From IMG/VR virus record IMGVR_UViG_3300043399_000297, positions 1 through 64,000 of that record: 64,000 bases of DNA. One strand, 5' to 3'. How positions within the stretch are numbered: the stretch's first letter is position 1; every line of letters begins with the position of its first letter. The translations under genes were made by a program, and so were the position numbers. Of the stretch, positions 1 to 64,000 are shown in pieces. The notes beneath the pieces are model-generated. The model worked only from the letters and a program-made list of their open reading frames with translations. It made no database searches and was not told the DNA's origin.

Positions 1-71
1 TCAATATCATTACGAAGTTGCCAATATATTCTGATAGAGTCTCTATCTTCTAGTAAATCAGTTATTTTCAT
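1..71 (-). CDS. Partial CDS running off the left edge (MKITDLLEDRDSIRIYW...), possible head-internal protein
   Basis: ATG at 71 overlapping the end of the upstream minus-strand ORF; frame open to window edge; not in ORF track. Confidence 0.5.
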   Translation of the reverse strand, partial: MKITDLLEDRDSIRIYWQLRNDI

Positions 72-255
72 CGCTAATGTCTCGCTGTAGAATTGATTGC
101 ACAAATCTGTTAAGATCATCAACTTGTTGCTTTAACGTTTTTCTTGTTCCATCCTCATTCAATGATTCAGTTGGAGTTTCTTTGTATAATCTTCGCTTAG
201 TCATCTCACATATCTTCCTTTTTACAGCTATCAGGTGATTCACATAGCAGTTCAT
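58..255 (-). CDS. Hypothetical protein (65 aa)
   Basis: ORF in a tightly coupled minus-strand run; ATGA overlap with the 252-416 ORF; true start could be the internal Met (MTKRR). Confidence 0.55.
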   Translation of the reverse strand: MNCYVNHLIAVKRKICEMTKRRLYKETPTESLNEDGTRKTLKQQVDDLNRFVQSILQRDISDENN

Positions 256-416
256 TTATTCGCATTATTACACCACTCATCAATTTCAATTGTTAACTCA
301 TCAATGCCTTGCCGTAACTCATCAAATGTCTTTGAGCCCGGAATGGGTTTTCCAGTAAGATTAAACTTAAGTTTATATGTGTCTTTGTATTCATTGATGG
401 GTTCTTCTTCGTTCAT
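252..416 (-). CDS. Small hypothetical protein (54 aa, MNEEEPINEYKDTYKLKF...NNANK)
   Basis: Read by hand; fills the gap between 420-938 and 58-255; starts 3 nt after the upstream stop and ends in an ATGA overlap. Confidence 0.65.
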   Translation of the reverse strand: MNEEEPINEYKDTYKLKFNLTGKPIPGSKTFDELRQGIDELTIEIDEWCNNANK

Positions 417-419
417 TTT

Positions 420-938
420 TTAGCTATCCATTGAAAAAGTTATGACTTGATATTTGATATCTTGGTTTATTCCACCATCATCAAATATTTGAACATCAGG
501 AAGCCTACCTATACCCCGATGATCCGGATCTTTGTTCACATATATTGATTCCCGGACGCAGCGCAATAACCGCTTGAATGTAGGATTATATATAATTTCC
601 GATTCATATGGTCCGTGCCAGGTAGTCACAATCGTCGGTAAGTTGTTGCATATAGCCTTTTCAAATGCTTCTATCTCGTCATCGGGGATAGGGTCATAAT
701 AATCTGGACCTCCTGTCAGGTACCAATACAAACTTTGCTTTTCCCAGCGGGCTTCCCCTCGCCCTCGCGGGCGATCTGCGTTAACTAACTCTCCTCTAGT
801 CCAGCCTGCTGATTTGAAATATGACATTAGCTCTTTATACGATGTCCATCTCGTATTGAAGTAATGATCCCTTACTACGTTTAACGAATCTCGTTTGAGA
901 TATCGTATTAGTTTTTCATCTGAGGTCTCTTTAGCCAT
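420..938 (-). CDS. Hypothetical protein (172 aa)
   Basis: ORF with TAATG overlap to upstream gene and GGAGG Shine-Dalgarno just upstream. Confidence 0.75.
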   Translation of the reverse strand: MAKETSDEKLIRYLKRDSLNVVRDHYFNTRWTSYKELMSYFKSAGWTRGELVNADRPRGRGEARWEKQSLYWYLTGGPDYYDPIPDDEIEAFEKAICNNLPTIVTTWHGPYESEIIYNPTFKRLLRCVRESIYVNKDPDHRGIGRLPDVQIFDDGGINQDIKYQVITFSMDS

Positions 939-1123
939 TAATCCTCCGTATACTCAAAACCGCTAGGAACAACCACTATACTACCGTCAATAAGTGTAAC
1001 TTCATATTCGGTTCTATCTGCACTTAAGCACACACTAGTATATTCACCCTCGTTGATTCCTGCATTACCAAGAGTAGCCTTATAAATCTCAGTCATCATC
1101 TTTTCATATTGTCTACTATTCAT
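938..1123 (-). CDS. Hypothetical protein (61 aa, start MNSRQYEK)
   Basis: ATGA overlap with HNH stop at 1120-1123 makes 1123 the likelier start than 1150. Confidence 0.65.
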   Translation of the reverse strand: MNSRQYEKMMTEIYKATLGNAGINEGEYTSVCLSADRTEYEVTLIDGSIVVVPSGFEYTED

Positions 1124-1875
1124 TTTCTTTTCCTTCCACCTATACACCATCCTTCACTCAACCATTGATCAAGTGTATCACGTTTAACTTTCTTTTCAAT
1201 ACCGTCTTTGTTGATAGATACATTACCTAGGACAGCGTTTCTTACGTTATCGGAGTGACCGGGTTTCTTAGCAACGCCCTTCTGTTTCAATGAACGCTTT
1301 AGCTTTTCTTCTTCGCTCATCGGGCCTTTGAGCTTGCCTTTATGCGCCTGTGACATTTTGGCGCGGGTTTCATCAGTTCTCTTTTGACCAATGACTTTAG
1401 CAATCCTTTTTTGTTGTGATTCTGCGGATAGTTTTGGTCTGTTTAGTGCTGCTTTTCTCAAATTCTCTCGGTGTTTATCTGTTATGGGAACTCCTCCTTT
1501 ATTCCACGGAGTAAGGTTTTTATTCTTCATCGTTTCAGAATGTATACGAGCCTGTTCAACTCTATTTCTTTCATACGCTCGGGATATGATGGGAGAATAA
1601 TAGCGGTCTTGTAGTTCATTGGTTGCGTTCATCCCATTAAACGCATAAACCATTTTACTATACGCTTCGCCCACTGTCATTTTAACTAAAAGCCAATGAC
1701 AAATTGCGTGTTCTCTACAAGAAAGATATACTAAATTATCTTTGTCGTTAGAACCACCTAACGATTGAGGAATTATGTGATGACGTTCTCTACCTCGTTG
1801 TTTCTTCCATTGCCTTGAAACGGCATTAGTAATAATGTTATTATAAATTTTAGTGTATTTGTTATTTTTGAACAT
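1120..1875 (-). CDS. Free-standing HNH homing endonuclease with C-terminal NUMOD3-type DNA-binding repeats
   Basis: ERHHIIPQSLGGSNDKDNLVYLSCREHAICH HNH motif; basic repeats such as RTDETRAKMSQAHKGK, MSEEEKLKRS, PWNKG. Confidence 0.88.
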   Translation of the reverse strand: MFKNNKYTKIYNNIITNAVSRQWKKQRGRERHHIIPQSLGGSNDKDNLVYLSCREHAICHWLLVKMTVGEAYSKMVYAFNGMNATNELQDRYYSPIISRAYERNRVEQARIHSETMKNKNLTPWNKGGVPITDKHRENLRKAALNRPKLSAESQQKRIAKVIGQKRTDETRAKMSQAHKGKLKGPMSEEEKLKRSLKQKGVAKKPGHSDNVRNAVLGNVSINKDGIEKKVKRDTLDQWLSEGWCIGGRKRK

Positions 1876-1880
1876 AATAG

Positions 1881-1888
1881 TATTTATT
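1881..1888 (-). promoter_or_regulatory. Late-type promoter AATAAATA, 5 nt before the HNH ATG
   Basis: Matches the recurrent TAAATA motif seen before structural genes. Confidence 0.6.
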
Positions 1889-1910
1889 CCAGAATCTCTC
1901 GTTCTAGTAA

Positions 1911-1939
1911 ATAATACTATGTTTTTGATAATTTTACAA
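1911..1939 (-). promoter_or_regulatory. Sigma70-like promoter TTGTAA-N17-TATTAT upstream of HNH gene
   Basis: -35/-10 hexamers with 17-nt spacer immediately downstream of the MCP terminator. Confidence 0.5.
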
Positions 1940-1941
1940 TA

Positions 1942-1967
1942 GAAAAGGGGACCGAAGTCCCCTTTTC
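1942..1967 (-). terminator. Rho-independent terminator after major capsid gene
   Basis: Minus strand GAAAAGGGGAC-TTCG-GTCCCCTTTTC: perfect stem, C(UUCG)G tetraloop, T-rich tail. Confidence 0.9.
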
Positions 1968-1998
1968 CATTTGACTCACTCTGTAAGTGATTGAAAAC

Positions 1999-3195
1999 TC
2001 ACTGAAAAGTTAAGTTCTGTACAGAAATTTCCCCAACGTAATCGGCGGCATTACCAAAACTGCTTGCGGTGTTAGTTAGTTCGATGTAACCGTAACGAGT
2101 CATAAAGCTTACGACTGGTTCGAAGGTTGACGGATCGAGGACAACGCCTGAAGACATTAGCGGAATATATGGGCAGTAGAACGCAGCAGCGTCAGTCTCA
2201 CTTGAACCCTTGTAGCCAACAAGTACTGGCTGGGTGTCAGGAGCATAGCTGTTTACGAATACGCGCATTGCACCGTTAAGAGTACCAACAAACTTAGTGT
2301 TAGTTGGAGCTTCAAATGTTCCTTCTGTAGTTCTTGCGAATGCAGAAGTGGTAGCTGACTGAAGAACAGTCAATGAAGCAGGTGAAACAACTGCCCAGTT
2401 ACCTGCACCACGACGAGTGCGCTGAGCAATCAAGTTTGCAACACGGTTGATAAGAACAGCAAGAGCAGCGTGTTCGTCACCAACGTAAGTAGCAGTACCT
2501 GATACAGTTGCCTGATTGTAAGTGTATTCAGTTGAAGCAAGAGTTGCCAAGCTGAGCAAGATTTCCTGGTCAATTTCAGCAGTGATTTCTTGTGCAAGAG
2601 CAGCCATAATTTCTGCTTCTACGTCGATACCGTGCTGTGACTGAGCATCCTGAGCAGCTTCGAAAGTCCAGCGAGCTTGTAGCTTACGTGACTTGGCTTC
2701 AACAGCCTGACGAAGGATCTGAACAGAAATCTGCTTACCACCATTACCTTCAAGTGATGCAGTGTTAGCACCAGTATAGAAGTCAGTTTCAGTTGCGTCA
2801 AGAGGAACACGGGAATATGCCTGTGCAATCTTGAATGGTGATAGAGCTTCTTCACCAGCAGTTACAGAAGTTGCTGCTGCTGAGTTGTCAGTTAAGCTAT
2901 TTGCATAGCGAACACGAAGCGTGTGAATCTGGCCAACTGGACCAGTCATTGGCTGAACACCAACGAGTTCATTTGCGATAACAGTTGGCATAACACGACG
3001 AATTACCGGAAGGATAACGCGATTAAGTGTTGCAATGTTACCAGCAGTGGTTGTGCCGGCAGTAGATTCTGCGAGCAACTGCTTGCGGGTATTTTCAAGC
3101 AATACGCCCATTGTTGAGCGACGATTGCCCTTTAAGCCTTCAAGCAGGGCGCCCTTAGTTTCGTCCCAACGGCTTTCTAAAAGTACTTTTGACAT
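1999..3195 (-). CDS. gp23: Major capsid protein (T4 gp23-like)
   Basis: VGVQPMTGPVGQIHTLR, AKSRKLQARWTFEAAQD, AEIDQEI, FYCPYIPL, FMTRYG motifs; AGGAG RBS; follows scaffold gene. Confidence 0.97.
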   Translation of the reverse strand: MSKVLLESRWDETKGALLEGLKGNRRSTMGVLLENTRKQLLAESTAGTTTAGNIATLNRVILPVIRRVMPTVIANELVGVQPMTGPVGQIHTLRVRYANSLTDNSAAATSVTAGEEALSPFKIAQAYSRVPLDATETDFYTGANTASLEGNGGKQISVQILRQAVEAKSRKLQARWTFEAAQDAQSQHGIDVEAEIMAALAQEITAEIDQEILLSLATLASTEYTYNQATVSGTATYVGDEHAALAVLINRVANLIAQRTRRGAGNWAVVSPASLTVLQSATTSAFARTTEGTFEAPTNTKFVGTLNGAMRVFVNSYAPDTQPVLVGYKGSSETDAAAFYCPYIPLMSSGVVLDPSTFEPVVSFMTRYGYIELTNTASSFGNAADYVGEISVQNLTFQ

Positions 3196-3225
3196 TTATA
3201 ATTCTCCTAAACTATGTCGTTTTTA

Positions 3226-4335
3226 TTAAAGCCCTGCCAGACGCTTAATGTCGATTACATTGTCAGTAAACTCTGGATCGACTTCTTCAATCTTATTGGC
3301 AGTTTTATCTCCGGTTGCTTCTACAATAACTGATTCAGTTAAGGTCTTCTTATTTGCCTTAACTTCTGTTGAACCGTTATTGAGAACAGCTGGTAGATAC
3401 TTATCGAATGCGTGTTGTAGACGGTCTGTCTGCACGCTTTCAAGTAAAGTCTTCATTACTTCTTTCTTCTCCTCATTGAGTGGGGACAACAAGTTATTCA
3501 TTGTCTTCTCTCTTTGAGTAGTTTCTTTAATAATTCTAACTTCACGTTCTTTGCTTTCTGCGAGACGCTTCATATTGTTGAGTCTTGCAGTAGCTTCTTG
3601 TAATTGCTCGTCCTTCTGTGCGAGAGCTTTCATTACCTTACGAGTTTCAGCTTTATCATTTAGATAAGTTACGCTGAATTCGCTTGCAAAAGCCTCGAAC
3701 AACTTACGACCAAAACTATTCTCTCTTGCGATTTGAATATCTTCTTTAAGTTGTGATAGTTCACCCTTAAGATGATTTCCGACCATACCACTAACTTTCT
3801 TGGCACTCTCAGCAACAAACTTGCTCTTAAGTGCTTCCAATTGCTTGCGGCCTTCAGCAACGAGTTTAACCTTAGCTTCAACTACAGCCTGTCTATCCTG
3901 TGAGAATTCTTTGATTTCTCTGGCTAGAGCGTGTACGATGAACTTCTCAAGCTTTTCTTGATTTTCCATCTGTGCCTTGCGATCAGTACGAAGTTCTCTA
4001 ATTTCTTCAGCCAACTTAGTGACCATAAAATCGTTGAACTTAGTTGCGTTTTCGCGAAGCTTAAGCTGTGATCTTACTCTTTCTTCATTCATTGCTTCTC
4101 TTTCAGAACGGAATTCTGCAATTTCGTCTGAGAGATTGTCTGTCATCATCTTATCAAGAGCTTCTACCATAACATTACGGTCATGTTCGTAACGTTGTGC
4201 AAATTCCTCACGGAGTTCTGCACGTACCTGTTCACGAGCTTCATTCAACTTAACTTCCCAGGCTTCGTTTAACTGCTGCCCGATATCTTCATTGATGAGA
4301 CCGCTTTCAAGTAATGGCTTAATAGCATCTAACAT
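3226..4335 (-). CDS. gp22: Prohead core scaffolding protein (gp22-like)
   Basis: Long Glu/Lys-rich coiled coil between protease and MCP; many L/I-x-E putative cleavage sites. Confidence 0.85.
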   Translation of the reverse strand: MLDAIKPLLESGLINEDIGQQLNEAWEVKLNEAREQVRAELREEFAQRYEHDRNVMVEALDKMMTDNLSDEIAEFRSEREAMNEERVRSQLKLRENATKFNDFMVTKLAEEIRELRTDRKAQMENQEKLEKFIVHALAREIKEFSQDRQAVVEAKVKLVAEGRKQLEALKSKFVAESAKKVSGMVGNHLKGELSQLKEDIQIARENSFGRKLFEAFASEFSVTYLNDKAETRKVMKALAQKDEQLQEATARLNNMKRLAESKEREVRIIKETTQREKTMNNLLSPLNEEKKEVMKTLLESVQTDRLQHAFDKYLPAVLNNGSTEVKANKKTLTESVIVEATGDKTANKIEEVDPEFTDNVIDIKRLAGL

Positions 4336-4350
4336 CTGATTGATTCCTTT

Positions 4351-4989
4351 TTATATTTTGAGTTCTCGGATGAGACGCTTTACTTCCTCACCCAGGAATC
4401 TTTGTACTTGCTTGTCGCCCTGTGCTTCCTTAGCAATCTCAAGCATTTTATGTCCGTGCTTCATATTCATAAGACTTTCATAAATTGCTTTGGGATATGC
4501 ATTTGGTGCGCTAGGCTGGGCGACGATATCGACGGTGATTATTTCAAAATCACTGACTTTACCATCCATATCGTTTACATTACCTGATCCACGACTAGAT
4601 ACGCCTAGTTTTACACCGGACTCCAACATTGTTCTTACGAGTTGACCCATTGGAGTAGGAAGAATTTTTAGTTTACCGAAACCATTAGCACCATCCATCC
4701 ACATACTAGTAATCATATGGGATACACGATCTAAATTGATTTTAAGATCATCAGGGTGATCAACTTCCCCGAGTACACTGTAGCCTTCTGAGATTTGCTT
4801 GTTTAAAGTATCTACGGCATTTTCAATTTCATTGACGGGGTAAATACGCTCGTTTGCGTTCTTTACCCCGCCCTGAATGAAAATCCCCTTCATATAGAGG
4901 GTCTTAAAATCAGCGCCCTCTTCTTTGACAGATTCGACAATCAAGCCTGCTCTGTCGAAGGTTAGATTCTCTCTGAGATACAAAGCCAT
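4351..4989 (-). CDS. gp21: Prohead protease (gp21-like)
   Basis: GIFIQG..NANERIYP, LGEVDHP, GVSSRGSG, DIVAQPSAPNA motifs. Confidence 0.95.
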   Translation of the reverse strand: MALYLRENLTFDRAGLIVESVKEEGADFKTLYMKGIFIQGGVKNANERIYPVNEIENAVDTLNKQISEGYSVLGEVDHPDDLKINLDRVSHMITSMWMDGANGFGKLKILPTPMGQLVRTMLESGVKLGVSSRGSGNVNDMDGKVSDFEIITVDIVAQPSAPNAYPKAIYESLMNMKHGHKMLEIAKEAQGDKQVQRFLGEEVKRLIRELKI

Positions 4990-5006
4990 TCTCTCAGTTT
5001 TCCTTC

Positions 5007-5864
5007 TTAGCGAATTCTACGCTTAGCAGAACGACGAGATTCTGCTACTGGGCTTCTAGCATTTGAACCGTCATCACCGTGCTTTGGCTTAGGAGCTGCT
5101 TCACCCTTCTCCTTAAAATTGCCTTTACCTGGGCTATTCTTGAAGTTACCTGCACCCTTTACTTGAGTTTCGCCCTTTGAATAGAAGTTACTTGGGCCCT
5201 TAGGAGCAGTCGGAACTGATTCACTTGCACCGCTAAAGTTTACTGGATGACTATCCATTCCTGCCTGGCCTGAACCCTGAAGTCCTGGGCTCTTAGTATA
5301 TGCGCCGTTGTCACCGTGAGTTACTGAAACCTTCTGAAGCTGCACGTTTTCCATAACGTCTTCAGAATCTTCATCACCCATATCGAAATCTGCGTCGCCT
5401 TCTTCATCACCCATATCGAAATCTGCGTCGCCTTCTTCGTCACCGAATTCGTCACCTAAATCTTCGTCGCCTTCTTCGCCGCCCATAATTTCTTCAAACT
5501 CAGCCATCAACTGGTCGAGCTTGTCTTCGATACGGATTAAAGTTTCTTCTTCCTCATCTTCTGAGTCTATGTCAAATTCTTCGTCATCGCCGCCGAGTTC
5601 GATATCGCCTTCTTCGTCACCGAATTCGTCACCGAATTCATCTTCATCAAGACCTTCTTCTTCGCTTGAAATTTCGTCCATGAGGTCGCCGACTTCACCG
5701 ACCATACCTTCGTCAAGTTCTTCGTCATCCATTTCTTCGGCCATAATTGACTCAAAGATTTCTCTTGACTTCTCTACAACGATTTCGTGAAATAATTCGC
5801 GTGCTTGTGCTTCATCTTCGTTGATCACGAGGTTGATCAACTGTTCGTATTTTCTAATGTCCAT
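5007..5864 (-). CDS. Highly acidic prohead core protein (gp67-like position)
   Basis: Asp/Glu-rich low-complexity protein between portal and protease; CAGGAG RBS. Confidence 0.7.
   Translation of the reverse strand: MDIRKYEQLINLVINEDEAQARELFHEIVVEKSREIFESIMAEEMDDEELDEGMVGEVGDLMDEISSEEEGLDEDEFGDEFGDEEGDIELGGDDEEFDIDSEDEEEETLIRIEDKLDQLMAEFEEIMGGEEGDEDLGDEFGDEEGDADFDMGDEEGDADFDMGDEDSEDVMENVQLQKVSVTHGDNGAYTKSPGLQGSGQAGMDSHPVNFSGASESVPTAPKGPSNFYSKGETQVKGAGNFKNSPGKGNFKEKGEAAPKPKHGDDGSNARSPVAESRRSAKRRIR
5368..5433. repeat. Perfect 33-bp tandem duplication (in frame, EGDADFDMGDE x2)
   Basis: TCTTCATCACCCATATCGAAATCTGCGTCGCCT at 5368-5400 and 5401-5433. Confidence 0.95.
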
Positions 5865-5900
5865 TGAATTGTTCTCCTGATAGAAATGGCTTTGTAAAGT

Positions 5901-5908
5901 TACTTATG
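5901..5908 (-). promoter_or_regulatory. Variant late promoter CATAAGTA
   Basis: One mismatch from TAAATA core, ~35 nt upstream of the 5864 start. Confidence 0.45.
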
Positions 5909-5971
5909 CCGTAGTCAGGAAAACACCGTATTAAGTGCGTATTTTTTACATTTTTAGTATATATAATAGAA

Positions 5972-6205
5972 TTATACTGAAGGGGCGCCGGCACCCTCTT
6001 CAGGCTTAGCACCGTACTGTTTACGAACCTTACCTAAATAAAGTTTCTTTTCATAATTTCTAACGTCAATCATTCTACGTAATTTACGTATTTGCTTTAG
6101 CGTGAGTTTAGTTTTGCGGCTGGTTCGATACACAGGCTTACTATTATCTTGATTAGTATCCTGAAAACCCTGTACGGGCGGATCAAACATTTCGAATAGC
6201 TGCAT
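5972..6205 (-). CDS. Small basic head-assembly protein (gp68-like position)
   Basis: 77 aa, RKTKLTLKQIRKLRRM; directly after portal; own GATAAATA promoter and GGAG RBS. Confidence 0.7.
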   Translation of the reverse strand: MQLFEMFDPPVQGFQDTNQDNSKPVYRTSRKTKLTLKQIRKLRRMIDVRNYEKKLYLGKVRKQYGAKPEEGAGAPSV

Positions 6206-6226
6206 TTAAAATATCTCCGTATTAGA

Positions 6227-6234
6227 TATTTATC
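6227..6234 (-). promoter_or_regulatory. Late promoter GATAAATA
   Basis: T4 late-promoter-like (TATAAATA) octamer in a 31-bp intergenic gap. Confidence 0.7.
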
Positions 6235-6236
6235 TT

Positions 6237-8021
6237 TTAGATTTGCATTGGGCCGCCTGGTGGCGCACCTGCTGCTGCTGCGCCACCAGCTGCTGGGGCG
6301 CCTGCTACTGGACCTGCAGTTTCAGGTCCCATTCCTGCTTCTTCTTCACCTGCCTCAATTTCATCTGCCGTTTCTAAGTCGGTGTCAAAGTCACCAGTAG
6401 ATACACCAATGTTACGTAGATCACTACCTGTAGGTTCTTCAACCTTCTCCTCAGTATTTTCTTCTTCCCAAAGCTTTTCGTTCTTTTTGATTTCTTCTTC
6501 GGTTAAACCTAAGAATCGTTCAAGTGCAAATCTCTTTGAGATATAAGGCAATGCTTCCATTGCAGTAAATGTAGCTGAACGTGCAGTATCCAATTCACTT
6601 TGACGATATGCAGCAAAGTTTTGAGGAGGGTTGAATACTAGATTGAATAGTCCAGTGTCAATATTGAATCCTCTCCAACGCAAGAATAATTTAAATTCTT
6701 CGTCTAGTTTTAGAGCGATATAATTCTGTAGTCTCTCACAATACTGATTAAATCTGAATTCTTGAATCATAGCAGTACCAACACGACCGTCACTCAACGG
6801 AGTCTGACTGTCATCTGGTCCTGTAGGAAGATAGCTTGATGGAACACGAAGACCGCGAGCAAGTCTATTATTGAAATAACGCAAGTCATCAATTTCGCCC
6901 AAGTTCTGGCCGCCGGGAAGAACTTCAACGCTTGATCCACGACCTTCTGCTGTTACAGGGAAGAAGTAGTCTTCATTCATTGAGAGTGGGTTATATGTAG
7001 CATCTACGATTGATTGTCCACCATATAATGAGGGAATTCTACGCTGGTGAATTTCGTTCTTGACTCGTTCAACGAATGCCATAGCCATATGACTTGGCAT
7101 ATTGCCAACGTCAATCTTGAACATTCTACGTTCAGGAGCACGTTGCACACGATAGATTAGAACAGCGTCTTCTAATAGTTCTTTCTGCTTGTAGACCTTA
7201 AATATGTTTTCTAGAATGCTCTGTCCGAATGGCCAGAATCTATCAAGCCCTTCTGTCAAACTCAAGTGAACAATATGCTTACCGTCTACCGCAGACTCAC
7301 TCTGTCCTAGCGTGAAACGTGATCCCGTAGTGTTGTATGGCATTGCGGGAACAGTGTAAGGAGTGTTGGTGCCACCGCCACTGCCCCCTAATCCAGTTGC
7401 TGGATTAGCTGCAAAGTCAGTATTCGTCTTTTGTGCAACACTCAAATTCTGTAGGTTAATGTTCAAATCCTTGAGAACATACTGTTCGGGCTTCTTACCT
7501 TCACTTTCGTTAACAATAACTTTTATGACTTTAACCATATCTACCCAGTATAACTTAAAGTTTTCTGGATCGCGAACAAATACTTGATCTCCATACTTTA
7601 CGACATTTCTAAAAATCTTAAAGATACGAACATCAAATTCATTTAATTTGCACCACTGTTGTAATTGTTTACCTAACAATTCAACTTCGTGTGGTGTCGG
7701 TTCTTCTTTGAATTCAAAAGAGAACGGAGTTTTGTTATGCTCATTGCGCTGAGTACTAAATTCTGCAATAATATCCAAACAAGCATTGATTTCAGCATCA
7801 ACATCCATCATTTCATATTGATTATAACGTTCAATTCTATTAGGGTGACCCGTGTAGACTTCTGGGAGTCTACTCATATAGTTCTTATAGCCGAATTCGG
7901 TATTATTCCAACCACCTGTAGGTGAGTCATTCATCCCATTCCAAGTGCCGCTGTTACTATTGGCACCTGAAATCGGGCTCGACACACCTGACTTGTTTAA
8001 GAATTTCTTTTTATATGGCAT
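6237..8021 (-). CDS. gp20: Portal vertex protein (gp20-like)
   Basis: LLEDAVLIYRVQRAPERRMFKIDVGNMP, EDYFFP, LPGGQNLGEIDDLRYF motifs. Confidence 0.96.
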   Translation of the reverse strand: MPYKKKFLNKSGVSSPISGANSNSGTWNGMNDSPTGGWNNTEFGYKNYMSRLPEVYTGHPNRIERYNQYEMMDVDAEINACLDIIAEFSTQRNEHNKTPFSFEFKEEPTPHEVELLGKQLQQWCKLNEFDVRIFKIFRNVVKYGDQVFVRDPENFKLYWVDMVKVIKVIVNESEGKKPEQYVLKDLNINLQNLSVAQKTNTDFAANPATGLGGSGGGTNTPYTVPAMPYNTTGSRFTLGQSESAVDGKHIVHLSLTEGLDRFWPFGQSILENIFKVYKQKELLEDAVLIYRVQRAPERRMFKIDVGNMPSHMAMAFVERVKNEIHQRRIPSLYGGQSIVDATYNPLSMNEDYFFPVTAEGRGSSVEVLPGGQNLGEIDDLRYFNNRLARGLRVPSSYLPTGPDDSQTPLSDGRVGTAMIQEFRFNQYCERLQNYIALKLDEEFKLFLRWRGFNIDTGLFNLVFNPPQNFAAYRQSELDTARSATFTAMEALPYISKRFALERFLGLTEEEIKKNEKLWEEENTEEKVEEPTGSDLRNIGVSTGDFDTDLETADEIEAGEEEAGMGPETAGPVAGAPAAGGAAAAGAPPGGPMQI

Positions 8022-8039
8022 ACTATTTCACTTTTATTG

Positions 8040-8047
8040 TATTTATT
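8040..8047 (-). promoter_or_regulatory. Late promoter AATAAATA upstream of portal
   Basis: TAAATA core in the short gap before the portal gene. Confidence 0.6.
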
Positions 8048-11000
8048 TTAAGTTCGTGAATGTTGTAATATCTTATGGTTAGTATCGTGCGTGTCGTTCA
8101 TTACATCAATCAACTCATCTAATTTCTGTCCTAGTTGTTCAGTGAGTTGCATATTTCTCATATATACATTTTCCGTTTCAGCAGTTTTCGCGGTCATCTT
8201 ACTTGTAGTATTGATTTCTGAAATATTGTCTGCTGGTTTCTTTCCTAATTTAGCTATGATAGATTGAGGATTTAAAGAACCTATTTTGGAATCAAAATCC
8301 CCTTCCCCTTCACCGAAAATGCCGCCGTCTCTTGCTTTACTAATTTTAGTAGCCGGATCAATTGTATTAGACGAATTAGGTACAGCTAGTCCGGCCTTTT
8401 GAATAATATAGTGTAGGTGCGGCCCGGTCGATATCCCTGTACTACCCATATCACCGATATATTGTCCTTGACTTACACGGTCGCCCTCATTAACTCCATA
8501 TTTTGAAGTGTGTGTGTATACTGACTGATATCCATCATCCTGTTGAATTATGATTGCGTTTCCGAATCCAGTATAAGGGCGCCCATTATTAGTTAACTTA
8601 GTAACTATGCCTCCCTTAGCAGCACGTAAAGGTGCGCCCATTCCTTTACCGATATCTAAGCCAGTATGAAACTTCCTCGTACCAAACTTAGGATGTATTC
8701 TCATTCCATATGGGCTAGTTAATACTCCGCCCGCGACAGGGTGAATGTACCCGGCCTTTTCTTCTGCTATTGCATTTTGAGCAGCACTGGACGATGCTGC
8801 GGCATATTGTCCGGCAGCGTCAGCATAGGATTTAGAGTCCGCAGTATTTCCAGCTGCTGCTGATGCTCTTGCTTTATCTCTAGCTTCTTTAGCAAGAGTT
8901 TCATAAAATCTCGCTTTATCCTCTGATCCTAATTTATTTGCGTAATCTATAATCGCTGTTCTTCCCGATTGCATTGTAGGAGGCGGGCCTGCAGGGACTG
9001 AGGCGTTTGGACCGCTACCGGCATTTCCAGAACCGCCATCCGTACTTGCCGGGCCGCTTCCCGGAGGGGCACTGGCAGCAGCAACATTTCCTGCCAGTGC
9101 GCCCACTGTTTGAGCGTACTGTGCAAATGCCGCAGTATTTTTTTCCATATTGGGACCAAACGTCATTCTTGTAAATTTATCGAATGCGTCAATAGGACCA
9201 TCTTGTTTGGTCATAAATGAAACAATATTACCCGCAAAACTACTAAATGCATCCCACGCGCCGGGACCTCCTTTATATTCAGCCAATGCATTGGCAAAAT
9301 CTTTAAAAGCAATTGCATTATTTTTTGTTTTTATTGGATCAATAGGTAACAATGAAAAATATAAAAATTTATCTAGTGGGGGCCGCTCACCAAAAAGCTT
9401 GACTACTGCATTTGACAATGCAGATGCAACAGATCCTAATACCCCTAGTTGACCTTCGCCACGATAAGAAGACAATGCTTCTGCAAATAATTTGAATGCT
9501 GTTGCGTTTTCTTTAGCTCGCTTAGGATCTATCGGTAATTCTGAAAAATCTACAAACTTTTTGAATGGAGGTTCTTTACTAAAGAAGTTACTAACTGAAT
9601 CAGAAATCGCTATTGCGATTGATCCAACCCCTTGCATAGGTCCTGCCACTGCCATTGCCTTTGCGAAAGCTACAAAAGCGCCGGCATTATTTTCTACTTT
9701 CTGCTTATTAATATCATATGCTTGGAATTTTACAAGATTTAATCCTAACGTTTTAATAGGATCTTTATCTTCACCAAATGTAAACCATTCACCGATATTA
9801 CCCAATGCATCTAATATACCCCCGGCACCCATTGCGAGTATGCCGGCTCCCAATCCCGCCATTCCTATACCAGCTGATTTTAAGTTTTCTCCATTTACGC
9901 CATCAAACGATTTCAAACCTTCAGCTAATGAAGGCATAGATTTACCGAGTATCCAAGTCGCGCCGGCAAGGCCTGCACCAATTGCAGCAATTGCTATTCC
10001 TATCGCGCCGGCTCCAAGCGCAACGTATGCTGGGGTAGGAGGCTTACCTATGAAGGCTAAACCTTTTCCTACCCCTTCTAAAAATCCAGCTACTAGTGAG
10101 CCTCCTCCTGTAGCAGAGCCGGCTTTTGATAATCCAGAAACACCTTTACCCAAACCAGAAGGAACAGCTCCTCCTAATTTTCTAGCTCTAGAAGCTCTTG
10201 CTGCTCCACTTAGTGGTTTACCGTTTTTGTCAAGCATATCTGCTTCTGGAATTGCGGCGGGACCGGATTCACTTCCGAAAAATCTTGAAAAAATTCCTCG
10301 TTTATTAGGAGAACTGGTGCCCATTCCCTCAATTTCAGCGATAGCCGGATTGTCCGCAGTACCTAATTTTCCTTTACCCATTCCCAAAACAGACTTAATA
10401 ACGCTACCCACTGACGCAACTGTTTGGATAACCTTACCTACTGCTGCAATTCCAGCAAGTCCTGCCAAAGCAATAGCCAATCCCTTCAAAACTTTGCCAA
10501 TTGTATCTAAATTAGTAACCAAATATTCAGCAGCTTGATTTATCCGTGGCATAATCTTTAGTGCAAGTTGCACAAGATAATCAGAAACAGTTTTTAATAC
10601 GGTATCAAATTGCAGTCTTGCTGCACGTTCAGCCGCTTCTTGTTTACCGCGCTGGTCTGTTGCCCCGCCCTCTTGGTTCTTTTTCTGCTCATATGCGTCT
10701 CGCGCATCGTCTGCAATTTTTCTTAGTGTCGCTTCATCTGCATCTGCTGTCGCCGCGCGCAATTTAATTCTGCCTGCGTCAATTGCATTCTGCGCCATAA
10801 AATCTCTTGAATACTGCCCCAGACCCGTAGCTGCTTCTTTATAATTTTGATTATAATTGTCCAGTCCCTTATTTGAAGCTGCAATAAATTCTAGACGCTG
10901 ATCCATTCCCTGAGATGTTTTAGATACTATATCTAGCAAGCCCGGAATGTTTCTAACCAACGGTGCTGAACTTTCAGTTACTACTGCTTCGCCGGTGGTT

Positions 11001-12088
11001 GATAATAATTCTAGCAACCCTTTTGCATTTTCTGGACTCATTTGTGCTGCCAATGCAGCAAGACCATCCTTTGACTTAATAATATTTTCAAGTCTTAGTT
11101 TTTCGTTTTCGTCTGTTGTCGCAGCGGCTTTTGCTTTTAAACTAGCTATATATGCATTGTAATTTTCATTGGCATACGCAGCCTCGAGATTGTCTTGTTG
11201 TTGTTTAGCACTAACTCCTGTAATATTTGCCAATACATTCAAACTATCCAAATATTGCAATGATGCTTTTTGTAGTTGCTGAGGACTTTTGGTCATATCA
11301 ACACCGGTCTTAGATTGGATTTCCATATACCGAGTTTGCGATTCAATCAAATCTTCCTGAGTATAACCTAACCTACGATATTGAATTAAAGTTCTATCAC
11401 CTACTGCAATAAATTGTCCGAACTTAGTGACCCCTTCTGAAGTAGTAGTACCTAATGCCTTGAGTCCAGGTCCTAATCTAGCAGCATTTTTTGTAAATAT
11501 TTCTAGATTTTGTGACGACAGTCCTGCTTTATGCGCTAATTCCAATATACCTTCTGCACTGGACCCTATTGCTCCCCCTAATTTAGCAACATCGTCATAT
11601 CCTTTTACAACAGCATCATTGTATTTGAACGCTGCTGTCACTAAACTAGAAATAGCGCCCAATAATACAGAAGCAACTTTGCCCAAAGGACCAAAAACTT
11701 CTGCAAGGCCGCCGGCAGCTTCAGTTGCTCCTTTTACACTAGTCGCATATTTGGCCATACCAGGAGTAGTATCTATCATTGCGCCGGCAAAGCCTAACAA
11801 CGCTTTTTTACCCTCGTAAAACGATGCACTAAGTTTTCTATTTGCATCTGCTATCATTTCATTTGCAGCAGCAGCAGCTTCAGTTTTTTTATTGTTTCCA
11901 GTTATTAGGTCATTTGCGGCCTTTTCACTTTTTACTGTGTTATCAACGTTTGTACTCTGAGTTTTTAATGAGGAGTTTAAACTAGATAAATTTTTATTTT
12001 GGGCGCCCAACATATCTGCCTGTTGAGCAAGCAATTCGCTCATCACTCGGAGTTGTTCGTTTAATTGTTCTTCAAGCGCAGTGTCCAT
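8048..12088 (-). CDS. Tape-measure-like tail protein with C-terminal M23 peptidase domain
   Basis: Helical Ala/Gly-rich body with hydrophobic segments; HTGLD (HxxxD) and GPHLH (HxH) zinc-ligand motifs near 8345-8745. Confidence 0.8.
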   Translation of the reverse strand: MDTALEEQLNEQLRVMSELLAQQADMLGAQNKNLSSLNSSLKTQSTNVDNTVKSEKAANDLITGNNKKTEAAAAANEMIADANRKLSASFYEGKKALLGFAGAMIDTTPGMAKYATSVKGATEAAGGLAEVFGPLGKVASVLLGAISSLVTAAFKYNDAVVKGYDDVAKLGGAIGSSAEGILELAHKAGLSSQNLEIFTKNAARLGPGLKALGTTTSEGVTKFGQFIAVGDRTLIQYRRLGYTQEDLIESQTRYMEIQSKTGVDMTKSPQQLQKASLQYLDSLNVLANITGVSAKQQQDNLEAAYANENYNAYIASLKAKAAATTDENEKLRLENIIKSKDGLAALAAQMSPENAKGLLELLSTTGEAVVTESSAPLVRNIPGLLDIVSKTSQGMDQRLEFIAASNKGLDNYNQNYKEAATGLGQYSRDFMAQNAIDAGRIKLRAATADADEATLRKIADDARDAYEQKKNQEGGATDQRGKQEAAERAARLQFDTVLKTVSDYLVQLALKIMPRINQAAEYLVTNLDTIGKVLKGLAIALAGLAGIAAVGKVIQTVASVGSVIKSVLGMGKGKLGTADNPAIAEIEGMGTSSPNKRGIFSRFFGSESGPAAIPEADMLDKNGKPLSGAARASRARKLGGAVPSGLGKGVSGLSKAGSATGGGSLVAGFLEGVGKGLAFIGKPPTPAYVALGAGAIGIAIAAIGAGLAGATWILGKSMPSLAEGLKSFDGVNGENLKSAGIGMAGLGAGILAMGAGGILDALGNIGEWFTFGEDKDPIKTLGLNLVKFQAYDINKQKVENNAGAFVAFAKAMAVAGPMQGVGSIAIAISDSVSNFFSKEPPFKKFVDFSELPIDPKRAKENATAFKLFAEALSSYRGEGQLGVLGSVASALSNAVVKLFGERPPLDKFLYFSLLPIDPIKTKNNAIAFKDFANALAEYKGGPGAWDAFSSFAGNIVSFMTKQDGPIDAFDKFTRMTFGPNMEKNTAAFAQYAQTVGALAGNVAAASAPPGSGPASTDGGSGNAGSGPNASVPAGPPPTMQSGRTAIIDYANKLGSEDKARFYETLAKEARDKARASAAAGNTADSKSYADAAGQYAAASSSAAQNAIAEEKAGYIHPVAGGVLTSPYGMRIHPKFGTRKFHTGLDIGKGMGAPLRAAKGGIVTKLTNNGRPYTGFGNAIIIQQDDGYQSVYTHTSKYGVNEGDRVSQGQYIGDMGSTGISTGPHLHYIIQKAGLAVPNSSNTIDPATKISKARDGGIFGEGEGDFDSKIGSLNPQSIIAKLGKKPADNISEINTTSKMTAKTAETENVYMRNMQLTEQLGQKLDELIDVMNDTHDTNHKILQHSRT

Positions 12089-12094
12089 CTTTTA

Positions 12095-15000
12095 TCAAAC
12101 CCTCATTGCTCTTAATGTTTTTTGTTTAGTGTATTTGTTTTTCTTAGCAATCTCTAATACCTGATCAATCTTTGCTAACACCATGTATCTCATATCATTG
12201 TCATTTTCTATTATTTTTTCTATAGTCAATCCCAGATTTCCTATTATAGGCATCACTGGTTTATCAGATGATGAAATAATGTCTGCTAAGATTTCTTCAG
12301 TATTTTCATCTGCATTCTGTGCTAATCTACTTAATATAGAATTTTTTAATGCCGGGATAATAATTTCAGTGCCGTGCAACTCAATGGGATAACCGCCGGT
12401 AGGGCCTGAATAAAGCCCTCCTGTCCTTGCTATTCCATATCTTTTAGCCATTGTTGCAACTCTATGATCTAAGTCAGCCGTTGTAATTTTACCATCGTGC
12501 GGATTTACATCTAACCCTTTATTTGAGTTATAATATTTTTCCGGTGCTTGTGTTAATACAAAATTATTGTTCCTAGCCGGTAAAAAGATATACCCATATA
12601 ATTTACCAGGCGAAGCTCCTTGCAAATGACTGCGATGAGGAGCCAAGAAAGAATCTACATATTTCATTTGCTGTGCCCTAGGCATTCCCCTCAAGGCACC
12701 GGTTGATGTTCCCATTGCTGCGGCTGTGCTAGGCATAAACTGAATTAGGCCGGTTGCTCCTCCTTTTGGATTTGTAGCAGCAGGATTCAATCCGCTTTCA
12801 GAAGCCATCATTCCCAAAAGATTACCAGGGGCAAAACCATATTTTTGGGAAACTCTGTTAACCTCTGAGAGAAACTCTTTATCTTCTTTCCATGGTCCTC
12901 TAGCTTTTGAAATATCCAGAACATTACCTACGGAGGAAATAGCAGCGCCGGCCATTGAACCTATTGTGCTGGCCGCGGAACTAATAGCATTTCCTGCGGC
13001 AGTTGCTAATCCAACAACTGCCGAAGATATGCCGTTCCCCACTATTTTACCTAAATTCGCAGAGCCTTGTCCGGACAAAATTGACATAGCCACTGCAAAA
13101 TCAAAAAACGCTAAAGCATTTTTAGTGGCGTTGGGACCAAAATTGTATTTCGAAGGGTCACTAAATTTTTGAAAAGCTTCTATAGGACCATCCTGGCTAA
13201 ATAGGTGATTTATAGCAGTTCCTACCATAGAACTAATTTGACTAACTAAATTTCCGGTTCCCTTATAAGATGCCAACGCTTCACTAAACAATCTAAATGC
13301 TGTTGCATTTTCTTGAGTTCGCTTAATATTAATTGGCAAAAATGAGAAGTACAAAAACTGATCAACCGGAGGACGTTGTCCAAAAAATTTCACGGTTGAG
13401 TCAGATATTAATGTAGCTATTTGACCTAGAGTGCTGCCATTTCCCTTAAATGAGAACATGGCACTTGCGTAGTCACTAAATGCCATAGCATTATCTCTTA
13501 CTTTATTAACATTGATATCAAGTGCCTCAAACAATAATAGTTTGTCAAACGGCGGATTCTTTTCGAAGAAATTGCTTACTGCTCGTGCTGCGGCTGATAA
13601 TCCACTTATGCCTTTTAGTAAAGCCATTGCACCCATTGCTTTAGCAAAGGCAATTGCCGCTTCTCCACTTTGCTTAATTTTATCTGGATTTACTCCTGTC
13701 GTCATTGCTTGGAAATTAACTAATTGATCTGCCGCCTTCTCAAGAGAAGATTTTCCACCAAACAGTGTTCCTAGATTGGTAATTGCTTCTAACACGTTTC
13801 CTACACCTAGAGCAATGATTCCAAATCCTATGCCGGCCATCCCTATACCAACGCCTTTAAGATTTTGTCCATCCACTTTGTTAAATGCAGATAGACCTTC
13901 AGCAAATGTAGGTAAAGTCTTTCCTACCATCCAAGTTGCGCCGGCAATGCCGGCTCCTATTTCAGCGATTGCTGCACCTAATGCAGCGGCGCCTAGGGCA
14001 ATTTGACCTGCTGAAGCTGCTGCATTCTTAAATGCTTGCAGTATACCACTTTCATCATTAGTTACATCTTCAGCAATATCGCCACCAATGCCCAATTTAG
14101 CTAGTCGCGAATCTAAAGCTGCGCCGCCCAGGATGTTACCGTGCTTGTCTAATAAATCTTCTTTCCTAAATTTAGGTATAGTAGCGCCTGATACTTTTCC
14201 AAACAGACTAGATCCGGCGGCTAGCCTTATATGTAATTTATTTCTCCGTGAAGATCCAGGTTCTCCGCCGCGTCCTATTAAAGACAAGCCTGCATCTTTA
14301 ATAGACTTAAAAGTGTTTACTACCTTCCCAGCGATTGCAACACCAGACATTATACCTAATATAATACCTAATCCTTTTAGACCGATCTCAATTTCTGGCA
14401 TATGAGTTTTGACAAAAAGTATCGCTTGCGTAACAAGCGGAATCATTTGGTTAATTAATTCGTTTACTTTAGGGGATATAGATTGCATAACTGTATCCCA
14501 ATTCTTACGAATATCACGTTCATAACTTTCTATCTGAGAACGTTCTGCAATCGCGGTATCTTCCTGTCTCTTAGCCTCTTCTAGTTTCGCCTTTTGATCC
14601 GCAGCCATTCTTCTAAAATCAGCAACATTACCTCTACCAAATCTCGCTGCATTTTCTCTGGAGTTATTCCCTATCATATAATAATCTTGAAAGTTTCTAG
14701 ATGCAGCACCCACACTAAAGACTAAACCCTCTGTCTCAGTTTCTGACCTTCTAACCAAATCTCTATTCATTTCAAGTAAATCACCAGTTACATTTTCTCC
14801 TTTACTAAGTCGCGTCATTATACTTAAAAAATTAGGTGCCACTTGTGCTAATTGCGCACTTGAGGCTGTTAACACCGGCGGACCTTTTGTAGATGCAGTT
14901 TCTAATATAGCAGTAGCCATCTTAGGATCAAGTGCTTCAGCAAAGGTTGCCGCTTCTCTTTTAGCATCAATTAATGCTTGAATTTGATCACGTTCTACCC

Positions 15001-15985
15001 CTGTTGTAGCGTTCGCTTTATCTCGCTCTAATTCTGCAATATGGGCCCTAAAATTTTCTTGTTGCATTGCTAGGGCTAATAGATCCTGTTGTTTTTTTGC
15101 ACTTACACCGGTTATCTCCGCCAAAATGTTTAATTTATCAATGTACGCTAGTGAGGCTTTTTGCAATTGTCTAGGACTTTGAGTCATCATTGCCCCGCCT
15201 TCGGCTTGAAGCTTAGCATAATTTGCCATTGTATCTATTAATTCTTCTTGGGTATAACCCATTTTCCTATAATATTGTAAATTCTTGTCACCTACGGCAA
15301 TCATTTGCCCAAATACTTGAACACCTTGCCCTGTTGTTATTCCTAAATTTTTGATGGCAGGGCCCATATCTTCAACTGCTTTGGTCAAATATGTTAATGT
15401 TCCCGAAGACAGATTGGCTTTATGTCCTAAGTCAAGTATGCCTTCAGCACTATTTCCAATTCCGCCGCCCGCTCTAGCAACTTTATCATAACTATCTACT
15501 ATATTATCTTGGAATTTTAAAGAACTTGTTGCCACTTCGCCTATTATACCCACCAGCGACCCGGCTACTTTACCTAATGGGCCAAATATAGATAGTATGC
15601 CGCCGGCAGCTTGAGATAATCCGGTTATCCCGCCGGCATATTTACTCATTCCCGGAGTGCTATCAACTACTGAACTAGCAAAGTTTAAAATGGCATCCTT
15701 ACCTGTTCTCAGTGAGGTAGAAAATTGAGAAGACGCTTCTTCTACTAATCTAGTAGCTTCCTGTGCAGCTTGACTTTTCTTGATATTTCCGGACACTGCA
15801 ACATCGTTTGCGAGCCTTGCTTTTTGTGTATTACTAGTAGCGTTTAATTTATTTTTATTAGAAATATTTACAGAATTCAAAGCGGCGACCTGGCTAGCCA
15901 TAATATTATTTTGTTTGGCAATTAAGTCATTAATTGTAGCAATTTGATCATTCAATTGTGTTAGTAGCTCAGGATCCATTAGCAA
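12095..15985 (-). CDS. Tape-measure-like tail protein with C-terminal lytic transglycosylase (SLT/lysozyme-like) domain
   Basis: Paralog of 8048-12088; MASESGLNPAA (catalytic Glu) and GATGLIQFMP motifs near 12460-12885. Confidence 0.8.
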   Translation of the reverse strand: MLMDPELLTQLNDQIATINDLIAKQNNIMASQVAALNSVNISNKNKLNATSNTQKARLANDVAVSGNIKKSQAAQEATRLVEEASSQFSTSLRTGKDAILNFASSVVDSTPGMSKYAGGITGLSQAAGGILSIFGPLGKVAGSLVGIIGEVATSSLKFQDNIVDSYDKVARAGGGIGNSAEGILDLGHKANLSSGTLTYLTKAVEDMGPAIKNLGITTGQGVQVFGQMIAVGDKNLQYYRKMGYTQEELIDTMANYAKLQAEGGAMMTQSPRQLQKASLAYIDKLNILAEITGVSAKKQQDLLALAMQQENFRAHIAELERDKANATTGVERDQIQALIDAKREAATFAEALDPKMATAILETASTKGPPVLTASSAQLAQVAPNFLSIMTRLSKGENVTGDLLEMNRDLVRRSETETEGLVFSVGAASRNFQDYYMIGNNSRENAARFGRGNVADFRRMAADQKAKLEEAKRQEDTAIAERSQIESYERDIRKNWDTVMQSISPKVNELINQMIPLVTQAILFVKTHMPEIEIGLKGLGIILGIMSGVAIAGKVVNTFKSIKDAGLSLIGRGGEPGSSRRNKLHIRLAAGSSLFGKVSGATIPKFRKEDLLDKHGNILGGAALDSRLAKLGIGGDIAEDVTNDESGILQAFKNAAASAGQIALGAAALGAAIAEIGAGIAGATWMVGKTLPTFAEGLSAFNKVDGQNLKGVGIGMAGIGFGIIALGVGNVLEAITNLGTLFGGKSSLEKAADQLVNFQAMTTGVNPDKIKQSGEAAIAFAKAMGAMALLKGISGLSAAARAVSNFFEKNPPFDKLLLFEALDINVNKVRDNAMAFSDYASAMFSFKGNGSTLGQIATLISDSTVKFFGQRPPVDQFLYFSFLPINIKRTQENATAFRLFSEALASYKGTGNLVSQISSMVGTAINHLFSQDGPIEAFQKFSDPSKYNFGPNATKNALAFFDFAVAMSILSGQGSANLGKIVGNGISSAVVGLATAAGNAISSAASTIGSMAGAAISSVGNVLDISKARGPWKEDKEFLSEVNRVSQKYGFAPGNLLGMMASESGLNPAATNPKGGATGLIQFMPSTAAAMGTSTGALRGMPRAQQMKYVDSFLAPHRSHLQGASPGKLYGYIFLPARNNNFVLTQAPEKYYNSNKGLDVNPHDGKITTADLDHRVATMAKRYGIARTGGLYSGPTGGYPIELHGTEIIIPALKNSILSRLAQNADENTEEILADIISSSDKPVMPIIGNLGLTIEKIIENDNDMRYMVLAKIDQVLEIAKKNKYTKQKTLRAMRV

Positions 15986-16014
15986 CCTTATTTTTTTAAG
16001 TGTAGTTTTTGCCC

Positions 16015-16042
16015 ACTAAATATATGTTATAATCTATTTAGT
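16015..16042. promoter_or_regulatory. Pair of oppositely oriented late promoters ACTAAATA (+ 16015-16022; - 16035-16042)
   Basis: Same octamer on both strands in the 82-bp gap between the divergent tape-measure and gp26-like genes. Confidence 0.7.
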
Positions 16043-16067
16043 ACCGTCAAAACCAAGAGGAAATGTA

Positions 16068-16892
16068 ATGAATAATAACCCACTTAGACAATATTTTAGG
16101 AGACCGGCAGTTTACCTAAGGCTCCCTTCAGGAGGAAAAGACTATGCTGAGGGTATAATTGATTTACCAGAAAACGGAGAAATTCCGGTATACCCAATGA
16201 CCGCAATTGATGAAATTACTACGAGAACACCAGACGCATTATTCAATGGAACGGCATTAGCAGAACTCATTAAAAGCTGTATTCCAAATATCAAAGATCC
16301 ATGGGCAGTAAGCAGTAATGATATGGATGCTATATTAATATCAATCAAAGCAGCATCAGGCGGCGACACATTGGATATCGATACGGTTTGTCCTGCTTGC
16401 GAAGAATCAAATATTTACGGTATAAATTTATTGTCGATGCTTGCCAGTCTTAAACCTAGTGACTATGAAAAAGAATTAGAATCCGGTGAACTATTCATTA
16501 AATTTAAACCACTCAAGTATAAAGATATGAATGATGCTGCGATCGGTCAATTTGAACTGCAAAGAACTTTAGTCACCTTAGACAATATTGAATCAGAAGA
16601 AGAAAGAAATGCAGCAGGAAAACAAGCACTAGAGAATATCACAAATCTTACAATGGAAATACTCAGCAAGACTATCGATTATATCAAGACTCCTACTATT
16701 ATAGTCCGAGAACAGGAGTATATTCTTGATTTCTTAAGAAACTGTGATAAGAATATTTTCACTGCAATAAAAGATTTTAATACGGAACTCAAAGCTGCTA
16801 GTGAAATTAAACCAATACATATCACTTGCGCAAGCTGCGGTCACGAATACGATCAACAATTTACATTAAGTCCCGTAGATTTTTTCGAATAA
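16068..16892 (+). CDS. gp26: Baseplate hub assembly protein (gp26-like; possibly a tail assembly chaperone)
   Basis: LPSGG, PMTAIDE, two CxxC motifs (CPAC, CASC), C-terminal FF; GAGG RBS. Confidence 0.8.
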   Translation: MNNNPLRQYFRRPAVYLRLPSGGKDYAEGIIDLPENGEIPVYPMTAIDEITTRTPDALFNGTALAELIKSCIPNIKDPWAVSSNDMDAILISIKAASGGDTLDIDTVCPACEESNIYGINLLSMLASLKPSDYEKELESGELFIKFKPLKYKDMNDAAIGQFELQRTLVTLDNIESEEERNAAGKQALENITNLTMEILSKTIDYIKTPTIIVREQEYILDFLRNCDKNIFTAIKDFNTELKAASEIKPIHITCASCGHEYDQQFTLSPVDFFE

Positions 16893-16929
16893 GGCTTCTT
16901 AATTCTAGCCCCGAAGATATCCAGAAGCT
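16880..16929 (+). other. Candidate -1 ribosomal frameshift site (T TTT TTC) with downstream stem-loop
   Basis: XXXYYYZ heptamer one codon before the gp26 stop; -1 frame open for 76 codons; stem GGCTTCT (16893-16899)/AGAAGCT (16923-16929) after a 6-nt spacer. Confidence 0.65.
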
Positions 16930-17116
16930 ATTAGAACAATACGAAAAAGAAATTGAGGGGATTAAGAAGGGCGCATTAACCATGGCTTGGTATATGCGCG
17001 GCGGGGCATCATATGAGGATATCCTCAACATGTCCGACAGCGAGAGAAAGACTATTAACCAAATCATAGAAGATAATTTAGAGATAACTAAAAAGTCTCA
17101 AATGCCCTTCTTTTAA
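16886..17116 (+). CDS. gp51-like baseplate/tail assembly domain, probably expressed as a -1 frameshift extension of gp26
   Basis: WYMRGGASYEDILNMSDSERKTI resembles gp51-type small proteins; protein-like sequence begins right at the slippery site with no ATG until 16982. Confidence 0.65.
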   Translation, partial: RIRLLNSSPEDIQKLLEQYEKEIEGIKKGALTMAWYMRGGASYEDILNMSDSERKTINQIIEDNLEITKKSQMPFF

Positions 17117-17579
17117 CAGTTGATCTTCGATCAACTAGACTCTCACTACGTTCGGTCTACTTTTTTAATTCTGTAAGACAATAACACTGAAGGGATATAC
17201 ATTGCCGGTTTAGAAGCCATGGTAGTGCTCCTCAGAGGCACTACCAAAGTTAGGACTTGCCATGGCCCGTCATCCTTTGCCGTCTATCCCCCGTTAAACT
17301 AGCCCTTAATGCTGTTTAACGTCACCGGTTGCCCTGTAAGATTTGATGGGGCTGTAGTGAAGCTATAAAGTGGAACTCACTTTACTCTTCGGCAACGCAT
17401 GTCCTATAGCATCAAGACAGAATAGCTATAGACTCATTCAAGGTTCGCCTACCTAGCGAGAGCCTTGTCGGTGTTCCCTAGGATCACTCCTAGGCATACT
17501 CCAGAATCCGACCGCATTCATTCGTGGTGCAGTCTCAAGGAGGATCAAAAGATCAATATCGATGTAAAAGGGTTCTGTA
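17117..17579. ncRNA. Candidate large structured non-coding RNA (or structured DNA element), family not recognised
   Basis: 463-bp ORF-free, GC-richer gap between convergent genes tiled by about ten stems, with loop-loop complementarities. Confidence 0.65.
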
Positions 17580-18128
17580 TTAGGTTTCTAAAGTAATAAT
17601 ATTTGTAGTGATATCTTTAGGTGAGCCTGAGTATGCTTTAAGAAGGTCTTTGTTGAGCCTGAAAAAATGTTCGAATTCCATAATAATCCATTCGCCTGAC
17701 TTCTCAGAACGATAATGAATAAAGTTGTCAGCAACCCAAGTCATCTTGGATTCAACTGCTACAAACTTACCCTTACGATTAAACTTCATAAACAATATGT
17801 TACAATCATTATCTTCTGCAACATCCATTAATTGTTTTAACCAAGTGTCTATGACCTTACATTCACCTGTTGGTAATAGATGAAAGGGGAAATCTGCATA
17901 ACTTTTGCATTCTGCGTTGAACAGTTTAAATGTTTCACCGGGCACTATATCTCCCTTGAAACTTCTTACTTGTCCTTCGTGTAAATACTGTTTTCTTGAT
18001 TGATTCTTGCCACCAACATATGCCCCAGAACCCGGGGCACGAATAAAACTCTCATTATAAGTTTTGGTTAAAAACTGAGCAATCTCACGCTCAAAGCTTG
18101 AACCTTTATTTTTACTCGGTGATGGCAT
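17580..18128 (-). CDS. Holliday junction resolvase, PD-(D/E)xK type
   Basis: KGSSFERE...GDIV...ECKSY catalytic pattern; adjacent to gp46/47. Confidence 0.8.
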   Translation of the reverse strand: MPSPSKNKGSSFEREIAQFLTKTYNESFIRAPGSGAYVGGKNQSRKQYLHEGQVRSFKGDIVPGETFKLFNAECKSYADFPFHLLPTGECKVIDTWLKQLMDVAEDNDCNILFMKFNRKGKFVAVESKMTWVADNFIHYRSEKSGEWIIMEFEHFFRLNKDLLKAYSGSPKDITTNIITLET

Positions 18129-18166
18129 ATACTATTTTATCTTTCTAAACTGTGTATGTAATTTTT

Positions 18167-19933
18167 TTATTCTATGTCTGCTGCTGTGTTGTATGTGGTA
18201 AAACCGTTTTCTTTGACAACCTTAAGAACACTAGGAACACGACCTGCAAGTTCTTCTCTATGACTGACAAGCCAAATGCTCTTGTTACGCCTGCGCGACA
18301 TATCTTTGAGAATAGCCATACTATTCTCAACGCCTATACTATCCATACCTGAGTCGATCAACTCGTCAATAAACAGTGTGTTGATCGGGAAATATAGATT
18401 TTCCCAAACATCTCTAAATGCGAAACTAAGCCCAAGAATCAATCGGTTCCGCTCACCGCGTGATAAGTTGTCAAAGTCAAGTTCACGCCCGAGTTCAGTA
18501 ATTTCAACCGACAAATCGTTCTTGAATACGACCGTATGTGGCAATCCTATCTTGTCTAAGTAATGTGTTAATCTTGCATTCAAATAACTCAAGTTCTGAT
18601 CAATGATCTTCTTACGAACAAAACTATCCTTACTAGTTAATATGTCCAAAAGAAACTTCAAGTGATCACCATATTTAGTTAGTTCATTGATTTTATCAAA
18701 AGTAACTTCCTGCAATGCTTGATTTTCCATATCAACAATCTGTTCTTGATATGGGTCAGTCTCATCTGTCTTATTCTCAATCTGCTGTAACAGATTAGCA
18801 ACTGTAGTCTTATGCTCAATTGCTTCGGCTTCAGTTTCATAATGTGTAGTTGGTTTCTCGCCCAAAATAAACAATGAATTTTTATTTTTTTCTAATTCAT
18901 TTTGGGTTTGGACAAGATCATCAACTGCTGTAGCAAGAAGTTCACGCTTACTGTTTATAACAGCAGAGTGATTTTCATCGTGAAAGTCTTGACCACAAGC
19001 ATAACACTTGTTATCTTCAAGTGTCTTAATTTCAGCTTCAAGTTTACTAACAATAGCCGTTTCTTTTTTCAATGTTGTTTCAAGGCGATTGATAGTAGAG
19101 TTGATGTTATTTAATTCTACTTTGTTTGCTTCGTAAATCTTGAGGTCATAATGAGATTGCAACTCATTAGTAATATCAATTTTCGATAGTTCATCGTATC
19201 GAAGTGCTAATAATTCAAGGTCTTCTTTATGTTTAGCTTCCCAAAGCCTTTGTCTACGCTTCAAGCTATCAATTTGCTCTTGAACACGTTTGTTGGCTTC
19301 TTCAACGGCTTTGTTTCTAAACTCTTCCTGCTGAATATTATCCTTGTTCAGCCTAATCTTTTCTTTGATTAAATCTGCTTTCTCAGAAAGCAAGGTGATG
19401 CCCAACAATTGTTCGATAACATTTCTTTGATCGTTTGCCTTCATTGACAAGAATGGCTCGCTGTATGTATTCAATGCAACAATATGCTTGAACATATCAG
19501 GAGTCATCCCTATAGCGTGTTCAATTGCTAACTGAGTTTCCTTGTTCTCGCCCTGCGCTTCATTCTTATCTTCTTTATTGTTTTGCAAATTGTTGTTTAC
19601 ATAGAACCTAAGAATATGCGGCTTTCTTCCGCGCTCAATCTTATAATCAATGCCGTTACTAGAAAACTCTAAAGTAACCATCATATTTTTGGCATTGGTT
19701 CGATTGATAAGGTTATCTTTACGAATCTGATTGATAGGGGAGCCGAACAATACATAGCTCAACCCTTGAATCAATGTAGTTTTGCCAGTACCATTTCTAG
19801 CACCGTCACCGCCCAAATCTATGTTCTCGCCTAAAATAAGCGTGAGTTCACTAGTATCAAAGTTTACTGCTTGGCAAACCGCCCCGATTGAAAGAAAATT
19901 ACGCAGTGTTATGTTTTTAAATGTAATACTCAT
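18167..19933 (-). CDS. gp46: Recombination endonuclease ATPase subunit (gp46/SbcC/Rad50-like)
   Basis: Walker A GARNGTGKT, zinc hook CYAC, signature LSRGE, Walker B FIDE, H-loop VSH. Confidence 0.95.
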   Translation of the reverse strand: MSITFKNITLRNFLSIGAVCQAVNFDTSELTLILGENIDLGGDGARNGTGKTTLIQGLSYVLFGSPINQIRKDNLINRTNAKNMMVTLEFSSNGIDYKIERGRKPHILRFYVNNNLQNNKEDKNEAQGENKETQLAIEHAIGMTPDMFKHIVALNTYSEPFLSMKANDQRNVIEQLLGITLLSEKADLIKEKIRLNKDNIQQEEFRNKAVEEANKRVQEQIDSLKRRQRLWEAKHKEDLELLALRYDELSKIDITNELQSHYDLKIYEANKVELNNINSTINRLETTLKKETAIVSKLEAEIKTLEDNKCYACGQDFHDENHSAVINSKRELLATAVDDLVQTQNELEKNKNSLFILGEKPTTHYETEAEAIEHKTTVANLLQQIENKTDETDPYQEQIVDMENQALQEVTFDKINELTKYGDHLKFLLDILTSKDSFVRKKIIDQNLSYLNARLTHYLDKIGLPHTVVFKNDLSVEITELGRELDFDNLSRGERNRLILGLSFAFRDVWENLYFPINTLFIDELIDSGMDSIGVENSMAILKDMSRRRNKSIWLVSHREELAGRVPSVLKVVKENGFTTYNTAADIE

Positions 19934-20124
19934 TTGTTATCTTTGTCTGTTCTGTTATGTGCATCCATAAGAACTTGCAATTCGTTGTTAAGCTTTTGTA
20001 AATATGGCTTACCAAATTTTTCTAATCTTTCAATAGGATAGTTCTTAATTGCTTGTGTATAGTTATCAATCTCAATTTTCTTTAATTGAATTTGATGTTC
20101 TAAGTTATATGCATTCCTCTTCAT
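19930..20124 (-). CDS. Hypothetical protein (64 aa)
   Basis: ATGA overlaps on both sides, coupled between gp47 and gp46. Confidence 0.65.
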   Translation of the reverse strand: MKRNAYNLEHQIQLKKIEIDNYTQAIKNYPIERLEKFGKPYLQKLNNELQVLMDAHNRTDKDNK

Positions 20125-21137
20125 AGGCTACGATAAATCTCTAACAATAGTTTAGGATCAAAAAACTCACTTTCAATAGCAGTGATTTGATCAATAACAA
20201 TTTGGTCAACGGTTTCAAACTTGATTTCGCCGGGTGCAAGATCAATACTATGCTGCTCTAACTTTATTGGAATCAATGACATTTCTCTAATACTGTGTTT
20301 TGGAATCAATGTTTCACGAATAAAGTTGGCTTCTTCATATGAAATATCAATATCAAGATGCACTCTAACACTACTTTTAGGAAGTAGCAAGCCTTCTGGG
20401 TTATCTAATACTTCACTTAACTTGTATACACGATATAATGGTTGCCCAGGCCAAGAATGAAATATTGGTTCTTCGCCCCATTCTAATATCATCATACCGC
20501 GTTGATCATCGCCTGCGTCAGCATAGTTGTGCGGGAAAGCATTACCGATATACCAGATGTTATTTCTAGCTTGTCGTTTATGAAAGTGACCACTGAATAC
20601 TTTTTCAAATCCAGTGACATCATCATCTTTGAGTTCGCCGTGGTCGGGCATCTGAACCATTGCGTTCATATAGAAGTTAGGTAGCTCTAAATGACTGAAC
20701 AAATATTTGCCACTCATCTTAGCTAACTTTTTGTAGTCATCGCCCACTAACCAGGGAGCGACAACTACATCACCTTCTTTGAACCAATCGTTAACAATTA
20801 TAACATTTGATAAATGTCTGGCCCACTCGATACTATGTATGTCACGCTTATCTCTATAATAGAGATCGTGATTGCCGGGAATAAAGAAAACTTTATCAAA
20901 ATTTTGATTCAGTTTTTCTAATGCTCGTAAGCCATACTGTAATGTATGGATATTAATACTGGCTCTATGATGATTATAATCACCTAAAAAGAAACAAGTA
21001 TCACAATTTTCTTCTTTTGCCTTACTAATAAACCAATCTACAAACTCAGTGCAGTCAGTATTATGTTGTATACTATTGGACTTTAATCCAAAATGAATAT
21101 CGGTGAAGACAGCAGCCTTCTTAAACAAATTCGCCAT
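20121..21137 (-). CDS. gp47: Recombination endonuclease nuclease subunit (gp47/SbcD/Mre11-like)
   Basis: Metallophosphoesterase motifs DIH, GD, GNHD, GHFH. Confidence 0.95.
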   Translation of the reverse strand: MANLFKKAAVFTDIHFGLKSNSIQHNTDCTEFVDWFISKAKEENCDTCFFLGDYNHHRASINIHTLQYGLRALEKLNQNFDKVFFIPGNHDLYYRDKRDIHSIEWARHLSNVIIVNDWFKEGDVVVAPWLVGDDYKKLAKMSGKYLFSHLELPNFYMNAMVQMPDHGELKDDDVTGFEKVFSGHFHKRQARNNIWYIGNAFPHNYADAGDDQRGMMILEWGEEPIFHSWPGQPLYRVYKLSEVLDNPEGLLLPKSSVRVHLDIDISYEEANFIRETLIPKHSIREMSLIPIKLEQHSIDLAPGEIKFETVDQIVIDQITAIESEFFDPKLLLEIYRSL

Positions 21138-21143
21138 AGTTAC

Positions 21144-21172
21144 ACTATACTTCCACTAATCGTAAAAATCAA
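21144..21172 (-). promoter_or_regulatory. Sigma70-like promoter TTGATT-N17-TATAGT, 6 nt before gp47 ATG
   Basis: Canonical spacing; predicted start site coincides with the ATG. Confidence 0.65.
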
Positions 21173-21186
21173 TAAAACTGGATACC

Positions 21187-22080
21187 TTAATCAGGTAATT
21201 GCATCTTCATACCCTTCATTTGTCTATTGAAGGATGGATTCATTCCATTCATTTCAAGAATGTCATCACGAATATTTTGATTACGCTTTTCAGTATTCAA
21301 TACACGGCAGAAACTGTTAGTAATAGCAGCAGTGTAATATGCGAATGGGTTAGCACTCTTTGCTTCATTGAATCGAAGCCCGACATACGTTAACTGCAAC
21401 ACAGCACTAGCCTTCATTTCATCGTTATATGTATAACCACGCCAGTTGAACTTCATAGCATATTTCTCACAGAGCATCATATACATCCTAGCTAATTTGT
21501 TAGTAATGTTGCCGTGATCTTTATTGAAGTGTCCGTTTTCCATTCCGCCTTCCCAATGACTCTTTCCAACACAATGAAAAGTGTTGTTTTCGTCTAATTT
21601 AAAATGCTGAAAGGGAGGGAAGTTAACTTTAACGTGCACCATATCGTCAACTTCTTTCTTAGTTGACTTGTCTTCTAAATCACTAAAGTCTTCACTATCG
21701 ATATCATCGAATAAGAAAATATCTTTAGCAGATTTCTTTTTTACAGTTTTTCTGGGTTGCTTTTGTGCTACCGGAACGTGATCCCAAGTCATTACGCGAA
21801 AGATTAAATCAGTAGTCGGTATATTTTCTGCTAATACCTTCTCGCCTGTTTCTTGTGTTAGTCTATATGCTCTGTTTTCTTTTGCTTGTTGAATTTGAGT
21901 TGGCTTTAATGCATATTCTAAGCTTGTAGGAATATCACTATCTGGCATATCAATAATGATATCATATCTGTGATATTCTGGTTCTATGAAAGAACAATAT
22001 GAATTTTTACTTGTATGTATTTCTTTTAAGATATCTTTATTGTTTAGGTAGTTTACTGTTTTCTTTGCTTTGATAGCCAT
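21187..22080 (-). CDS. gp55: Sigma factor for late transcription (gp55-like)
   Basis: NYLNNKDIL, NWRGYTYNDEM, FNEAKSANPFAYYT motifs; start moved to MAIKAKK (22080) with AGGA RBS. Confidence 0.88.
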   Translation of the reverse strand: MAIKAKKTVNYLNNKDILKEIHTSKNSYCSFIEPEYHRYDIIIDMPDSDIPTSLEYALKPTQIQQAKENRAYRLTQETGEKVLAENIPTTDLIFRVMTWDHVPVAQKQPRKTVKKKSAKDIFLFDDIDSEDFSDLEDKSTKKEVDDMVHVKVNFPPFQHFKLDENNTFHCVGKSHWEGGMENGHFNKDHGNITNKLARMYMMLCEKYAMKFNWRGYTYNDEMKASAVLQLTYVGLRFNEAKSANPFAYYTAAITNSFCRVLNTEKRNQNIRDDILEMNGMNPSFNRQMKGMKMQLPD

Positions 22081-22102
22081 ATTTCTTCCTATTATTATGG
22101 TA

Positions 22103-22131
22103 AGTATACTATTAGTGTTGCAAATGTGCAA
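22103..22131 (-). promoter_or_regulatory. Sigma70-like promoter TTGCAC-N17-TATACT driving gp55
   Basis: -35/-10 with 17-nt spacer 22 nt upstream of the 22080 start. Confidence 0.65.
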
Positions 22132-22164
22132 CACTATTGGGTAAAAATACACAGTTTTTATTGC

Positions 22165-22172
22165 GATAAATA
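22165..22172 (+). promoter_or_regulatory. Late promoter GATAAATA heading the baseplate operon
   Basis: Recurrent motif, 34 nt upstream of 22207. Confidence 0.7.
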
Positions 22173-22206
22173 GTAATTAAGATAGTTTATTTATCAGAGG
22201 AAAAAT

Positions 22207-23808
22207 ATGTCCAATACTGTTTCTTTACAAGGTCCGATCGGTTCTAGTATAACGCTTTCGTATGGTTCAACAGGTTTACCCATCGTAAGTGCAACTGATC
22301 CGCAGTTCCCCTCTGGAGGATATGGTGGACCATTAGAATCGGGACAAATAAGTAGCTCAATAAATCAACTTCAATCAAATATAAATCAAAACAACAATAG
22401 AATATTAGAGTTAAACTTAAAAATTGCATCTACTCGTGATAGTCAAGTAATCCCGGCCTCTGAAAAGCAGGCATTGATACAATCATACCAAAACGAGGTG
22501 AACGGATATAAAAATCAAAATGCTAATTTTACTAATTCAATAACTATTGCGAGTTATCTAGCAAGTAATATAAGTTCACTTACTGCGAAATTAAAAGCTG
22601 CACAAGCATCCACCACTACTAACACAGCAGCAAGTAATACTGGTAGTAATCAAACTGCACCAAAAGTATCACCTAATGACCCTACTGCTATTGTTGTGAA
22701 TACTAAACCTGTTGGTAATACTAAAACAGCATCCACTACTAACACAGGGATAGTAGTAAACCAGTCTGCTATCCCGAGTGGTAACATTAAGTCTACCCCG
22801 CTCCCAACCTCGGACCCGTCTGTAATAAACACTAACATACAACCGGTAGGTAACGTAGCAGTAAATAAACCGATCCCAACAACTGATCCCAACAAGATTG
22901 TTGTTAATGACGAAGCTAATCAACAGGCGGCAGCTAACGCGCAAGCCAATGCATCTCAAGCAGCTTCGGCGGCCGATCTTACAAATACTGATGCAACACC
23001 CAAAGTCATATCAATAGCTGCACAACAAGATTCAACTAAATTTCAAGCAAGGAAAGACTGGCGCGTAAGATTAGCACTGTCAGATGATGCAAGTGTTAAT
23101 TATCTGTATAAAGCACCGGATCCGGGAATTCTAAAACCACTAGTTGCAACAAATGGTATTGTCTTTCCATATACACCAACCATTAATATTAACTATAGTG
23201 CTAATTATACCCCTATAGACTTAACACATAGTAACTATAAAGTAAATCAGTATTCAAACAGCAGTGTCGATAACGTTTCAATAACGTGTGATTTTACAGC
23301 CCAGGATACGTATGAAGCTAATTACCTACTTGCAGTAATACACTTTATTAGAAGTGCTATGAAAATGTTTTACGGGCAAGATGAAAATCCAAAGAGAGGT
23401 ACCCCTCCTCCATTAGTCTATCTATTTGGGTTAGGTACTTTTCAGTTTTCTGCTCATCCATTAGCTATTTCCGGATTCACTTACAACTTACCTAACGATT
23501 GCGATTACATTAAGACTGTAGCACCTTCTGACCCGGGAACGCAACAACCGACTGGAAATACGGGAAGTAGTCAAGGTAGATTACCACAAGAAGTCGCTCC
23601 TGGCGGGACTGCACAACCGCCCAAATGGTCAGGTCCTGCACCGGGATCAACCGGAGAAGTTACCTGGGTCCCAACAAAAATTCAGTTAAGCATTTCTTGT
23701 GTAGTCATACAAAGTAGAAATCAAGTATCTAATAAGTTTAGCTTTAGAGATTACGCGACTGGCGATCTATTGAACGGTATTAAAAATCCTGGAGGAGCAT
23801 TCTGGTAA
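22207..23808 (+). CDS. Baseplate/tail tube initiator-like protein (gp48/gp54-like C-terminal domain) with long low-complexity N-terminus
   Basis: IVFPYTP...HSNY...DFTAQ...GTPPP...LPNDCDY pattern; first gene of baseplate cluster. Confidence 0.6.
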   Translation: MSNTVSLQGPIGSSITLSYGSTGLPIVSATDPQFPSGGYGGPLESGQISSSINQLQSNINQNNNRILELNLKIASTRDSQVIPASEKQALIQSYQNEVNGYKNQNANFTNSITIASYLASNISSLTAKLKAAQASTTTNTAASNTGSNQTAPKVSPNDPTAIVVNTKPVGNTKTASTTNTGIVVNQSAIPSGNIKSTPLPTSDPSVINTNIQPVGNVAVNKPIPTTDPNKIVVNDEANQQAAANAQANASQAASAADLTNTDATPKVISIAAQQDSTKFQARKDWRVRLALSDDASVNYLYKAPDPGILKPLVATNGIVFPYTPTININYSANYTPIDLTHSNYKVNQYSNSSVDNVSITCDFTAQDTYEANYLLAVIHFIRSAMKMFYGQDENPKRGTPPPLVYLFGLGTFQFSAHPLAISGFTYNLPNDCDYIKTVAPSDPGTQQPTGNTGSSQGRLPQEVAPGGTAQPPKWSGPAPGSTGEVTWVPTKIQLSISCVVIQSRNQVSNKFSFRDYATGDLLNGIKNPGGAFW

Positions 23809-24125
23809 TGGCTTACAATCAATCTTCATATCCAAAATCAAGTCCGTATTTTCTAACTCAAATAGTAGATAACAAGTATTTGGGTGTATTAAATTATAGA
23901 ACAATACCACAAAATCCTAGTGATGTATATATGGTATTAACAGCAGTGTACGAATATAGGCCCGATTTACTAGCGTTTGACTTATATAATGACCCCACAC
24001 TTTGGTGGGTATTTGCGGCTAGAAATCCAAATCGTTTGGGATCAGATCCTTATTTTAATTTTAAAACAGGGCTAGGAATATATATACCTACGCTAAACAA
24101 CTTAAGGGCATACTTGGGATTATAA
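23808..24125 (+). CDS. gp53: Baseplate wedge protein (gp53-like, LysM-related)
   Basis: YEYRPDLLAFDLYNDPTLWWVFA motif. Confidence 0.8.
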   Translation: MAYNQSSYPKSSPYFLTQIVDNKYLGVLNYRTIPQNPSDVYMVLTAVYEYRPDLLAFDLYNDPTLWWVFAARNPNRLGSDPYFNFKTGLGIYIPTLNNLRAYLGL

Positions 24126-24126
24126 T

Positions 24127-26952
24127 ATGGCAACCCTCTCACAGGTAACTGCGGCAGCAGAACAAGTAAATAACATATACAATCAATATATTCCTAAATT
24201 AGAGTCTATCATTTCGCAGATGAAGGCTATCAATCCCAATGAAACCGGGGCAAGCGCCAAACTAGAACAATTAGAACAACAATATCAATCTACTAAAAAT
24301 GAAGCTAATGCGGCTAGAAGCACAGCAAATTCTAACTTCAGTTCTTTGTATCAAACATTAAATCAGAGCGACAAAACTGCATTTGAAAACAGCAGTATTA
24401 AAAAAACAATTGATCAAAACAGTACTAAAGTAAATTCTTTGGGAAGTGAACACACTTCAGTATATAATAGTCAAAAAGACGCAATAGCAAAGAATAATGC
24501 AACAACCGCTAATGCCAGCTCTGGTACGAATACTACGGGAACAGATCAAGCTAAAACTGATGCCAATAATATAACTGGAGCTGCTGACGGTGATAATGCC
24601 GGCGATAAGACCGATCAGAAAAAAAATACTACCTCTTCGGATTCCGGTGGATCGAACACAACTGCAAAAAAGGAAGGCGGTTCCGGAATAACCCCATATC
24701 CCAATGAATTTTTTAACCCCTCGTTGAATGCAAGTCTACGCCCAGGTAGAAGACCAAATAATCCTTTATCAAATCTTGCAAGCTATAATTACCAAATAAG
24801 TTTATACATGATTACAAAAGATGCATATACTGCATTTGTAGAAGGAGGAATGAGAGATATTAACGCATTTGTGAATGCAGGTGCACCATTAAGTCAAAAT
24901 CCTGCTTCCTCTTCAATTAAAGGCGGGGCATATTTAATTGCGCAAAGCGGAGGGATGAAACCAAATGAACGTGTCCCGGGACTAGAATATGATTTTTACA
25001 TAGACGACTTAAAATTTGACCACCAAACGTTGCCAGAAACTGCTTCAAGTGTTTGTAATTTGAACATAGACCTTAAAATTATAGAGCCGTACGGATTTTC
25101 ATTCTTATCTAAATTGAAAAAAGCAAAGGATGAATTGCGTAAATATGATCCAAACATGCCTGATAAAATCGAAGCCACTTTTTATGTTTTAGGTATTCGT
25201 TTTTATGGGTGGGATCAAGGAGGAAGACAAGTTAAAGGTTCGGACATTTATGACGGTGTCCCAATTGATCCAAATTCAACTAGTACCTCGTTATTTGAAA
25301 GTTTTTATGCAGTAAGTATGACCGAACTTAAATTTAAACTTGATGGAAGACCGACTACTTATGAAATAAAAATGCAGGAACAGGCGATCACAGCGTTTAC
25401 TGTAAGAAAGGGTATTGTACCACAAAATATGTCTGGGTCAGGGGTCACAGTTCGTGATGTACTTTTAGGAGACGACGGAATTCTAACCAAATTAAATAAA
25501 GACTTAGTTAATTTTGTTAAGGATACTAATCCCAAAGTAAATCCTATGAAATATCAAATCGAGTGGTTAGGTGATGCCGATCTTATTGCTAATGCAACTT
25601 TTAGAGGTGATGCAGACACGCAAAAAAATTCAACGCCAGGTAGTACTGCAACTAAAACTAGCGAATCCAATGATGCAACAGCTATAAAATCACAGCCGCA
25701 AGTTAAATCAAAAACACACACTGCCGCAGCAAATGATCCAATAGTTAAGGTCATAGAAGATGTGGTTTTAAGAAGTAGTTATGTCGAAGATGCACTAAAT
25801 GTTAATTATACTGATGCAGCAGAAAATGACCCTAAGAGTAAAAGTGCCCCGAATGTTACTCCGTCGTACAATAAAGCAATTATGTGGTTTAGTATAAGTC
25901 CTAAACTTTCTAATATAGAATGGGTTGAAAAAATTCACGATTGGACGTATACAATAACTTATGTGATTCAAACTTATTTAATTCCGGTTATAGATAATCC
26001 ATATGTTAATAAAACAACAAAATATTATGGACCGCATAAAAGATATGAATACTGGTATACTGGAAATAATAAAGAAGTGTTGTCTTATGAAACTAGGTTG
26101 GACAATCTTTGGTATACCCTAGGACTAGGAGTTGTGCCAGGAAAAACGGACCAAGCGCAAGGGAATCAAACTAACAATTCTGAAGGTGCCGGACATGTGG
26201 CCCCAGGAACTCAATCTCCGGCAGTTACGGCCGGCGATGGTCATAGATCAGCCGCGGCTTCAAGTTTTAAAACTAGTCTTTTTGATCAAACTGCGTGGGC
26301 CAAAGCAGATATAAACATTGTGGGAGACCCTGACTTCTTAATGCAACCGACTATAACCGGCGTCAACCAAGTTTATAGTAAACATTATGGAGCAGATGGT
26401 TATACTGTTAATCCAACGGGTGGACAAGTTTTTATTGAAATAGACTTCAAAGAAGCAATAGATTATAGCTCAAGCTCAGTTACTGGGTTGGGTGAGGGAT
26501 ATGGAGTTGGTGGTACACTTTCATTGAATGAAAGTATAGCATTTACTAAAACTCCAAATGACTTGCAAACTCCTGATCCTGTGACAGGAAAACCGCTGGT
26601 TCAAGGAGTTAGCTACCAGCTTATAAATTTAAGTAGCTCTTTTTCAGGCGGAACATTTAAACAAACACTACACTGTAACATAAATTCATTTGGTAAAACA
26701 CCAACTGAAGCAACCAAAAACAATGTAGATGGATCAGTGGCCACTGATCCATCTACAGCGCCAGCAGCCAATAATACAAATACTACTGTCAGCGCCAGCC
26801 CGCCACCGGATAAATCAGTTGAGACTAAACAAACTTGGTATGGAACTGTGCCGGTAAAAGCACAATCTAATGTAACCACAACTCAAATCACTTCAGCCAC
26901 CGGAAATGCAGCTAACCCAGAAACTGCCGATGATGACGCCACTTCAAATTAA
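24127..26952 (+). CDS. Baseplate hub protein (gp27-like position)
   Basis: Between gp53 and gp5; I(I)EPYG and INIVGDPDF motifs, C-terminal FSGGTFKQTL strand. Confidence 0.6.
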   Translation: MATLSQVTAAAEQVNNIYNQYIPKLESIISQMKAINPNETGASAKLEQLEQQYQSTKNEANAARSTANSNFSSLYQTLNQSDKTAFENSSIKKTIDQNSTKVNSLGSEHTSVYNSQKDAIAKNNATTANASSGTNTTGTDQAKTDANNITGAADGDNAGDKTDQKKNTTSSDSGGSNTTAKKEGGSGITPYPNEFFNPSLNASLRPGRRPNNPLSNLASYNYQISLYMITKDAYTAFVEGGMRDINAFVNAGAPLSQNPASSSIKGGAYLIAQSGGMKPNERVPGLEYDFYIDDLKFDHQTLPETASSVCNLNIDLKIIEPYGFSFLSKLKKAKDELRKYDPNMPDKIEATFYVLGIRFYGWDQGGRQVKGSDIYDGVPIDPNSTSTSLFESFYAVSMTELKFKLDGRPTTYEIKMQEQAITAFTVRKGIVPQNMSGSGVTVRDVLLGDDGILTKLNKDLVNFVKDTNPKVNPMKYQIEWLGDADLIANATFRGDADTQKNSTPGSTATKTSESNDATAIKSQPQVKSKTHTAAANDPIVKVIEDVVLRSSYVEDALNVNYTDAAENDPKSKSAPNVTPSYNKAIMWFSISPKLSNIEWVEKIHDWTYTITYVIQTYLIPVIDNPYVNKTTKYYGPHKRYEYWYTGNNKEVLSYETRLDNLWYTLGLGVVPGKTDQAQGNQTNNSEGAGHVAPGTQSPAVTAGDGHRSAAASSFKTSLFDQTAWAKADINIVGDPDFLMQPTITGVNQVYSKHYGADGYTVNPTGGQVFIEIDFKEAIDYSSSSVTGLGEGYGVGGTLSLNESIAFTKTPNDLQTPDPVTGKPLVQGVSYQLINLSSSFSGGTFKQTLHCNINSFGKTPTEATKNNVDGSVATDPSTAPAANNTNTTVSASPPPDKSVETKQTWYGTVPVKAQSNVTTTQITSATGNAANPETADDDATSN

Positions 26953-26961
26953 GGATAATGT

Positions 26962-29900
26962 ATGCCAACAGATGTAAATTTTCCCATTACTAAACCACCC
27001 AAAATTCTATCTCCTCAAGGTGCCGGCGGAAATAGCAACACAACACCCTTGATCGGTGTTGTAAAGGACAATATTGATCCTACTAGATCGGGTAGAATTA
27101 GAGTAGCACTGCAAAGAGGAAAAGGCGCACAAGATCCTAATAGCAGCGAGGGATGGGTAACTGTCCAAAAACTCAGCAACTTTTTTGGATCGGTAGGGGG
27201 AGATGCGGGCACCGACGTTGAAGATCACGGAACTTATAAAACAAACCCAAGCTCATATGGAATGTGGCACGCTCCGCCGGATATAGGCACGCAAGTTGTT
27301 TGCATCTTTATTAACGGGGATCCTAATTATGGATTTTATATCGGTTGTATTCCTGAACCTGAAAAATTACAAATGGTTCCTGCTATAGGTGCAGTTGATA
27401 ACGTTACATTAAACGAAAGCGAAGCTAATAGTTATGGTGGTGCAACTAGATTGCCGACTACTAATATGAACGTAAACAACAAGAGTAAATCTGATAGCGC
27501 ACAATTTTTAGAGACAGCAAGACCTGTACATAGTTACACTGCAAGTATTATGATGCAGCAGGGTATATTGCGTGACGCGGTAAGAGGTCCCATATCATCT
27601 AGTGCAAGCCGAGAAACTGCAAGCCGAGTTGGCTTTGGCGTAAGCACTCCGGGCCGACCTATATACACCGGTGGCTTCGATGATACTAATTTACCTAAAA
27701 ACTTAGAAACCAGTAATAACGAGAAACTTCAAGTGGTGGCTCGTAGAGGCGGACATAGTATCGTTATGGATGACGGTGATGTTATTGGCCGCGATCAGTT
27801 AATCAGAATAAGAACTAGTCTTGGTCATCAAATAATGATGAGTGATGATGGTCAAACATTAATGATATTACATAGCAATGGTCAAAGTTATGTTGAGTTA
27901 GGCAAAGAAGGTACAGTTGATATCTATAGTACTAACAGCTTTAATGTAAGAACACAAGGGGATATTAATTTTCACGCCGACCAAGATATTAATATTCACG
28001 CAATGGAAAATCTAAACATACAAGCTAAAAATATTCATTGTAACAGTGAAGAAATGACTAAGTTCAGGGCCGGCAAAGATTTTAATGTCAATGCCTTAAG
28101 CAATTTTACTGCCAAGTCTGGGTCTGCTGCTGCAATATCAGCTGGTGGCGAAGCAAGTCTAGTAGGAGGTGGAGCTACTTTTGTTAATGGTGCTAAAGTT
28201 AATATCAATAGTGGTGCACCCGGACTTAATCCGCCCGAAGTACCTATTATCACATTAAACGCCCAACCAGATACACTGTTCGATGAAGAAAAGGGCTGGG
28301 CAGCAGCGCCTGGTAAATTATTGACTGTAACGAGCAGAGCGCCGGCACACGCCCCGTGGGCATCGGCAGGACAAGGAATAAGTATCAAGACTTCTGCTAG
28401 CGCGTCAGACAGCTTACCACCTACACCCTCAAATGCAGTGCAACAAGCTAATCAAGCAGGACAGAATGCAAATTCAACCCCTCCTTCTACTGCAACCGTT
28501 GCTAGTGTTCCACAAACCAAACCAGTTAGCCCTTCAGTCGATACGGGAACTACCGGATCAACATTAGCAGCGGTAGGCAAAGCAGCAGCCAACGGAGCGA
28601 CTGCCCCGGCTGTTCAAAAAGGTGCTGCTATTATTTCTAGCGGACAAAACCCAGCAGAAGGCGGGTCCACTGCAACTGTTGCCGCCGGAGCATTTGGTCA
28701 AACTGCAAAACAACTTGCTGATTCAGGTGTAATTAAACCCGGAGCTGATAAACTGATTAATGGTCTTGCAAGTGTTGCTCAAACTGCTGGCAAAGTAATT
28801 GGTGTAACTAAAATACTTAGTAACACGTTGTTTACTGGCCAACAAGGCGCGGAAACAATTGGTAAGTTCGCAACTAATGTTGAAGCTCAAGCCAAGTCAG
28901 TGATCAACACATTGCAAAAAGGACAAACGTTATTGACACAAGCCGGAGTAATTTCCGGTAAAGAAACTCCTACGCAAACAGCCGGGCTTGTCGTTGCGGC
29001 TGCGACTACAGGAGCGAACAATACAATTAATGCCGTTAAAGAGTCTGCTAACAAGCTTGCTGCAATTGGAAATGAAGTAACTGATTTCGGTGATGCTGTA
29101 GGAAATACTATTACTAAAGTTGGAGGGTCGATAGGTGGAGAAGTTGGCGCTACACTTAATAAGGTAAGCGACACTATTAACCAATTCTCAAGTAAAGCAG
29201 CATCAGTTACTAACGCATTAGGTAAAGCATCAAGTGCATTAAATGCAATAGGATCAGGATCTTCTGCTGCTGGACAAGCAGCGTCATTAGGAGGATTAGC
29301 AGGTATTGCTAATGCAGTAGGAGCATTGACAGGAGGCAGTGGTCCTAGTTTATCATCATTGATTAACTCAGTTAATGGTATTGCAGCAGGAGCATATGAT
29401 GCTATCAAGAATGGTTTCCCCAAACTAAAAGCCAATGTACCACAGAAACTATCTGCTATTGCTAAAGAAGCAGCCGCTAAAAGTGCTGCTACTGCACAAA
29501 CTACTACGAATGCAGCCAAGTCAGGTGGGCTAAGCAGTTTAGCTGGAGGTGTTGGAAAAGTATTATCTGGCGCAACTAGTGTCGTTAATACTATTACTGA
29601 GGGTACTAAAACTATTGAAAATACTATAGGCGGGGTCTCCGGCGCTATTAATAATGCAACCGCAACAAGTGGAAATAATAATAATGCGATTAGTGGTGTA
29701 ACTGGCGCAATCGAAACGGGACTGAATAAGCTTACAACCGGCGCACAACAGGTCTCGGGCGTATTATCCGATGCAGGAAATGTAGCTACGTCTCTATCGA
29801 ATATCACGTCCGGCGGAACTGGTAGTAATAGTGTGGGAGGGACATTATCTAATTTGGCTGGAGCAGCAAGTGATGTTACCGGATTCATTAATAAAGCAAC

Positions 29901-30936
29901 TGGCGCATTAGGCGATGTTACAGGCGGAGTTAACAAAGCGATCAACACAGTCAACGGTCTGGCTGGCGCAGGAGCTGCATTGAAGGGCGGACTAAGCGAT
30001 CTTGCAAACGCTGCCAAGAATGTACAAGCCGGGGGCAATGCTGCCAAGGCAGTGCTTCAAGCGGCCGGCATTAATAATTTACCCGGCGGACTTAATGCTA
30101 TCGCATCCGTAGCAGATAAAAAGAATGCTCCCGTACACATTCCGGGCGCAAAAGAATTGACTAACTTAGCAAATACTGTAGGGTCTGGATTAAATGCAGC
30201 TAAAGATGCATTGGGTAAAGTGGGCGACATTGCTGGTAAGGCTAGCGGAGTACTCAATCAAGTTTCAGGAGTAGCAAGTGACGTTTCTGGTGCAGTCGGT
30301 ACCGTTTCTGGTGTCGCCGGCCAAATTGGAGGAGCAGTAGGAGCGGCACAGGGAGCATTAGGAAATGCAACCGGCGATATCGGTAATTTAGCTAACAAAG
30401 TAACTAGTGTTGCTGATAAGTTAGGTGGAGTCGCTAGTGCATTAGGTGATGCAGGAAAGAAATTAAATGGAATTACATCATCAATAACCGGTGCATTGAA
30501 TTCCGGTGAAGCGTCCAGTCTGTTATCAAGTTTGTCTGCATTGGGCGCGGGCGGACCAAGTCCAATCAAATTACCAGAAGTGGGCTTTAATACATTTAAC
30601 AGAGATGGAATCACAAGTCAAGTTAATTCGTTGTTAGGAGATCCCGGTATTCCTAAGCCAAACTTGGTAGGGGAAGTCAGCGATGACACAGTAAACTCTC
30701 TAAATCAAAAAGTTGAAACATCAAGAGAAGCGATTAAGAAAGCAAATGATGAATTGAATCAAGCCATAGCTGATACGCAGATGGCAAAACAAATGGCAAT
30801 TAAGGCAATAGATCAATCTGCTTCACCAGAAAGTGATCCTAATGTTCAGAATTTGAAGAAAGCTTGGCAAGAAAAAGTTAAAATTATGAAGGAAAAAGCA
30901 GACAAGCTTGCAGCGTTAGAGTCGGCAGCAGCTTAG
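26962..30936 (+). CDS. gp5: Baseplate central spike (gp5/VgrG-like) with long Ala/Gly/Ser-rich C-terminal extension
   Basis: OB-fold motifs VKDNIDPTRSGRIRV and PPDIGTQV, GHSIVMDD/GHQIMMSD, beta-helix repeats. Confidence 0.82.
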   Translation: MPTDVNFPITKPPKILSPQGAGGNSNTTPLIGVVKDNIDPTRSGRIRVALQRGKGAQDPNSSEGWVTVQKLSNFFGSVGGDAGTDVEDHGTYKTNPSSYGMWHAPPDIGTQVVCIFINGDPNYGFYIGCIPEPEKLQMVPAIGAVDNVTLNESEANSYGGATRLPTTNMNVNNKSKSDSAQFLETARPVHSYTASIMMQQGILRDAVRGPISSSASRETASRVGFGVSTPGRPIYTGGFDDTNLPKNLETSNNEKLQVVARRGGHSIVMDDGDVIGRDQLIRIRTSLGHQIMMSDDGQTLMILHSNGQSYVELGKEGTVDIYSTNSFNVRTQGDINFHADQDINIHAMENLNIQAKNIHCNSEEMTKFRAGKDFNVNALSNFTAKSGSAAAISAGGEASLVGGGATFVNGAKVNINSGAPGLNPPEVPIITLNAQPDTLFDEEKGWAAAPGKLLTVTSRAPAHAPWASAGQGISIKTSASASDSLPPTPSNAVQQANQAGQNANSTPPSTATVASVPQTKPVSPSVDTGTTGSTLAAVGKAAANGATAPAVQKGAAIISSGQNPAEGGSTATVAAGAFGQTAKQLADSGVIKPGADKLINGLASVAQTAGKVIGVTKILSNTLFTGQQGAETIGKFATNVEAQAKSVINTLQKGQTLLTQAGVISGKETPTQTAGLVVAAATTGANNTINAVKESANKLAAIGNEVTDFGDAVGNTITKVGGSIGGEVGATLNKVSDTINQFSSKAASVTNALGKASSALNAIGSGSSAAGQAASLGGLAGIANAVGALTGGSGPSLSSLINSVNGIAAGAYDAIKNGFPKLKANVPQKLSAIAKEAAAKSAATAQTTTNAAKSGGLSSLAGGVGKVLSGATSVVNTITEGTKTIENTIGGVSGAINNATATSGNNNNAISGVTGAIETGLNKLTTGAQQVSGVLSDAGNVATSLSNITSGGTGSNSVGGTLSNLAGAASDVTGFINKATGALGDVTGGVNKAINTVNGLAGAGAALKGGLSDLANAAKNVQAGGNAAKAVLQAAGINNLPGGLNAIASVADKKNAPVHIPGAKELTNLANTVGSGLNAAKDALGKVGDIAGKASGVLNQVSGVASDVSGAVGTVSGVAGQIGGAVGAAQGALGNATGDIGNLANKVTSVADKLGGVASALGDAGKKLNGITSSITGALNSGEASSLLSSLSALGAGGPSPIKLPEVGFNTFNRDGITSQVNSLLGDPGIPKPNLVGEVSDDTVNSLNQKVETSREAIKKANDELNQAIADTQMAKQMAIKAIDQSASPESDPNVQNLKKAWQEKVKIMKEKADKLAALESAAA

Positions 30937-30953
30937 CCCGCGTTTGGTTAAAC

Positions 30954-30961
30954 AATAAATA
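30954..30961 (+). promoter_or_regulatory. Late promoter AATAAATA
   Basis: TAAATA core upstream of gp25. Confidence 0.55.
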
Positions 30962-31004
30962 GTTAAACGTTTGTCAAGCAATTTCTTAAAGTTAGGAGTA
31001 TAAT

Positions 31005-31508
31005 ATGGCTCAATACGTCGGTTACAGTTCAATAAATGCTTGCAGGCCCAAAACAACTAATGCCATACCAGGGTCAGCCGGCGGCACTGGTGGAACAGTG
31101 GGTCCTGGTGGCAATGGAGGCACCGGCGGGGTAGGAGGCCCGGGCGGAGGTCAGATAGGTATAAGCTCAGGAAACAAATATACTATCACTGACAATCCAT
31201 TAGTGTTACAAGACTTTATTAATTCGATGAATATTAGAAAAGGTTCCAAAGTAGGAAGACCTGACTATGGATCAGATATTTGGAATTATATTTTTGAATA
31301 CAATACGAGCGATACTCAATTTAGAATCGAGAACGAAGTACGTAGACTAGCAAGCCAAGATCCTAGAATTATATTGAACTACGTTAAGTCATATCCATAT
31401 GAAAATGGAATACTAGTAGAAGTTGAGATAGCTGTCAATCCATTCAACCAACCACAGACAGTTAACATTGGATTTAATACTACATTAAATGTTGCTACCT
31501 TGCTATAA
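31005..31508 (+). CDS. gp25: Baseplate wedge subunit (gp25-like)
   Basis: RKGSKVGRPDYGSDIWNYIFE and QDPRI motifs; AGGAG RBS. Confidence 0.88.
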   Translation: MAQYVGYSSINACRPKTTNAIPGSAGGTGGTVGPGGNGGTGGVGGPGGGQIGISSGNKYTITDNPLVLQDFINSMNIRKGSKVGRPDYGSDIWNYIFEYNTSDTQFRIENEVRRLASQDPRIILNYVKSYPYENGILVEVEIAVNPFNQPQTVNIGFNTTLNVATLL

Positions 31509-31524
31509 CCGTCTTTTTAGATAA

Positions 31525-31532
31525 GATAAATA
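31525..31532 (+). promoter_or_regulatory. Late promoter GATAAATA
   Basis: Recurrent motif 21 nt upstream of gp6. Confidence 0.7.
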
Positions 31533-31553
31533 TATTATCAAAAGAGTAAAACT

Positions 31554-34500
31554 ATGGCAACAAGTTCAAGACAATCAGCATTGTTCGGTCTCAATGACTG
31601 GAAGACTATTTACCAAACCTTCAACCAAGCAGATTTTCGCAGCTATGACTACGAAACATTACGTAAGTCATTCATTGATTACCTACAAACTTATTATCCT
31701 GAAACGTTTAACGATTATGTAGAATCTAGCGAATTCATTGCACTACTTGATGTTATTGCCTTTATGGGTCAAGGTCTTGCATTTCGCGATGACTTAAATG
31801 CTCGTGAAAATTTCATTGATACTGCTGAGCGTAGAGATAGTGTTATCAAGCTTGCTAATCTTGTTAGCTATACTCCAAAAAGAAACAATGCTGGTCAAGG
31901 TTATTTAAAAATCACCAGCATTCAAACATCACAAAACATCAATGACATTAATGGGTTGAATTTAAGTAATGTTCCTGTATTATGGAATGACCCTGCAAAT
32001 CCAAACTGGCTTGAACAGTTTAATACTATTTTAAATGCAGCAATGGTTAATACTCAAAAGATAGGTAGGCCGGGCAACGTAGCAGACATTGGCGGTGTCA
32101 CTACAAGCGAATATTCAATACAAATTCTCGACGGTGCGGTCCCAATCATACCGTTTACTTCTACTGTCAATAATCAAAATATGAATTTTGAATTGGTTAG
32201 TGTTTCAAGTGTAGACGAAGATTATGTATACGAAATTCCACCTGCTCCAAGTGGCAAGTTTAATTTACTATATAGAAATGACAAGCTAGGATTTGGAAGT
32301 CCCAACACAGGCTTCTTTGTTTACTTCAAGCAGGGAAGTTTGCAAACAAGCGACTTTACACAACAGCAACAAATTAGTAATCTAAATGTTGATATTAATA
32401 TTCAAGGTATTAATGAAACTGATACTTGGTTATATAAAATTAATAGTGATGGTACCAGAACTCAATGGAAGCAAGTAGAAAACGTTTATGCTGATGCTTA
32501 CTTGCAAAATGAAACGAGCTTAAAGCCAATATTCAGCGTCACATCAAGATTTAATGACCAAGTTACATATGTATTTGGTGACGGTGTATTCAGTGAAATG
32601 CCAGTAGGCAACTTTAGAGCTTATGTAAGAGCCGGTAATGCACTGACTTATACTATATATCCAACTGATATGAATGGACTCAGTGTTGCATTCAGCTATG
32701 TTTCACGATTGGGTAGAGTAGAAACACTTACCCTAGGACTAGCACTAACTGAAGTAGTCAATACTGCTCAGGCACGTGAACCAATTAGTGAGATTAAACA
32801 ACGCGCACCAACACGTTATTATACACAGAATCGTATGGTAAATGGTGAAGACTACAATAATTTCCCATATACACTATACAATTCAATTATTAAAAGTAAA
32901 GCTATCAATAGATCAAGTATTGGTGTTAGTAAAAATCTAGATTTACTCGATCCTACTGGAAAATATTCTAGCACTAACAGTTTTGGTAATGACGGAGCAC
33001 TATATCAAAATGAAGATGATGGTTTCTTATCATTAACAATTAACAATACCAGCGATATTATTTCATTCTTTACTGGACAATTAACTAGTGTGTTAGGACT
33101 TAATAGAGCCAACCAATATTACATTCAGCATTATCCCAGGTATACTATTACTGCACCACTACCCAGTGACGACAATAAAGTATATTGGAACACTAGCACT
33201 GTAGATACTGGAGTAGAGTCTGGTTATCTATATACCAAATCGGGAAGTTTAACTATACCGCAAAGCGTAGGAACATTCAGCACTGTCAATTTAAAGTATA
33301 TTACGCCAGGCGCTATTTGCAAGTTTGTTGCTCCTGATGGATTTTACTTTACTCCTGACAATAGATTGAAAGCAGGGATTGCACCTAGCTCAGAATATAC
33401 ATATATTTGGTCCACCGTATTAAATGTTGTAGGGGATGGATCAAATAATGGCAATGGTAATTTTGCTAATGGTTCTGGACCTATTAAAATGAATGGCTAT
33501 ATTCCAAACAACGTAGAATTAACAACAGTGATTCCTGCATTTGGAAACAACATCCCAACTGTGGTAATTCAAGAAGCAATATTGCGAATGGAGTTGAACG
33601 AGAACTTTACCTTAGTATTTGACAATAGTTTGTTAATCAATCAGCAACGTTGGTCTATTAGTACTATAGAAGATACAAATTATTTTGTTAGGTTCACTAG
33701 TTTAGGAAACAATAGATATAGTGTGACGTATAGATCACTTATTTACTATTTCGCAAGTGTTGCAGACACTAGATTTACATTCGCCAAAGATGAATTAGTA
33801 TATGATCCTTTCTCAGGAAAAATCATTCAAGACTTTATTGACTTGTTGCCTATTAATACGCAACCAAACTCTAGCACGGCATTTGGTAGAAACTTAAAAG
33901 TTAATATCTTGGGCCAGACAACCGAAAGCGATGGATATGTCAATGACTTTGAAGTAGAAGTTGCTGCCACTGATGTGAGTAATAGACAACTTATACTGAA
34001 CCCTGATTTCTTTACTGCCGTGACGGGATATGATTATTCTACAAATGCTCAGAATGTAGGAGTATATGTATTCTTCGAAACAGTACAAGATGCAATTAGT
34101 TTAACTAGGCAGTTTGTTATACCTAGTTCTGATGTAATTTATTCATATCAGACTATTACACAGATTGAAGTTAATAAGTATGATTATCCACTTGGTCAAT
34201 TGTTCTATGCGTACGGAGATAATAAGTTTTATAAGACTGTGCAAGACCAGACAGTAGTAACTCCTTACTATATTTTAGTTGAGCAGCCTCAGTATTCAGT
34301 ACAGTCAGGTAGGCAGGGATTAAGTTATCAGTATAAGCATAATGCTAATAATACTAATAGAATTGATCCGGCCACGACCAACATTATTGATTTATACGTA
34401 GTACCATATAGTTATTACACTCAATATGAAAACTACATTAATGATAGCACTAATACTGTTCCTGAACCCAATAAACCTACTCTTTCTGAACTAAGTCAGG

Positions 34501-34934
34501 CATATGGAAAAGTTCAAGATTATAAAATGTTGAGCGATGCTGTAGTCTTAAATAGTGTAGTATTCAAGCCCTTATTTGGTCCTAAAGCAGATACCGCATT
34601 ACAGGCTACAATAAAGGTTATTAAGGATAGTAAAACTAATGCAAGTGATAGCGAGATTCGTAGTGCAGTATTGGCCGCAATGAACAATTATTTCAATATT
34701 AATAATTGGAACTTCGGTGATACTTTCTACTTTAGTGAGCTTGCCGCATATCTACACGCTGAGTGCGGAGACTTAATTAGCAGTGCTGTACTCGTACCAA
34801 ACGACCCCAATAAACGATTCGGAGATTTGTATGAAATCAAATGTATGCCTTATGAAATATTTGTAAACGCAGCAACGGCTAACGATGTTTTAGTTGTACC
34901 CGCATTAACCCCAGCAGAACTACAAATTGCATAA
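31554..34934 (+). CDS. gp6: Baseplate wedge subunit (gp6-like)
   Basis: FNDYVESSEFIALLD, ENFIDTAERRDSV, FGDGVF, QNRMVNGEDY motifs. Confidence 0.9.
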   Translation: MATSSRQSALFGLNDWKTIYQTFNQADFRSYDYETLRKSFIDYLQTYYPETFNDYVESSEFIALLDVIAFMGQGLAFRDDLNARENFIDTAERRDSVIKLANLVSYTPKRNNAGQGYLKITSIQTSQNINDINGLNLSNVPVLWNDPANPNWLEQFNTILNAAMVNTQKIGRPGNVADIGGVTTSEYSIQILDGAVPIIPFTSTVNNQNMNFELVSVSSVDEDYVYEIPPAPSGKFNLLYRNDKLGFGSPNTGFFVYFKQGSLQTSDFTQQQQISNLNVDINIQGINETDTWLYKINSDGTRTQWKQVENVYADAYLQNETSLKPIFSVTSRFNDQVTYVFGDGVFSEMPVGNFRAYVRAGNALTYTIYPTDMNGLSVAFSYVSRLGRVETLTLGLALTEVVNTAQAREPISEIKQRAPTRYYTQNRMVNGEDYNNFPYTLYNSIIKSKAINRSSIGVSKNLDLLDPTGKYSSTNSFGNDGALYQNEDDGFLSLTINNTSDIISFFTGQLTSVLGLNRANQYYIQHYPRYTITAPLPSDDNKVYWNTSTVDTGVESGYLYTKSGSLTIPQSVGTFSTVNLKYITPGAICKFVAPDGFYFTPDNRLKAGIAPSSEYTYIWSTVLNVVGDGSNNGNGNFANGSGPIKMNGYIPNNVELTTVIPAFGNNIPTVVIQEAILRMELNENFTLVFDNSLLINQQRWSISTIEDTNYFVRFTSLGNNRYSVTYRSLIYYFASVADTRFTFAKDELVYDPFSGKIIQDFIDLLPINTQPNSSTAFGRNLKVNILGQTTESDGYVNDFEVEVAATDVSNRQLILNPDFFTAVTGYDYSTNAQNVGVYVFFETVQDAISLTRQFVIPSSDVIYSYQTITQIEVNKYDYPLGQLFYAYGDNKFYKTVQDQTVVTPYYILVEQPQYSVQSGRQGLSYQYKHNANNTNRIDPATTNIIDLYVVPYSYYTQYENYINDSTNTVPEPNKPTLSELSQAYGKVQDYKMLSDAVVLNSVVFKPLFGPKADTALQATIKVIKDSKTNASDSEIRSAVLAAMNNYFNINNWNFGDTFYFSELAAYLHAECGDLISSAVLVPNDPNKRFGDLYEIKCMPYEIFVNAATANDVLVVPALTPAELQIA

Positions 34935-34942
34935 GATAAATA
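34935..34942 (+). promoter_or_regulatory. Late promoter GATAAATA, 6 nt before the giant gene ATG
   Basis: Fills most of the 14-bp gap; no room for a Shine-Dalgarno. Confidence 0.7.
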
Positions 34943-34948
34943 TGATAT

Positions 34949-37900
34949 ATGGCTAGAATCAGAACACTAAACTTTTTACCTGAAGTTTTTCAAACCCCAA
35001 CCAACAGCCAATTTTTGGCAGCTACACTTGATCAGATAGTAAGTGAGCCTAATACTGTTAAGCAACAAGGCTATATCGGCAGTAAGTTAGGTTATGGAGT
35101 GAATGCTCTCGACTACTATGTTACTGAACCAACTAAAACCCGAGTTGACTATCAGTTAGATCCAAGCGTTGTTTTCACAAAGCCCAATGAAACTATTGCA
35201 CAAGATTTTATCACATATCCCGGTATACTTGACGCATTAAAATTGCAGGGAAGCATCACTGATGATAACAGTGAGCTTTTCCAAAGTCAATTTTATTCTT
35301 GGGACAGCTTTGTTGATCTGGACAAGTTGGTTAACTATCAAGAATATTATTGGTTGCCAGAAGGTCCACCTAGTGTTTCTGTTTCTCCCGGATTAGTATA
35401 TTCAGTTGAAGAATACATCGTAACAGATTATGACAATCAATATGGAATTAACGAGAAGACAGCACAGAATAGTGGTCCGTTAAATCCAACATTAACGTTA
35501 TTGCGCGGCGGATCATATACCTTTTCTGTTAATCAAAACAGTCAGTTCTTTATTCAAACTTTGCCGGGCACTAGCGGATATAGCCCCATTCAGCCTAACA
35601 TCCCTACACGAGAAGTATATGGAGTAGAAAACAATGGCGCGTCAACAGGATTTGTAACATTTGATGTTCCCTTAAAAGATGCACAAGACGAATATGATTT
35701 CCCGGGTAATAATATAGTAGATTTAATTTGCACTACTCCGTTTAGTCAGGTCAATGGTCAAATACTAGGCACGTTTACTGATCCAGCGACCGGTGTAACA
35801 TATAATGGATTGAGCGACATTGACGGCATTACCGGTATCGATGGTTTACGAATTATGTTCTATAACACCGGTATCTCAAATGAAGTAGGATATATCAATT
35901 CATATTACGGTGAGACTTCATATGACGTAAATGATGATTATTTTACTTCTCCATTGACAGTAGAAATAAGTTCTACCACTAATAGTGGTTCATATCTAAC
36001 TCTTGGAACAGGGTATACCACTGATCAGTTAATCGTTAATCAAACTATTACTTTTGATACTCCTACACTCGGCGGGCTATCACAAAATGTAGTTTATTTT
36101 GTAAAAGAAATATTAAATTCCACAGACTTTACAATCAGTGAATATATTGAAGGCCCTGCTCTCAGCGTAAATGATGATGCTGGAACAATGATTGCTAACA
36201 TTAATCAAGGACAATATCAACAGGGATTTTATAGCACAGTAAATGATAACTTCTATCGCGTACAATTAGTAGGAACTGGCCCGAATCCTACAATTCGTTT
36301 ATTACCAGATGGCACTATCCCCACTAATCAAAAGATAACACCACAATTCGGTGTTACTTATATTAATCGTCCTTTCTATCGCAATGTAAACGGTGTAATT
36401 GGGTTAATTCCTATTATTACTGCACCATTAGATGTGTTATACTATCAAGATGGCACTAACCCAAATAAAGTTGGGGAAATTCGTTTAGTTGACACTAACG
36501 CAGACAATTATATTAATGTCGATACTCAGATTATCGGCAAAGTAAATTATACTAGTCCAAACGGTGTTGCATTTACAAACGGATTAAAGATAATATTTCA
36601 AGGTAATATTTTCCCTAGTAGATATTTAAATCAAGAATATTATGTCGAGGGAGTTGGAACTAGTATTGAATTGGTTCCTGTATTAAGTCTAGAGTGCCCT
36701 GAGAAGTTTACAATTGGAGAATATATTCCCTGGGATATGTTTGGATTTGACGCAGGCCCCTGGGACATTAGTTTAAATATTCCTGTTTTACCTGACTATA
36801 TTACTATTGCAAGAAACAGCATTAACAAAAATGCCTGGTCGCGCAGCAATCGTTGGTTCCATACTGATATCATCACTCAGACGGCAAACTACAATAATAA
36901 TCCAGACATTTTAACTAGGTATGCAACACTAGAGAACAAGGCGAAAAGGCCAATCATAGAGTTCTACCCTAACATCAAATTGTTTGATAGCGGATCTGTT
37001 GGTAAAAACGCAGTTGATTTCTTCGACACACGAACAACAGATGCTTTTAGTGAGGTTGCGGGATTATATAATTATTATCCTGACGTAGAAGTTTATACAA
37101 AAAATACAGCAGTAATTGACAGCACAATAACTAGCCCTGTATCATCAAGCAGTTTGATTGTTGGTAAGACATATGTTATTACCAGTAAGGGCACGACAAA
37201 CTGGAATACGGCTGCCGGGACAACAGGCTTTTATTATGTAGAAGGGCAAATATTTGTTTGTGAGTCTACTAGTGTTGGAACAGGAACAGCTACTGAACTA
37301 GCATATGGGACAACTATTACCATACCCACAGCAGATATTAATGGTACATTCCAAGAAGGAATGTATGTTGCAGATTATAATAATGTACTTCCTGTTAACA
37401 CACAACTCGATAACATACAAATTGTAGGGTCAGATACTATATTAACCGTTTCCTGGGATCAACCTCAAAATGTTGATACTACTACTACGGTTATTGTAGG
37501 ATCAGATAGCACAGTAAATGCATACGCAGTATATCCGGGAGCAAGAATTGTTTTTGCTAATGATAGTGATCTACAAGTAAGAAATAAAATCTATGTTGTA
37601 GATTATGCAACAATTGGAACAAGTTCACAGCCTATTATTGTATTAAGTCCTGCTGAAGATAGTATGCCATTACCTGATGAAATGATTGCAGTTAATAGAG
37701 GGTATAATTATCAAGGTAAAAGTTTTTACTATAATGGTATTATGTGGGATGAAGCGCAATTAAAAATTGATGTTAATCAACCTCCCAAGTTTGATGTGTT
37801 TGATAACAATAATATAAGTTTCGGTGACACTGATGTTTATAATAGCAGCACCTTCAAGGGATCAACATTATTTGCCTATCAGATAGGTGATGGTCCTGAT

Positions 37901-40900
37901 GATAGTATTCTTGGTTTCCCTATCAAGTATAGCTCAGTTGCTACAATCGGTGATATTGAGTTTGACGTTACACTAAACAGTCAAACATTTAATTATGTCA
38001 GAGAATTCAATTCAATTAATCAGCGCATTAATACTGGTTATGTACACGATTATAATAATGACCTAACTTACGATAGATTGATTGGTTGGGAAACTGCTAT
38101 TGCGCCAAGCACTCAATATCAAGTATTTAATTTTGACTATAAGATCACTACACCCAACAATATCTTAAAGATCGATATTCCAATGATTGATCCTATCCCA
38201 TATGGGCAAGTGGGTTGGCCAACTATTCAAGTATATTACAATAACAAATACGTTGATAGTATTAATGGTTCATATACCGTTACAGTCGAGGATAATGTAA
38301 CATTTGTTCAGTTGAACACACCTCCAATTGTAGACACGGTAGTGCAAGTATTATTGTTAAGTAATGAAACTAGCGCAAATAGTTATTATACTATTCCTAT
38401 CAATTTGTCTAACAATCCACTAAACAACGATATCACCGACGTAAAGTTGGGTGATATTCGTATGCAATATATGGATATGTTTATCAACGCTCCTAATACT
38501 ACAGGAGATGTATTCGGTAAGAATAACTATAGAGATTGTGGCGATCTTGTTCCATATGGCACAAAAATAATTCAGAATAGCGCAAGTCTAGTATTACCCG
38601 GCTTATTTTTACGTAAGCAGAATAATAATTTGTTCAATGCATTATTGTACAATAGCAGAGAATATATCAATTATAAGCAATTGTTAGTCGACACCGTTCA
38701 AAATACTGATTATGATAGACGTTATAGTCCCGCGCAAATACTAGATGATGCTGTCGATCAAATCTCAGCAGCAAGAAGCGAGATTAATTCGTTCTTCTGG
38801 TCAGATATGTTACCTAGCAAGACGCCGTTTAGAAGTAACACATATATCTTTAATAGCAACTTAGATACTACTCGTTATCCACTGAGCCACGTGTATAATT
38901 TTGAAAGTGCTAACTATGATGGTGTATTAGTATACATTACTAGAGAAGTAAACAACAATTATGTAACAAAACAGTTGATTCGTAATGTTGATTATACTAT
39001 AGATCAAGAAAGCCCAACAGTTGTAGTAACACTCGACTTAGTGCCGGGAGACTATATTACGGTTAATGAATATAATCAGACATATGGATCATATGTTCCC
39101 AATACTCCAAGTAAATTAGGATTGTACCCATTATACATTCCTGAGGTAATATTGGACAGTGATTATATTACTCCGACTTATTTCATTCTAGGTCACGATG
39201 GCAGCTATACCAAACTCTATGGCGATTATATTCCAGAGTTCGATATACTGACTGATTTTAGAGATCAGGTATTATTAGAATTTGAACAACGAATTTATAA
39301 TAATTGCAAGTTAAGCACCGAAGTACCTATTAGAATCTATGAAGTATTGCCTGGCTTCTTTAGAGAAAGCACTTACACCTATAACGAATATCTAGAGATG
39401 TACTCAAGTAGTTTCTTAAATTGGGTAGGACAAAATAGATTAGATTACAAGACACAATATTTCAATAGAAATAATGAATTCACATATAACTATACGAATT
39501 CAAGCAACAAGTTGAATCGTATGCCAATTCAGCAGGGCAATTTCAGAGGTGTCTACGAGTATTTCTATGATACATCTACTCCTAATTTAACACCTTGGCA
39601 AATGCTTGGCTTTAGTAATATGCCAACTTGGTGGGTTGATAGATATGGTCCCGCTCCATATACTAGTGGCAATGAAATACTTTGGAATGATTTAGAGCAG
39701 GGTTATATCTATAATAACGGCGATGGATATATTGATAGTTTGTTTGCTCGTCCTGGATTATCGAATATAATTCCAGTAGACCAAGATGGTAATTTATTAA
39801 GCCCGTTGTATAGTATTGTTGCTGACTACAACCCAAGTACGTTCCAAAAGGATTGGAAGGTAGGAGATGATGGTCCTGTAGAATTCAGCTATCGTCGTAG
39901 CTCAAGTTATCCATTCGATGTAATTAGAATATTTGCATTGACGCGCCCCGCAGAATTATACAATCTAGGTGTTGACTTGGATAACTACAAGTACAATGAA
40001 GAATTCAATCAATATTTGGTTAACGATAGAAGCCATCTTGTCATAAGTGACATTGAAGTCTATGGTAACGGGACAGCTAAGACAAGCTATATCAATTGGA
40101 TCGTTGATTATCAAAAGCAAGTAGGTGTAGATGCTACAACTGAAATTTCTACATTACTTGACAACTTAGATGTACGATTGGTATACAGATTAGCTGGCTT
40201 CAGCGATAAAACATTATTGCAGTTTTATGTAGAAAAGTCAAGTGCAAACACAACAGACAGTGCATTATTGATTCCTGACGAGAGCTATAGTATATTACTA
40301 TACGACAACCAACCGTTTGAGCAATTAATGTATTCTAGCGTTATTGTTCAGCTTAATAATGACGGCACGTTTAGTATATACGGTAACGCTCAGAACTTTG
40401 CGTATTTCACTACATATAAACCAACTACTAATTCTAAAATAGAAAATTATGAAGTCGGTAACGTTAAAGTAACAGTCAGTGTTGATCACACTACTGAAGA
40501 ACAACTAGTGCCATATGGCACTAAGTTTTATACTGCCCAAGAAGTAGCACAATTCTTGATGAACTATGATGCATATCTACAAGATAAGGGTATGCAGTTT
40601 ACTTCACAGATTTATGGAACAGAAATTAATTTTATATTAATGATTCAAGAGTTCTTATACTGGATTCAGACTGGGTGGGAAAACGGAAGCATTATTACAT
40701 TAAATCCTTCAGCAACAGATATCGTCATTGAGAAAGATGGTAATGTTGTTCAACCATTGACATTGCAACAGCAGAACTTTATATTGAATCAGGATCTATA
40801 TCCTATTCAATTAAACAATCTATGTGTTATACGCGATGAGAACAACTTTAAGGTGCATACTTTAAATCAGGGTGATAGTATGAGCTATGCCCAGTTTAAC

Positions 40901-43900
40901 ATTGGCAACATCGAACAAGCTGTTGTATTCGACAATGTAACATTGTTTAACGATTTGATATATAATACCACAACCGGATTAAGACAGAATAGAATTTATC
41001 TACGAGGTGCAAAGACTGCTGAATGGAATGGCACTATTAATGCCTGGGGCTTTATTTTAAATCAGGACAATATAAAAGAATGGTCAAGATATGTAAAATA
41101 TCCTAAGGGTATTATTGTAAAATATAAGAACAAATATTGGACTGCATTAACTACTGTTGAACCCAATAATCAGTTCGTTGAACAGCAGTGGAAGATTATC
41201 GATTATCAAGATATTCAAAAAGGGTTGTTACCAAACGCAGCTAATCGTGCATATGAAAGCACACTATATTACAACAGTGACAAGGCTAATCTTGAACAGG
41301 ATGCAGATTTATTGAGCTTTAGCTTGATTGGATATCGCCCTAGAGATTATCTAGCTGTCGCAGATTTGACAGACATTACCCAAGTCAATGTATATAAGAA
41401 TTTGATTCGCAATAAGGGAACAAAGAACGCTACATATGCCTTCAAGGGCGCCAATCTTCCCCAGGGAGGAATCGATTACACAGTCTATGAAAATTGGGCA
41501 ATTAAGACAGGTGAATATGGAGGAGTACTTAACGAGAACTTTGTAGAGTTCAAACTAGATCAACCGTCATTGACCGGTAATCCAACTATCGTATCATTAA
41601 CAAATGGCACTCCAACAGTAGGTTCTCAGCAAGAAGTTCCATTGTATGATTTATTCAACTATGGAAGATATGTTACTGATCCCAATGTCTTGAATACATT
41701 AGATACAACTGATAATGATATTTTATATCCGACGGCAGGTTATGTCAACTACAATGATGTTAGAATGAGTTCATTCTATTACGCAGGATTACCTAACAGC
41801 GTAGATAAATCAGGAACATTAATACCTATTAATGATTTCTATGTAAGAGATTATGTTTGGTTAGCTAATTATAAAGAAACTTGGCAGGTATATACTTGGA
41901 AACCGATTGGACAAGTGTTACAAGTAAGGGGCAATTTAAATGGTACTACTGTAGTTACCTTTGCAGAACCGCACAATCTAAAGAAACTAGATTCACTGTC
42001 TATAATTAATTTCGCTAATAACGTTAACGGTTACTATATTATCACTGAGGTAATAAATCTATATGAAGTAGAAATCAATCTGTCTATACCCAATAGAACT
42101 ATTAATGCACAGATACAGGGTACTGGAATTGGTTTAACCTTCACTTCGCAAAGAGTCACTAAGCCCGGCGACATTAGTAATCTAGACTTAACACAAAGTG
42201 AATTCAGCAAAAACACTGTTTGGGTTGATGAGAATACTGATGGTAACTGGGCAGTATATCGCAAGGGATTAAACTATAATTTAAATGCAAGCATCACAAA
42301 AGAGTCAAGTAGTAACTTCGGCTCAAGTGTTGCTTTCACTAACGTAGGTGATTATCTAATAGGTGATAGTAATCTTGGTGAAGTATATAGATATTCTATT
42401 AATAATGATGGGACATACCAGGTAACAGAAACATTATCTGGTGACACAAGCTTTGGTTCATCAATTGTTTATGCAACAAGTAAACCAATATATGCAATTA
42501 CTGAACCGACTAGTGCAAACCCCAAAGTACAGATTTATGTAATTAATACTAATACCGCACTGACAGACGATTATCTACTAGTTCAAACAATAGATGCACC
42601 AATTAGTATTACTGATTGGGGAAGCAGCGTTGCAATCAGTAACGATGGTAACTATCTGTTCATTAGAGATGTTGGTAATACACAGTTCTATGTCTATGCA
42701 AGACAACATCTTCCATTAAATGCGGGATATTTCGTATCCGGCGAAACATATGAGATTACTGAGCTTGGTGATACAGACTTTACTGCGATCGGCGCAATTG
42801 AAAATAAAGTTGGCATAATATTTGTTGCAACTGGCATAGGAACTGGTACTGGTTCTGCTACCCAGATATCCTATAAGTATGCTAATGTCATTGACGGTTC
42901 GTCAATTTATAATATTGGTGATAATTTTGGATTCGATATCTCAACAAATGATGACGCTAGTTCTGTTGTTATAACTGCACCTAATTTTGATCAAGTCAGT
43001 GGTGTTACTGATTGGGGCAGTGCAACTGTTTACCAAAAGACACAGCAAACATTCGAAGCACAATTTACGTCAAATGAGAATACGCCCCAATTCTTTGATT
43101 TGATTTGGTCCCCAAATAGTATTAATAAAACAGTGCTGTCTACTAATAGTGCAGGTAATATAATTACACTCAACAATACAAGCGCATTAACTGTTAATGA
43201 TCCTATTATCTTCTATGGTGGAGGATTAGAGGGAACAAATATCAACGGTTATAAAGTATATTATATCAATAGCATAAGCGGAAGTAATATCACTATTAAA
43301 ACATCAAGAAGTTCTACTACGCCGGTGACTTTAGCTACTGAGGTAACAGTTAATGCAGATGCTGCTATTACTAATGTTCCATTGTTTGTTTATAGAAATG
43401 GCACATTAGTTGATGACAGTAACTATGGTGTTATTAATAGTCAATTAGTATATACTACAGTATTAAACGCCGGCGACATTATTAATGTTCAGGGTAGCCA
43501 GTATAATGATGTACAAACATTTAATTCATCAAGAGACGATAGAATTAACATTCAGTTTGGTTATAGCGTTGATAATGCATTGAAGGGTTCAGAAATCTTA
43601 ATCGGTTCTCCTTATGAAATCAATGACGAAAATCAAGAGGGACAAGTTTATAGATATACTAACCTAGGCGCTAAGATTGGTATTATTATTGCAGAAAACG
43701 AATGCAATATTACAAGTGACTGTGCATTTTTATTAAATGGATATAGTGTTTATGCTACAGCAGGTGATACTGCTGTTGACGTAGCAAACAATATTAATAC
43801 TAGCAAAATACCTAATGTTCAGGCATCTTCAGTTAACAACAAATTGATGATTGAAATCTTAAATGAAAATATGTCTATCGTTAATAGTAAGTTGCAAATT

Positions 43901-46900
43901 ACAGTAGTAGACAAAACTGTTTTAGAAGATTTGGGTATTACATTATATACAAATACGCAAGTTATTTCTTGCCCTCATAAAGAGGGTCCTACTCAGTTTG
44001 GTAAAAAGATCAAGTTCAATGAGTTTGGTTCAGCAGCGATCGGCGCCCCAGTTGGTACTCGTTATCAAGCTACTACTTTCGACTTCACAGATGATGAAAA
44101 TCTTCATAATGATACAGTGTTTGACAATAATGCTACACGCTTTATTGATCAATGGCCTAACGCCGGCGCAGTATATATGTTTGACTTGTTGGCTAACTAT
44201 ACTAATGACACAGTTGATCCCGGTAAGTTTGCTTATGCTCAGCCTGTCAATAGCGATAGCGAATTGTTTGGAAATAGTCCATATTATGGTATAGCAATTG
44301 ATTTTAACGAGTATAATGTAATAGTAGGTGCTCCTAATTATCTACCGTTTATTGATAGTGGTCAGGCAACTGTATACACTAACTACACTGGTGTCAGAGA
44401 TTGGAGTGAATATAGACAGTCAAGTGCAATAGTTGATGTTAGTAAGATACAGGACACTCAGTTGTTCAGCAACTTAACTAACAACACACTAGTAAATCTT
44501 GATTATATGGATCCCTTGCAAGGCAAACTATTAGGCGTAGTAAGAGAAAATATTGATTTCGTAAGTAAAGTTGATCCAGCCTATTATAATAGTGATAGTT
44601 CTCCGTTAACAGGAAAAGTTTGGGGAGCGGATAATATTGGTGAAATTTGGTTTAACACAGAAAATGTTAGATTTATTAATTATCATCAAAATGATGTAGT
44701 ATACAACAGTAAGTATTGGGGAACATTATTCCCCGGTAGCGATGTTGCTATGTACACCTGGGTTATAAGTGACGTTCCCCCGTCAAATTACCCTGGACCC
44801 GGCATACCATATGACTTTAATTTATATTCAGTTGGCGGAACACTTAATGCAAGCAATGTTGTAGTACCTGTATACTACTTCTGGGTACGCAATTCAGGAA
44901 TTGTTACACAGAAAAGAAATAAGACACTAAGCGATATTACATTAGCTCAATATGTTGCAAACCCTCAGAATTCTGGAATTGCATATATGGCACCTATACT
45001 ACCAAATACATTTGCATTGTATAATAGTGGTCAATATATAAATGCAGATGATACTGTGTTCCACTTGGGATATGCTAATGGCACGAGTGATGATGTTTCA
45101 CACAGTGAATACGCATTAATAAGAGAAAATTTTGAAGATGATTTCTTGCCGGGATTACCGTTAACTGTTAATACATCTCACAATTTAGCACAGCACGGAT
45201 TATATCCTGCAATATCAAATGAAGAACCATATTCACTATATGCGAGAATGCTAGACAGCTTAAGTGGTTGCACTTTCAACACTGACCCTGAGCAGCTAGC
45301 TGGTCAAGTTGTACCTGATCCGTTCTTACCAATTAATTATCAAAGTGGTATATTAGTAAGACCTAGACAGAGCTTCTTCTATGATAGATTGTTGGCACTA
45401 AAGAATTATATCACATATGCCAATGAAGTGTTAATGAATTATCCTATCACTGAATTGAAGCCAGACTTGTATTTCTTATTCACTAGCGGTGAATATTATA
45501 ATACAGCAGACTATTGGGAATACACTGATTGGTATTATCCAGGTTATAACAGTGCCACGAAGCCTACATTGCAAGTTCGTGAATATGCAGACTTGTCTGG
45601 GTTAAATGTTGCAGTAAACACTATTGTTAAGGTACTTACAAACGGAGCCGGACTAAATGAATTCTATCGTTATGATGGACAAGATGTTTGGACAAGAGTA
45701 TACTTGCAAAACGGTACAATACAGTTCAAGTCAAGTTTATATGACTATAGTGCAAATAAGATAGGTTTCGGAGGTGACTTCTTTGACACTGCTACCTTTG
45801 ATAATTATCCAAGCACAGAAACACGTTATATTATACGTGCGTTGAATGAGCAGATTTATACTGAAGACTTATTGCCTTATCGTAACAAGAGTTTGATATT
45901 ATTGTTTGAATACATTCAATCTGAAACTATTGAATCTCAGAATTATTTACCGTGGCTTAATAAAACAAGCTTGATGGATGTATCACATATCATACGCGAA
46001 CTAAAACCATATGAAGTATTCAAGAGTGACAATCAAGTGTTCCTCGAGGGTTATATTAATGAAGTAAAACCCTACCACGTGGTTATCAAAGATTTCTTAT
46101 TCAAGTATACCGGAACCGAAGAATACAACTTGTCAAATCTTACTGACTTTGATGTTCCGGCAACATATAATGAAAATTATAGAAAATATATTAGTCCTCA
46201 ACTAGTGTATTCAACTCCTAATAATGAATATGAGTATGAACTTAATAATGATATTTGGAATACAGCTCCATACTATCAGTATTATAATAATAGGGGAATG
46301 ACATTAGATGGTCAGCCCGAGTATTTGATTACTAGACTTTCAACATATGTATCAATAGGTGACAACTATCTTGTGGTAGATAACTCAGCTGGCTTCCCTA
46401 TTAACGGAACTATAACCATTGATGAAGAAATTATTAGTTATGCTTATGTTGATCGTGCATACAATATACTATATGGTCTAGTAAGAGGTTTACAGGGCAC
46501 AAGACAAGCTACCCACCTTCCGGGCAGCGAAATCTATATGGATCTTCCCCCGATTGTAGTGTTAGATGGTGGCAGAAATTATGTGAACCCACCCTCAATA
46601 AAATGCGTATATGATTCTGCATTCCCTGAACCAATTATACCGGCCATACTAGAGCCTATTATGGCAGCAGGTACGTTGATAGGAGTTGACGTAGTAGAGC
46701 CAGGCTATGGTTATATGGCACAGCCCACTATTGAAATTGCCCCGTCAAGTGAAATATATTTTTCACAAACAGCAATTAACTCACTGCTTCACACTATCAA
46801 TCTATCTAATGTTAATTTGTATACCGGTGACATTGTAAGATTCAAGGCAGGGACAAATGGAGTTGCGCCGACTAAGTTGGTAGATGGCGAATGGTATTAT

Positions 46901-49900
46901 GTCAACGTATTAGAAAGTGTCCCATCTTATATCATTGCATTGTATTCTAATTATTCTGATGCTATCAAAGACCACGATAGAATTGAAATTGCAGTAAATG
47001 GAACGTCATCGGACATGGCATTGTTGCCCGGGGCAAAGGCATATGCAATTACGTCAAGCTCTCCTACTAGAGAGAATAATATTAAGCTTAAGTTTGACAG
47101 AACAACATATACATCACAAGTATTAGACTGGAAAGAAAGTTCTTACTATAGTGCATATTTTGCAGGCAAATATTATCAACCTGAATCCTTAGCAAGCTCT
47201 AGTTATACCTTAGAAAATACAATGCCTAACATCGGTGATCTACTTGCTAGTGCTAGCGGTGTAGTATTTGAAATTGCTGAGGTAAATGACGATCAATATA
47301 TCGATTGGTCATCATATATTAGATATGTCGCTGAAACTTCAAGTGCCAATAATAGTATTAGACTAATTCCGCAAGATAACAACAATGATCCATTAAATCC
47401 TGAGGTAAATAATTCAGGAACTACAGTAGGTTTCTATAAGAATATGCCTATTAAGTTTGTGGGCGCGGTAATAGGTAACTTAGTAGATAGCACAACTTAC
47501 TATGTTAGTGAGATATTAAGCGAAATTGAATTTACTGTTAGTGAATCTATCGATGGTCCTGTATTTGCATTAACAAATGGTTCTTGGCCAGATAATAGCA
47601 CACTGTTGAAGTGCTATACCGGTAATATCAATAGCACAACTATACTCACTGTAAACTATCCTAGCATACTAAATGTCACGAACACCACTAAAACAATTAA
47701 CAGTATTACGGTACCATTAACTTCAATTGGTACGGGCGGTACAATTGGTTTTTATCCTACACTTCCATTATTCTTTACAAGCAATGGAAATAACAGTGTG
47801 TTTGGAAACATAGTAGAGAACAGACCTTATTATGTAAACACTATTATAGATAATGAGAACTTTACTATTTCTGAAAGTGAAGATGTAATTTCTACTACAG
47901 TAACCGAAACAAATCAAACAACTGATACGGTTACGGTTGATTCTACTGAAAACTTTAATATTAATGATCCTATTATCTTTAATAATTTTGTATTTACAGC
48001 CGGAGACTTTGTAATAGGACAAACCTATACTATATTAACAGTTGGAACTACAGACTATACAAGCATAGGATCAATATCAAATGTTGTAGGAACCACCTTC
48101 ACTGCTACTGGAGTTGGTAGTGGTACTGGCACAGCATCTTCTAACTTGTTCGGTACTATTGAGTCTGGTACCCTTTATTGTGTAAACGAAATTGTTAGTA
48201 GCACTGAACTCAAGATTTCTACAAAAGCTAACTTTGATGTATATGCATTGAACGATCAAATAGGTACGGCTACACTAACCGATCAATCAAACACGGTAGC
48301 ACTAACGACGGCTGAAGGGTCAATGTATGTCAATGTTTCTCTGCCAGTAAGCCCTGGCCAAATTGACGGACAGAAATTCAGTTTTTATAAAACATCAGGA
48401 CAATATGTAGAATTGAGCGGCAGCGTAAGCAATCTAATTGAAACTGATATTAACGCTACAATTAGTAGTGTGGATAGAGTTGCATTAGCATTCAACACTG
48501 ATATGACTAATTTTTATGTCAATATGCCAATCGAAGTCTCAGTAAATGTTGGTGGATTGGTGACAGGAACACCTTATTATATTACCGAATATTCAGGAGA
48601 ATTAATCCCTGATCCAGATCCTGAAAATGTAGGTAAATATATTAATAGACCAAACATTCAGGTTACTGTATCAAATACTAGTGATATAGAAAATGTCCTA
48701 ACTTGCGATACTACTGAGAGTTTATTCGTAGGTATGCCAATTGTATTTTCTGGAGTAGGATTAGGAGGAATAACGATTGGTCAACAATATTTTGTAAGTT
48801 CAATTAATGATAGCACCCGTTTTACTATTGCATCAACGAAAGAATCTACGACAACAGTAACACAAGTTGATTCAATTACTCTCAATATAACAGTGAATGA
48901 TACCTCTATCTTTAATGTCGGCGATGGCGTAATGTTTAGAGGAAGTATAGTAGGCGGGCAATTAGATTCAACGACAACATATTATGTTGAAACTATTGGG
49001 GTCAATACTATTAAAGTTACTGATACCAAGTATTCAAATGGAACATTGGGAGCGCCAATAGATCCGGGCACTGGTACTGGTAATTTTACTATTGCTAACA
49101 TCGTAGTTCTTACTGCTGCGTCGGGAACAATGATTGGTACTGGTGATCCTTATATTAAACTTTCCAGCACACTATCACCTAGTACGCCTGTCGCACTAAC
49201 TGACGATAACAGCGGATCATCAAAGATGATTCAATATCCTGATCCACTTGGTTCCTATCCTACATTCTCAATATCATATCTGTTGGGAGGATATAGAGTA
49301 TTAATTATTAATTCAAGCAGCGGTTTTGCAATTAATAATACTATAACTATACCGGGCACTGATGTAGGAGGTTCAAGCCCTGCTAACGATATTACATTAA
49401 TTGTAAATCAAATTAATACGACCGGCGAAATTCTTGATGTAATTGCTAATGGTACTGTGCCTGTAACAAGTAATCAATATTATCTACAAGTTCGTTCGCC
49501 TAATACACTAGCAGTATATAGTGATCCATTAATGGATATTCCAGTAAGTTATAATGATTTTGATTATGTGGGCTTCACTAAAGTAGGCGTTTCGCAAGTT
49601 TCTAGCATTGGTAATTATATCACCGTCACTGACTCAAGTGTGTTTGCAGAGAACGATGAAGTCATATTCACTGGAACAAGCTTAGGTAATATTGTAATAG
49701 GCAAATCTTATTACATTTATTATATCTTCAGTCCCACAGTTGTTATAGTAAGCGAAACCCCTTATGGTCCAATGTTTGACCCAGGTAATGGAACAGGTAG
49801 TGCAAGTGATTTGACTATGGCAAAAGCTGGAAGCTTTTGCGTACTTCCTGAACCATTCTACTTCAATCAATCAATTGTTAGATATAATAATAGACTTTAT

Positions 49901-52900
49901 GTTTGCGTTGTTTCAAATAATGACAATACATTTGTTCTCGGTAAGTGGGAACCGATCGGCAGCGATTATCCATTGCTCAATGCATTAGATAGAGCAGAAG
50001 GTTATTATCAGCCCACTGTCAATATGCCGGGCCGTGATCTAACACAATTGTTCGAAGGAATTACATACCCCAATCCTATTGTAAGAGGCAATAAGTTTGA
50101 ACCCGATCAGCAATATGATATCGATACTATCATAATTGATAGTCCGTTCTACCCAACAAACGTAGACATTTCAAGCGTCATATACAACAATGGAATATAT
50201 TTAGCAAGTGCTAATCTACCCAACTATAGCGCAATAATTATTAGTTTGGACGGCGATACTTGGGGCATAGGTAAACTAACAGAGTTTAATATTGATACTA
50301 CTGATATAATATGTCTAAATGGAAATTATATAATCACATCTACTAATGTTGTAACTCCTGTGTTCAAGAGTGTAGATGGGATAAACTGGTCAGTAACCGG
50401 CGGCTATATTCCATATGGTGTCTATGATGAATATGGTGTTCCTGTAGTAACCAAACCAATTGGCACAGTAGGACTATCACTTAATGCGATAACATATTAT
50501 AACGGTAAGTATATTGCAGCAGGAAATAATATTGTAAACAGTGATGACTTGTATACTTGGAGAGCATTGACTCAGTTTGAAACTGCGTTTGACATTAATC
50601 TATATGATATAGCAAGTGTTAATATTCCTGGATTCGTCGGCGTCGTTTCGGTTGGTTCTGGTAAGCGATATAGTTATGAGAACGGATTTACAGAATTAGT
50701 AGATACTGATATCGTAGCCTATAGCAATGATGGTGTTAACTATTCCCGTTCCAACAGTTTTACCAACAAAGCATTGTATGGAGTAACTAGCGATTCAAAT
50801 ACTATTGTTGTAGTAGGTGAAGCTGGCGTAATATATTATAGTTTAAATGGTGCAAATTATTTAGGTGTTAATGAAGTGGGTGTCACTTCCATTAATGCAG
50901 CTACTAATCAAATCAATGTAAACAATACCGCTGGATTTAATGTCAATGACACTGTTCAGTTTACTGGCTCCTTTGGAACAATAACTGCTTACACCACTTA
51001 CTATATCAAAACTATTGATTCATCTACGCAAATTACAATTTCTGAAACATTAGCTGGTACTACTAAACAATTAGTAGACGTTACTGCTGGTAATTTTATA
51101 ATTGGTCAAACTTATATCATTACAAGTGTAGGGACAACTAACTTCATTGCTATAGGTGCAAGTAGTAATACAGTTGGTGTAACATTTACTGCTACTGGTA
51201 TCGGCACCGGCGACGGTACAGCATCAATCGTAATTAATGGTGTAATAGGTGGCACAATACCTGAGCAAACATTAATGAATTACTATGATAGTCTAGATCC
51301 TACTCCTAGTAACCTTAATAAGGTTTGCTATGCAAACGGTATCTTCTTTGCAGTAGGCGATAACGGAACAGTGAGAACATCAAGCGATGGCATTGTTTGG
51401 ACTACTCAAACAACAGGTACTACAGAAAATCTCACGAGCGTAAGTTATGTTGACAATAGTAAGTTTGTTATTGCTGGTGACAACAATATAGTATTGTTTA
51501 CTGAAGATAATGGGTTGACTTATACATCTAATGTTGTCTTCGAAGTCGCAGCACCTATCTATACTATAAAGGGCGCCGACTTCCCATATGGATATGGTCC
51601 TGAAGAGTTAGTACCGGGCAACATTGTTGATAACTTGCAGATGATTGTCAACACGAGACCCGGCACTAACTGGCCCGGTCCCGAATATGGACACACTGGC
51701 TTCAACGTAGTATCGGTAGAAGTAATTCCATCTCAGCAATATCAAACTATGTTTAGCTTTAAGAACATAGTAGAAACTCCGGCGCAAGTTAGACTACAAG
51801 TAATTAATGGGTCTACATATTTAGGTACTACTTTATATCCTACTGAGTATACTATTGACTGGGTAAACAAAATAATTACACTTAATGAACCATTAAACTT
51901 TTTCCCAATAAAAGATATATTAAGAATCGATGTATATGAAGTAGGCAACGGTGATCAATTAGTTAAAGCTAATACTGACACTGATCCTATTCGTGTAAAT
52001 CCAGAAACAATGTTTACTGAGATTTTTGTAAACTGCGACTACAATCAACCAATCTTCTTGGGAAGTGGTGTTATTAAAACTGGAACAAGTAGTGTAGTTG
52101 TGCGTGCATTTGAAACTAACGAAATCACTGACAGAATCACTTGCGATGATGTTTCACAGTTCACGCTCAACACCGGTATTACTTTTCAGGGACTACCGTT
52201 CGGAGGCCTTGAAGAAAATACAAACTACTACGTAAAAAGTATTAGTTACGCAACCAACTCAATTACTGTTTCTCTTAGCTATAATCCAGTTACTGGCTTA
52301 GCTGGACCAACTGTAGAATTGACTACAGCAACTGGTGAGATGTATGCTAATATACAAAATGGCAATGGAGTTCCCTGGACTGATCCAATTGTATATCACA
52401 ATGGAAACAAATTAGTATTGGGAACAACCGGATTAGTCACGAGAACAAAAGCGAGCAATAACGCATTAACGACAAATACAACTGCTGGTTTAATAGTGGG
52501 TACTCCTATTAGTTTCTGTGAATGTATATTTGGTGGAATCATCGAACCATTCGTCACATATTATATTGCAACTATCGTTGATGACAATGAGTTCACTATC
52601 AGCGCGACACAAGGTGGTCCAATATTACCACTTAATGATTCAACTGGTGGAACTACATTTATTACAAATGATTATGCGTTTGGTATTCAACCAGATGGTA
52701 TTTCAGCTAAAATTATGTTCCCTGTTCCAACTTATACTAATAATACTGATTATATAGTTTACTCATTGTTAGGTGAAACAGCACCAGAACAATATGGATA
52801 TAGTATACCTGAAACTCAATATTTTGTTGGCAACGGAGCAACGTCTCAGTTCAATTTAGATAACTTTGTAGGTGAGAATAATCCCAATAATGCAATCGTA

Positions 52901-55207
52901 GAGGTAGATGGTCTTAGACTAACGGCAAGTGACTACGTAATAAACTCTATTGCAAACACAATCTTGTTTGCAAGTCCACCGGCTAACGGTTCTAATATCA
53001 GCGTCACAACATATAATGATACTAAGCAGCAATATCTAACTAGTCAATACCAGTTAGCAGGAAACACTGTTTCTCCGCTAACACTGACTGTGGGATCAAC
53101 TACGCACTCGATTGGCACGTTTGATCAAAACTTGCCCGCTGTTCAAACATTCGATGAAAACGCACCTAGTGTCGTGTTGTTTGACCAAAATCTAAACTAC
53201 CTAACGTTACTTGCGCCTGACACTACAAGTTCTCTCAACATTAATGATAATGTAGTATTCAGTGAACCTACTATAGGTGGAATTGTAGCAGGAAGAACTT
53301 ATTATGTTACGCAAATTATTGACAGTGTAAGTTTTGTAGTTTCTGAAACAGTAGGCGGAGATCCCATAACATTAAATGTCTACGCAGCCGGTGATTTTGT
53401 GATTGGTCAAACTTATGTTATAGAGACATTAGGAAGTACTAATTTTACATTGATCGGCGCGGCTAGCAATACAGTAGGATTGAGCTTTACTGCAACTGGT
53501 ATAGGATCAGGTACAGGAACTGCCTATGTTCAAACTGTTATAGGTTCGATGCCAATTAATTCTTCGTCGTTGCAAGTTTGTAAGATTGTCAACGTTGATA
53601 ACAATATTGTTGCTCCTATATCAATTGAGGTATCTAATACTACGAGCGGGACAAATCAAATTACAGTATCAACTGGATTTAACACAACTGGATTCTTGCC
53701 TAATCAAACCGTTATATTTAAGGGAACTGCATTCGGGGGAATCTACACAGACGGAACTGTGTATTTTGTTGACACTGTAGTAAGCTCTACGAAGTTCACT
53801 ATTAAGGATTATGACGGTAATCAAATAACATTAAGTACCGATAGTGGATCAATGTCAGTAGAAGTTGGAGGAACCCCAACTACGAGAATAACTACATTAT
53901 CTGCAAACGATTTCTATGACAATATTGTTGTTAGAATAGACGGCGTGCTTGGATCAACACAATTAAATAATAATATATTCTATGTAAAGGTGATTACACC
54001 TTATGTGTTCGACATTTACACAGAACCTTATACCGACGCACAATATGGAATTAACTATCCGGTTACAAATGTGTCCACTTATATAAGCGGCGGATATGTT
54101 TGGGTAGCTGGATCGTTCTTCTTAGCCACTACTATTGCAACAGAAACAACTACGTCAGGTAACTTTATCACAGTAGATGATGCGAGTGAATTAATAGTAG
54201 GAACTCCTGTATACTTTAACAAACCCGGAAATCTAAACGGTGATGTATTGTTGGGTGGACTTGTTCAAGGCACAGAATATTATGTGTTGGATGTTAACTA
54301 TACATTTAATAAGTTTACTATATCCGACGTTCGTTATGGTGAAGAGTTTGTGTTGACAAGTGATATTGGAGCAATGGATGTTATTCAGTGGTCTCAAACT
54401 AATGTTAACAGGTTGTATGTAACTGTTAATGGTTATAGAGTACCTTCAAGTAACTTAAGATTGAATCCATACAATGAAGTAAGTATTTTAACTGAAATCT
54501 TACCAGGTGATCAAGTTATAATCACTAGTATGATTCCTACTGCGACACCAAACGAACAAATTTATATGAATGTAGTCGATAAAGAAGGCGAGCAGATAAT
54601 TTATAACTGCAATTCGCATACTAGAACTTGGCTTACTTACCCAATATATGAATTAAGTGATACGATTCAAGTATACGATGTAACTAAATTAACTAATACT
54701 GTAGTTCAGAATGTGTCTTGCCCCGAGATTGACAATGGGTATTACTATATCGGTCTTACAGCAGACAAACGAATTATATCATCAGTGACAGTGTACAATA
54801 ACACAACCAACTCAGTAATACCATCTGAATATTATGAAATTGTATTAGTAAGTATTGCTCCTCAAGTTAAAATTCTTGGTGGTAATTACATTAATGAAGG
54901 TGATAGTTTGACTATCACTATACTTGAAGGTAATACTATTATGATTAACGGAGAACAAATTAGATTTACAACAGTAGATGTAGAAAACAACACACTAAAT
55001 GGGTTAGAAAGAGGTTGCAACGGAACAGCAATGCAATCTGTAATTCCTAAGTACTTAGATGTGTTTGGCTTGTTAACTACTAACATACTTTATAATGAAT
55101 ACTATGATAAAACTTGGAATTCATATGTGTATAATCAAGTAGAAGGAGATCCATTGCAGATTAGCAATACTATCCCGGCTATATTCTTAAATACTGACCT
55201 ACCGTAA
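34949..55207 (+). CDS. Giant modular virion structural protein (6752 aa; gp7-like baseplate wedge position) with beta-propeller, Asp-box and repeated beta modules
   Basis: Uninterrupted 20.3-kb ORF after gp6; YINEVKPYHV motif; FG-GAP-like and SxDGxxW repeats. Confidence 0.8.
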   Translation: MARIRTLNFLPEVFQTPTNSQFLAATLDQIVSEPNTVKQQGYIGSKLGYGVNALDYYVTEPTKTRVDYQLDPSVVFTKPNETIAQDFITYPGILDALKLQGSITDDNSELFQSQFYSWDSFVDLDKLVNYQEYYWLPEGPPSVSVSPGLVYSVEEYIVTDYDNQYGINEKTAQNSGPLNPTLTLLRGGSYTFSVNQNSQFFIQTLPGTSGYSPIQPNIPTREVYGVENNGASTGFVTFDVPLKDAQDEYDFPGNNIVDLICTTPFSQVNGQILGTFTDPATGVTYNGLSDIDGITGIDGLRIMFYNTGISNEVGYINSYYGETSYDVNDDYFTSPLTVEISSTTNSGSYLTLGTGYTTDQLIVNQTITFDTPTLGGLSQNVVYFVKEILNSTDFTISEYIEGPALSVNDDAGTMIANINQGQYQQGFYSTVNDNFYRVQLVGTGPNPTIRLLPDGTIPTNQKITPQFGVTYINRPFYRNVNGVIGLIPIITAPLDVLYYQDGTNPNKVGEIRLVDTNADNYINVDTQIIGKVNYTSPNGVAFTNGLKIIFQGNIFPSRYLNQEYYVEGVGTSIELVPVLSLECPEKFTIGEYIPWDMFGFDAGPWDISLNIPVLPDYITIARNSINKNAWSRSNRWFHTDIITQTANYNNNPDILTRYATLENKAKRPIIEFYPNIKLFDSGSVGKNAVDFFDTRTTDAFSEVAGLYNYYPDVEVYTKNTAVIDSTITSPVSSSSLIVGKTYVITSKGTTNWNTAAGTTGFYYVEGQIFVCESTSVGTGTATELAYGTTITIPTADINGTFQEGMYVADYNNVLPVNTQLDNIQIVGSDTILTVSWDQPQNVDTTTTVIVGSDSTVNAYAVYPGARIVFANDSDLQVRNKIYVVDYATIGTSSQPIIVLSPAEDSMPLPDEMIAVNRGYNYQGKSFYYNGIMWDEAQLKIDVNQPPKFDVFDNNNISFGDTDVYNSSTFKGSTLFAYQIGDGPDDSILGFPIKYSSVATIGDIEFDVTLNSQTFNYVREFNSINQRINTGYVHDYNNDLTYDRLIGWETAIAPSTQYQVFNFDYKITTPNNILKIDIPMIDPIPYGQVGWPTIQVYYNNKYVDSINGSYTVTVEDNVTFVQLNTPPIVDTVVQVLLLSNETSANSYYTIPINLSNNPLNNDITDVKLGDIRMQYMDMFINAPNTTGDVFGKNNYRDCGDLVPYGTKIIQNSASLVLPGLFLRKQNNNLFNALLYNSREYINYKQLLVDTVQNTDYDRRYSPAQILDDAVDQISAARSEINSFFWSDMLPSKTPFRSNTYIFNSNLDTTRYPLSHVYNFESANYDGVLVYITREVNNNYVTKQLIRNVDYTIDQESPTVVVTLDLVPGDYITVNEYNQTYGSYVPNTPSKLGLYPLYIPEVILDSDYITPTYFILGHDGSYTKLYGDYIPEFDILTDFRDQVLLEFEQRIYNNCKLSTEVPIRIYEVLPGFFRESTYTYNEYLEMYSSSFLNWVGQNRLDYKTQYFNRNNEFTYNYTNSSNKLNRMPIQQGNFRGVYEYFYDTSTPNLTPWQMLGFSNMPTWWVDRYGPAPYTSGNEILWNDLEQGYIYNNGDGYIDSLFARPGLSNIIPVDQDGNLLSPLYSIVADYNPSTFQKDWKVGDDGPVEFSYRRSSSYPFDVIRIFALTRPAELYNLGVDLDNYKYNEEFNQYLVNDRSHLVISDIEVYGNGTAKTSYINWIVDYQKQVGVDATTEISTLLDNLDVRLVYRLAGFSDKTLLQFYVEKSSANTTDSALLIPDESYSILLYDNQPFEQLMYSSVIVQLNNDGTFSIYGNAQNFAYFTTYKPTTNSKIENYEVGNVKVTVSVDHTTEEQLVPYGTKFYTAQEVAQFLMNYDAYLQDKGMQFTSQIYGTEINFILMIQEFLYWIQTGWENGSIITLNPSATDIVIEKDGNVVQPLTLQQQNFILNQDLYPIQLNNLCVIRDENNFKVHTLNQGDSMSYAQFNIGNIEQAVVFDNVTLFNDLIYNTTTGLRQNRIYLRGAKTAEWNGTINAWGFILNQDNIKEWSRYVKYPKGIIVKYKNKYWTALTTVEPNNQFVEQQWKIIDYQDIQKGLLPNAANRAYESTLYYNSDKANLEQDADLLSFSLIGYRPRDYLAVADLTDITQVNVYKNLIRNKGTKNATYAFKGANLPQGGIDYTVYENWAIKTGEYGGVLNENFVEFKLDQPSLTGNPTIVSLTNGTPTVGSQQEVPLYDLFNYGRYVTDPNVLNTLDTTDNDILYPTAGYVNYNDVRMSSFYYAGLPNSVDKSGTLIPINDFYVRDYVWLANYKETWQVYTWKPIGQVLQVRGNLNGTTVVTFAEPHNLKKLDSLSIINFANNVNGYYIITEVINLYEVEINLSIPNRTINAQIQGTGIGLTFTSQRVTKPGDISNLDLTQSEFSKNTVWVDENTDGNWAVYRKGLNYNLNASITKESSSNFGSSVAFTNVGDYLIGDSNLGEVYRYSINNDGTYQVTETLSGDTSFGSSIVYATSKPIYAITEPTSANPKVQIYVINTNTALTDDYLLVQTIDAPISITDWGSSVAISNDGNYLFIRDVGNTQFYVYARQHLPLNAGYFVSGETYEITELGDTDFTAIGAIENKVGIIFVATGIGTGTGSATQISYKYANVIDGSSIYNIGDNFGFDISTNDDASSVVITAPNFDQVSGVTDWGSATVYQKTQQTFEAQFTSNENTPQFFDLIWSPNSINKTVLSTNSAGNIITLNNTSALTVNDPIIFYGGGLEGTNINGYKVYYINSISGSNITIKTSRSSTTPVTLATEVTVNADAAITNVPLFVYRNGTLVDDSNYGVINSQLVYTTVLNAGDIINVQGSQYNDVQTFNSSRDDRINIQFGYSVDNALKGSEILIGSPYEINDENQEGQVYRYTNLGAKIGIIIAENECNITSDCAFLLNGYSVYATAGDTAVDVANNINTSKIPNVQASSVNNKLMIEILNENMSIVNSKLQITVVDKTVLEDLGITLYTNTQVISCPHKEGPTQFGKKIKFNEFGSAAIGAPVGTRYQATTFDFTDDENLHNDTVFDNNATRFIDQWPNAGAVYMFDLLANYTNDTVDPGKFAYAQPVNSDSELFGNSPYYGIAIDFNEYNVIVGAPNYLPFIDSGQATVYTNYTGVRDWSEYRQSSAIVDVSKIQDTQLFSNLTNNTLVNLDYMDPLQGKLLGVVRENIDFVSKVDPAYYNSDSSPLTGKVWGADNIGEIWFNTENVRFINYHQNDVVYNSKYWGTLFPGSDVAMYTWVISDVPPSNYPGPGIPYDFNLYSVGGTLNASNVVVPVYYFWVRNSGIVTQKRNKTLSDITLAQYVANPQNSGIAYMAPILPNTFALYNSGQYINADDTVFHLGYANGTSDDVSHSEYALIRENFEDDFLPGLPLTVNTSHNLAQHGLYPAISNEEPYSLYARMLDSLSGCTFNTDPEQLAGQVVPDPFLPINYQSGILVRPRQSFFYDRLLALKNYITYANEVLMNYPITELKPDLYFLFTSGEYYNTADYWEYTDWYYPGYNSATKPTLQVREYADLSGLNVAVNTIVKVLTNGAGLNEFYRYDGQDVWTRVYLQNGTIQFKSSLYDYSANKIGFGGDFFDTATFDNYPSTETRYIIRALNEQIYTEDLLPYRNKSLILLFEYIQSETIESQNYLPWLNKTSLMDVSHIIRELKPYEVFKSDNQVFLEGYINEVKPYHVVIKDFLFKYTGTEEYNLSNLTDFDVPATYNENYRKYISPQLVYSTPNNEYEYELNNDIWNTAPYYQYYNNRGMTLDGQPEYLITRLSTYVSIGDNYLVVDNSAGFPINGTITIDEEIISYAYVDRAYNILYGLVRGLQGTRQATHLPGSEIYMDLPPIVVLDGGRNYVNPPSIKCVYDSAFPEPIIPAILEPIMAAGTLIGVDVVEPGYGYMAQPTIEIAPSSEIYFSQTAINSLLHTINLSNVNLYTGDIVRFKAGTNGVAPTKLVDGEWYYVNVLESVPSYIIALYSNYSDAIKDHDRIEIAVNGTSSDMALLPGAKAYAITSSSPTRENNIKLKFDRTTYTSQVLDWKESSYYSAYFAGKYYQPESLASSSYTLENTMPNIGDLLASASGVVFEIAEVNDDQYIDWSSYIRYVAETSSANNSIRLIPQDNNNDPLNPEVNNSGTTVGFYKNMPIKFVGAVIGNLVDSTTYYVSEILSEIEFTVSESIDGPVFALTNGSWPDNSTLLKCYTGNINSTTILTVNYPSILNVTNTTKTINSITVPLTSIGTGGTIGFYPTLPLFFTSNGNNSVFGNIVENRPYYVNTIIDNENFTISESEDVISTTVTETNQTTDTVTVDSTENFNINDPIIFNNFVFTAGDFVIGQTYTILTVGTTDYTSIGSISNVVGTTFTATGVGSGTGTASSNLFGTIESGTLYCVNEIVSSTELKISTKANFDVYALNDQIGTATLTDQSNTVALTTAEGSMYVNVSLPVSPGQIDGQKFSFYKTSGQYVELSGSVSNLIETDINATISSVDRVALAFNTDMTNFYVNMPIEVSVNVGGLVTGTPYYITEYSGELIPDPDPENVGKYINRPNIQVTVSNTSDIENVLTCDTTESLFVGMPIVFSGVGLGGITIGQQYFVSSINDSTRFTIASTKESTTTVTQVDSITLNITVNDTSIFNVGDGVMFRGSIVGGQLDSTTTYYVETIGVNTIKVTDTKYSNGTLGAPIDPGTGTGNFTIANIVVLTAASGTMIGTGDPYIKLSSTLSPSTPVALTDDNSGSSKMIQYPDPLGSYPTFSISYLLGGYRVLIINSSSGFAINNTITIPGTDVGGSSPANDITLIVNQINTTGEILDVIANGTVPVTSNQYYLQVRSPNTLAVYSDPLMDIPVSYNDFDYVGFTKVGVSQVSSIGNYITVTDSSVFAENDEVIFTGTSLGNIVIGKSYYIYYIFSPTVVIVSETPYGPMFDPGNGTGSASDLTMAKAGSFCVLPEPFYFNQSIVRYNNRLYVCVVSNNDNTFVLGKWEPIGSDYPLLNALDRAEGYYQPTVNMPGRDLTQLFEGITYPNPIVRGNKFEPDQQYDIDTIIIDSPFYPTNVDISSVIYNNGIYLASANLPNYSAIIISLDGDTWGIGKLTEFNIDTTDIICLNGNYIITSTNVVTPVFKSVDGINWSVTGGYIPYGVYDEYGVPVVTKPIGTVGLSLNAITYYNGKYIAAGNNIVNSDDLYTWRALTQFETAFDINLYDIASVNIPGFVGVVSVGSGKRYSYENGFTELVDTDIVAYSNDGVNYSRSNSFTNKALYGVTSDSNTIVVVGEAGVIYYSLNGANYLGVNEVGVTSINAATNQINVNNTAGFNVNDTVQFTGSFGTITAYTTYYIKTIDSSTQITISETLAGTTKQLVDVTAGNFIIGQTYIITSVGTTNFIAIGASSNTVGVTFTATGIGTGDGTASIVINGVIGGTIPEQTLMNYYDSLDPTPSNLNKVCYANGIFFAVGDNGTVRTSSDGIVWTTQTTGTTENLTSVSYVDNSKFVIAGDNNIVLFTEDNGLTYTSNVVFEVAAPIYTIKGADFPYGYGPEELVPGNIVDNLQMIVNTRPGTNWPGPEYGHTGFNVVSVEVIPSQQYQTMFSFKNIVETPAQVRLQVINGSTYLGTTLYPTEYTIDWVNKIITLNEPLNFFPIKDILRIDVYEVGNGDQLVKANTDTDPIRVNPETMFTEIFVNCDYNQPIFLGSGVIKTGTSSVVVRAFETNEITDRITCDDVSQFTLNTGITFQGLPFGGLEENTNYYVKSISYATNSITVSLSYNPVTGLAGPTVELTTATGEMYANIQNGNGVPWTDPIVYHNGNKLVLGTTGLVTRTKASNNALTTNTTAGLIVGTPISFCECIFGGIIEPFVTYYIATIVDDNEFTISATQGGPILPLNDSTGGTTFITNDYAFGIQPDGISAKIMFPVPTYTNNTDYIVYSLLGETAPEQYGYSIPETQYFVGNGATSQFNLDNFVGENNPNNAIVEVDGLRLTASDYVINSIANTILFASPPANGSNISVTTYNDTKQQYLTSQYQLAGNTVSPLTLTVGSTTHSIGTFDQNLPAVQTFDENAPSVVLFDQNLNYLTLLAPDTTSSLNINDNVVFSEPTIGGIVAGRTYYVTQIIDSVSFVVSETVGGDPITLNVYAAGDFVIGQTYVIETLGSTNFTLIGAASNTVGLSFTATGIGSGTGTAYVQTVIGSMPINSSSLQVCKIVNVDNNIVAPISIEVSNTTSGTNQITVSTGFNTTGFLPNQTVIFKGTAFGGIYTDGTVYFVDTVVSSTKFTIKDYDGNQITLSTDSGSMSVEVGGTPTTRITTLSANDFYDNIVVRIDGVLGSTQLNNNIFYVKVITPYVFDIYTEPYTDAQYGINYPVTNVSTYISGGYVWVAGSFFLATTIATETTTSGNFITVDDASELIVGTPVYFNKPGNLNGDVLLGGLVQGTEYYVLDVNYTFNKFTISDVRYGEEFVLTSDIGAMDVIQWSQTNVNRLYVTVNGYRVPSSNLRLNPYNEVSILTEILPGDQVIITSMIPTATPNEQIYMNVVDKEGEQIIYNCNSHTRTWLTYPIYELSDTIQVYDVTKLTNTVVQNVSCPEIDNGYYYIGLTADKRIISSVTVYNNTTNSVIPSEYYEIVLVSIAPQVKILGGNYINEGDSLTITILEGNTIMINGEQIRFTTVDVENNTLNGLERGCNGTAMQSVIPKYLDVFGLLTTNILYNEYYDKTWNSYVYNQVEGDPLQISNTIPAIFLNTDLP

Positions 55208-55209
55208 AA

Positions 55210-55217
55210 GATAAATA
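55210..55217 (+). promoter_or_regulatory. Late promoter GATAAATA, 5 nt before a small ORF
   Basis: Recurrent motif. Confidence 0.7.
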
Positions 55218-55222
55218 GTTAG

Positions 55223-55366
55223 ATGAAACGTAGCAAAATAGAAAATAATAAGCCTTCCTCTAATAGAAAACCAAACGAAGTGGGCGGATTTTATTTTTCT
55301 TCTGGAATTAAGATTTTTGACCCGAACACTCAAGAAGTTTTGGTTCAAAAAAGAGGGGATAGTTAA
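55223..55366 (+). CDS. Small protein (47 aa, MKRSKIENNK...KIFDPNTQEVLVQKRGDS)
   Basis: Read by hand; own late promoter, TAATG overlap with next gene, motif shared with next gene. Confidence 0.75.
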   Translation: MKRSKIENNKPSSNRKPNEVGGFYFSSGIKIFDPNTQEVLVQKRGDS

Positions 55367-55986
55367 TGTCAGTTATTAATCTGTCATACAAGATTGAGGG
55401 ATTTCTCAAGATTTATGACCCCAACAACGGGGAAGTATTTGTAGATAAAAAGAATGCTATAAATTACGAGAATATGTCTGAAGCCATTGCAGACACGCTA
55501 AGCACTCGTGGGTATGGGGAAATTTATCAGATGGCATTTGGTAATGGCGGAGCCAGCGTAGATGACACTGGAGTTATTACATATCTTCCTCCTAACACAA
55601 CTGGTCAAAATGCCGCATTGTATAATGAAACTTACGCCAAGATCGTTGATGACACGAGTGTTTTCAATCTTGACCCTACTCGTAATAAGATGACAGTTTA
55701 TCATACAACAGGAACACTGTATTCTGATATTTTAGTTCAGTGTCTACTGGACTACGGTGAACCCGCCGGACAAGCAGCATTTGACAATAGTACGCAGACA
55801 GATGGCGCATATGTATTTGATGAACTAGGGCTATTAGCTAACTATGGCACTGATAACAATGGTAATGTAATCACTAGATTATTAACTCACGTAATATTTC
55901 ACCCGGTACAAAAATCACTAAACAGACAAATTCAAATCGACTATACAGTTAGAATTCAAAGTCTAACTAATCTAGTTACAATATAA
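55366..55986 (+). CDS. Virion structural protein (baseplate wedge/fibre-attachment candidate)
   Basis: MAFGNGG, FDELGL, THVIFHPVQKSLNR pattern; between giant protein and fibres. Confidence 0.65.
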   Translation: MSVINLSYKIEGFLKIYDPNNGEVFVDKKNAINYENMSEAIADTLSTRGYGEIYQMAFGNGGASVDDTGVITYLPPNTTGQNAALYNETYAKIVDDTSVFNLDPTRNKMTVYHTTGTLYSDILVQCLLDYGEPAGQAAFDNSTQTDGAYVFDELGLLANYGTDNNGNVITRLLTHVIFHPVQKSLNRQIQIDYTVRIQSLTNLVTI

Positions 55987-56000
55987 TATTGGAGTAAGCA

Positions 56001-58469
56001 GTGTCATATACTATAGTAAGGACAAATGGTTCAGTATTAACAGAAATTCCTGATGGTGTAGTAAATACTACGAGTACTCCTTTGTCTTTGCCGGGCCGTA
56101 ACTATTCAAGTTACGGTGTAGTGATGGACACTAATTTTGTTCACGCATTAGAAAATTTTGCAGATGGTAATGTACCAAACAACGCCATTAGAGGTCAATT
56201 GTTTTTTAATACTAATACAGAAACTTTGTATATTTGCCCCACAGACGGTGAATCTAACTTAAGTAACTGGCTCAAAATTATTTCTTCAAACGATGATAAT
56301 TTAGAATTTGGAAACATTACATTAACCGGCAACATATATGCCAATAACGCTGTAATGACCAATGATGTAATTGGAAATCGGTTAATAGGTAATTATCTAA
56401 CTGTTTATATTAGTGCTAATGTTAATGATGCAACATTGACCGGCTCATCAAATATAGCAAATATACGCACTAATAATATTACAACTGGCTCTAACATTAC
56501 ATCGGGAAATCTTACTGGCAATTGGAATTTGAATGGTAACGTTTCTGTACCAAGCGGAAATGTGTCTGCTAGCGGTGTTAAATCAGACAACTATATGTAT
56601 GCTAATGGGGTGTCTATTAACTTCTTGCAGGCAGCAGGATTAAATGGCTACATTCAATTTAATACATCAGGAAATTTAAATGCAAGTGCGGGATTAACTT
56701 TTGATACTGCTACGAGCAATCTTAACCTATTAGGTAATTTAGGTGCCGGCGGCGACATTACCGCATCTGGAAATCTTTCAGGTCCTGCAGCCAATATAAC
56801 AAATATTCCTGCTGCCAACTTACAAGGAACTATCAATAGCACTGTTCAAGCAAATATCACTCAACTAGGCACACTAACTTCAGCAACAGTTCTAGGAACC
56901 ATTTATTCTGGTAATTTAATTGCTAGTTTAAATGTATCAGCAGCAAGTTTAACTGGAAGTTTAACTACAGCCGCGCAGCCTAATATTACTTCAGTTGGTA
57001 CATTGACTGGCTTAGCTGTTAGCGGTACGATTAATAGTGGTAATTTAACCGGCGCTAATTTGATATCAGGCAATTTTATATCTGGTACATTGACTACAGC
57101 CGCACAACCTAATATTACAAGTGTAGGAACATTATCATCATTAAATGTAAATGCTAATATTACTTCAGGAAATGTTTATGCAAATTCAGGTAGAATAGGA
57201 GCTTCCTTACTATCAGGCACATTAACTACTACTGCTCAACCAAACATTACTAGCTTAGGAACATTATCAAGTGTTACTGTAACAGGAAATATAGATTCTG
57301 GAAATGTAAATAGTAATTTTTCAGGCGACGGTTCTCGTTTGACAAATATACCCGGTGCAAATGTTACAGGTACGGTTTCCTCTGCTACTACAGCTATAAG
57401 TGCGACAAGTGCCACAACAGCAGGGACTGTTACAACCGCCGCGCAACCAAACATTACTAGTTTAGGTGCATTAGCATCTCTGATCGTAAATGGCAATGTC
57501 AATTCAGGAAATGTAATATCTAATTTTGAAGGGGACGGCTCTAAGTTGACGAACCTACCGGGTGCAAATGTTACTGGAAAGGTCCCCAACGCAATATACG
57601 CTGACATAGCTGGCACCGCTGGCCCGGCTGACACTGCTAATACTGTTATACTTGCGGCACAACCCAACATTACAAGCGTGGGAACTTTAATATCACTAAA
57701 TGTCACAGGCAATATAAACGGTGCAAACTTGACGGGTAAGCATTTTGGTAATGGAGCTCCATTAAGCAATATAACAGGTGCTAATGTAAACGGTCAAGTG
57801 CCCAACGCATTGGTTGCTGGTACGGTTTACACTAATGCTCAACCAAACATTACTAGCACCGGTACATTAATCAGCCTCAATGTAACCGGTAATATTAACG
57901 CAAATAACTTTGTTGCAAGCAATTATTTTGTAGGCAACGGTTCAAAGCTTACAAACATCAATGCTGCTAATATCGTAGGAAATGTCCCCAACGCTAATTT
58001 TGCAACTACAGCGGGATATGCAGCGAATGCAGGAAATGCCCTAAATGCAGACACTGCAAATTATGCCAATAGTGCAGGGTCCTTTGGCGGAGTTAACGAC
58101 ATTGCGCACGGCGGCACTAGCGGGAATACTGTATTAGCAGCAGGAACTAATTTAGGCATCATTGGCGTTGGACAGACTTGGCAAAATTTAACAGGCAGCC
58201 GCACGAGAAACACCTCATATCGAAACACAACAGGCAGGCCCATTCAAGTTATAGTTCAAACTGAGTTTGAAAGCGACGGAGATGATTGGTTTGACGTATC
58301 CTCCGATTCAACCACTTGGATTACATTAGGTATGCTAAGTGGAGGAACCGCTTATGGCACAAATGAAGGCGGCCCAGCAATCAGCGCAATTATTCCTGCA
58401 GGACACTATTATAGATGGAGAGCAAGTGATGCCGATGTGAACTTGTTATATTGGTCAGAATTGCGATAA
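56001..58469 (+). CDS. Tail fibre protein with AQPNITSxGTL repeats
   Basis: GTG start with GGAG RBS; GRNY/ENFA/GQL N-terminal anchor; seven repeat units; C-terminal GVGQTWQ...YRNTTGRPI tip. Confidence 0.8.
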   Translation: MSYTIVRTNGSVLTEIPDGVVNTTSTPLSLPGRNYSSYGVVMDTNFVHALENFADGNVPNNAIRGQLFFNTNTETLYICPTDGESNLSNWLKIISSNDDNLEFGNITLTGNIYANNAVMTNDVIGNRLIGNYLTVYISANVNDATLTGSSNIANIRTNNITTGSNITSGNLTGNWNLNGNVSVPSGNVSASGVKSDNYMYANGVSINFLQAAGLNGYIQFNTSGNLNASAGLTFDTATSNLNLLGNLGAGGDITASGNLSGPAANITNIPAANLQGTINSTVQANITQLGTLTSATVLGTIYSGNLIASLNVSAASLTGSLTTAAQPNITSVGTLTGLAVSGTINSGNLTGANLISGNFISGTLTTAAQPNITSVGTLSSLNVNANITSGNVYANSGRIGASLLSGTLTTTAQPNITSLGTLSSVTVTGNIDSGNVNSNFSGDGSRLTNIPGANVTGTVSSATTAISATSATTAGTVTTAAQPNITSLGALASLIVNGNVNSGNVISNFEGDGSKLTNLPGANVTGKVPNAIYADIAGTAGPADTANTVILAAQPNITSVGTLISLNVTGNINGANLTGKHFGNGAPLSNITGANVNGQVPNALVAGTVYTNAQPNITSTGTLISLNVTGNINANNFVASNYFVGNGSKLTNINAANIVGNVPNANFATTAGYAANAGNALNADTANYANSAGSFGGVNDIAHGGTSGNTVLAAGTNLGIIGVGQTWQNLTGSRTRNTSYRNTTGRPIQVIVQTEFESDGDDWFDVSSDSTTWITLGMLSGGTAYGTNEGGPAISAIIPAGHYYRWRASDADVNLLYWSELR

Positions 58470-58485
58470 GAAGACAAAATATTAT

Positions 58486-58493
58486 GATAAATA
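58486..58493 (+). promoter_or_regulatory. Late promoter GATAAATA
   Basis: Recurrent motif followed by GGAG RBS. Confidence 0.7.
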
Positions 58494-58512
58494 GATTTAA
58501 CGGAGTTATAAA

Positions 58513-59733
58513 ATGGCATATGTAATTGTTAAAAGCGATGGTACTACATTAACTACCATTGCTGATGGTACAATTAATACAACAAGTACCTCATTAGGGT
58601 TGCCAGGTAGAAATTATGCAGGATATGGACAGACAGTAGATACTAACTTTGTTCATATGACGGAAAATTTTGCTGCTGCTACCCCACCTAGTAATCCTCT
58701 GAGAGGACAATTATGGTATAACACAAATACTAGTACACTATATGTTTGTCCAACGGATGGTGAATCAAACGCACTAGCTTGGACTTCAATTTCAACTACT
58801 GCTTCAGGCGGTACAACTACATTTGGCAATGTAACTGTAGCTTCCGAACTTGATGCTAATAATGCAACATTTACTAACAATGCAAATGCCAATGCTATTA
58901 ATAGTAACTACTTGACTGTTTCTGCAAACGCAAATATTTCTAATGCTAATATTACTAATGCTAACATCTCCTCTCTTACTACAACCAACATTACAACAGG
59001 ATCACTTACTACAGCAGGTAATTTGACTGGTGTTTGGACACTGAATGGTTCAGCAGGCGGTTCGGGTGCAAATTCATTAATTTTGAATACTGGTGGTATT
59101 TATATCAATAATACTGGTAATTTATACGGTATTAAAACTGACAAGTATATGTGGGCAAATGGCGACCCGGTATCTTTTGCAGGTACTTACAGCAATTCAA
59201 ACGTAGCTTTGTATCTCCCTGTATACAACGGTAATATCTTAACAGTAAGGACTACAGCAACGACATTAACAACTGGTGCTAACACTACACCGGGCACTAT
59301 GACAGGTAACTGGACACTATCAGCCGGTTCAAGACTCAACGCTACTTACGCTGACCTTGCAGAACGTTTTGAAGCTGATGAATCCTACGCTCCAGGAACT
59401 GTTGTAGAAATTGGCGGTACTAAAGAAATCACCGCAGCGAAATATGAATTGAGTGAAGATGTGTTTGGCGTCATAAGCAACAGTGCTGCGTATTTAATGA
59501 ACGCCGGCGCAGGTTCCGACAACACTCACCCTGCAGTTGCTGTAACAGGACGTGTTCCTGTTAAAGTAACTGGTATTATTAAAAAGGGTGATAGACTAGT
59601 AAGTGCAGGAGAAGGTCTTGCACGAGCCGCTAAGAAGGGTGAAGCAACTGCATTTAATACAATCGGTAGAGCGTTAGAAGAAAAAACAACCGGTGGTGAC
59701 GGATATGTCGAAGCCGTCGTTATGATAAGATAA
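58513..59733 (+). CDS. Short tail fibre/spike with C-terminal intramolecular chaperone (autocleaving) domain
   Basis: Same N-terminal anchor as 56001; YADLAE...GTVV...GRVPVKV...KGDRLV...IGRALE C-terminal pattern. Confidence 0.75.
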   Translation: MAYVIVKSDGTTLTTIADGTINTTSTSLGLPGRNYAGYGQTVDTNFVHMTENFAAATPPSNPLRGQLWYNTNTSTLYVCPTDGESNALAWTSISTTASGGTTTFGNVTVASELDANNATFTNNANANAINSNYLTVSANANISNANITNANISSLTTTNITTGSLTTAGNLTGVWTLNGSAGGSGANSLILNTGGIYINNTGNLYGIKTDKYMWANGDPVSFAGTYSNSNVALYLPVYNGNILTVRTTATTLTTGANTTPGTMTGNWTLSAGSRLNATYADLAERFEADESYAPGTVVEIGGTKEITAAKYELSEDVFGVISNSAAYLMNAGAGSDNTHPAVAVTGRVPVKVTGIIKKGDRLVSAGEGLARAAKKGEATAFNTIGRALEEKTTGGDGYVEAVVMIR

Positions 59734-59745
59734 TAAGGGTATACG

Positions 59746-60699
59746 ATGACTTACGCACAATATGGTTTAATACAAGCCGCAGATTATAATACACTAGTTG
59801 GTGGTAATCCAGTGACAACATCTGGTACCTTAAATACGGTATGGGCAACGGGCGGCTCAAATGCAGGATATGGTCAAACAGCAGAAGCAAATGTTGCTAT
59901 AGGAGACAATGTAGCCGCAGCAAAATGGGCTAACCTAGTAAACAAAACTTCTAACAGCGCAAGTCATCAGGGAACTAGCATTACGGCAGTAACAGCCCCT
60001 GCTTCAGGAGGATCAATTACATATTTGTCTGCTATACCAACTAATCTAACAACAATTTACACTAGTAGATTAAACGCAGCAACCCAGGGAACTACTTCAG
60101 GAAATACAGTTACGACTGTTTCAACGTGGTCAGATAAAGCAACTTGGACACATACTGCAACGTTTGCAAACGGAGATGCAGCAAGATATTTCTTTAATTC
60201 AGGCGGACAACTAAAAGTTAGTATGACACATCCAAGTGGCACTGGTATCGACTTGTTGTTGAATAACCTAGCTAGTAATGTAGGTACAGTTGTGTTGTCC
60301 GCCCCTACTAGCGGAACTATTACGGTAGCCAGCACTTCCTATTCTGGTATTACTAAAGTGGGCGGCGGCGGCAATGCTCCTAGTCCATATTTGACAAATA
60401 ATGGATATTATGCATTAACTACTAGTAACGCAAACGTGTTCTTACAGACAGCAAGTACGGGACCGTCTGGATATCTCAGCACAAACGTCAATATTTTAAT
60501 TAAGAGTAACGGTACACAAGGATCAAATAGTGATGCCGGATCTATTATCACAATTTATACGGTTTGGGATGAAATTCCAAACGGACTTACGGTATCGTCA
60601 GGTTCTGCGGTTACACTAACAGTTGTACCGCCGGAAACAACATATCTAGCTAATAGTTGGGGAACCATTACACTTGCCGGATCAGTGTCGGTCGTATAA
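59746..60699 (+). CDS. Virion structural protein (Ser/Thr/Gly-rich)
   Basis: GYGQ and ARYFFNSGG motifs; within fibre cluster. Confidence 0.65.
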   Translation: MTYAQYGLIQAADYNTLVGGNPVTTSGTLNTVWATGGSNAGYGQTAEANVAIGDNVAAAKWANLVNKTSNSASHQGTSITAVTAPASGGSITYLSAIPTNLTTIYTSRLNAATQGTTSGNTVTTVSTWSDKATWTHTATFANGDAARYFFNSGGQLKVSMTHPSGTGIDLLLNNLASNVGTVVLSAPTSGTITVASTSYSGITKVGGGGNAPSPYLTNNGYYALTTSNANVFLQTASTGPSGYLSTNVNILIKSNGTQGSNSDAGSIITIYTVWDEIPNGLTVSSGSAVTLTVVPPETTYLANSWGTITLAGSVSVV

Positions 60700-60723
60700 T
60701 TTTTAATCACTATGGGGTATCCA

Positions 60724-60731
60724 TCTAAATA
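60724..60731 (+). promoter_or_regulatory. Late promoter TCTAAATA
   Basis: TAAATA core followed by AGGAG RBS. Confidence 0.6.
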
Positions 60732-60747
60732 CTCTTAGGAGTAAAAG

Positions 60748-61062
60748 ATGGATACTAAAACTTTAATAGCTGAAGCAAAAGCTAGATTCAACCATAACTC
60801 GGCAAAAGAGTATCTTAAAGAAAAATATGAAGCAAAACTGCTAGTCGCAGAACAGGGTGGACTGTGGAAAGCCGATCAAGAGACTATTGCATTTCTAGCT
60901 GTTATGTCAAATGATTGGGATGATAGAGTAGTCATAATAGATACCTTTCAAAATCCAGTACTTGTAACCCGCAGTGAATTACTAACTAAGCTGAAGGAAG
61001 TTTATCGTAGCGTGATGGCTGACTGGTATAATGAGTGGAAAGAACTAGAAAGTAAACGATGA
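60748..61062 (+). CDS. Hypothetical protein (possible fibre assembly chaperone)
   Basis: 104 aa, strong RBS, ATGA-coupled to GT-like gene. Confidence 0.6.
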   Translation: MDTKTLIAEAKARFNHNSAKEYLKEKYEAKLLVAEQGGLWKADQETIAFLAVMSNDWDDRVVIIDTFQNPVLVTRSELLTKLKEVYRSVMADWYNEWKELESKR

Positions 61063-61868
61063 GTCGTGGCGTAATACTGTTCGCGTTTAACAGTCCCAAA
61101 TATAACTATTATGATATGGCAGAATATACTGCTAGAAGAATTAGACATTTTTTAGATTTGCCCGTCACTTTAGTTAGTGATGAAGATTCTGTGCCAGATA
61201 GAGTTAAACGAGGAACGTGGGACAAAATAATACGTGTAACGCCGGATAAAAATAACTTTCGTGATTGGGGGATGTGGATAAACAAAGGCAGATATATGGC
61301 CTATGAATTGAGCCCCTACGAAGAAACCATCCTATTAGACGTAGACTATATTATCAACTCAGATAAGTTGTTAACTCTTTTTGAAATTGATACTGATTTT
61401 TGTTGTCACAATAAAACTAATTTTTTAATGCACCCCGGAGTTCCTCAAGAAATATTGAGCGCCTACAGCTATGAGACATTATGGGCAACAGTTGTGATGT
61501 TTCGCAAGAGCAACCGCACACAACAAATCTTTCAATCTTTAGAAATGGTACAAAAGAACTATGAACACTACGCGAACATTCATAATTTTATCGCCCCTGT
61601 ATATCGTAACGATTATGCTCTCACTCTTGCCCATCGTATTGCTAACGGTCATAGTGTTGGTCCCCGCGATTTTATTCCTTGGGATTTACTGCACGTTGGA
61701 AAAAATACTCAAGTTTTTAAGACTGGAGAAGACGAGTTCGACACTGAATATACAGTGATGTTTGATAACTGGCAAAAAGGTAAGATTCGTAAAGAGTATA
61801 TCTTTATTAAAGATATGGATTTTCACGTTATGAACAAAGACCTATATGCGGAGATGATCAATGGATAA
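61059..61868 (+). CDS. GT-A fold glycosyltransferase-like protein
   Basis: SPYEETILLDVD (DxD), WATVVMFRK, YRNDYA, H-K motifs. Confidence 0.65.
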   Translation: MSRGVILFAFNSPKYNYYDMAEYTARRIRHFLDLPVTLVSDEDSVPDRVKRGTWDKIIRVTPDKNNFRDWGMWINKGRYMAYELSPYEETILLDVDYIINSDKLLTLFEIDTDFCCHNKTNFLMHPGVPQEILSAYSYETLWATVVMFRKSNRTQQIFQSLEMVQKNYEHYANIHNFIAPVYRNDYALTLAHRIANGHSVGPRDFIPWDLLHVGKNTQVFKTGEDEFDTEYTVMFDNWQKGKIRKEYIFIKDMDFHVMNKDLYAEMING

Positions 61869-62610
61869 GGGTTTTGTTATTATGGCACAGGGTTCTGATT
61901 ATGAAGTTTGTGCAGAATTATTGAAGAAATCTATATTGAATGTAATGCCCGACAGCAATATAACTATCGTTACTACGTCGATGCTTCCATACGGAGACCA
62001 AGCCCCGGATACAGATTGGAAGTTGCAGAATGATTGGCAAGTATACGAAGCTAGTCCATATGAATATACTATAAAACTAGAAGCTGATATGTATATTCCT
62101 AGATCAATCGATTATTGGTGGGATATATTAAAGGATAGAGATTTAGTAGTATCAACCACTATTAGAAATTTTAAACAAGAGATTTCAGATATCAAAGCAT
62201 ATCGCAGATTTATTATTGATAATAATTTGCCGGATACATATAATGCAATTACATATTTTCGTAAAAGCGAATTAGCAGAAAAATTCTTTAAGATTGTTAG
62301 AGATGTGTTTGAGAATTGGGATGTATATAGAAGTTCTCTCAAATGCAATACAAATGAATTATGCACTACAGACTGGGCTTACGCTATTGCTAGTCATATA
62401 TTAGGAGTTGAGAATACTACATTGCCTCCGTTTAAAGAAATGTCTATGGTTCATATGAAGCAGTTTATTAATAGTCTTCCAACTGAGAATTGGACAGATA
62501 TATTCATTCACGAAATATTACCGCACACGTTTAGAATCAATACAATTGCACAGATGTATCCGGTTCATTACCATATCAAGAGTTTTGCTAAGGAAGCATT
62601 AAATGGATGA
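61861..62610 (+). CDS. GT-A fold glycosyltransferase-like protein, paralog of 61059
   Basis: SPYEYTIKLEAD, YNAITYFRKS, TDWAYA, VHMK, HYH motifs. Confidence 0.6.
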   Translation: MDKGFVIMAQGSDYEVCAELLKKSILNVMPDSNITIVTTSMLPYGDQAPDTDWKLQNDWQVYEASPYEYTIKLEADMYIPRSIDYWWDILKDRDLVVSTTIRNFKQEISDIKAYRRFIIDNNLPDTYNAITYFRKSELAEKFFKIVRDVFENWDVYRSSLKCNTNELCTTDWAYAIASHILGVENTTLPPFKEMSMVHMKQFINSLPTENWTDIFIHEILPHTFRINTIAQMYPVHYHIKSFAKEALNG

Positions 62611-62932
62611 TCAAGAAGATTATGTAATCATTTGGGAACCGCCTGTTCTTGAAAAACCAGAGTTTCGTTTATACTATGACGACAGAGGTAATGTAATTAC
62701 ATATACTTGCGAGAAGCTTGATGGCAATTATATCATCATTGATGCACTGACGTTTGCAGAAGCCAGACCCGACGTAAAAGTGGTAGATAATAAGTTAGTA
62801 AAGATCGGTACCGGTTCTGTCATATCTCGTTTATTTTCATCCGACGAAGGTATTATGTGTGAAAAAGAAGACATAAGTATTGTTACTAATTCAGACGGAT
62901 GCTTTTATAAACTAAGAGTAGTTAAAGTTTAA
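62603..62932 (+). CDS. Hypothetical protein (109 aa)
   Basis: Overlaps upstream gene by 8 nt; EFRLYYDD motif. Confidence 0.65.
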   Translation: MDDQEDYVIIWEPPVLEKPEFRLYYDDRGNVITYTCEKLDGNYIIIDALTFAEARPDVKVVDNKLVKIGTGSVISRLFSSDEGIMCEKEDISIVTNSDGCFYKLRVVKV

Positions 62933-63656
62933 ACCCGCCGCTTATCTCAATTATTTGTGCGGTAATGTGTTTTCCTGCATTAGAGCAGAGTAGACTTGCC
63001 ATCTCCGCTATTTCTTCGGGTTTTCCCAATCTATTAAGCGCAGTAATACTTAACACTTCACTCAACATAGCCGGATCATTTGTTACGTATTCTGTTGTCT
63101 CACCGATAGTAAATCCTGGGCTTATTGAATTTACTGTTATCCCTCTGCTACCCAAGTCTGCTGCCATTACTCTAGTAAACGCATTCAATGCATTTTTGGC
63201 CATCGTATATACTATGATGTTTGGATCTGTTATTCTTGCGCCAGCAGATGAAATATTAATTACTCTACCTCCATCATTTATATTGTGATAAAAAGCGCGA
63301 GTCAAGAAGAACGCACTCTTGACATTATTGTTCATAATTTCATCGAAGAATTGTTCATCGGCTTTCAATATGTTACCATAATCACTGCCGCCTATATTGT
63401 TAACAAGTATGTCAATGTTATTGACTTTGTTTAATACAAGTGATGCTAGTTCCTCGGCATCTTTTTGTCCGGTTAATTTAATTTTAATTGCATCAGCTTG
63501 CCCGCCGTTTTTTATAATTTCTTCAACAGTATTCTTTGCAGCAACATCATTGTTAGCATAATTAATGATTACATTTATGCCCTGTTCAGCAAGTTTTAGT
63601 GCAATACTTTTTCCTATTCCGCGGCTTCCGCCGGTAATTAGTGCAGTTTTTGTCAT
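62922..63656 (-). CDS. Classical short-chain dehydrogenase/reductase (FabG-like)
   Basis: TGGSRGIG, NNIG, NISS, YTMAK (YxxxK), SPG, RLGKPEEIA motifs. Confidence 0.92.
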   Translation of the reverse strand: MTKTALITGGSRGIGKSIALKLAEQGINVIINYANNDVAAKNTVEEIIKNGGQADAIKIKLTGQKDAEELASLVLNKVNNIDILVNNIGGSDYGNILKADEQFFDEIMNNNVKSAFFLTRAFYHNINDGGRVINISSAGARITDPNIIVYTMAKNALNAFTRVMAADLGSRGITVNSISPGFTIGETTEYVTNDPAMLSEVLSITALNRLGKPEEIAEMASLLCSNAGKHITAQIIEISGGFKL

Positions 63657-63661
63657 AGAGA

Positions 63662-63697
63662 TATTTATTATTTACTATGTCAGAAGTAAAGTAAATA
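63662..63697. promoter_or_regulatory. Divergent late-type promoters AATAAATA (- 63662-63669) and AGTAAATA (+ 63690-63697)
   Basis: Each lies exactly 5 nt from an ATG (63656 minus, 63703 plus). Confidence 0.6.
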
Positions 63698-63702
63698 ATG
63701 CA

Positions 63703-64000
63703 ATGGACGACATTATTGATATTGCAGACTTAGACGTAATATACCTAAGCTATGACGAACCTCAAAAAGAAGAATTCTGGCTCAAGATTAAGAATATGGT
63801 GCCTTGGGCTGTCAGAGTAGATGGTGTTAAGGGAAGTGACGCTGCACATAAAGCAGCAGGGGAAGCATCATCTACTGAGAGATTCATTCTCATTGACGGT
63901 GACAACTTGCCCGATGAGAACTTCTTTAATTTACAATTAGACTTTACCGATAAAGACCCTAACTACAAGTTAGCGCAGTATCGTTGGAGAGCAGTCAATG
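63703..64000 (+). CDS. Partial glycosyltransferase-family-2-like protein (runs off right edge)
   Basis: Read by hand: MDDIIDIADLDVIYLSYDEP...RVDGVKGSDAAHKAA...FILIDGDN (DxD); open to window end. Confidence 0.65.
   Translation, partial: MDDIIDIADLDVIYLSYDEPQKEEFWLKIKNMVPWAVRVDGVKGSDAAHKAAGEASSTERFILIDGDNLPDENFFNLQLDFTDKDPNYKLAQYRWRAVN

What the first reader, a model, noticed from the sequence alone, without database searches (positions are those of the whole stretch)
8048..15985. Tandem paralogous tape-measure-like proteins carrying different cell-wall hydrolases
Seen: the two ~1300-aa proteins align by eye over most of their length (TPGMAKYA/TPGMSKYA, FGPLGKVA, GYTQEDLI/GYTQEELI, QLQKASL, TGVSAKQQQD/TGVSAKKQQD, IGAGLAGATW/IGAGIAGATW, ENATAF, QDGPIDAF/QDGPIEAF, ARDGG/ARTGG), but at the equivalent C-terminal position one has an M23 endopeptidase and the other a lytic transglycosylase. 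Inference: duplication followed by domain swap gives a heteromeric tape measure/ejection complex that cuts both the peptide cross-links and the glycan strands of peptidoglycan.
Basis: partly seen in the sequence, partly recalled or inferred. Interest (0 to 1): 0.6.

Follow-up and report, generated by a model that had tools for sequence, protein, structure and literature searches.

The report
Tandem tape-measure-like proteins with swappable lysins
An uncultured freshwater jumbo phage with a T4-type core encodes two neighbouring, related ~1300-residue tape-measure-like proteins that carry different cell-wall-cutting enzymes in the same slot, and its relatives hold one to three such genes with at least nine kinds of enzyme.

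Summary
Two adjacent minus-strand genes (12095-15979 and 8048-12088) encode paralogs that are 40% identical over about 1000 residues. They diverge completely in a slot near the C-terminus. One slot holds a lytic-transglycosylase (SLT) domain, the other an M23 peptidase, both with intact catalytic motifs. A conserved tail of about 100 residues follows the slot.

The shared part is all-alpha, with four 61-residue repeats and conserved hydrophobic, Gly-rich segments. It has no Pfam or PHROG family. It does resemble predicted tape measure proteins by fold. It is also remotely homologous to the virion protein encoded at the same place, just upstream of the portal gene, in the cultured phage 121Q; the match to PA5oct's protein there is weaker.

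Metagenomic relatives keep the same gene neighbourhood with 1, 2 or 3 tandem copies. Their slots hold GH24, GH19-like, GH73, SLT, M15/VanY, amidase or unknown inserts. Length without the slot, and repeat number, match between copies in one genome but differ between genomes. The central spike protein lacks a lysozyme domain.

Best reading: tape-measure-like, virion-borne carriers of cell-wall enzymes. Co-assembly of the two in one tail is plausible but not shown. I rate this a new variant of a known kind.

The parts
12095..15979 (-). Upstream paralog (P0002, equal to database protein P0016), 1294 aa from the ATG at 15979. The listed ORF begins two codons earlier at the TTG at 15985.
13091..15979 (-). 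P0016 conserved N part (aa 1-963): all-alpha ruler-like region with hydrophobic segments at about 128-146, 530-557, 660-679 and 707-734
12926..13759 (-). P0016: four tandem repeats of about 61 aa (HMM envelopes aa 741-1018)
12431..13090 (-). P0016 variable slot (aa 964-1183) holding the SLT / phage-tail-lysozyme-type domain. The confident fold spans aa 1023-1183 (12431-12913). The catalytic Glu1061 codon is at 12797-12799.
12098..12430 (-). P0016 conserved C-terminal tail (aa 1184-1294) with the canonical motif A-R-x-G-G-x-(F/Y)-x-G-P-x-G-G-Y-P-x-E-L-H-G-T-E-x-x-x-P and a terminal amphipathic helix
8048..12088 (-). Downstream paralog P0001, 1346 aa. Its start lies 6 nt after the stop of the upstream gene, with GAGGG upstream.
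9110..12088 (-). P0001 conserved N part (aa 1-993): all-alpha in the AF2 model (pLDDT above 90 for about 150-510), with hydrophobic / Gly-rich segments at 135-154, 530-558, 685-715 and 741-759
9017..9772 (-). P0001: four tandem repeats of about 61 aa (HMM envelopes aa 773-1024)
8336..9109 (-). P0001 variable slot (aa 994-1251). It consists of a Pro/Gly/Ser-rich linker, a helical adapter of about 70 aa shared with M15_4-bearing relatives (about aa 1033-1103), and then the M23 domain.
8381..8674 (-). Peptidase_M23 domain (aa 1139-1236) with H1141-x3-D1145 and H1224-x-H1226
8051..8335 (-). P0001 conserved C-terminal tail (aa 1252-1346). It is the degenerate form of the motif (ARDGGIF..., no HGxE), with a terminal amphipathic helix.
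16068..16892 (+). Divergently transcribed T4 gp26-like baseplate hub gene (PF12322). It flanks the pair in relatives too.
6237..8021 (-). T4-type portal gene directly downstream of the pair. This linkage is conserved in all relatives examined.
26962..30936 (+). gp5-like central spike / hub protein with the OB domain but no recognisable lysozyme domain

Best explanation
The two genes encode tape-measure-like virion proteins of an uncultured freshwater jumbo myophage with a T4-type core, related to the RaK2/121Q/PA5oct group. Each protein has three parts. The first is an all-alpha 'ruler' of about 1000 residues with 61-residue repeats and hydrophobic, glycine-rich segments. The second is an exchangeable peptidoglycan-hydrolase cassette: SLT in the upstream copy, M23 in the downstream copy. 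The third is a conserved tail of about 100 residues that probably docks in the baseplate hub. Inferred mechanism: the proteins fill the tail tube during assembly and are expelled when the sheath contracts. Their enzymes then open the peptidoglycan locally and their hydrophobic segments help cross the membrane. They thereby replace the lysozyme that T4 carries on its gp5 spike, which this phage's spike lacks. The duplication is old. The copies have kept equal slot-free length and repeat number, which fits both being built into the same tail (hetero-oligomer, unproven). The slot has been refilled repeatedly with different enzymes. Shown: paralogy, domain identities and catalytic motifs, architecture, conserved gene neighbourhood, variation in copy number and cassette, and matched lengths. 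Inferred: location in the tail lumen, ejection, enzymatic activity and co-assembly.
For: Paralogy: 40% identity over about 1000 aa.

Enzyme domains:
- M23 scores 90 bits and has HxxxD and HxH.
- SLT scores 33.5 bits, above the cut-off.
- The catalytic Glu is invariant in a 72-sequence alignment.
- The AF2 model of the domain (pLDDT above 90) matches solved lytic transglycosylases: 9udh at E 2e-8 and TM 0.78, phiKZ gp144, Slt, MltE.

N part:
- It is all-alpha.
- Foldseek hits in BFVD with a name are almost all tape measure or minor tail proteins (E 1e-11 to 1e-3, but TM-scores only 0.1-0.3). They include Atu_ph07 gp197, which lies directly upstream of that phage's portal.
- Language-model features point to TMP_3 and PhageMin_Tail clusters (0.93).
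- hhalign of the family against 121Q gp597, the same-position 'virion structural protein', gives probability 93% and E 3.5e-7 over the first 300 residues, colinear. Some depositors annotate homologs of that protein as tape measure or pore-forming tail tip protein.
- The PA5oct protein in the same position, gp335, carries an ESI-MS/MS virion note.

Gene neighbourhood: the order gp47-gp46-RusA, divergent gp26-like hub, TMP-like gene(s), portal is conserved.

Ruler behaviour:
- Slot-free length ranges from 977 to 1181 aa between genomes but differs by a mean of 15 aa within a genome (permutation p 0.00025).
- Repeat number is 3, 4 or 5 between genomes and equal in 10 of the 11 co-resident sets. 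The exception is L024, where the first of three copies shows 4 against 5 and 5.

Hydrophobic segments sit at conserved positions in both copies.

Missing spike lysozyme: the gp5-like spike has no lysozyme domain, the record has no GH24, and the only SLT and M23 in the record are these two. The spikes of 121Q and Vibrio phage 2.275.O do carry GH24.

Co-assembly: the tail-tail complex prediction gave weak support (0.36 against a best control of 0.01; the runs agree in at least 64% of contacts; partner pLDDT at least 50).
Against: - The N part has no hit to any Pfam or PHROG tape measure family.
- There is no profile similarity to T4 gp29.
- There is no solved structural relative.
- Foldseek matches between long helical models have low TM-scores and may be unspecific.
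- The genes are co-oriented and tightly linked with the portal and head genes. In Atu_ph07 the homologous gene stays with the portal while the gp26-like hub gene lies elsewhere. That would also suit a head-associated ejection protein.
- The phage is uncultured, so there is no virion proteome, tail length or expression data. No RNA run holds the sequence.
- Matched lengths could come from gene conversion; a conversion-like tract is seen in L025.
- The record is only about 71% complete, so another tape measure gene or another lysozyme could lie in the missing part.
Confidence: 0.6

Rival explanations
1. They are capsid-packaged or portal-associated ejection proteins, working like the T7 gp14-16 core or the cyanopodophage A4 pre-ejectosome. 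In this reading they leave through the tail after the DNA channel opens, digest the wall and span the envelope, but do not measure the tail.
For: - The genes sit directly upstream of and co-oriented with portal, protease, scaffold and capsid genes.
- The link to the portal gene survives in Atu_ph07 although the hub gene is elsewhere.
- The SLT domain also matches a chain of the A4 pre-ejectosome (9k2v_A, E 2.3e-3).
- There is no sequence membership in tape measure families.
Against: - Named Foldseek and language-model neighbours of the N part are tape measure proteins. The A4 pre-ejectosome chains appear for the N part only at E about 1.
- Repeat number and slot-free length are held equal among co-resident copies, which has no obvious reason for cargo proteins.
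- No other tape measure candidate was recognised among the large ORFs of the record.
- From general knowledge, contractile-tail phages need a tape measure protein, and no T4-core myophage is known to carry a pre-ejectosome.
Confidence: 0.2
2. Both are tape measure proteins, but they do not mix. Each forms homo-oligomers, so a burst yields virions, or alternative tails, carrying either the glycan-cutting or the peptide-cutting enzyme. This would be bet-hedging against different wall states or hosts.
For: - Copy number varies from 1 to 3. A single copy is therefore sufficient, and extra copies need not be obligate partners.
- The two tails differ: canonical HGTE motif against the degenerate form.
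- The complex prediction gave only weak support.
Against: - The two genes are 6 nt apart in one operon, so both proteins are made together.
- At 40-53% identity in the helical parts, mixed coiled coils are plausible.
- Matched lengths fit either model.
- Nothing available here separates the two models.
Confidence: 0.2
3. One copy is a redundant or decaying duplicate without a role of its own.
For: Related phages manage with one copy (L026; 121Q and PA5oct).
Against: - Both frames are intact, and both enzymes keep their catalytic residues.
- Positional orthologs of each copy are conserved in several divergent relatives.
- Each copy carries a different enzyme.
Confidence: 0.05

Closest known systems
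Phage T5 pb2 (tape measure protein with a C-terminal M23-type muralytic domain and fusogenic hydrophobic segments; Boulanger et al. 2008, cited in PMC10253068; properties otherwise from my own knowledge)
   Same: A long helical protein with hydrophobic segments and a peptidoglycan peptidase near the C-terminus. Homologs of the 121Q same-position protein are even annotated 'pore-forming tail tip protein' by one depositor.
   Different: T5 is a siphovirus with a single pb2 gene. No sequence relationship was detected beyond the M23 domain. Here there are 1-3 paralogs in a contractile-tail, T4-core phage, and the enzyme sits in a slot followed by a conserved tail.
Mycobacteriophage TM4 and enterococcal phage tape measure proteins with embedded lytic-transglycosylase / Rpf motifs (PMC1796659, PMC10194240)
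   Same: A peptidoglycan hydrolase motif embedded in a tape measure protein, acting as a virion-associated lysin.
   Different: Those are single genes in siphoviruses of Gram-positive and mycolata hosts. Tandem paralogs with alternative cassettes are not described there.
T4 gp29 (tape measure / hub protein) together with the gp5 tail lysozyme
   Same: The T4-type core (portal, protease, capsid, gp26, gp25, gp6, gp46/47, gp55 homologs). The gene lies divergent from gp26, as the T4 operon containing gene 29 does.
   Different: There is no detectable similarity to gp29. The proteins are twice as long. The enzyme sits on the tape-measure-like protein rather than on the spike, which here lacks a lysozyme.
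121Q gp597 / PBECO4 / RaK2 family (phrog_14121), PA5oct gp335 and Atu_ph07 gp197: single 730-850-aa virion proteins encoded upstream of the portal
   Same: Same genomic position. Remote homology of the first 300 residues (hhalign probability 93% to gp597, 48% to gp335). Fold resemblance to Atu_ph07 gp197. Similar N- and C-terminal amphipathic helices.
   Different: They are single copy, shorter and carry no hydrolase cassette. In 121Q and Vibrio phage 2.275.O the spike carries GH24 instead.
phiKZ gp181 and T7 gp16 / cyanophage A4 pre-ejectosome (large ejected proteins with a lytic transglycosylase domain)
   Same: A large virion protein carrying an SLT-type domain for wall penetration. The SLT model matches phiKZ gp144 and A4 chain 9k2v_A.
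   Different: The virion lineages are unrelated, the N parts are not homologous, and no tandem paralog set with exchangeable cassettes is known there.

Membership tests
Peptidase family M23 (PF01551) | Profile match above the curated cut-off | tested here: met
   90 bits against a cut-off of 28.7, E 1.2e-25, profile positions 1-94 of 96. The six-frame search gives 95.2 bits.
Peptidase family M23 (PF01551) | Zinc-binding / catalytic motifs HxxxD and HxH | tested here: met
   H1141-T-G-L-D1145 and H1224-L-H1226 in P0001
Peptidase family M23 (PF01551) | Endopeptidase activity on peptidoglycan cross-links | not testable with these tools
   Needs a zymogram or muropeptide analysis of the isolated domain.
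SLT / family-1 lytic transglycosylase (PF01464; PF18013 phage tail lysozyme) | Profile match above the curated cut-off | tested here: met
   33.5 bits against 21.3 and 37.1 bits in the six-frame search. Only profile positions 4-55 of 117 are covered. Relatives with a 55-59% identical domain carry both PF18013 and PF01464.
SLT / family-1 lytic transglycosylase (PF01464; PF18013 phage tail lysozyme) | Catalytic Glu in the E-S motif, followed by a G-L-(M/I)-Q motif | tested here: met
   E1061 in 'SESG' and 'GLIQF' are invariant columns in the 72-sequence alignment A4.
SLT / family-1 lytic transglycosylase (PF01464; PF18013 phage tail lysozyme) | Goose-lysozyme-like all-alpha fold | tested here: met
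   The AF2 model has pLDDT above 90 over aa 1023-1183. Foldseek against PDB finds 9udh, a phage lytic transglycosidase (E 2.1e-8, TM 0.78 by target), then phiKZ gp144, Slt, MltE, MltF and MltC.
SLT / family-1 lytic transglycosylase (PF01464; PF18013 phage tail lysozyme) | Non-hydrolytic cleavage giving 1,6-anhydro-MurNAc (as opposed to lysozyme-type hydrolysis) | not testable with these tools
   Needs product analysis.
Phage tail tape measure protein (functional class) | Membership in a described tape measure sequence family (for example PF10145, PF20155, PF06791, or the PHROG tape measure families) through the non-enzymatic part | tested here: not met
   There are no Pfam or PHROG hits for residues 1-1000 even at E up to 1. 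The PHROG tape measure hits are to the M23 domain only.
Phage tail tape measure protein (functional class) | Long, almost wholly alpha-helical chain with tandem repeats and hydrophobic / Gly-rich segments | tested here: met
   DSSP of the AF2 model is all helix. There are four 61-aa repeats and conserved hydrophobic segments.
Phage tail tape measure protein (functional class) | Resemblance to known tape measure proteins by fold or features | tested here: inconclusive
   Named BFVD hits are almost all tape measure or minor tail proteins, at E down to 1e-11 but with TM-scores of only 0.1-0.3. The Atlas feature score to tape measure clusters is 0.93. There is no PDB match.
Phage tail tape measure protein (functional class) | Protein length sets tail length | not testable with these tools
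   The phage is uncultured and no virion images exist. Indirect evidence only: slot-free length and repeat number are equalised among co-resident copies.
Phage tail tape measure protein (functional class) | Virion component located in the tail tube lumen | not testable with these tools
   Only the remote same-position homologs are recorded as virion proteins (the PA5oct gp335 ESI-MS/MS note and the 121Q gp597 'structural protein' annotation). Their location within the virion is not given.
T4 gp29 family | Sequence or profile similarity to T4 gp29 | tested here: not met
   hhalign of the family profile against gp29 gives probability 0.2%, E 0.32.
121Q gp597 family (phrog_14121, virion structural protein upstream of the portal) | Profile similarity and the same genomic position | tested here: inconclusive
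   hhalign gives probability 93%, E 3.5e-7 over the N-terminal 300 residues only. hmmscan against phrog_14121 gives no hit. The position between the gp26-like hub gene and the portal gene is identical.

The most novel reading that the evidence does not exclude
The tail lumen of these phages holds a mixed tape-measure oligomer assembled from the one to three paralogs. The highest copy number seen, three, would equal the trimeric stoichiometry that I recall for solved tape measure proteins. In this reading each chain delivers a different wall-degrading enzyme, and selection keeps the chains the same length by parallel gain or loss of 61-residue repeats. That would make a combinatorial, evolvable lysin-delivery device that has taken over the role of the T4 spike lysozyme.
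Probability: 0.3. Interest if true: 0.7.

Novelty: new variant of a known kind. Interest (0 to 1): 0.55.

Why it matters
Tape measure proteins with an embedded lysin are known, mostly from siphoviruses. Four things appear to be undescribed in the literature I could search:
- a T4-core jumbo-phage lineage in which the tape-measure-like gene is present in 1-3 tandem paralogs;
- a defined slot in those genes that has been refilled with at least nine kinds of wall-degrading domain;
- co-resident copies that are kept at equal length;
- a spike that has no lysozyme.

If the copies co-assemble, this would be the first heteromeric tape measure. It would also be a natural example of combinatorial enzyme delivery through a phage tail. 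The slot, with its conserved flanks, is a ready-made scaffold for studying how virion-associated lysins are exchanged. It also offers a source of new lysin domains, since the 11-member 'unk2' insert and several others have no family.

Tried and rejected
**Searches of the N part and the locus**
- Megablast of the locus against 50,697 phage records found nothing.
- tblastn with residues 1-1000 found nothing even at E up to 1.
- tblastn with the whole protein hit only M23 domains.
- A PDB sequence-profile search of the family gave only chance-level hits.
- Foldseek of the N-part model against PDB gave nothing at or below E 0.001.
- The Atlas shape search returned only unnamed viral proteins of about 840-860 aa.

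**Comparisons with known proteins**
- hhalign against T4 gp29 found no relationship.
- BLASTP of P0001 against PA5oct gp335 found nothing. gp335 against 121Q gp597 gave only a weak C-terminal match.
- The 'tail tape measure' gp701 of Atu_ph07 named in PMC6102473 is only 205 aa, so I rejected it as a comparator.

**Other candidates and signals in the record**
- I looked for another tape measure candidate among the large ORFs of the record. PHROGs recognised the sheath, terminase, a Lon-like protease and others, but no tape measure. Many large ORFs had no hit, so this is weak negative evidence.
- The T4 late-promoter consensus is not enriched.

**Phylogeny of the duplication**
- The tree of the N parts suggested independent duplications in each lineage.
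- Sliding-window identities and the tree of the tails showed that positional orthology holds, with a conversion-like tract in one lineage.
- I therefore dropped 'repeated independent duplication' for the window's clade.

**Expression and complex prediction**
- Only two DNA runs, from the probable source sample (freshwater metagenome), hold the stretch, and no RNA run does.
- The complex-prediction run on the two C-terminal tails gave weak support only (0.36 against a best control of 0.01). I do not count it as evidence for a heteromer.

**Literature and the giant ORF**
- Literature searches for tandem or duplicated tape measure genes found no true precedent. The two apparent hits concerned chaperone frameshift products and mass-spectrometry homologs.
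- Pfam on the neighbouring giant ORF found nothing.

Full report
**Context**

The window is the first 64 kb of a 244,022-bp virus record. The record is classed as linear, is about 71% complete and comes from a freshwater metagenome.

The genome has a T4-type core:
- On the minus strand: portal (6237-8021), prohead protease, scaffold and a gp23-type capsid protein.
- gp46/47-like SbcCD and a gp55-like late sigma factor.
- On the plus strand: a gp26-like hub gene and a baseplate block with gp25-, gp5-, gp53- and gp6-like genes.

The capsid protein is 65-68% identical to those of jumbo phages Vibrio 2.275.O, Sinorhizobium Phosso and Pseudomonas PA5oct, and 63% identical to 121Q-like coliphages. 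This is therefore an uncultured member of the RaK2/121Q/PA5oct-like jumbo myophages.

**Checking the observation**

The two ORFs exist as described. BLASTP gives 40% identity over 1015 aligned positions (E = 0), colinear from residue 1, and no similarity afterwards.

Pfam places Peptidase_M23 at 1139-1236 of the downstream protein P0001 (90 bits). It places SLT at 1043-1094 of the upstream protein (33.5 bits). Both scores are above the curated cut-offs. These are the only M23 and SLT matches in the whole record.

The M23 domain has HxxxD (1141-1145) and HxH (1224-1226).

The SLT-type domain was examined further:
- It is 55-59% identical to domains that carry both PF18013 and PF01464 in other long metagenomic proteins.
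- In a 72-sequence alignment the catalytic Glu (E1061, 'SESG') and 'GLIQ' are invariant.
- An AlphaFold2 model is confident (pLDDT above 90) over aa 1023-1183.
- That model matches solved lytic transglycosylases. The best is 9udh (E 2e-8, TM 0.78 by target), followed by phiKZ gp144, Slt, MltE, MltF and MltC.

The upstream gene most likely starts at the ATG at 15979, which has AAGG six bases upstream. That gives 1294 aa and equals database protein P0016. The downstream gene starts 6 nt after the upstream stop, so the two look like one operon together with the portal gene.

**Architecture**

A word-index search with residues 1-1000 found 76 proteins, nearly all from metagenomes. Their alignment shows three parts.

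*1. A conserved N part of about 900-1100 residues.* The AF2 model is entirely helical. It has a confidently modelled region at about 150-510 and low-confidence Gly-rich or hydrophobic stretches at 526-612 and 640-718. Kyte-Doolittle peaks sit at equivalent places in both paralogs. The last 250 residues are four tandem repeats of about 61 residues.

*2. A variable slot of 70-280 residues.* Clustering of the slots, Pfam scans and the Pfam domains precomputed for the database proteins give:
- GH24 lysozyme: 23 members.
- A GH19-like group: 19 members. Only two have a Pfam GH19 hit; the rest are grouped with them by BLAST clustering.
- An unknown 150-residue insert ('unk2'): 11 members.
- Peptidase_M15_4 / VanY, SLT / Phage_lysozyme2, Amidase_2 and GH73 glucosaminidase.
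- M23, seen only in P0001.
- Several singletons.

P0001's slot shares a helical adapter of about 70 residues with the M15_4-bearing relatives. The catalytic domain was therefore exchanged behind a common adapter.

*3. A conserved tail of about 95-110 residues.* It begins A-(R/K)-x-G-G and ends in an amphipathic helix with a basic end. One form has G-P-x-x-G-Y-P-x-E-x-H-G-T-E-x-x-x-P, as in P0016. The other is degenerate, as in P0001.

**Genomic context in relatives**

Contigs carrying family members keep the order gp47-gp46-RusA/PDDEXK, a divergent gp26-like hub gene, the tape-measure-like gene(s), then portal, protease, scaffold and capsid genes. Copy number varies:

| Locus | Copies | Slot contents |
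|---|---|---|
| L026 | 1 | GH24 |
| Window | 2 | SLT + M23 |
| L002 | 2 | unknown + GH19-like |
| L003/L004 | 2 | M15_4 + unknown |
| L023 | 2 | GH73 + GH19-like |
| L025 | 2 | GH24 + weak VanY-like |
| L024 | 3 | weak VanY-like + unk2 + GH24 |

P0078 (SLT) and P0045 (M15_4) are both recorded on a contig of the same length (100,520 bp), so they probably form another pair. I did not fetch that contig.

Pairing a glycan-cutter with a peptide-cutter therefore recurs but is not universal.

**Age of the duplication**

A tree of the N parts groups paralogs within lineages. Sliding-window identities tell a different story:
- P0001 is closer to the second-position proteins of L002, L023 and L025 (58-77% over residues 68-217) than to its own neighbour (48-53% over residues 68-289).
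- P0016 shows the same trend, most clearly towards L002's first-position protein.

The tree of the tails also groups by position. The duplication therefore predates these phages. In L025 the central third of the two copies is much more alike (48-56%) than positional orthologs are (24-36%), which suggests gene conversion.

**Is it a tape measure?**

Direct family membership fails:
- There is no Pfam or PHROG family for the N part.
- There is no similarity to T4 gp29.
- There is no solved relative.

Indirect evidence points towards a tape measure:
- Foldseek against BFVD returns, among named hits, almost only tape measure or minor tail proteins (E 1e-11 to 1e-3, but TM-scores only 0.1-0.3).
- One of those hits is an 845-aa Atu_ph07 protein. 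It turns out to be gp197, encoded immediately upstream of that phage's portal.
- Language-model features are nearest to TMP_3 and PhageMin_Tail clusters among named clusters.
- The family profile aligns colinearly with the first 300 residues of 121Q gp597 (hhalign probability 93%, E 3.5e-7). It aligns weakly with PA5oct gp335.
- Both of those are the single 730-800-aa proteins encoded in the same position. 121Q gp597 is annotated as a virion structural protein, and PA5oct gp335 carries an ESI-MS/MS note.
- Some depositors call gp597 homologs 'tail length tape measure protein', 'putative tape measure protein' or 'pore-forming tail tip protein'.
- The gene lies divergent from gp26, as the T4 operon containing gene 29 does.

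The most telling internal evidence is ruler-like behaviour:
- With the slot excluded, length ranges from 977 to 1181 residues among genomes. It differs by only 4-30 residues among copies in one genome (mean 15; permutation p = 0.00025).
- Repeat number is 3 in the single-copy L026 and 4/4 in seven pairs. It is 5/5 in three pairs, including L002, the window's closest relative. L024 shows 4/5/5. Repeat number is thus equal in 10 of the 11 co-resident sets.

Parallel change, or conversion, that keeps the copies equal is what one expects if they lie side by side in one tube. Shared ancestry and conversion are confounders.

**Functional setting**

The gp5-like spike (26962-30936) has the OB domain but no lysozyme domain. 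The record holds no GH24 at all. In 121Q and Vibrio phage 2.275.O, whose proteins in this position lack a hydrolase, the spike ORF carries GH24. PA5oct and Atu_ph07 do not fit this pattern so cleanly.

The parsimonious reading is that in this lineage wall digestion during entry has moved from the spike to the tape-measure-like proteins.

**Heteromer**

The single complex prediction, for the two C-terminal tails, reached the mark only weakly. The score was 0.36 and the best control 0.01. The runs agree in at least 64% of contacts, and partner pLDDT is at least 50. In the tool's calibration, 5 of 78 solved complexes and all 4 passing mismatches scored at or below 0.60. For paralogs, a pass also cannot separate hetero- from homo-association. 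Co-assembly therefore remains an inference from operon structure and matched lengths.

**Verdict**

- The proteins are best described as tape-measure-like carriers of virion-associated lysins with an exchangeable enzyme slot.
- They belong to a mostly uncultured freshwater jumbo-phage family in which the gene occurs in one to three tandem copies.
- Embedded lysins in tape measure proteins are known (T5 pb2, TM4, enterococcal phages). The tandem paralog set, the defined slot and the length matching are a new variant.

Noticed in passing
window 34949-55207 (+): A single 6752-aa ORF directly after the gp6-like baseplate wedge gene. Neither half has a Pfam hit at E 0.001 or below. It is presumably a giant baseplate or fibre protein.
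   Followed up: partly
window 26962-30936 (+): The gp5-like central spike (1324 aa) has the OB domain (PF04717) but no lysozyme domain. The whole 244-kb record has no GH24 match, whereas the 121Q and Vibrio 2.275.O spikes carry GH24.
   Followed up: yes
window, whole (the one match is at 59097-59104, minus strand): The T4 late-promoter consensus TATAAATA occurs once, against 10.5 expected from shuffles, although a gp55-like late sigma factor is encoded at 21187-22152 (-). The late promoter of this lineage probably differs from T4's.
   Followed up: no
window 1120-1875 (-): A homing endonuclease gene lies immediately downstream of the major capsid gene, as in PA5oct and 121Q.
   Followed up: partly
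L024 1492-13024 (Logan contig of SRR29317081): Three tandem tape-measure-like paralogs (1276, 1236 and 1310 aa) with different slots: weak VanY-like, an unknown 150-aa insert, and GH24. L026 has only one copy (GH24).
   Followed up: yes
L025 4932-12492: The central third (about residues 290-600) of the two paralogs is 48-56% identical to each other but only 24-36% identical to positional orthologs. This is a conversion-like tract and explains why N-part trees group paralogs by genome.
   Followed up: partly
P0090, P0091, P0109, P0110 (metagenomic proteins, 790-970 aa): Other phage-like proteins carry an M23 domain and this same SLT type in one chain. That is the single-chain counterpart of the two-gene arrangement in the window.
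   Followed up: no
L028 4532-7069 and L022 5510-6127 (Atu_ph07, NC_042013.1 157531-160068 and 482509-483126): The 845-aa 'hypothetical protein' gp197, just upstream of the portal, is the structural match to the family. It is a better tape measure candidate than the 205-aa gp701 that the record and PMC6102473 call the tape measure protein.
   Followed up: partly
slots of P0028, P0030-P0032, P0035, P0041-P0044, P0046, P0047: An insert of about 150 residues ('unk2') fills the enzyme slot in 11 family members and matches no Pfam family. It may be an undescribed wall-degrading or wall-binding domain.
   Followed up: no

What the first reader, a model, noticed from the sequence alone, without database searches (positions are those of the whole stretch)
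17117..17579. Unrecognised ~460-nt multi-stem, probably pseudoknotted non-coding element between convergent genes
Seen: this is by far the largest ORF-free gap in the window, it lies between two convergent stop codons (no promoter needed), is GC-richer than other gaps and is tiled by stems: GGGATA 17192/TATCCC 17285; TGGTAGTGC 17220/GCACTACCA 17238; AAGT 17247/ACTT 17255; CGTTAAAC 17292/GTTTAACG 17314; GTTGCC 17328/GGCAAC 17391 enclosing GAAG/CTTC and TAAAGTG 17366/CACTTTA 17378; CTATAGC 17404/GCTATAG 17425; CAAGG 17439/CCTTG 17463 with TCGC/GCGA; GTCGG 17467/CCGAC 17508 enclosing CCTAGGA 17477/TCCTAGG 17488. Unpaired segments are complementary to one another (TTGATG 17343/CATCAA 17410; AGCCC 17301/GGGCT 17349; ATCCT 17272/AGGAT 17541), suggesting pseudoknots and long-range closure. 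Inference: a large ornate phage ncRNA (conceptually like the phage-associated GOLLD/ROOL RNAs, but I do not recognise the family), possibly co-transcribed with the resolvase-gp46-gp47 recombination operon; alternatively a structured DNA origin or recombination site. Strand is not resolved.
Basis: partly seen in the sequence, partly recalled or inferred. Interest (0 to 1): 0.88.

Follow-up and report, generated by a model that had tools for sequence, protein, structure and literature searches.

The report
New pseudoknotted RNA in lake jumbo phages
The gap holds a conserved, roughly 380-base folded non-coding RNA that matches no catalogued RNA family and always sits directly after a DNA-cutting enzyme gene in at least 240 lake-water phage contigs; what it does is not known.

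Summary
The gap at 17117-17579 is real. It is the largest ORF-free stretch in the window and has 46% GC against 38% for the window. It holds a conserved structured RNA of about 380 nt (about 17201-17579).

- **Distribution:** Homologues occur in at least 240 IMG/VR and metagenome contigs. The position never changes: directly 3' of a PD-(D/E)XK endonuclease gene, and convergent with a small baseplate-module ORF.
- **Structure:** Nine helices are supported by compensatory changes. In the P4-P8 domain, 27 of 38 pairs covary and 98.7% of cells are paired.
- **Strand:** The RNA is on the minus strand. G-U pairs outnumber A-C cells 163 to 60 (sign test p=0.0003), and the minus-strand fold is more stable in 60 of 64 homologues. 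Only about 32 nt separate the endonuclease stop from helix P2, and hairpin P1 fills them. The RNA is therefore probably made as a 3' extension of the endonuclease-gp46-gp47 transcript.
- **Novelty:** There is no Rfam 15 hit, no tRNA or tmRNA, no conserved ORF, no copy in 185,579 bacterial and archaeal genomes, and no excess of antisense targets.

It is a new family of large phage ncRNA whose biochemical function is unknown.

The parts
17201..17579 (-). Whole conserved structured RNA element. RNA sense is the minus strand, with the 5' end at high coordinates.
   Evidence: nhmmer profile hit at 17574-17192, E=8e-94, single copy in the window. blastn and alignments against relatives. Strand.
17543..17554 (-). 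P1 hairpin (GAUC UUUU GAUC). It abuts P2. Its sequence differs between lineages but the hairpin is kept.
   Evidence: Alignment A1 columns 90-112. Mutual-information pairs ranked 17, 34 and 42. Coordinates.
17499..17542 (-). P2: CUCC 17542-17539 pairs with GGAG 17502-17499, and AG 17535-17534 with CU 17504-17503, with a UUG bulge. It encloses hairpin P2a (UGCA 17531-17528 with UGCG 17516-17513).
   Evidence: Compensatory changes in three P2 pairs (UA/CG swaps in 1-3 sequences each), and G-U in 33 of 64 sequences at one P2a pair.
17477..17494 (-). P3 hairpin: CCUAGGA, GUGA loop, UCCUAGG.
   Evidence: Five predicted pairs, each with 12-29 sequences changed on both sides.
17469..17473 (-). P4, 5' strand (CACCG). 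Closes the four-way junction.
   Evidence: Pairs with 17323-17327. The outer pair shows UA 33, CG 13, AU 5, UG 7.
17323..17327 (-). P4, 3' strand (CGGUG).
17439..17467 (-). P5 hairpin: CAAGG/CCUUG plus UCG/CGA.
   Evidence: 100% of cells paired; 6 of 8 pairs have changes on both sides (helices 2 and 3).
17399..17437 (-). P6 hairpin: AUG/CAU plus UCUAUAGC/GCUAUAGG. Its loop supplies one strand of PK1.
   Evidence: 10 of 11 pairs have changes on both sides (helix 4).
17328..17396 (-). P7 (GUUGCC/GGCAAC), P7a (GAAG 17390-17387 with CUUC 17362-17359), the variable hairpin P7b (17384-17366), and an invariant internal loop ACUACAG..CCCAU..UUACAG (17358-17334).
   Evidence: CG to UA swap in 7 sequences at the inner P7 pair. 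The internal loop is invariant in 64 sequences.
17292..17321 (-). P8 hairpin: CGUUAAAC..AGC with GCU.GUUUAACG.
   Evidence: 9 of 9 pairs have changes on both sides. Many G-U pairs in minus-strand sense (helix 6).
17415..17420 (-). PK1, 5' strand (CUGUCU, in the P6 loop).
   Evidence: Pairs with 17280-17285. 95-100% canonical. Five of six pairs covary. U-G in 18 sequences at one pair.
17280..17285 (-). PK1, 3' strand (AGACGG).
17348..17351 (-). PK2, 5' strand (CCCC here, UCCC in most relatives), in the P7 internal loop.
   Evidence: Pairs with 17288-17291. 100% canonical. One pair shows UA 40, CG 12, AU 6, GC 4.
17288..17291 (-). PK2, 3' strand (GGGG here, GGGA in most relatives).
17257..17275 (-). 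Conserved unpaired segment GGAUGACGGGCCAUGGCAA in the linker between P8 and P9. No pairing partner was found.
   Evidence: Conservation in A1 columns 455-474. No mutual-information partner.
17220..17246 (-). P9 hairpin: UGGUAGUGC with GCACUACCA. Nearly invariant.
   Evidence: Alignment A1. This motif alone retrieved 119 of 120 further contigs that carry the whole element.
17201..17219 (-). Conserved 3' tail UGGCUUCUAAACCGGCAAU. Conservation ends after CGGCAAU.
   Evidence: A1 columns 519-538. An alternative pairing with the P7 5' strand was examined by eye on A1 and does not covary.
17563..17578 (-). Motif ACAGAACCC..UACA between the endonuclease stop and P1. Present only in a sub-family that includes the window.
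   Evidence: A1 columns 60-77 in about 14 of 64 sequences. Unexplained.
17580..18128 (-). PD-(D/E)XK endonuclease gene (182 aa). Its stop codon lies directly 5' of the RNA.
   Evidence: Pfam PF24608, 8.7e-24; PHROG 244. Distance from stop to P2 is a median 32 nt in 81 distinct loci.
17118..17136 (.). Covarying hairpin directly after the stop of the 96-aa ORF. It lies outside the RNA core and its strand is unresolved.
   Evidence: Alignment of the gaps in relatives: AGTTGATC / AGACAAAC / AGATGTCC variants keep the pairing.
17136..17166 (+). Hairpin TAGAC..GTCTA followed by T6. It looks like the terminator of the plus-strand baseplate operon and separates that operon from the RNA.
   Evidence: Sequence. 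The long loop means the consensus scan did not list it.

Best explanation
The gap encodes a previously unclassified structured non-coding RNA of about 380 nt on the minus strand. It starts about 10 nt after the stop codon of the PD-(D/E)XK endonuclease gene. It is most likely transcribed as the 3' extension of the endonuclease-gp46-gp47 (Rad50/Mre11-like) recombination operon.

The fold has nine helices:
- A 5' arm (P1-P3).
- A four-way junction (P4 closing P5, P6 and P7).
- Two 3' hairpins (P8, P9).
- One short 3' segment (GGGA-AU-AGACRR, 17280-17291) that pins the fold together by forming two pseudoknots at once, one with the P6 loop and one with the invariant internal loop of P7.

I infer that it acts as a folded RNA that is recognised by a partner, either a protein or another copy of itself. 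I do not think it acts by antisense pairing, by coding, or as a plain terminator.

Shown here: the element exists, it is conserved, its secondary structure and pseudoknots hold, it is strand-specific, its position is fixed, it is non-coding, and it matches no known family. Inferred: co-transcription, possible processing into a stable RNA, and action through a partner. Its biochemical function is not established.
For: - **Conservation:** 70-80% DNA identity across relatives whose flanking proteins are only 45-80% identical.
- **Distribution:** At least 120 IMG/VR contigs and at least 120 metagenome contigs, retrieved with two independent motifs.
- **Fixed position:** In every locus with room, the endonuclease is on the 5' side on the same strand and the 96-aa ORF is on the 3' side on the opposite strand.
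- **Structure:** 37 of 50 RNAalifold pairs have compensatory changes. In the P4-P8 domain, 98.7% of cells are paired. 27 of 38 pairs are compensatory. The covariation score is 0.551, against 0.188 for shuffles (0 of 500 reach it) and below 0.09 for slid partners.
- **Pseudoknots:** Found by mutual information, then confirmed by pair counts.
- **Strand:** In helices predicted on both strands, G-U cells in minus sense number 163 against 60 A-C cells. 33 pairs favour minus and 9 favour plus, p=0.0003. The minus-sense fold is more stable in 60 of 64 homologues.
- **Attachment to the endonuclease side:** Genes inserted in six relatives fall between the 96-aa ORF and the RNA, never between the RNA and the endonuclease.
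- **No room for a promoter:** The stop-to-P2 distance has a median of 32 nt and is filled by P1.
- **Non-coding:** There is no conserved open frame, and indel lengths are not multiples of three.
- **Not antisense:** No excess of complementary sites in the 64-kb window.
- **Constraint beyond pairing:** Long invariant unpaired stretches suggest tertiary folding or a binding partner.
- **Transcription:** Contigs from RNA libraries cover relatives of the element.
Against: - There is no direct evidence of a transcript for this phage. There is no strand-specific read evidence and no mapped 5' or 3' ends. The RNA-library contigs carry no direction and also cover the flanking genes.
- No canonical intrinsic terminator follows the RNA on the minus strand.
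- A few conserved G-U pairs would form only on the plus strand, for example inside P5.
- The partner is unknown. The only attempt to test binding to the endonuclease was not run by the tool.
- Nothing tested here separates a cis role as a 3' UTR element from a trans-acting role.
Confidence: 0.7

Rival explanations
1. The element is a cis-acting 3' UTR. The folded RNA stays attached to the endonuclease-gp46-gp47 mRNA. It protects the mRNA from 3'-to-5' exonucleases, or it stops or insulates transcription between the two convergent operons. It has no role in trans.
For: It begins directly after the stop codon and sits between convergent operons. No independent promoter was found. The 3' end carries a very stable, nearly invariant hairpin, P9.
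Against: Protection or termination needs only a hairpin. Here about 380 nt, two pseudoknots and more than 100 invariant unpaired positions are kept, while the flanking proteins have drifted to about 50% identity. Separate terminator-like hairpins already sit at 17118-17166.
Confidence: 0.2
2. The RNA is a dedicated cofactor, regulator or decoy of the adjacent PD-(D/E)XK endonuclease or of the gp46/gp47 recombination nuclease. For example, its four-way junction might mimic a Holliday junction, or it might direct or restrain the nuclease, as the HEARO/omega RNA does for IscB.
For: It is adjacent to the endonuclease gene, on the same strand, in every one of about 190 loci with enough flanking DNA. 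The core is a four-way junction. There is a precedent for a large RNA linked to a nuclease gene turning out to be its guide (HEARO with IscB; from my own knowledge).
Against: No binding test could be run. Two loci with endonuclease homologues at 57-59% identity lack the RNA. Constant gene order in related phages can be simple inheritance. No variable guide-like segment with identifiable targets was found.
Confidence: 0.08
3. The RNA is transcribed from the plus strand, from its own promoter between the baseplate-operon terminator and the conserved core.
For: The plus strand also folds well (z=-4.0). A few conserved G-U pairs form only on the plus strand. A terminator-like hairpin with a T-run ends the upstream plus-strand operon before the element, so an independent start would be needed and is conceivable.
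Against: The G-U versus A-C imbalance is 163 to 60 in favour of minus. P8, P2a and PK1 become continuous only with minus-strand G-U pairs. The minus-sense fold is more stable in 60 of 64 homologues. The region upstream on the plus strand varies in length and sequence and has no conserved promoter.
Confidence: 0.05
4. The element acts at the DNA level, as a replication origin, a recombination hotspot or a packaging site whose inverted repeats work as DNA.
For: It lies next to recombination genes. Inverted repeats are abundant.
Against: Double-stranded DNA gives no reason for a strand-specific excess of G-U-compatible changes. It also gives no reason for covarying loop-to-single-strand pseudoknots. 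There are no repeated protein-binding motifs or AT-rich unwinding block inside the conserved core, which is richer in GC than its surroundings.
Confidence: 0.02

Closest known systems
GOLLD and ROOL RNAs (large ornate ncRNAs often carried by phages and prophages)
   Same: It is a large, multi-helix, pseudoknotted ncRNA of unknown function. It is carried by phages, was found by comparative genomics of environmental sequence, and has long conserved unpaired regions.
   Different: There is no sequence or structure match to their Rfam models. At about 380 nt it is shorter than ROOL (about 580 nt) and GOLLD (about 800 nt); those lengths are from my own knowledge. It is not next to tRNA genes. It sits at a fixed position directly 3' of a nuclease gene in lake jumbo myoviruses. 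Whether it forms multimers is untested.
HEARO / omega RNA of IscB, and the TnpB omega (reRNA)
   Same: It is a large structured RNA in constant genetic linkage with a small nuclease gene. As with the TnpB RNA, it lies at or after the 3' end of the nuclease ORF on the same strand.
   Different: The linked nuclease is a PD-(D/E)XK fold protein in a phage recombination module, not an HNH/RuvC transposon nuclease. There are no transposon ends and no identifiable guide segment. There is no HEARO hit in Rfam. RNA-guided activity is pure speculation here.
3'-UTR-derived bacterial sRNAs and protective 3' structures
   Same: It is probably made from the 3' end of an operon transcript, with no promoter of its own outside the coding sequence.
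   Different: Those RNAs are typically 50-150 nt, have simple hairpins, and act by seed pairing (from my own knowledge). This element is about 380 nt, has two pseudoknots, and shows no excess of targets.
Candidate structured RNAs predicted in bulk from IMG/VR (Fremin et al. 2023, PMC10690425)
   Same: The data source (IMG/VR intergenic regions) and the kind of evidence are the same. An element this abundant may be among their 8,495 unnamed candidates.
   Different: This could not be checked. No supplementary files are held for that paper, and its text does not mention this context. The Rfam 15 copy searched here has no model that matches the element.

Membership tests
Any Rfam 15 family (including GOLLD, ROOL, HEARO, OLE, raiA, group I and II introns, RNase P, tmRNA, 6S, known ribozymes and riboswitches) | A match to the family's covariance model at or near its gathering score. 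| tested here: not met
   No hit at gathering score in the 64-kb window. At E<=10 on 16900-17800 there were only four chance snoRNA or intron fragments of 13-16 bits. At E<=1 there was nothing at the element in seven diverse homologous loci.
tRNA / tmRNA | A cloverleaf, or a tRNA-like domain with a tag reading frame, detectable by ARAGORN. | tested here: not met
   ARAGORN finds only tRNA-Phe at 34946-35027 in the window.
Group I / group II self-splicing intron | Interrupts a gene, so that the flanking exons restore a reading frame or an RNA gene. | tested here: not met
   The element lies between two complete convergent ORFs that end in stop codons. The downstream flank on the RNA strand is a variable AT-rich spacer plus hairpins. 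There is no intron model hit.
GOLLD / ROOL-type ornate phage RNA (as a functional kind) | Forms RNA-only homo-oligomeric assemblies. | not testable with these tools
   This needs native gels, SEC-MALS or cryo-EM of the transcript.
Nuclease-associated guide RNA (HEARO/omega-like) | Constant linkage to a nuclease gene. | tested here: met
   The endonuclease is on the 5' side on the same strand in every locus with room, in two independent collections.
Nuclease-associated guide RNA (HEARO/omega-like) | Physical binding to the nuclease, and a variable guide segment that matches targets. | tested here: inconclusive
   The complex prediction was not run by the tool. No excess of complementary sites was found in the window. 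Targets outside the window were not searched.
Protein-coding gene or pseudogene | A conserved open frame, with indels in multiples of three. | tested here: not met
   The longest stop-free stretch has a median of 50-60 codons, with a minimum of 27-40 depending on strand. Indel lengths in four variable regions are spread over all residues mod 3.
Intrinsic terminator / simple 3' stabiliser | A GC-rich hairpin followed by a U-run on the transcribed strand. | tested here: not met
   No terminator-like site lies in 17117-17579 on either strand. The only hairpin with a T-run (17136-17166) is on the plus strand and outside the conserved core.

The most novel reading that the evidence does not exclude
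The RNA is the nucleic-acid subunit of a new ribonucleoprotein built with the adjacent PD-(D/E)XK endonuclease, or with the gp46/gp47 Rad50/Mre11-like nuclease. In that complex it would guide, gate or decoy the nuclease during phage recombination or host-DNA attack. Alternatively, it is a new ribozyme class. Either reading would explain the invariant joining regions, the double pseudoknot and the unbroken linkage to the nuclease gene.
Probability: 0.1. Interest if true: 0.92.

Novelty: new variant of a known kind. Interest (0 to 1): 0.74.

Why it matters
Large RNAs with complex, conserved folds are rare. Those studied so far have mostly turned out to be ribozymes, ribonucleoprotein scaffolds, guide RNAs or self-assembling cages.

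This one adds a well-supported new family. It has at least 240 examples, nine covarying helices and two pseudoknots. It comes from a little-studied group, uncultured lake jumbo myoviruses distantly related to Pseudomonas phage PA5oct.

Its genetic context points to a specific experiment. The RNA is fused to the 3' end of a recombination nuclease operon. That makes one question directly testable: do phage recombination or anti-host nucleases use an RNA partner?

At about 380 nt it is also a tractable target for cryo-EM and chemical probing.

Tried and rejected
- **Rfam:** No usable hit at gathering or at E-value thresholds, on the window and on seven homologous loci.
- **ARAGORN:** No tRNA or tmRNA in the gap.
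- **GenBank phages:** megablast and blastn found nothing, or only chance matches of 23-29 nt. The nearest cultured relative by gp46, Pseudomonas phage PA5oct at 50% identity, has neither the endonuclease nor the RNA at that junction.
- **Bacterial and archaeal genomes:** A motif scan of 185,579 species genomes gave 0 hits, so the RNA is not borrowed from a host RNA at this level of similarity.
All three pseudoknots and the stems GGGATA/TATCCC and GTCGG/CCGAC are rejected on pair counts.
- **Alternative partners for the conserved GGCAA motifs:** The 3' tail and the P8-P9 linker were compared by eye on alignment A1 with the single UUGCC strand of P7. They do not change in the seven sequences where P7 covaries, so this pairing is rejected.
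- **5' leader with 3' tail:** No mutual-information signal.
- **Antisense function:** Complementary 10-12-mers in the window occur at chance level.
- **Coding:** Rejected.
- **Sequencing runs:** The source is a freshwater metagenome. RNA-library contigs of relatives overlap the element but give no strand or end information. This is inconclusive.
- **Endonuclease-RNA complex prediction:** The tool did not fold it, so it is not evidence either way.
- **Literature:** Three full-text searches and two papers turned up no description of this RNA. The supplementary tables of the IMG/VR structured-RNA survey are not held.
- **Promoter and terminator scan:** Nothing convincing inside the gap.
Full report
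**Setting.** The window comes from a T4-like jumbo myovirus assembled from a freshwater metagenome. The same sequence is part of a 244-kb IMG/VR contig. The genes around the finding are:
- 12095-15985 (-): a 1296-aa protein with a lytic transglycosylase domain.
- 16068-16892 (+): a T4 baseplate-hub-like protein.
- 16826-17116 (+): a 96-aa ORF with no family match.
- 17580-18128 (-): a PD-(D/E)XK endonuclease. It matches Pfam PF24608 and PHROG 244, which is annotated as a RusA-like resolvase.
- 18167-19933 (-): a gp46/SbcC/Rad50-like protein.
- 19930-20124 (-): a 64-aa ORF.
- 20121-21137 (-): a gp47/SbcD/Mre11-like protein.

By gp46, the nearest cultured relatives are Pseudomonas jumbo phage PA5oct and its kin, at only 50% identity.

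**Checking the observation.** The stretch 17117-17579 is the longest part of the window not covered by any ORF of at least 80 aa. Its GC is 0.46, against 0.383 for the window and 0.28-0.38 for the other gaps (profile). It lies between convergent stop codons. As RNA it folds about four standard deviations better than dinucleotide shuffles on either strand. So the raw observation holds.

**Relatives.** A search with the endonuclease protein found 22 IMG/VR loci. Twenty of them carry DNA similar to the gap at 70-80% identity over window positions of about 17190-17546. Their endonucleases are 68-76% identical to the window's.

The same motif found nothing in one genome each of 185,579 bacterial and archaeal species.

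A second, independent motif (hairpin P9) returned at least 120 metagenome contigs. Of these, 119 carry the whole element.

In every locus with enough flanking DNA the order is the same: baseplate hub (+), 96-aa ORF (+), element, endonuclease (-), gp46 (-). The flanking proteins are as little as 45-60% identical.

Two loci with more distant endonuclease homologues (L021, L022) lack the element, and so does the PA5oct region I fetched, which has no endonuclease gene at that junction. The window has a single copy.

**It is not coding and not a known RNA.** No reading frame stays open across homologues. Length differences in four variable regions are spread over all residues mod 3. Rfam 15 gives nothing at gathering score. 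At E<=10 it gives only four chance fragments of 13-16 bits. At E<=1 it gives nothing at the element in seven diverse homologous loci. ARAGORN finds no tRNA or tmRNA there.

**Structure.** RNAalifold on a MAFFT alignment of 64 sequences clustered at under 93% identity predicts 50 pairs. In 37 of them, at least one sequence has changed both sides and kept the pair.

I built a covariance model of the P4-P8 domain (178 positions). It scores all 64 representatives at 152-185 bits. On the resulting alignment:
- 98.7% of cells are standard pairs, against 80% for column shuffles and 29-38% for slid partners.
- 27 of 38 pairs show changes on both sides.
- The covariation score is 0.551, against 0.188 for shuffles and below 0.09 for slid partners.
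- None of 500 shuffles reaches any of the five measures.

In window coordinates, read 5' to 3' on the minus strand, the helices are:
- P1: 17554-17543.
- P2: 17542-17499, enclosing hairpin P2a.
- P3: 17494-17477.
- P4: 17473-17469 pairs with 17327-17323 and closes a four-way junction that holds P5, P6 and P7.
- P5: 17467-17439.
- P6: 17437-17399.
- P7, with P7a and P7b: 17396-17328.
- P8: 17321-17292.
- P9: 17246-17220.
- A conserved 3' tail that ends at CGGCAAU (17208-17201).

**Pseudoknots.** A mutual-information scan with average-product correction over all column pairs recovered the helices. It also turned up two long-range interactions.
- PK1 pairs CUGUCU in the P6 loop (17420-17415) with AGACGG (17285-17280). 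It is 95-100% canonical and five of its six pairs covary.
- PK2 pairs the (U/C)CCC in the invariant internal loop of P7 (17351-17348) with GGG(A/G) (17291-17288). It is 100% canonical, and one pair shows UA 40, CG 12, AU 6, GC 4.

The two 3' strands are only two nucleotides apart. One short segment therefore ties the P6 loop and the P7 internal loop together.

So do the stems GGGATA/TATCCC and GTCGG/CCGAC. AAGT/ACTT lies in a variable linker.

**Strand.** Watson-Crick helices look the same on both strands, but G-U pairs do not.
- In the 73 pairs that RNAalifold predicts on both strands of the unfitted MAFFT alignment, 163 cells are G-U in minus sense. Only 60 are A-C, which would be G-U in plus sense.
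- 33 pairs lean to minus and 9 to plus, sign test p=0.0003. An earlier count on 86 sequences gave 151 against 55.
- P8, P2a and PK1 are continuous only if minus-strand G-U pairs are allowed.
- The minus-sense fold is more stable in 60 of 64 homologues.

The RNA is therefore on the strand of the endonuclease-gp46-gp47 genes.

Three further points tie it to that operon. The gap from the endonuclease stop codon to the first base of P2 has a median of 32 nt in 81 distinct loci, and hairpin P1 fills it. In six relatives, extra plus-strand genes are inserted: a GIY-YIG-like 165-aa ORF, by my reading of its N-terminal motif, and a GDSL/SGNH-like 247-aa ORF. They always fall between the 96-aa ORF and the RNA, never between the RNA and the endonuclease. 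Finally, a hairpin plus T-run that would end the plus-strand operon lies before the conserved core (17136-17166).

**What it probably does.**
- Shown: this is a conserved, strand-specific, pseudoknotted RNA-level element, fixed to the 3' end of a nuclease operon.
- Inferred: it is co-transcribed with that operon, because there is no room for a promoter outside the coding sequence and no promoter-like site.
- Inferred: it acts through its three-dimensional fold. Long unpaired stretches are invariant across relatives whose proteins have diverged to about 50% identity. Examples are ACUACAG..CCCAU..UUACAG in P7, GGAUGAC.GGGCAUGGCAA between P8 and P9, and CAUGCGUUGC.
- Inferred: plain termination or protection of the 3' end would not need this much structure.
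- Inferred: antisense action is unlikely, because complementary sites in the window are at chance level.

I could not separate a processed trans-acting RNA from a cis-acting 3' UTR. I could not test binding to the endonuclease either, because the complex job was not folded. Contigs from RNA libraries show that relatives of the element turn up in metatranscriptomes. They have no direction, and they also cover the flanking genes.

**Comparison with known systems.**
- It resembles GOLLD and ROOL in kind: a large, ornate, phage-borne RNA of unknown function. It is not a member of either family. It is also shorter and sits in a different, fixed context.
- Its constant linkage to a nuclease gene recalls HEARO/omega RNA with IscB and the TnpB omega RNA. 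However, the nuclease fold, the genetic setting and the lack of any recognisable guide all differ.
- It may be one of the thousands of unnamed candidates predicted from IMG/VR (PMC10690425). That could not be checked.

**Verdict.** The element is a new family of large structured phage RNA, with the strand, the boundaries and two pseudoknots now defined. What remains open is its function, and that can be tested directly with the experiments listed under next steps.

Noticed in passing
window 17118-17136: A hairpin directly after the stop of the 96-aa ORF covaries across relatives (AGTTGATC / AGACAAAC / AGATGTCC arms). It keeps a conserved CTTCG loop (CGAAG on the other strand). It lies outside the RNA core, and its strand and role (terminator of either operon) are unresolved.
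   Followed up: partly
window 17563-17578 (minus strand): The motif ACAGAACCC..UACA lies between the endonuclease stop and P1. It is conserved only in a sub-family of about 14 of 64 representatives, including the window. Other lineages have UAAAAAUUUGUU there instead. It might be a processing or promoter-like signal.
   Followed up: no
L064, L067, L107, L119 and L092, L097 (between the 96-aa ORF and the element): Six relatives carry an extra plus-strand gene of about 700-850 nt at this junction. One type is a 165-aa ORF whose N-terminus looks like a GIY-YIG homing endonuclease. The other is a 247-aa ORF with a GDSL/SGNH-like motif. The junction looks like a hotspot for mobile or accessory genes.
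   Followed up: partly
window 5865-6236: This is the second-largest internal ORF-free gap (372 nt, GC 0.36). There was no Rfam hit at gathering score. It was not examined further.
   Followed up: no
window 34946-35027 (minus strand): A single tRNA-Phe (GAA) gene is the only tRNA in the 64-kb window.
   Followed up: no
window 16826-16892: The 96-aa ORF, as called from its first TTG, overlaps the 3' end of the baseplate-hub gene by 67 nt in another frame. tblastn shows its protein is conserved at 52-71% identity in relatives. It has no Pfam, PHROG or NCBIfam match. Its true start is probably further downstream.
   Followed up: partly
L017 7871-8136 (minus strand): There is a weak Rfam match to isrG (28 bits, E=0.0012, far below the gathering score of 100) elsewhere in a relative's locus. 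It is probably chance.
   Followed up: no
run X3 laid on window 17310-17520: In one small RNA library (91 million letters), the only contig that lands on the 3-kb stretch is a 230-nt piece inside the element (15 differing letters and one gap over 211 nt). This might mean the RNA outlasts the flanking mRNA, but it is a single contig from a run that was chosen because it shares words with the element.
   Followed up: no

What the first reader, a model, noticed from the sequence alone, without database searches (positions are those of the whole stretch)
56001..64000. Late-expressed glycosyltransferase-like cluster beside sequon-rich tail fibres: possible virion glycosylation system
Seen: directly after the fibre genes, under TAAATA promoters, lie two paralogous GT-A-like genes (DVD and EAD at the DxD position), two small ORFs, an SDR and a third GT2-like gene (DGD). 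The 822-aa fibre has about 35 N-x-S/T sequons by eye, including one in every AQPNIT repeat. Established: phage-encoded glycosyltransferases glycosylate virions in some mycobacteriophages. Inference: these enzymes modify fibres/virion (or are themselves glycan-binding virion components) rather than DNA. Caveat: the fibre is N/S/T-rich, so many sequons are expected by composition.
Basis: partly seen in the sequence, partly recalled or inferred. Interest (0 to 1): 0.6.

Follow-up and report, generated by a model that had tools for sequence, protein, structure and literature searches.

The report
Phage glycosylation island beside tail fibres
A freshwater jumbo phage carries, directly after its tail-fibre genes, a deeply conserved set of sugar-transferring and sugar-tailoring enzymes that most likely coats part of the virus particle with an unusual glycan, though the target has not been shown.

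Summary

The cassette p104, GT, GT, p109, p314, N-twitch radical SAM follows the fibre genes in about 90 related phage contigs and in Ralstonia phage RsoM2USA. Cassette-protein identity to the furthest relatives falls to 23-39%. It is preceded by a conserved late-type motif, CCATCTAAATACT.

The system is much larger than reported. It runs on for about 27 kb with seven radical SAM enzymes, a nucleotide-sugar dehydrogenase, an aminotransferase-like fragment and a carbamoyltransferase.

- The SDR is a private insertion on the opposite strand, not part of the module.
- The sequon excess is weak (36 observed, 25.7±4.2 expected) and looks like beta-strand periodicity.
- A DNA substrate is disfavoured: the phage has a true thymidylate synthase and no TET/JBP.
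- Virion glycosylation is the best reading (about 0.4) but is unproven. Host-envelope remodelling is the main rival.

The parts
21187..22152 (-). gp55-like late sigma factor. Context: it gives a basis for reading TAAATA motifs as late promoters.
   Evidence: phrog_12791 'sigma factor for late transcription', 4.4e-72
34949..55207 (+). Giant 6752-aa ORF of the baseplate/fibre module (context).
   Evidence: ORF list. It follows a gp6-like wedge protein. By position it corresponds to the giant virion protein gp355 of PA5oct. It is preceded by GATAAATAT.
55366..55986 (+). 206-aa conserved protein that precedes the fibre genes.
   Evidence: phrog_11259, 6.1e-68. Present, 61-94% identical, in 64 of 80 related loci.
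56001..58469 (+). 822-aa tail fibre with six AQPNIT repeats and 36 N-x-S/T sequons. Candidate acceptor.
   Evidence: phrog_6942 tail fiber, 3.1e-14. N-terminus 48% identical to the 406-aa fibre. Sequon tests.
58513..59733 (+). 406-aa fibre protein with a Peptidase_G2-like C-terminal (intramolecular chaperone type) domain.
   Evidence: Pfam PF11962, 1.8e-4, below its cut-off. PHROG hits. The C-terminal third is 50% identical to PA5oct gp359, a mass-spectrometry-detected virion protein.
59746..60699 (+). 317-aa Ser/Thr-rich protein, always the last gene before the cassette. Probably a virion/fibre protein and a candidate acceptor.
   Evidence: Present in 80 of 80 related loci. The N-terminal 191 aa are about 30% identical to PA5oct gp360, detected in virions by ESI-MS/MS. 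In RsoM2USA it is fused to a fibre N-terminal domain.
60721..60733 (+). Conserved promoter-like element CCATCTAAATACT, 22 nt before p104.
   Evidence: A TAAATA motif, nearly always within CTAAATAC, lies about 19-27 nt before the start codon in 57 of 60 distinct relatives, while the flanks vary. ATAAATA is 20-fold enriched upstream of genes in this genome.
60748..61062 (+). p104, a small helical protein and the first gene of the cassette.
   Evidence: Found in 77 of 80 loci at the same position. No family match.
61059..61868 (+). 269-aa retaining-type GT-A (GT8-like) glycosyltransferase, D94-V-D96.
61861..62610 (+). 249-aa paralogous GT-A glycosyltransferase, E74-A-D76.
   Evidence: hhalign against the 269-aa family: 98.7%, E 3.9e-16. 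Invariant E74, D76, D171, H236, H238 and K240.
62603..62932 (+). p109, a small conserved protein of the cassette.
   Evidence: Found in 76 of 80 loci at the same position. No family match.
62922..63656 (-). FabG-like SDR. An insertion private to this genome, not part of the conserved module.
   Evidence: Pfam adh_short_C2, 6.6e-54. Absent at this site in all 80 related loci; one weak 30% hit elsewhere in L015.
63703..64000 (+). N-terminal part of p314 (full gene is contig 63703-64647). GT2-like GT-A N-domain with invariant D65-G-D67, followed by a helical C-domain. It is the best-conserved protein of the cassette.

Best explanation
The window ends inside a virus-encoded, cytoplasmic glycosylation island.

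Core cassette: a seven-gene block kept in one order, p317, p104, GT8-like GT (269 aa), paralogous GT (249 aa), p109, GT2-like p314, N-twitch radical SAM enzyme. It starts right after the last fibre gene and is read from its own late-type promoter.

Accessory genes: about 20 kb more follows downstream. It holds more N-twitch radical SAMs, two B12-radical SAM methyltransferase-like enzymes, a nucleotide-sugar dehydrogenase, a DegT/PseC-like aminotransferase fragment, a NodU-type carbamoyltransferase and a five-copy unknown domain family.

Proposed mechanism:
1. The tailoring enzymes make unusual activated sugars (uronic, amino, carbamoylated or C-methylated).
2. The three GT-A enzymes transfer these sugars stepwise, in the cytoplasm and late in infection, onto a phage-encoded acceptor.
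3. The most likely acceptors are the fibre proteins encoded just upstream (p317, the 406-aa and the 822-aa proteins), before virion assembly.

Shown: the folds, the catalytic motifs, the synteny, restriction to viruses, the promoter motif, and the absence of membrane or export proteins. Inferred: late timing, the chemistry of the sugars, and above all the acceptor.

For: (2) Linkage to the fibres. The order p206, fibres, p317, p104, GT, GT, p109, p314, rSAM is kept in 80 of 80 IMG/VR loci (the three small proteins missing from a few), in 11 contigs binned into MAGs of several phyla, and in RsoM2USA, where cassette-protein identities are only 26-39%.

(3) The family appears only in viruses. Every 'bacterial' hit is a phage contig carrying the same cassette. 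The cassette proteins are as conserved as the fibres, or more so. This fits an acceptor that travels with the phage better than host-specific glycans.

(4) Promoter. CCATCTAAATACT is conserved before p104 in 57 of 60 distinct relatives. The same TAAATA core precedes the portal, baseplate, giant-protein and fibre genes, and the phage encodes a gp55-like late sigma factor.

(5) Glycan-building context. The island holds a nucleotide-sugar dehydrogenase, an aminotransferase-like fragment, a carbamoyltransferase and B12-rSAMs. They keep the same order in 3 of 4 near-complete relatives.

(6) None of the 28 proteins from p206 to p1515 has a TM-like segment. There is no flippase, polymerase or lipid-carrier transferase.

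(7) p317 and the 406-aa fibre have homologues that were detected in PA5oct virions by mass spectrometry.

(8) Precedent. Mycobacteriophages glycosylate capsid and tail-tube proteins with their own GTs (Freeman 2023, as summarised in PMC12363180).
Against: - No direct evidence for any acceptor. No proteomic or RNA data exist for this phage lineage.
- The RsoM2USA proteomics covered only the most abundant gel bands and did not look for glycans.
- PA5oct has homologous fibre and p317 proteins but no cassette, so glycosylation is not needed to build them.
- GT8 enzymes are also the classic LPS-core transferases. Those are soluble or peripheral, so the lack of TM segments does not exclude a lipid-linked acceptor.
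- The island sits at the edge of the structural module, with non-structural genes after it.
- The TAAATA motif also precedes genes of unknown class, so 'late' is inferred from T4, not shown.
- The sequon excess is weak, and the known Asn-glycosylating enzymes are not GT8-like.
- What the seven radical SAM enzymes do is unknown. They may point to a different chemistry.
Confidence: 0.42

Rival explanations
1. Host-envelope remodelling. The GTs act at the cytoplasmic face of the inner membrane on host LPS core, O-antigen or capsule intermediates. This changes the infected cell's surface, either to block superinfection or to stop progeny from sticking to debris.
Against: The core cassette is not sporadic. 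It is fixed in order and position next to the fibre genes across phages recovered from very different habitats and MAG bins, whereas envelope glycans differ between hosts. There is no lipid-carrier transferase, flippase, polymerase or any other TM protein. A late-type promoter is a poor fit for superinfection exclusion.
Confidence: 0.25
2. Soluble product. The island makes a glycosylated small molecule, or a radical-SAM-modified peptide, that is released or used inside the infected cell. The GTs decorate that scaffold.
For: There are seven radical SAM enzymes. They include N-twitch/SPASM-type and B12-dependent methyltransferase-like ones, with weak similarity to RiPP maturases and to KedN5. 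The carbamoyltransferase is of the kind found in antibiotic pathways, and Iyer et al. propose secondary metabolites for cyanophage clusters with carbamoyltransferases. Two small conserved ORFs (p104, p109) could be precursors or carrier proteins.
Against: No precursor-peptide features, protease or exporter were seen, and no TM proteins. p104 and p109 lack the Cys-rich cores typical of SPASM substrates: 0% and 2.8% Cys. Strict linkage to the fibre genes and a late-type promoter are not explained.
Confidence: 0.12
3. DNA or nucleotide modification. The GTs glycosylate modified bases in phage DNA, with radical SAM enzymes building the modification.
For: Phages do glycosylate DNA, and radical SAM enzymes take part in some thymidine hypermodifications (my own knowledge, not tested here). 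rSAM319 has weak viperin, MoaA and QueE-like matches, all nucleotide-acting families, at E 1e-4 to 2e-7.
Against: The only ThyA-family gene is a true thymidylate synthase (357 bits against a cut-off of 327), and each of five genomes has just one. No TET/JBP gene passes its threshold in five genomes. The fold is GT-A/GT8-like, not the GT-B of the T4 alpha- and beta-glucosyltransferases. The position and promoter are those of structural genes.
Confidence: 0.06
4. The GT-like proteins are themselves virion components, glycan-binding or receptor-modifying fibre accessories, rather than enzymes acting inside the cell.
For: They lie directly behind the fibre genes, and the fibre-module proteins in this lineage are numerous.
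Against: The metal- and nucleotide-binding residues are invariant across a family diverged to about 30% identity, which argues for catalysis with an NDP-sugar donor, available only in the cytoplasm. The proteins carry no fibre-attachment N-terminal domain like the one shared by the fibres. They are co-conserved with radical SAM and sugar-tailoring enzymes.
Confidence: 0.05

Closest known systems
Mycobacteriophage virion glycosylation (Che8, Corndog, Myrna; Freeman et al. 2023, as summarised in PMC12363180 and PMC12582341)
   Same: Phage-encoded glycosyltransferases act in the cytoplasm. The hypothesis here is the same kind of virion decoration.
   Different: There, glycans on capsid and tail-tube proteins were shown experimentally. 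Here nothing is shown. The hosts differ (Actinobacteria against probable Gram-negatives). By my own knowledge of that work, no radical SAM or sugar-tailoring island of this size is known there. No sequence relationship was detected: no phage in the isolate collection other than RsoM2USA has these proteins.
Chlorovirus PBCV-1 capsid glycosylation (A64R and partners) and Mimivirus fibril glycosylation clusters
   Same: A virus-encoded, host-independent cytoplasmic glycosylation machinery that combines several GT-A enzymes with sugar-tailoring enzymes. A64R is the best Foldseek match of the p314 N-domain (E 5.7e-4), and a Mimivirus R699 domain is also among the matches.
   Different: The matches are marginal and tied with many GT2-type enzymes. 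Those are eukaryotic giant viruses. Radical SAM enzymes are not part of those systems, to my knowledge.
GT8 family of retaining glycosyltransferases (glycogenin, LgtC, GlyE, XXYLT1, LARGE1)
   Different: About 10-15% identity. No match to the Pfam GT8 model or to any other GT model. The paralogue has ExD. Donor and acceptor are unknown.
LPS/capsule-modification gene clusters of jumbo phages and cyanophages (Iyer et al. 2021, PMC7824862)
   Same: Clusters of paralogous GTs with sugar-modifying enzymes and carbamoyltransferases in T4-like jumbo phages, with content that varies between relatives.
   Different: Those clusters are described as sporadic and polymorphic. Here a core cassette is fixed next to the fibre genes across a whole clade, carries N-twitch radical SAM enzymes, and has no nucleotidyltransferase or kinase detected in this genome.
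Bacterial flagellin and pilin glycosylation islands (for example Campylobacter, Pseudomonas)
   Same: Genes for unusual sugar synthesis and transfer sit beside the structural gene of the filament they decorate. A conserved core sits beside a variable tailoring part. Glycosylation is cytoplasmic, before assembly (my own knowledge).
   Different: Those are cellular systems with different enzyme families (Maf/motility-associated factors, pse/leg pathways). Only a PseC/LegC-like aminotransferase fragment is seen here.

Membership tests
GT-A fold glycosyltransferases, GT8-like (269-aa and 249-aa proteins) | Single Rossmann-like GT-A domain | tested here: met
GT-A fold glycosyltransferases, GT8-like (269-aa and 249-aa proteins) | DxD metal/nucleotide-sugar motif at the end of the central strand | tested here: met
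   D94 and D96 are invariant in 92 sequences and follow strand 89-93. The paralogue has invariant E74-x-D76 aligned to them.
GT-A fold glycosyltransferases, GT8-like (269-aa and 249-aa proteins) | Distal His as third metal ligand, with a nearby Lys contacting the phosphates (as in LgtC and glycogenin) | tested here: inconclusive
   H256 and K260 (269 aa) and H236, H238 and K240 (249 aa) are invariant and lie in the expected C-terminal strand-helix. No residue-level superposition was available.
GT-A fold glycosyltransferases, GT8-like (269-aa and 249-aa proteins) | Sequence membership in a curated GT8 model (Pfam Glyco_transf_8) | tested here: not met
   No Pfam, NCBIfam or PDB sequence match. 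Only 2 of 92 family members touch Mannosyl_trans3, at E 0.0018. It is therefore a new sequence family with a GT8-like fold, not a filed GT8 member.
GT2-like inverting GT-A (p314) | GT-A N-terminal domain with DxD | tested here: inconclusive
GT2-like inverting GT-A (p314) | Match to Pfam Glycos_transf_2 | tested here: not met
   No Pfam or NCBIfam hit. The Atlas gives only a 0.87 lead.
Phage virion glycosylation system (mycobacteriophage type) | Phage-encoded GTs expressed with the structural genes | tested here: inconclusive
   The position after the fibre genes and a conserved late-type motif are shown. Transcription timing is not; no RNA data exist.
Phage virion glycosylation system (mycobacteriophage type) | Glycans covalently attached to virion proteins | not testable with these tools
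   This needs glycoproteomics of virions.
N-linked (sequon-directed) protein glycosylation | Sequon enrichment in the acceptor, and a known Asn-glycosylating enzyme (GT-C oligosaccharyltransferase or GT41 NGT) | tested here: not met
   N-x-S/T z is 2.5, against 1.5 for the mirrored motif. D/E-x-N-x-S/T is seen once against 1.2 expected. Relatives' fibres have a mean z of 1.2, and some have no excess. No membrane protein is present, so no GT-C enzyme. GT41 was not searched for specifically.
T4-type DNA glucosylation | GT-B alpha/beta-glucosyltransferase plus a hydroxymethyl-pyrimidine pathway | tested here: not met
   The fold is GT-A. The ThyA homologue is a true thymidylate synthase. There is one ThyA-family gene per genome and no TET/JBP gene.
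N_Twi_rSAM (NCBIfam NF033640), the cassette partner just beyond the window | Score above the curated cut-off, with an N-terminal twitch/SPASM-like domain before the radical SAM core | tested here: met
   Scores of 306, 377 and 357 bits against a cut-off of 170. SPASM matches at residues 18-82 precede Radical_SAM at about 130-300. There are 2 to 5 copies per related genome over the cut-off, and none over it in 14 control genomes.

The most novel reading that the evidence does not exclude
A whole clade of T4-like jumbo phages, found in freshwater, marine and soil samples and including the cultured Ralstonia phage RsoM2USA, carries an autonomous virion-glycosylation machinery comparable to that of giant eukaryotic viruses. 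Radical SAM enzymes (the N-twitch family and B12-dependent methylases) tailor the sugars or the fibre proteins themselves. The variable accessory genes diversify the glycan between phages.
Probability: 0.3. Interest if true: 0.8.

Novelty: new variant of a known kind. Interest (0 to 1): 0.6.

Why it matters
Virus-encoded glycosylation of the particle has been shown for chloroviruses, giant viruses and a few mycobacteriophages. It has not been shown for T4-like phages of Gram-negative bacteria. Here a very abundant environmental jumbo-phage lineage (thousands of clusters at 90% identity for each cassette protein) devotes about 27 kb to a glycan-building island locked to its fibre genes.

If the target is the fibre, this would be a new layer of host-range, stability or defence-evasion biology.

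One cultured phage, RsoM2USA, carries the core cassette, so the question can be tested directly at the bench. If the target is instead the host envelope, the finding would still define a conserved, late-expressed surface-remodelling system.

Tried and rejected
Searches that gave nothing or could not be run:
- Family scans (Pfam, PHROGs, NCBIfam) and PDB sequence searches gave no GT name for any of the three proteins. Only structure prediction resolved them.
- DNA search against isolate phages: no near match.
- Protein search against isolate phages: only RsoM2USA has the cassette.
- The bacterial-genome scan returned only MAG contigs, and all of them turned out to be phage contigs carrying the cassette. 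There is therefore no bacterial context to learn from.
- The sigma-70 promoter and terminator scan gave counts no higher than shuffled sequence.
- Public runs: only the source freshwater DNA sample holds the region and no RNA run does.
The viral fold library was unavailable. Neither is evidence for or against anything.
- Freeman et al. 2023 is not held in the library. It is cited through PMC12363180 and PMC12582341.
- p317 has no PDB or family match.

Ideas rejected:
- The SDR as a sugar-modifying member of the cluster. It is a private insertion on the opposite strand.
- p314 as a sugar nucleotidyltransferase. It has a DGD and SYDEP-type motif rather than GxGxR.
- p314 as a relative of the GT8-like pair. 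hhalign gives 1.4%.
- Sequons as evidence for N-glycosylation.

Full report
WHAT THE WINDOW IS. The window is the first 64 kb of a 244,022-bp IMG/VR virus record, estimated 71% complete. The only public runs that hold it are from a freshwater metagenome. The phage has a T4-like core. The window encodes a portal, a gp55-like late sigma factor (21187-22152, minus strand), SbcCD-like nucleases, and baseplate hub, gp25-like and gp6-like wedge proteins. A 6752-aa ORF follows (34949-55207), then a 206-aa protein and the fibre genes. Relatives reach 333-363 kb, so this is a jumbo myophage lineage. Ralstonia phage RsoM2USA (343.8 kb) is the only cultured phage that shares the genes in question.

CHECK OF THE OBSERVATION.
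- fibre, 822 aa (56001-58469, GTG start)
- fibre, 406 aa (58513-59733), N-terminal 220 residues 48% identical to the first fibre
- a 317-aa protein
- p104
- a 269-aa protein with D94-V-D96
- a 249-aa protein with E74-A-D76
- p109
- an SDR
- a gene with D65-G-D67, which is cut by the window end and is 314 aa in the contig

The SDR is on the minus strand. The genes p104, 269, 249 and p109 overlap at their start and stop codons, so they form a single transcription unit.

THE THREE GLYCOSYLTRANSFERASE CANDIDATES. No Pfam, PHROG, NCBIfam or PDB sequence model names any of them. The exhaustive representative search found 654 clusters related to the 269-aa protein. Among the 150 listed, none is longer than 295 aa, so no fusions were seen.

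The 249-aa protein is a definite paralogue. hhalign gives 98.7%, E 3.9e-16 over 179 columns, and LLDVDY aligns with KLEADM. The earlier and shallower tests gave 91% and a BLASTP E of 7e-4. Its own family keeps E74, D76, D171, H236, H238 and K240 invariant. It therefore looks like an active enzyme with an ExD variant, not a decayed copy.

THE UNIT IS LARGER AND DEEPLY CONSERVED. Beyond the window the plus-strand run continues to about 92.6 kb. It holds:
- three paralogous N-twitch radical SAM proteins (NF033640; 306-377 bits against a cut-off of 170)
- a fourth, shorter radical SAM protein
- two B12-binding radical SAM proteins, one of them KedN5-like
- a nucleotide-sugar dehydrogenase
- a DegT/PseC/LegC-like aminotransferase fragment
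- a NodU/CmcH-type carbamoyltransferase
- two weak DUF6071-like proteins
- four proteins that share an unknown domain of about 200 aa, five copies in all
- a 1515-aa protein whose C-terminal part resembles p314

For the unknown domain, the Atlas offers only leads: a GT10-like score of 0.78, and a structural neighbour fused to an NDP-sugar epimerase/dehydratase. After the island come non-structural genes (a MoxR ATPase, a VWA-metallopeptidase, thymidylate synthase).

In 80 related IMG/VR loci, the order p206, fibres, 406-aa fibre, p317, p104, GT269, GT249, p109, p314, rSAM488 is kept. The two GTs, p314 and p317 are present in 80 of 80, p104 in 77, p109 in 76, and the rSAM in 74, with the shortfall in the last partly due to contig ends. 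The same order is seen in a contig whose GT269 homologue is 32-34% identical. It is also seen in 11 contigs that sit in MAG bins labelled as six different bacterial groups but are plainly phage. RsoM2USA genes 355-348 keep it too, at 26% (GT269), 33% (GT249), 39% (p314) and 36% (rSAM) identity.

By contrast, the SDR is absent from this site in all 80 loci, and the HNH endonuclease after p314 occurs in only 2 of 80. Both are insertions private to this genome. The accessory part varies. The dehydrogenase and the carbamoyltransferase are present, in the same order, in three of four near-complete relatives. They are absent from the fourth, which has a canonical GT2 in that region instead. The number of N-twitch paralogues over the cut-off ranges from 2 to 5 per genome.

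TIMING. ATAAATA is 20-fold enriched in the 70 nt before genes. It precedes the portal, baseplate, giant-protein and 406-aa fibre genes. With a gp55-like sigma factor present, a T4-type late promoter is the natural reading, but that is an inference.

Before p104 the motif is CTAAATAC, at -22. Across 60 distinct upstream regions in relatives, 57 keep a TAAATA motif at this place, nearly always inside CCATCTAAATACT, while the surrounding intergenic sequence varies. That is good evidence for a functional element serving the cassette. Its temporal class has not been demonstrated. No RNA data exist, and generic sigma-70 and terminator scans are uninformative.

THE SEQUON ARGUMENT. The 822-aa fibre has 36 N-x-S/T against 25.7 +/- 4.2 expected from composition (z 2.5, p about 0.011). 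Several points weaken this:
- Six of the 36 are copies of one repeat.
- The middle residue is I, V or L in 26 of 36.
- The mirrored motif S/T-x-N is also raised (z 1.5).
- Adjacent N-S/T is depleted (z -3.0).

This is the signature of alternating polar and hydrophobic residues in beta-strands. The PglB-type extended sequon is at expectation. The 406-aa fibre gives z 1.7, p317 gives z -2.0 and the giant protein z 0.2.

In 94 distinct fibres from relatives, the mean z is 1.2, against 0.8 for the mirror. For the 17 longest it is 1.7 against 0.4. Two long fibres from cassette-bearing contigs show no excess. There is thus a mild, inherited excess that neither supports nor excludes Asn glycosylation. 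GT8-like enzymes are not known Asn transferases, so O-linkage to the Ser/Thr-rich fibres would be at least as plausible. That last point is my inference.

WHICH ACCEPTOR?

Against DNA:
- The fold is GT-A.
- The single ThyA-family gene is a genuine thymidylate synthase (357 bits against a cut-off of 327).
- No TET/JBP gene is present.

Against a dedicated exported polysaccharide: none of the 28 proteins from p206 to p1515 has a TM-like segment. Peripheral LPS-core transferases would also look like this, however.

For a phage-encoded acceptor:
- The cassette is restricted to viruses.
- It is locked to the fibre genes at great evolutionary depth.
- It is found in phages from dissimilar habitats and bins.
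- Its enzymes are at least as conserved as the fibres.

p317 and the 406-aa fibre have PA5oct homologues (gp360, gp359) that were detected in virions by ESI-MS/MS. In PA5oct they close the structural module, and no cassette follows. The cassette is therefore an addition to a pre-existing fibre module, not a requirement for building it.

The published reading of GT clusters in jumbo phages is host-surface diversification or secondary metabolism (Iyer et al. 2021, PMC7824862). That remains the main rival. It fits the variable accessory genes better than it fits the fixed core.

VERDICT. These are real glycosyltransferases in a large, conserved, probably late-expressed glycan-building island next to the fibre genes. 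DNA is an unlikely target. Virion (fibre) glycosylation is the best single hypothesis, at about 0.4, but it is unproven. The sequon count and the SDR do not support it. The cassette is undescribed in the literature I could search, and it can be tested in RsoM2USA.

Noticed in passing
window 34949-55207 (+): A single 6752-aa ORF, among the longest phage genes. It sits between the gp6-like wedge gene and the fibre genes, is preceded by GATAAATAT, and corresponds by position to the giant virion protein gp355 of PA5oct.
   Followed up: partly
window 55224-55367 (+): A 47-aa ORF just after a GATAAATAG motif. Its second half resembles the N-terminus of the following 206-aa protein (the motif G-F-x-x-I-(F/Y)-D-P-N). 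PA5oct has a small gene at the same place.
   Followed up: no
window 62922-63656 (-) and contig 64649-65242 (-): A FabG-like SDR and an HNH homing-type endonuclease are inserted on the opposite strand, one on each side of p314. They are absent at these sites from 80 and 78 of the 80 related loci, so they are recent mobile or moron insertions inside an otherwise fixed operon.
   Followed up: yes
L002 5257-9212 (contig 65257-69212) and relatives: Three tandem paralogues of the N-twitch radical SAM family NF033640, whose SPASM/twitch-like domain lies N-terminal to the radical SAM core. There are 2-5 copies over the cut-off per related phage genome and none over it in 14 control bacterial and archaeal genomes. 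No function is known.
   Followed up: partly
contig 72240-75447, 77422-78570, 83187-84908 (L084): Four proteins (369, 693, 382 and 573 aa) share an unknown C-terminal domain of about 200 aa, five copies in all. The Atlas gives weak leads to GT10 fucosyltransferases and to a viral protein fused to an NDP-sugar epimerase/dehydratase.
   Followed up: partly
contig 88057-92604 (L099 57-4604): A 1515-aa protein closes the island. Residues 1320-1482 are 29% identical to p314 residues 30-222 (E 8e-11), so it carries a second copy of the GT2-like domain inside a large protein that is otherwise unassigned.
   Followed up: no
L089-L098 (contigs filed under MAGs of Haliscomenobacter, Fischerella, Polynucleobacter, Rickettsiales, Neomarinimicrobiota, Bifidobacterium): Every GTDB 'bacterial' hit to the GT269 family is a phage contig with the same fibre-plus-cassette order, one of them 335 kb long. 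These are jumbo-phage contigs binned into bacterial MAGs. The bin labels may or may not hint at hosts.
   Followed up: partly
window 56001-58469, residues 642-662: The fibre repeat gives a weak, sub-threshold match to the Pfam Chlorovirus glycoprotein repeat (PF06598, E 0.0013). It could be chance or a shared beta-structure repeat.
   Followed up: no
whole contig, 70 nt upstream of genes: TAAATA motifs fall into two distance classes from the start codon, about -10 to -12 and about -22 to -31. The first class leaves almost no room for a leader or a Shine-Dalgarno sequence.
   Followed up: no
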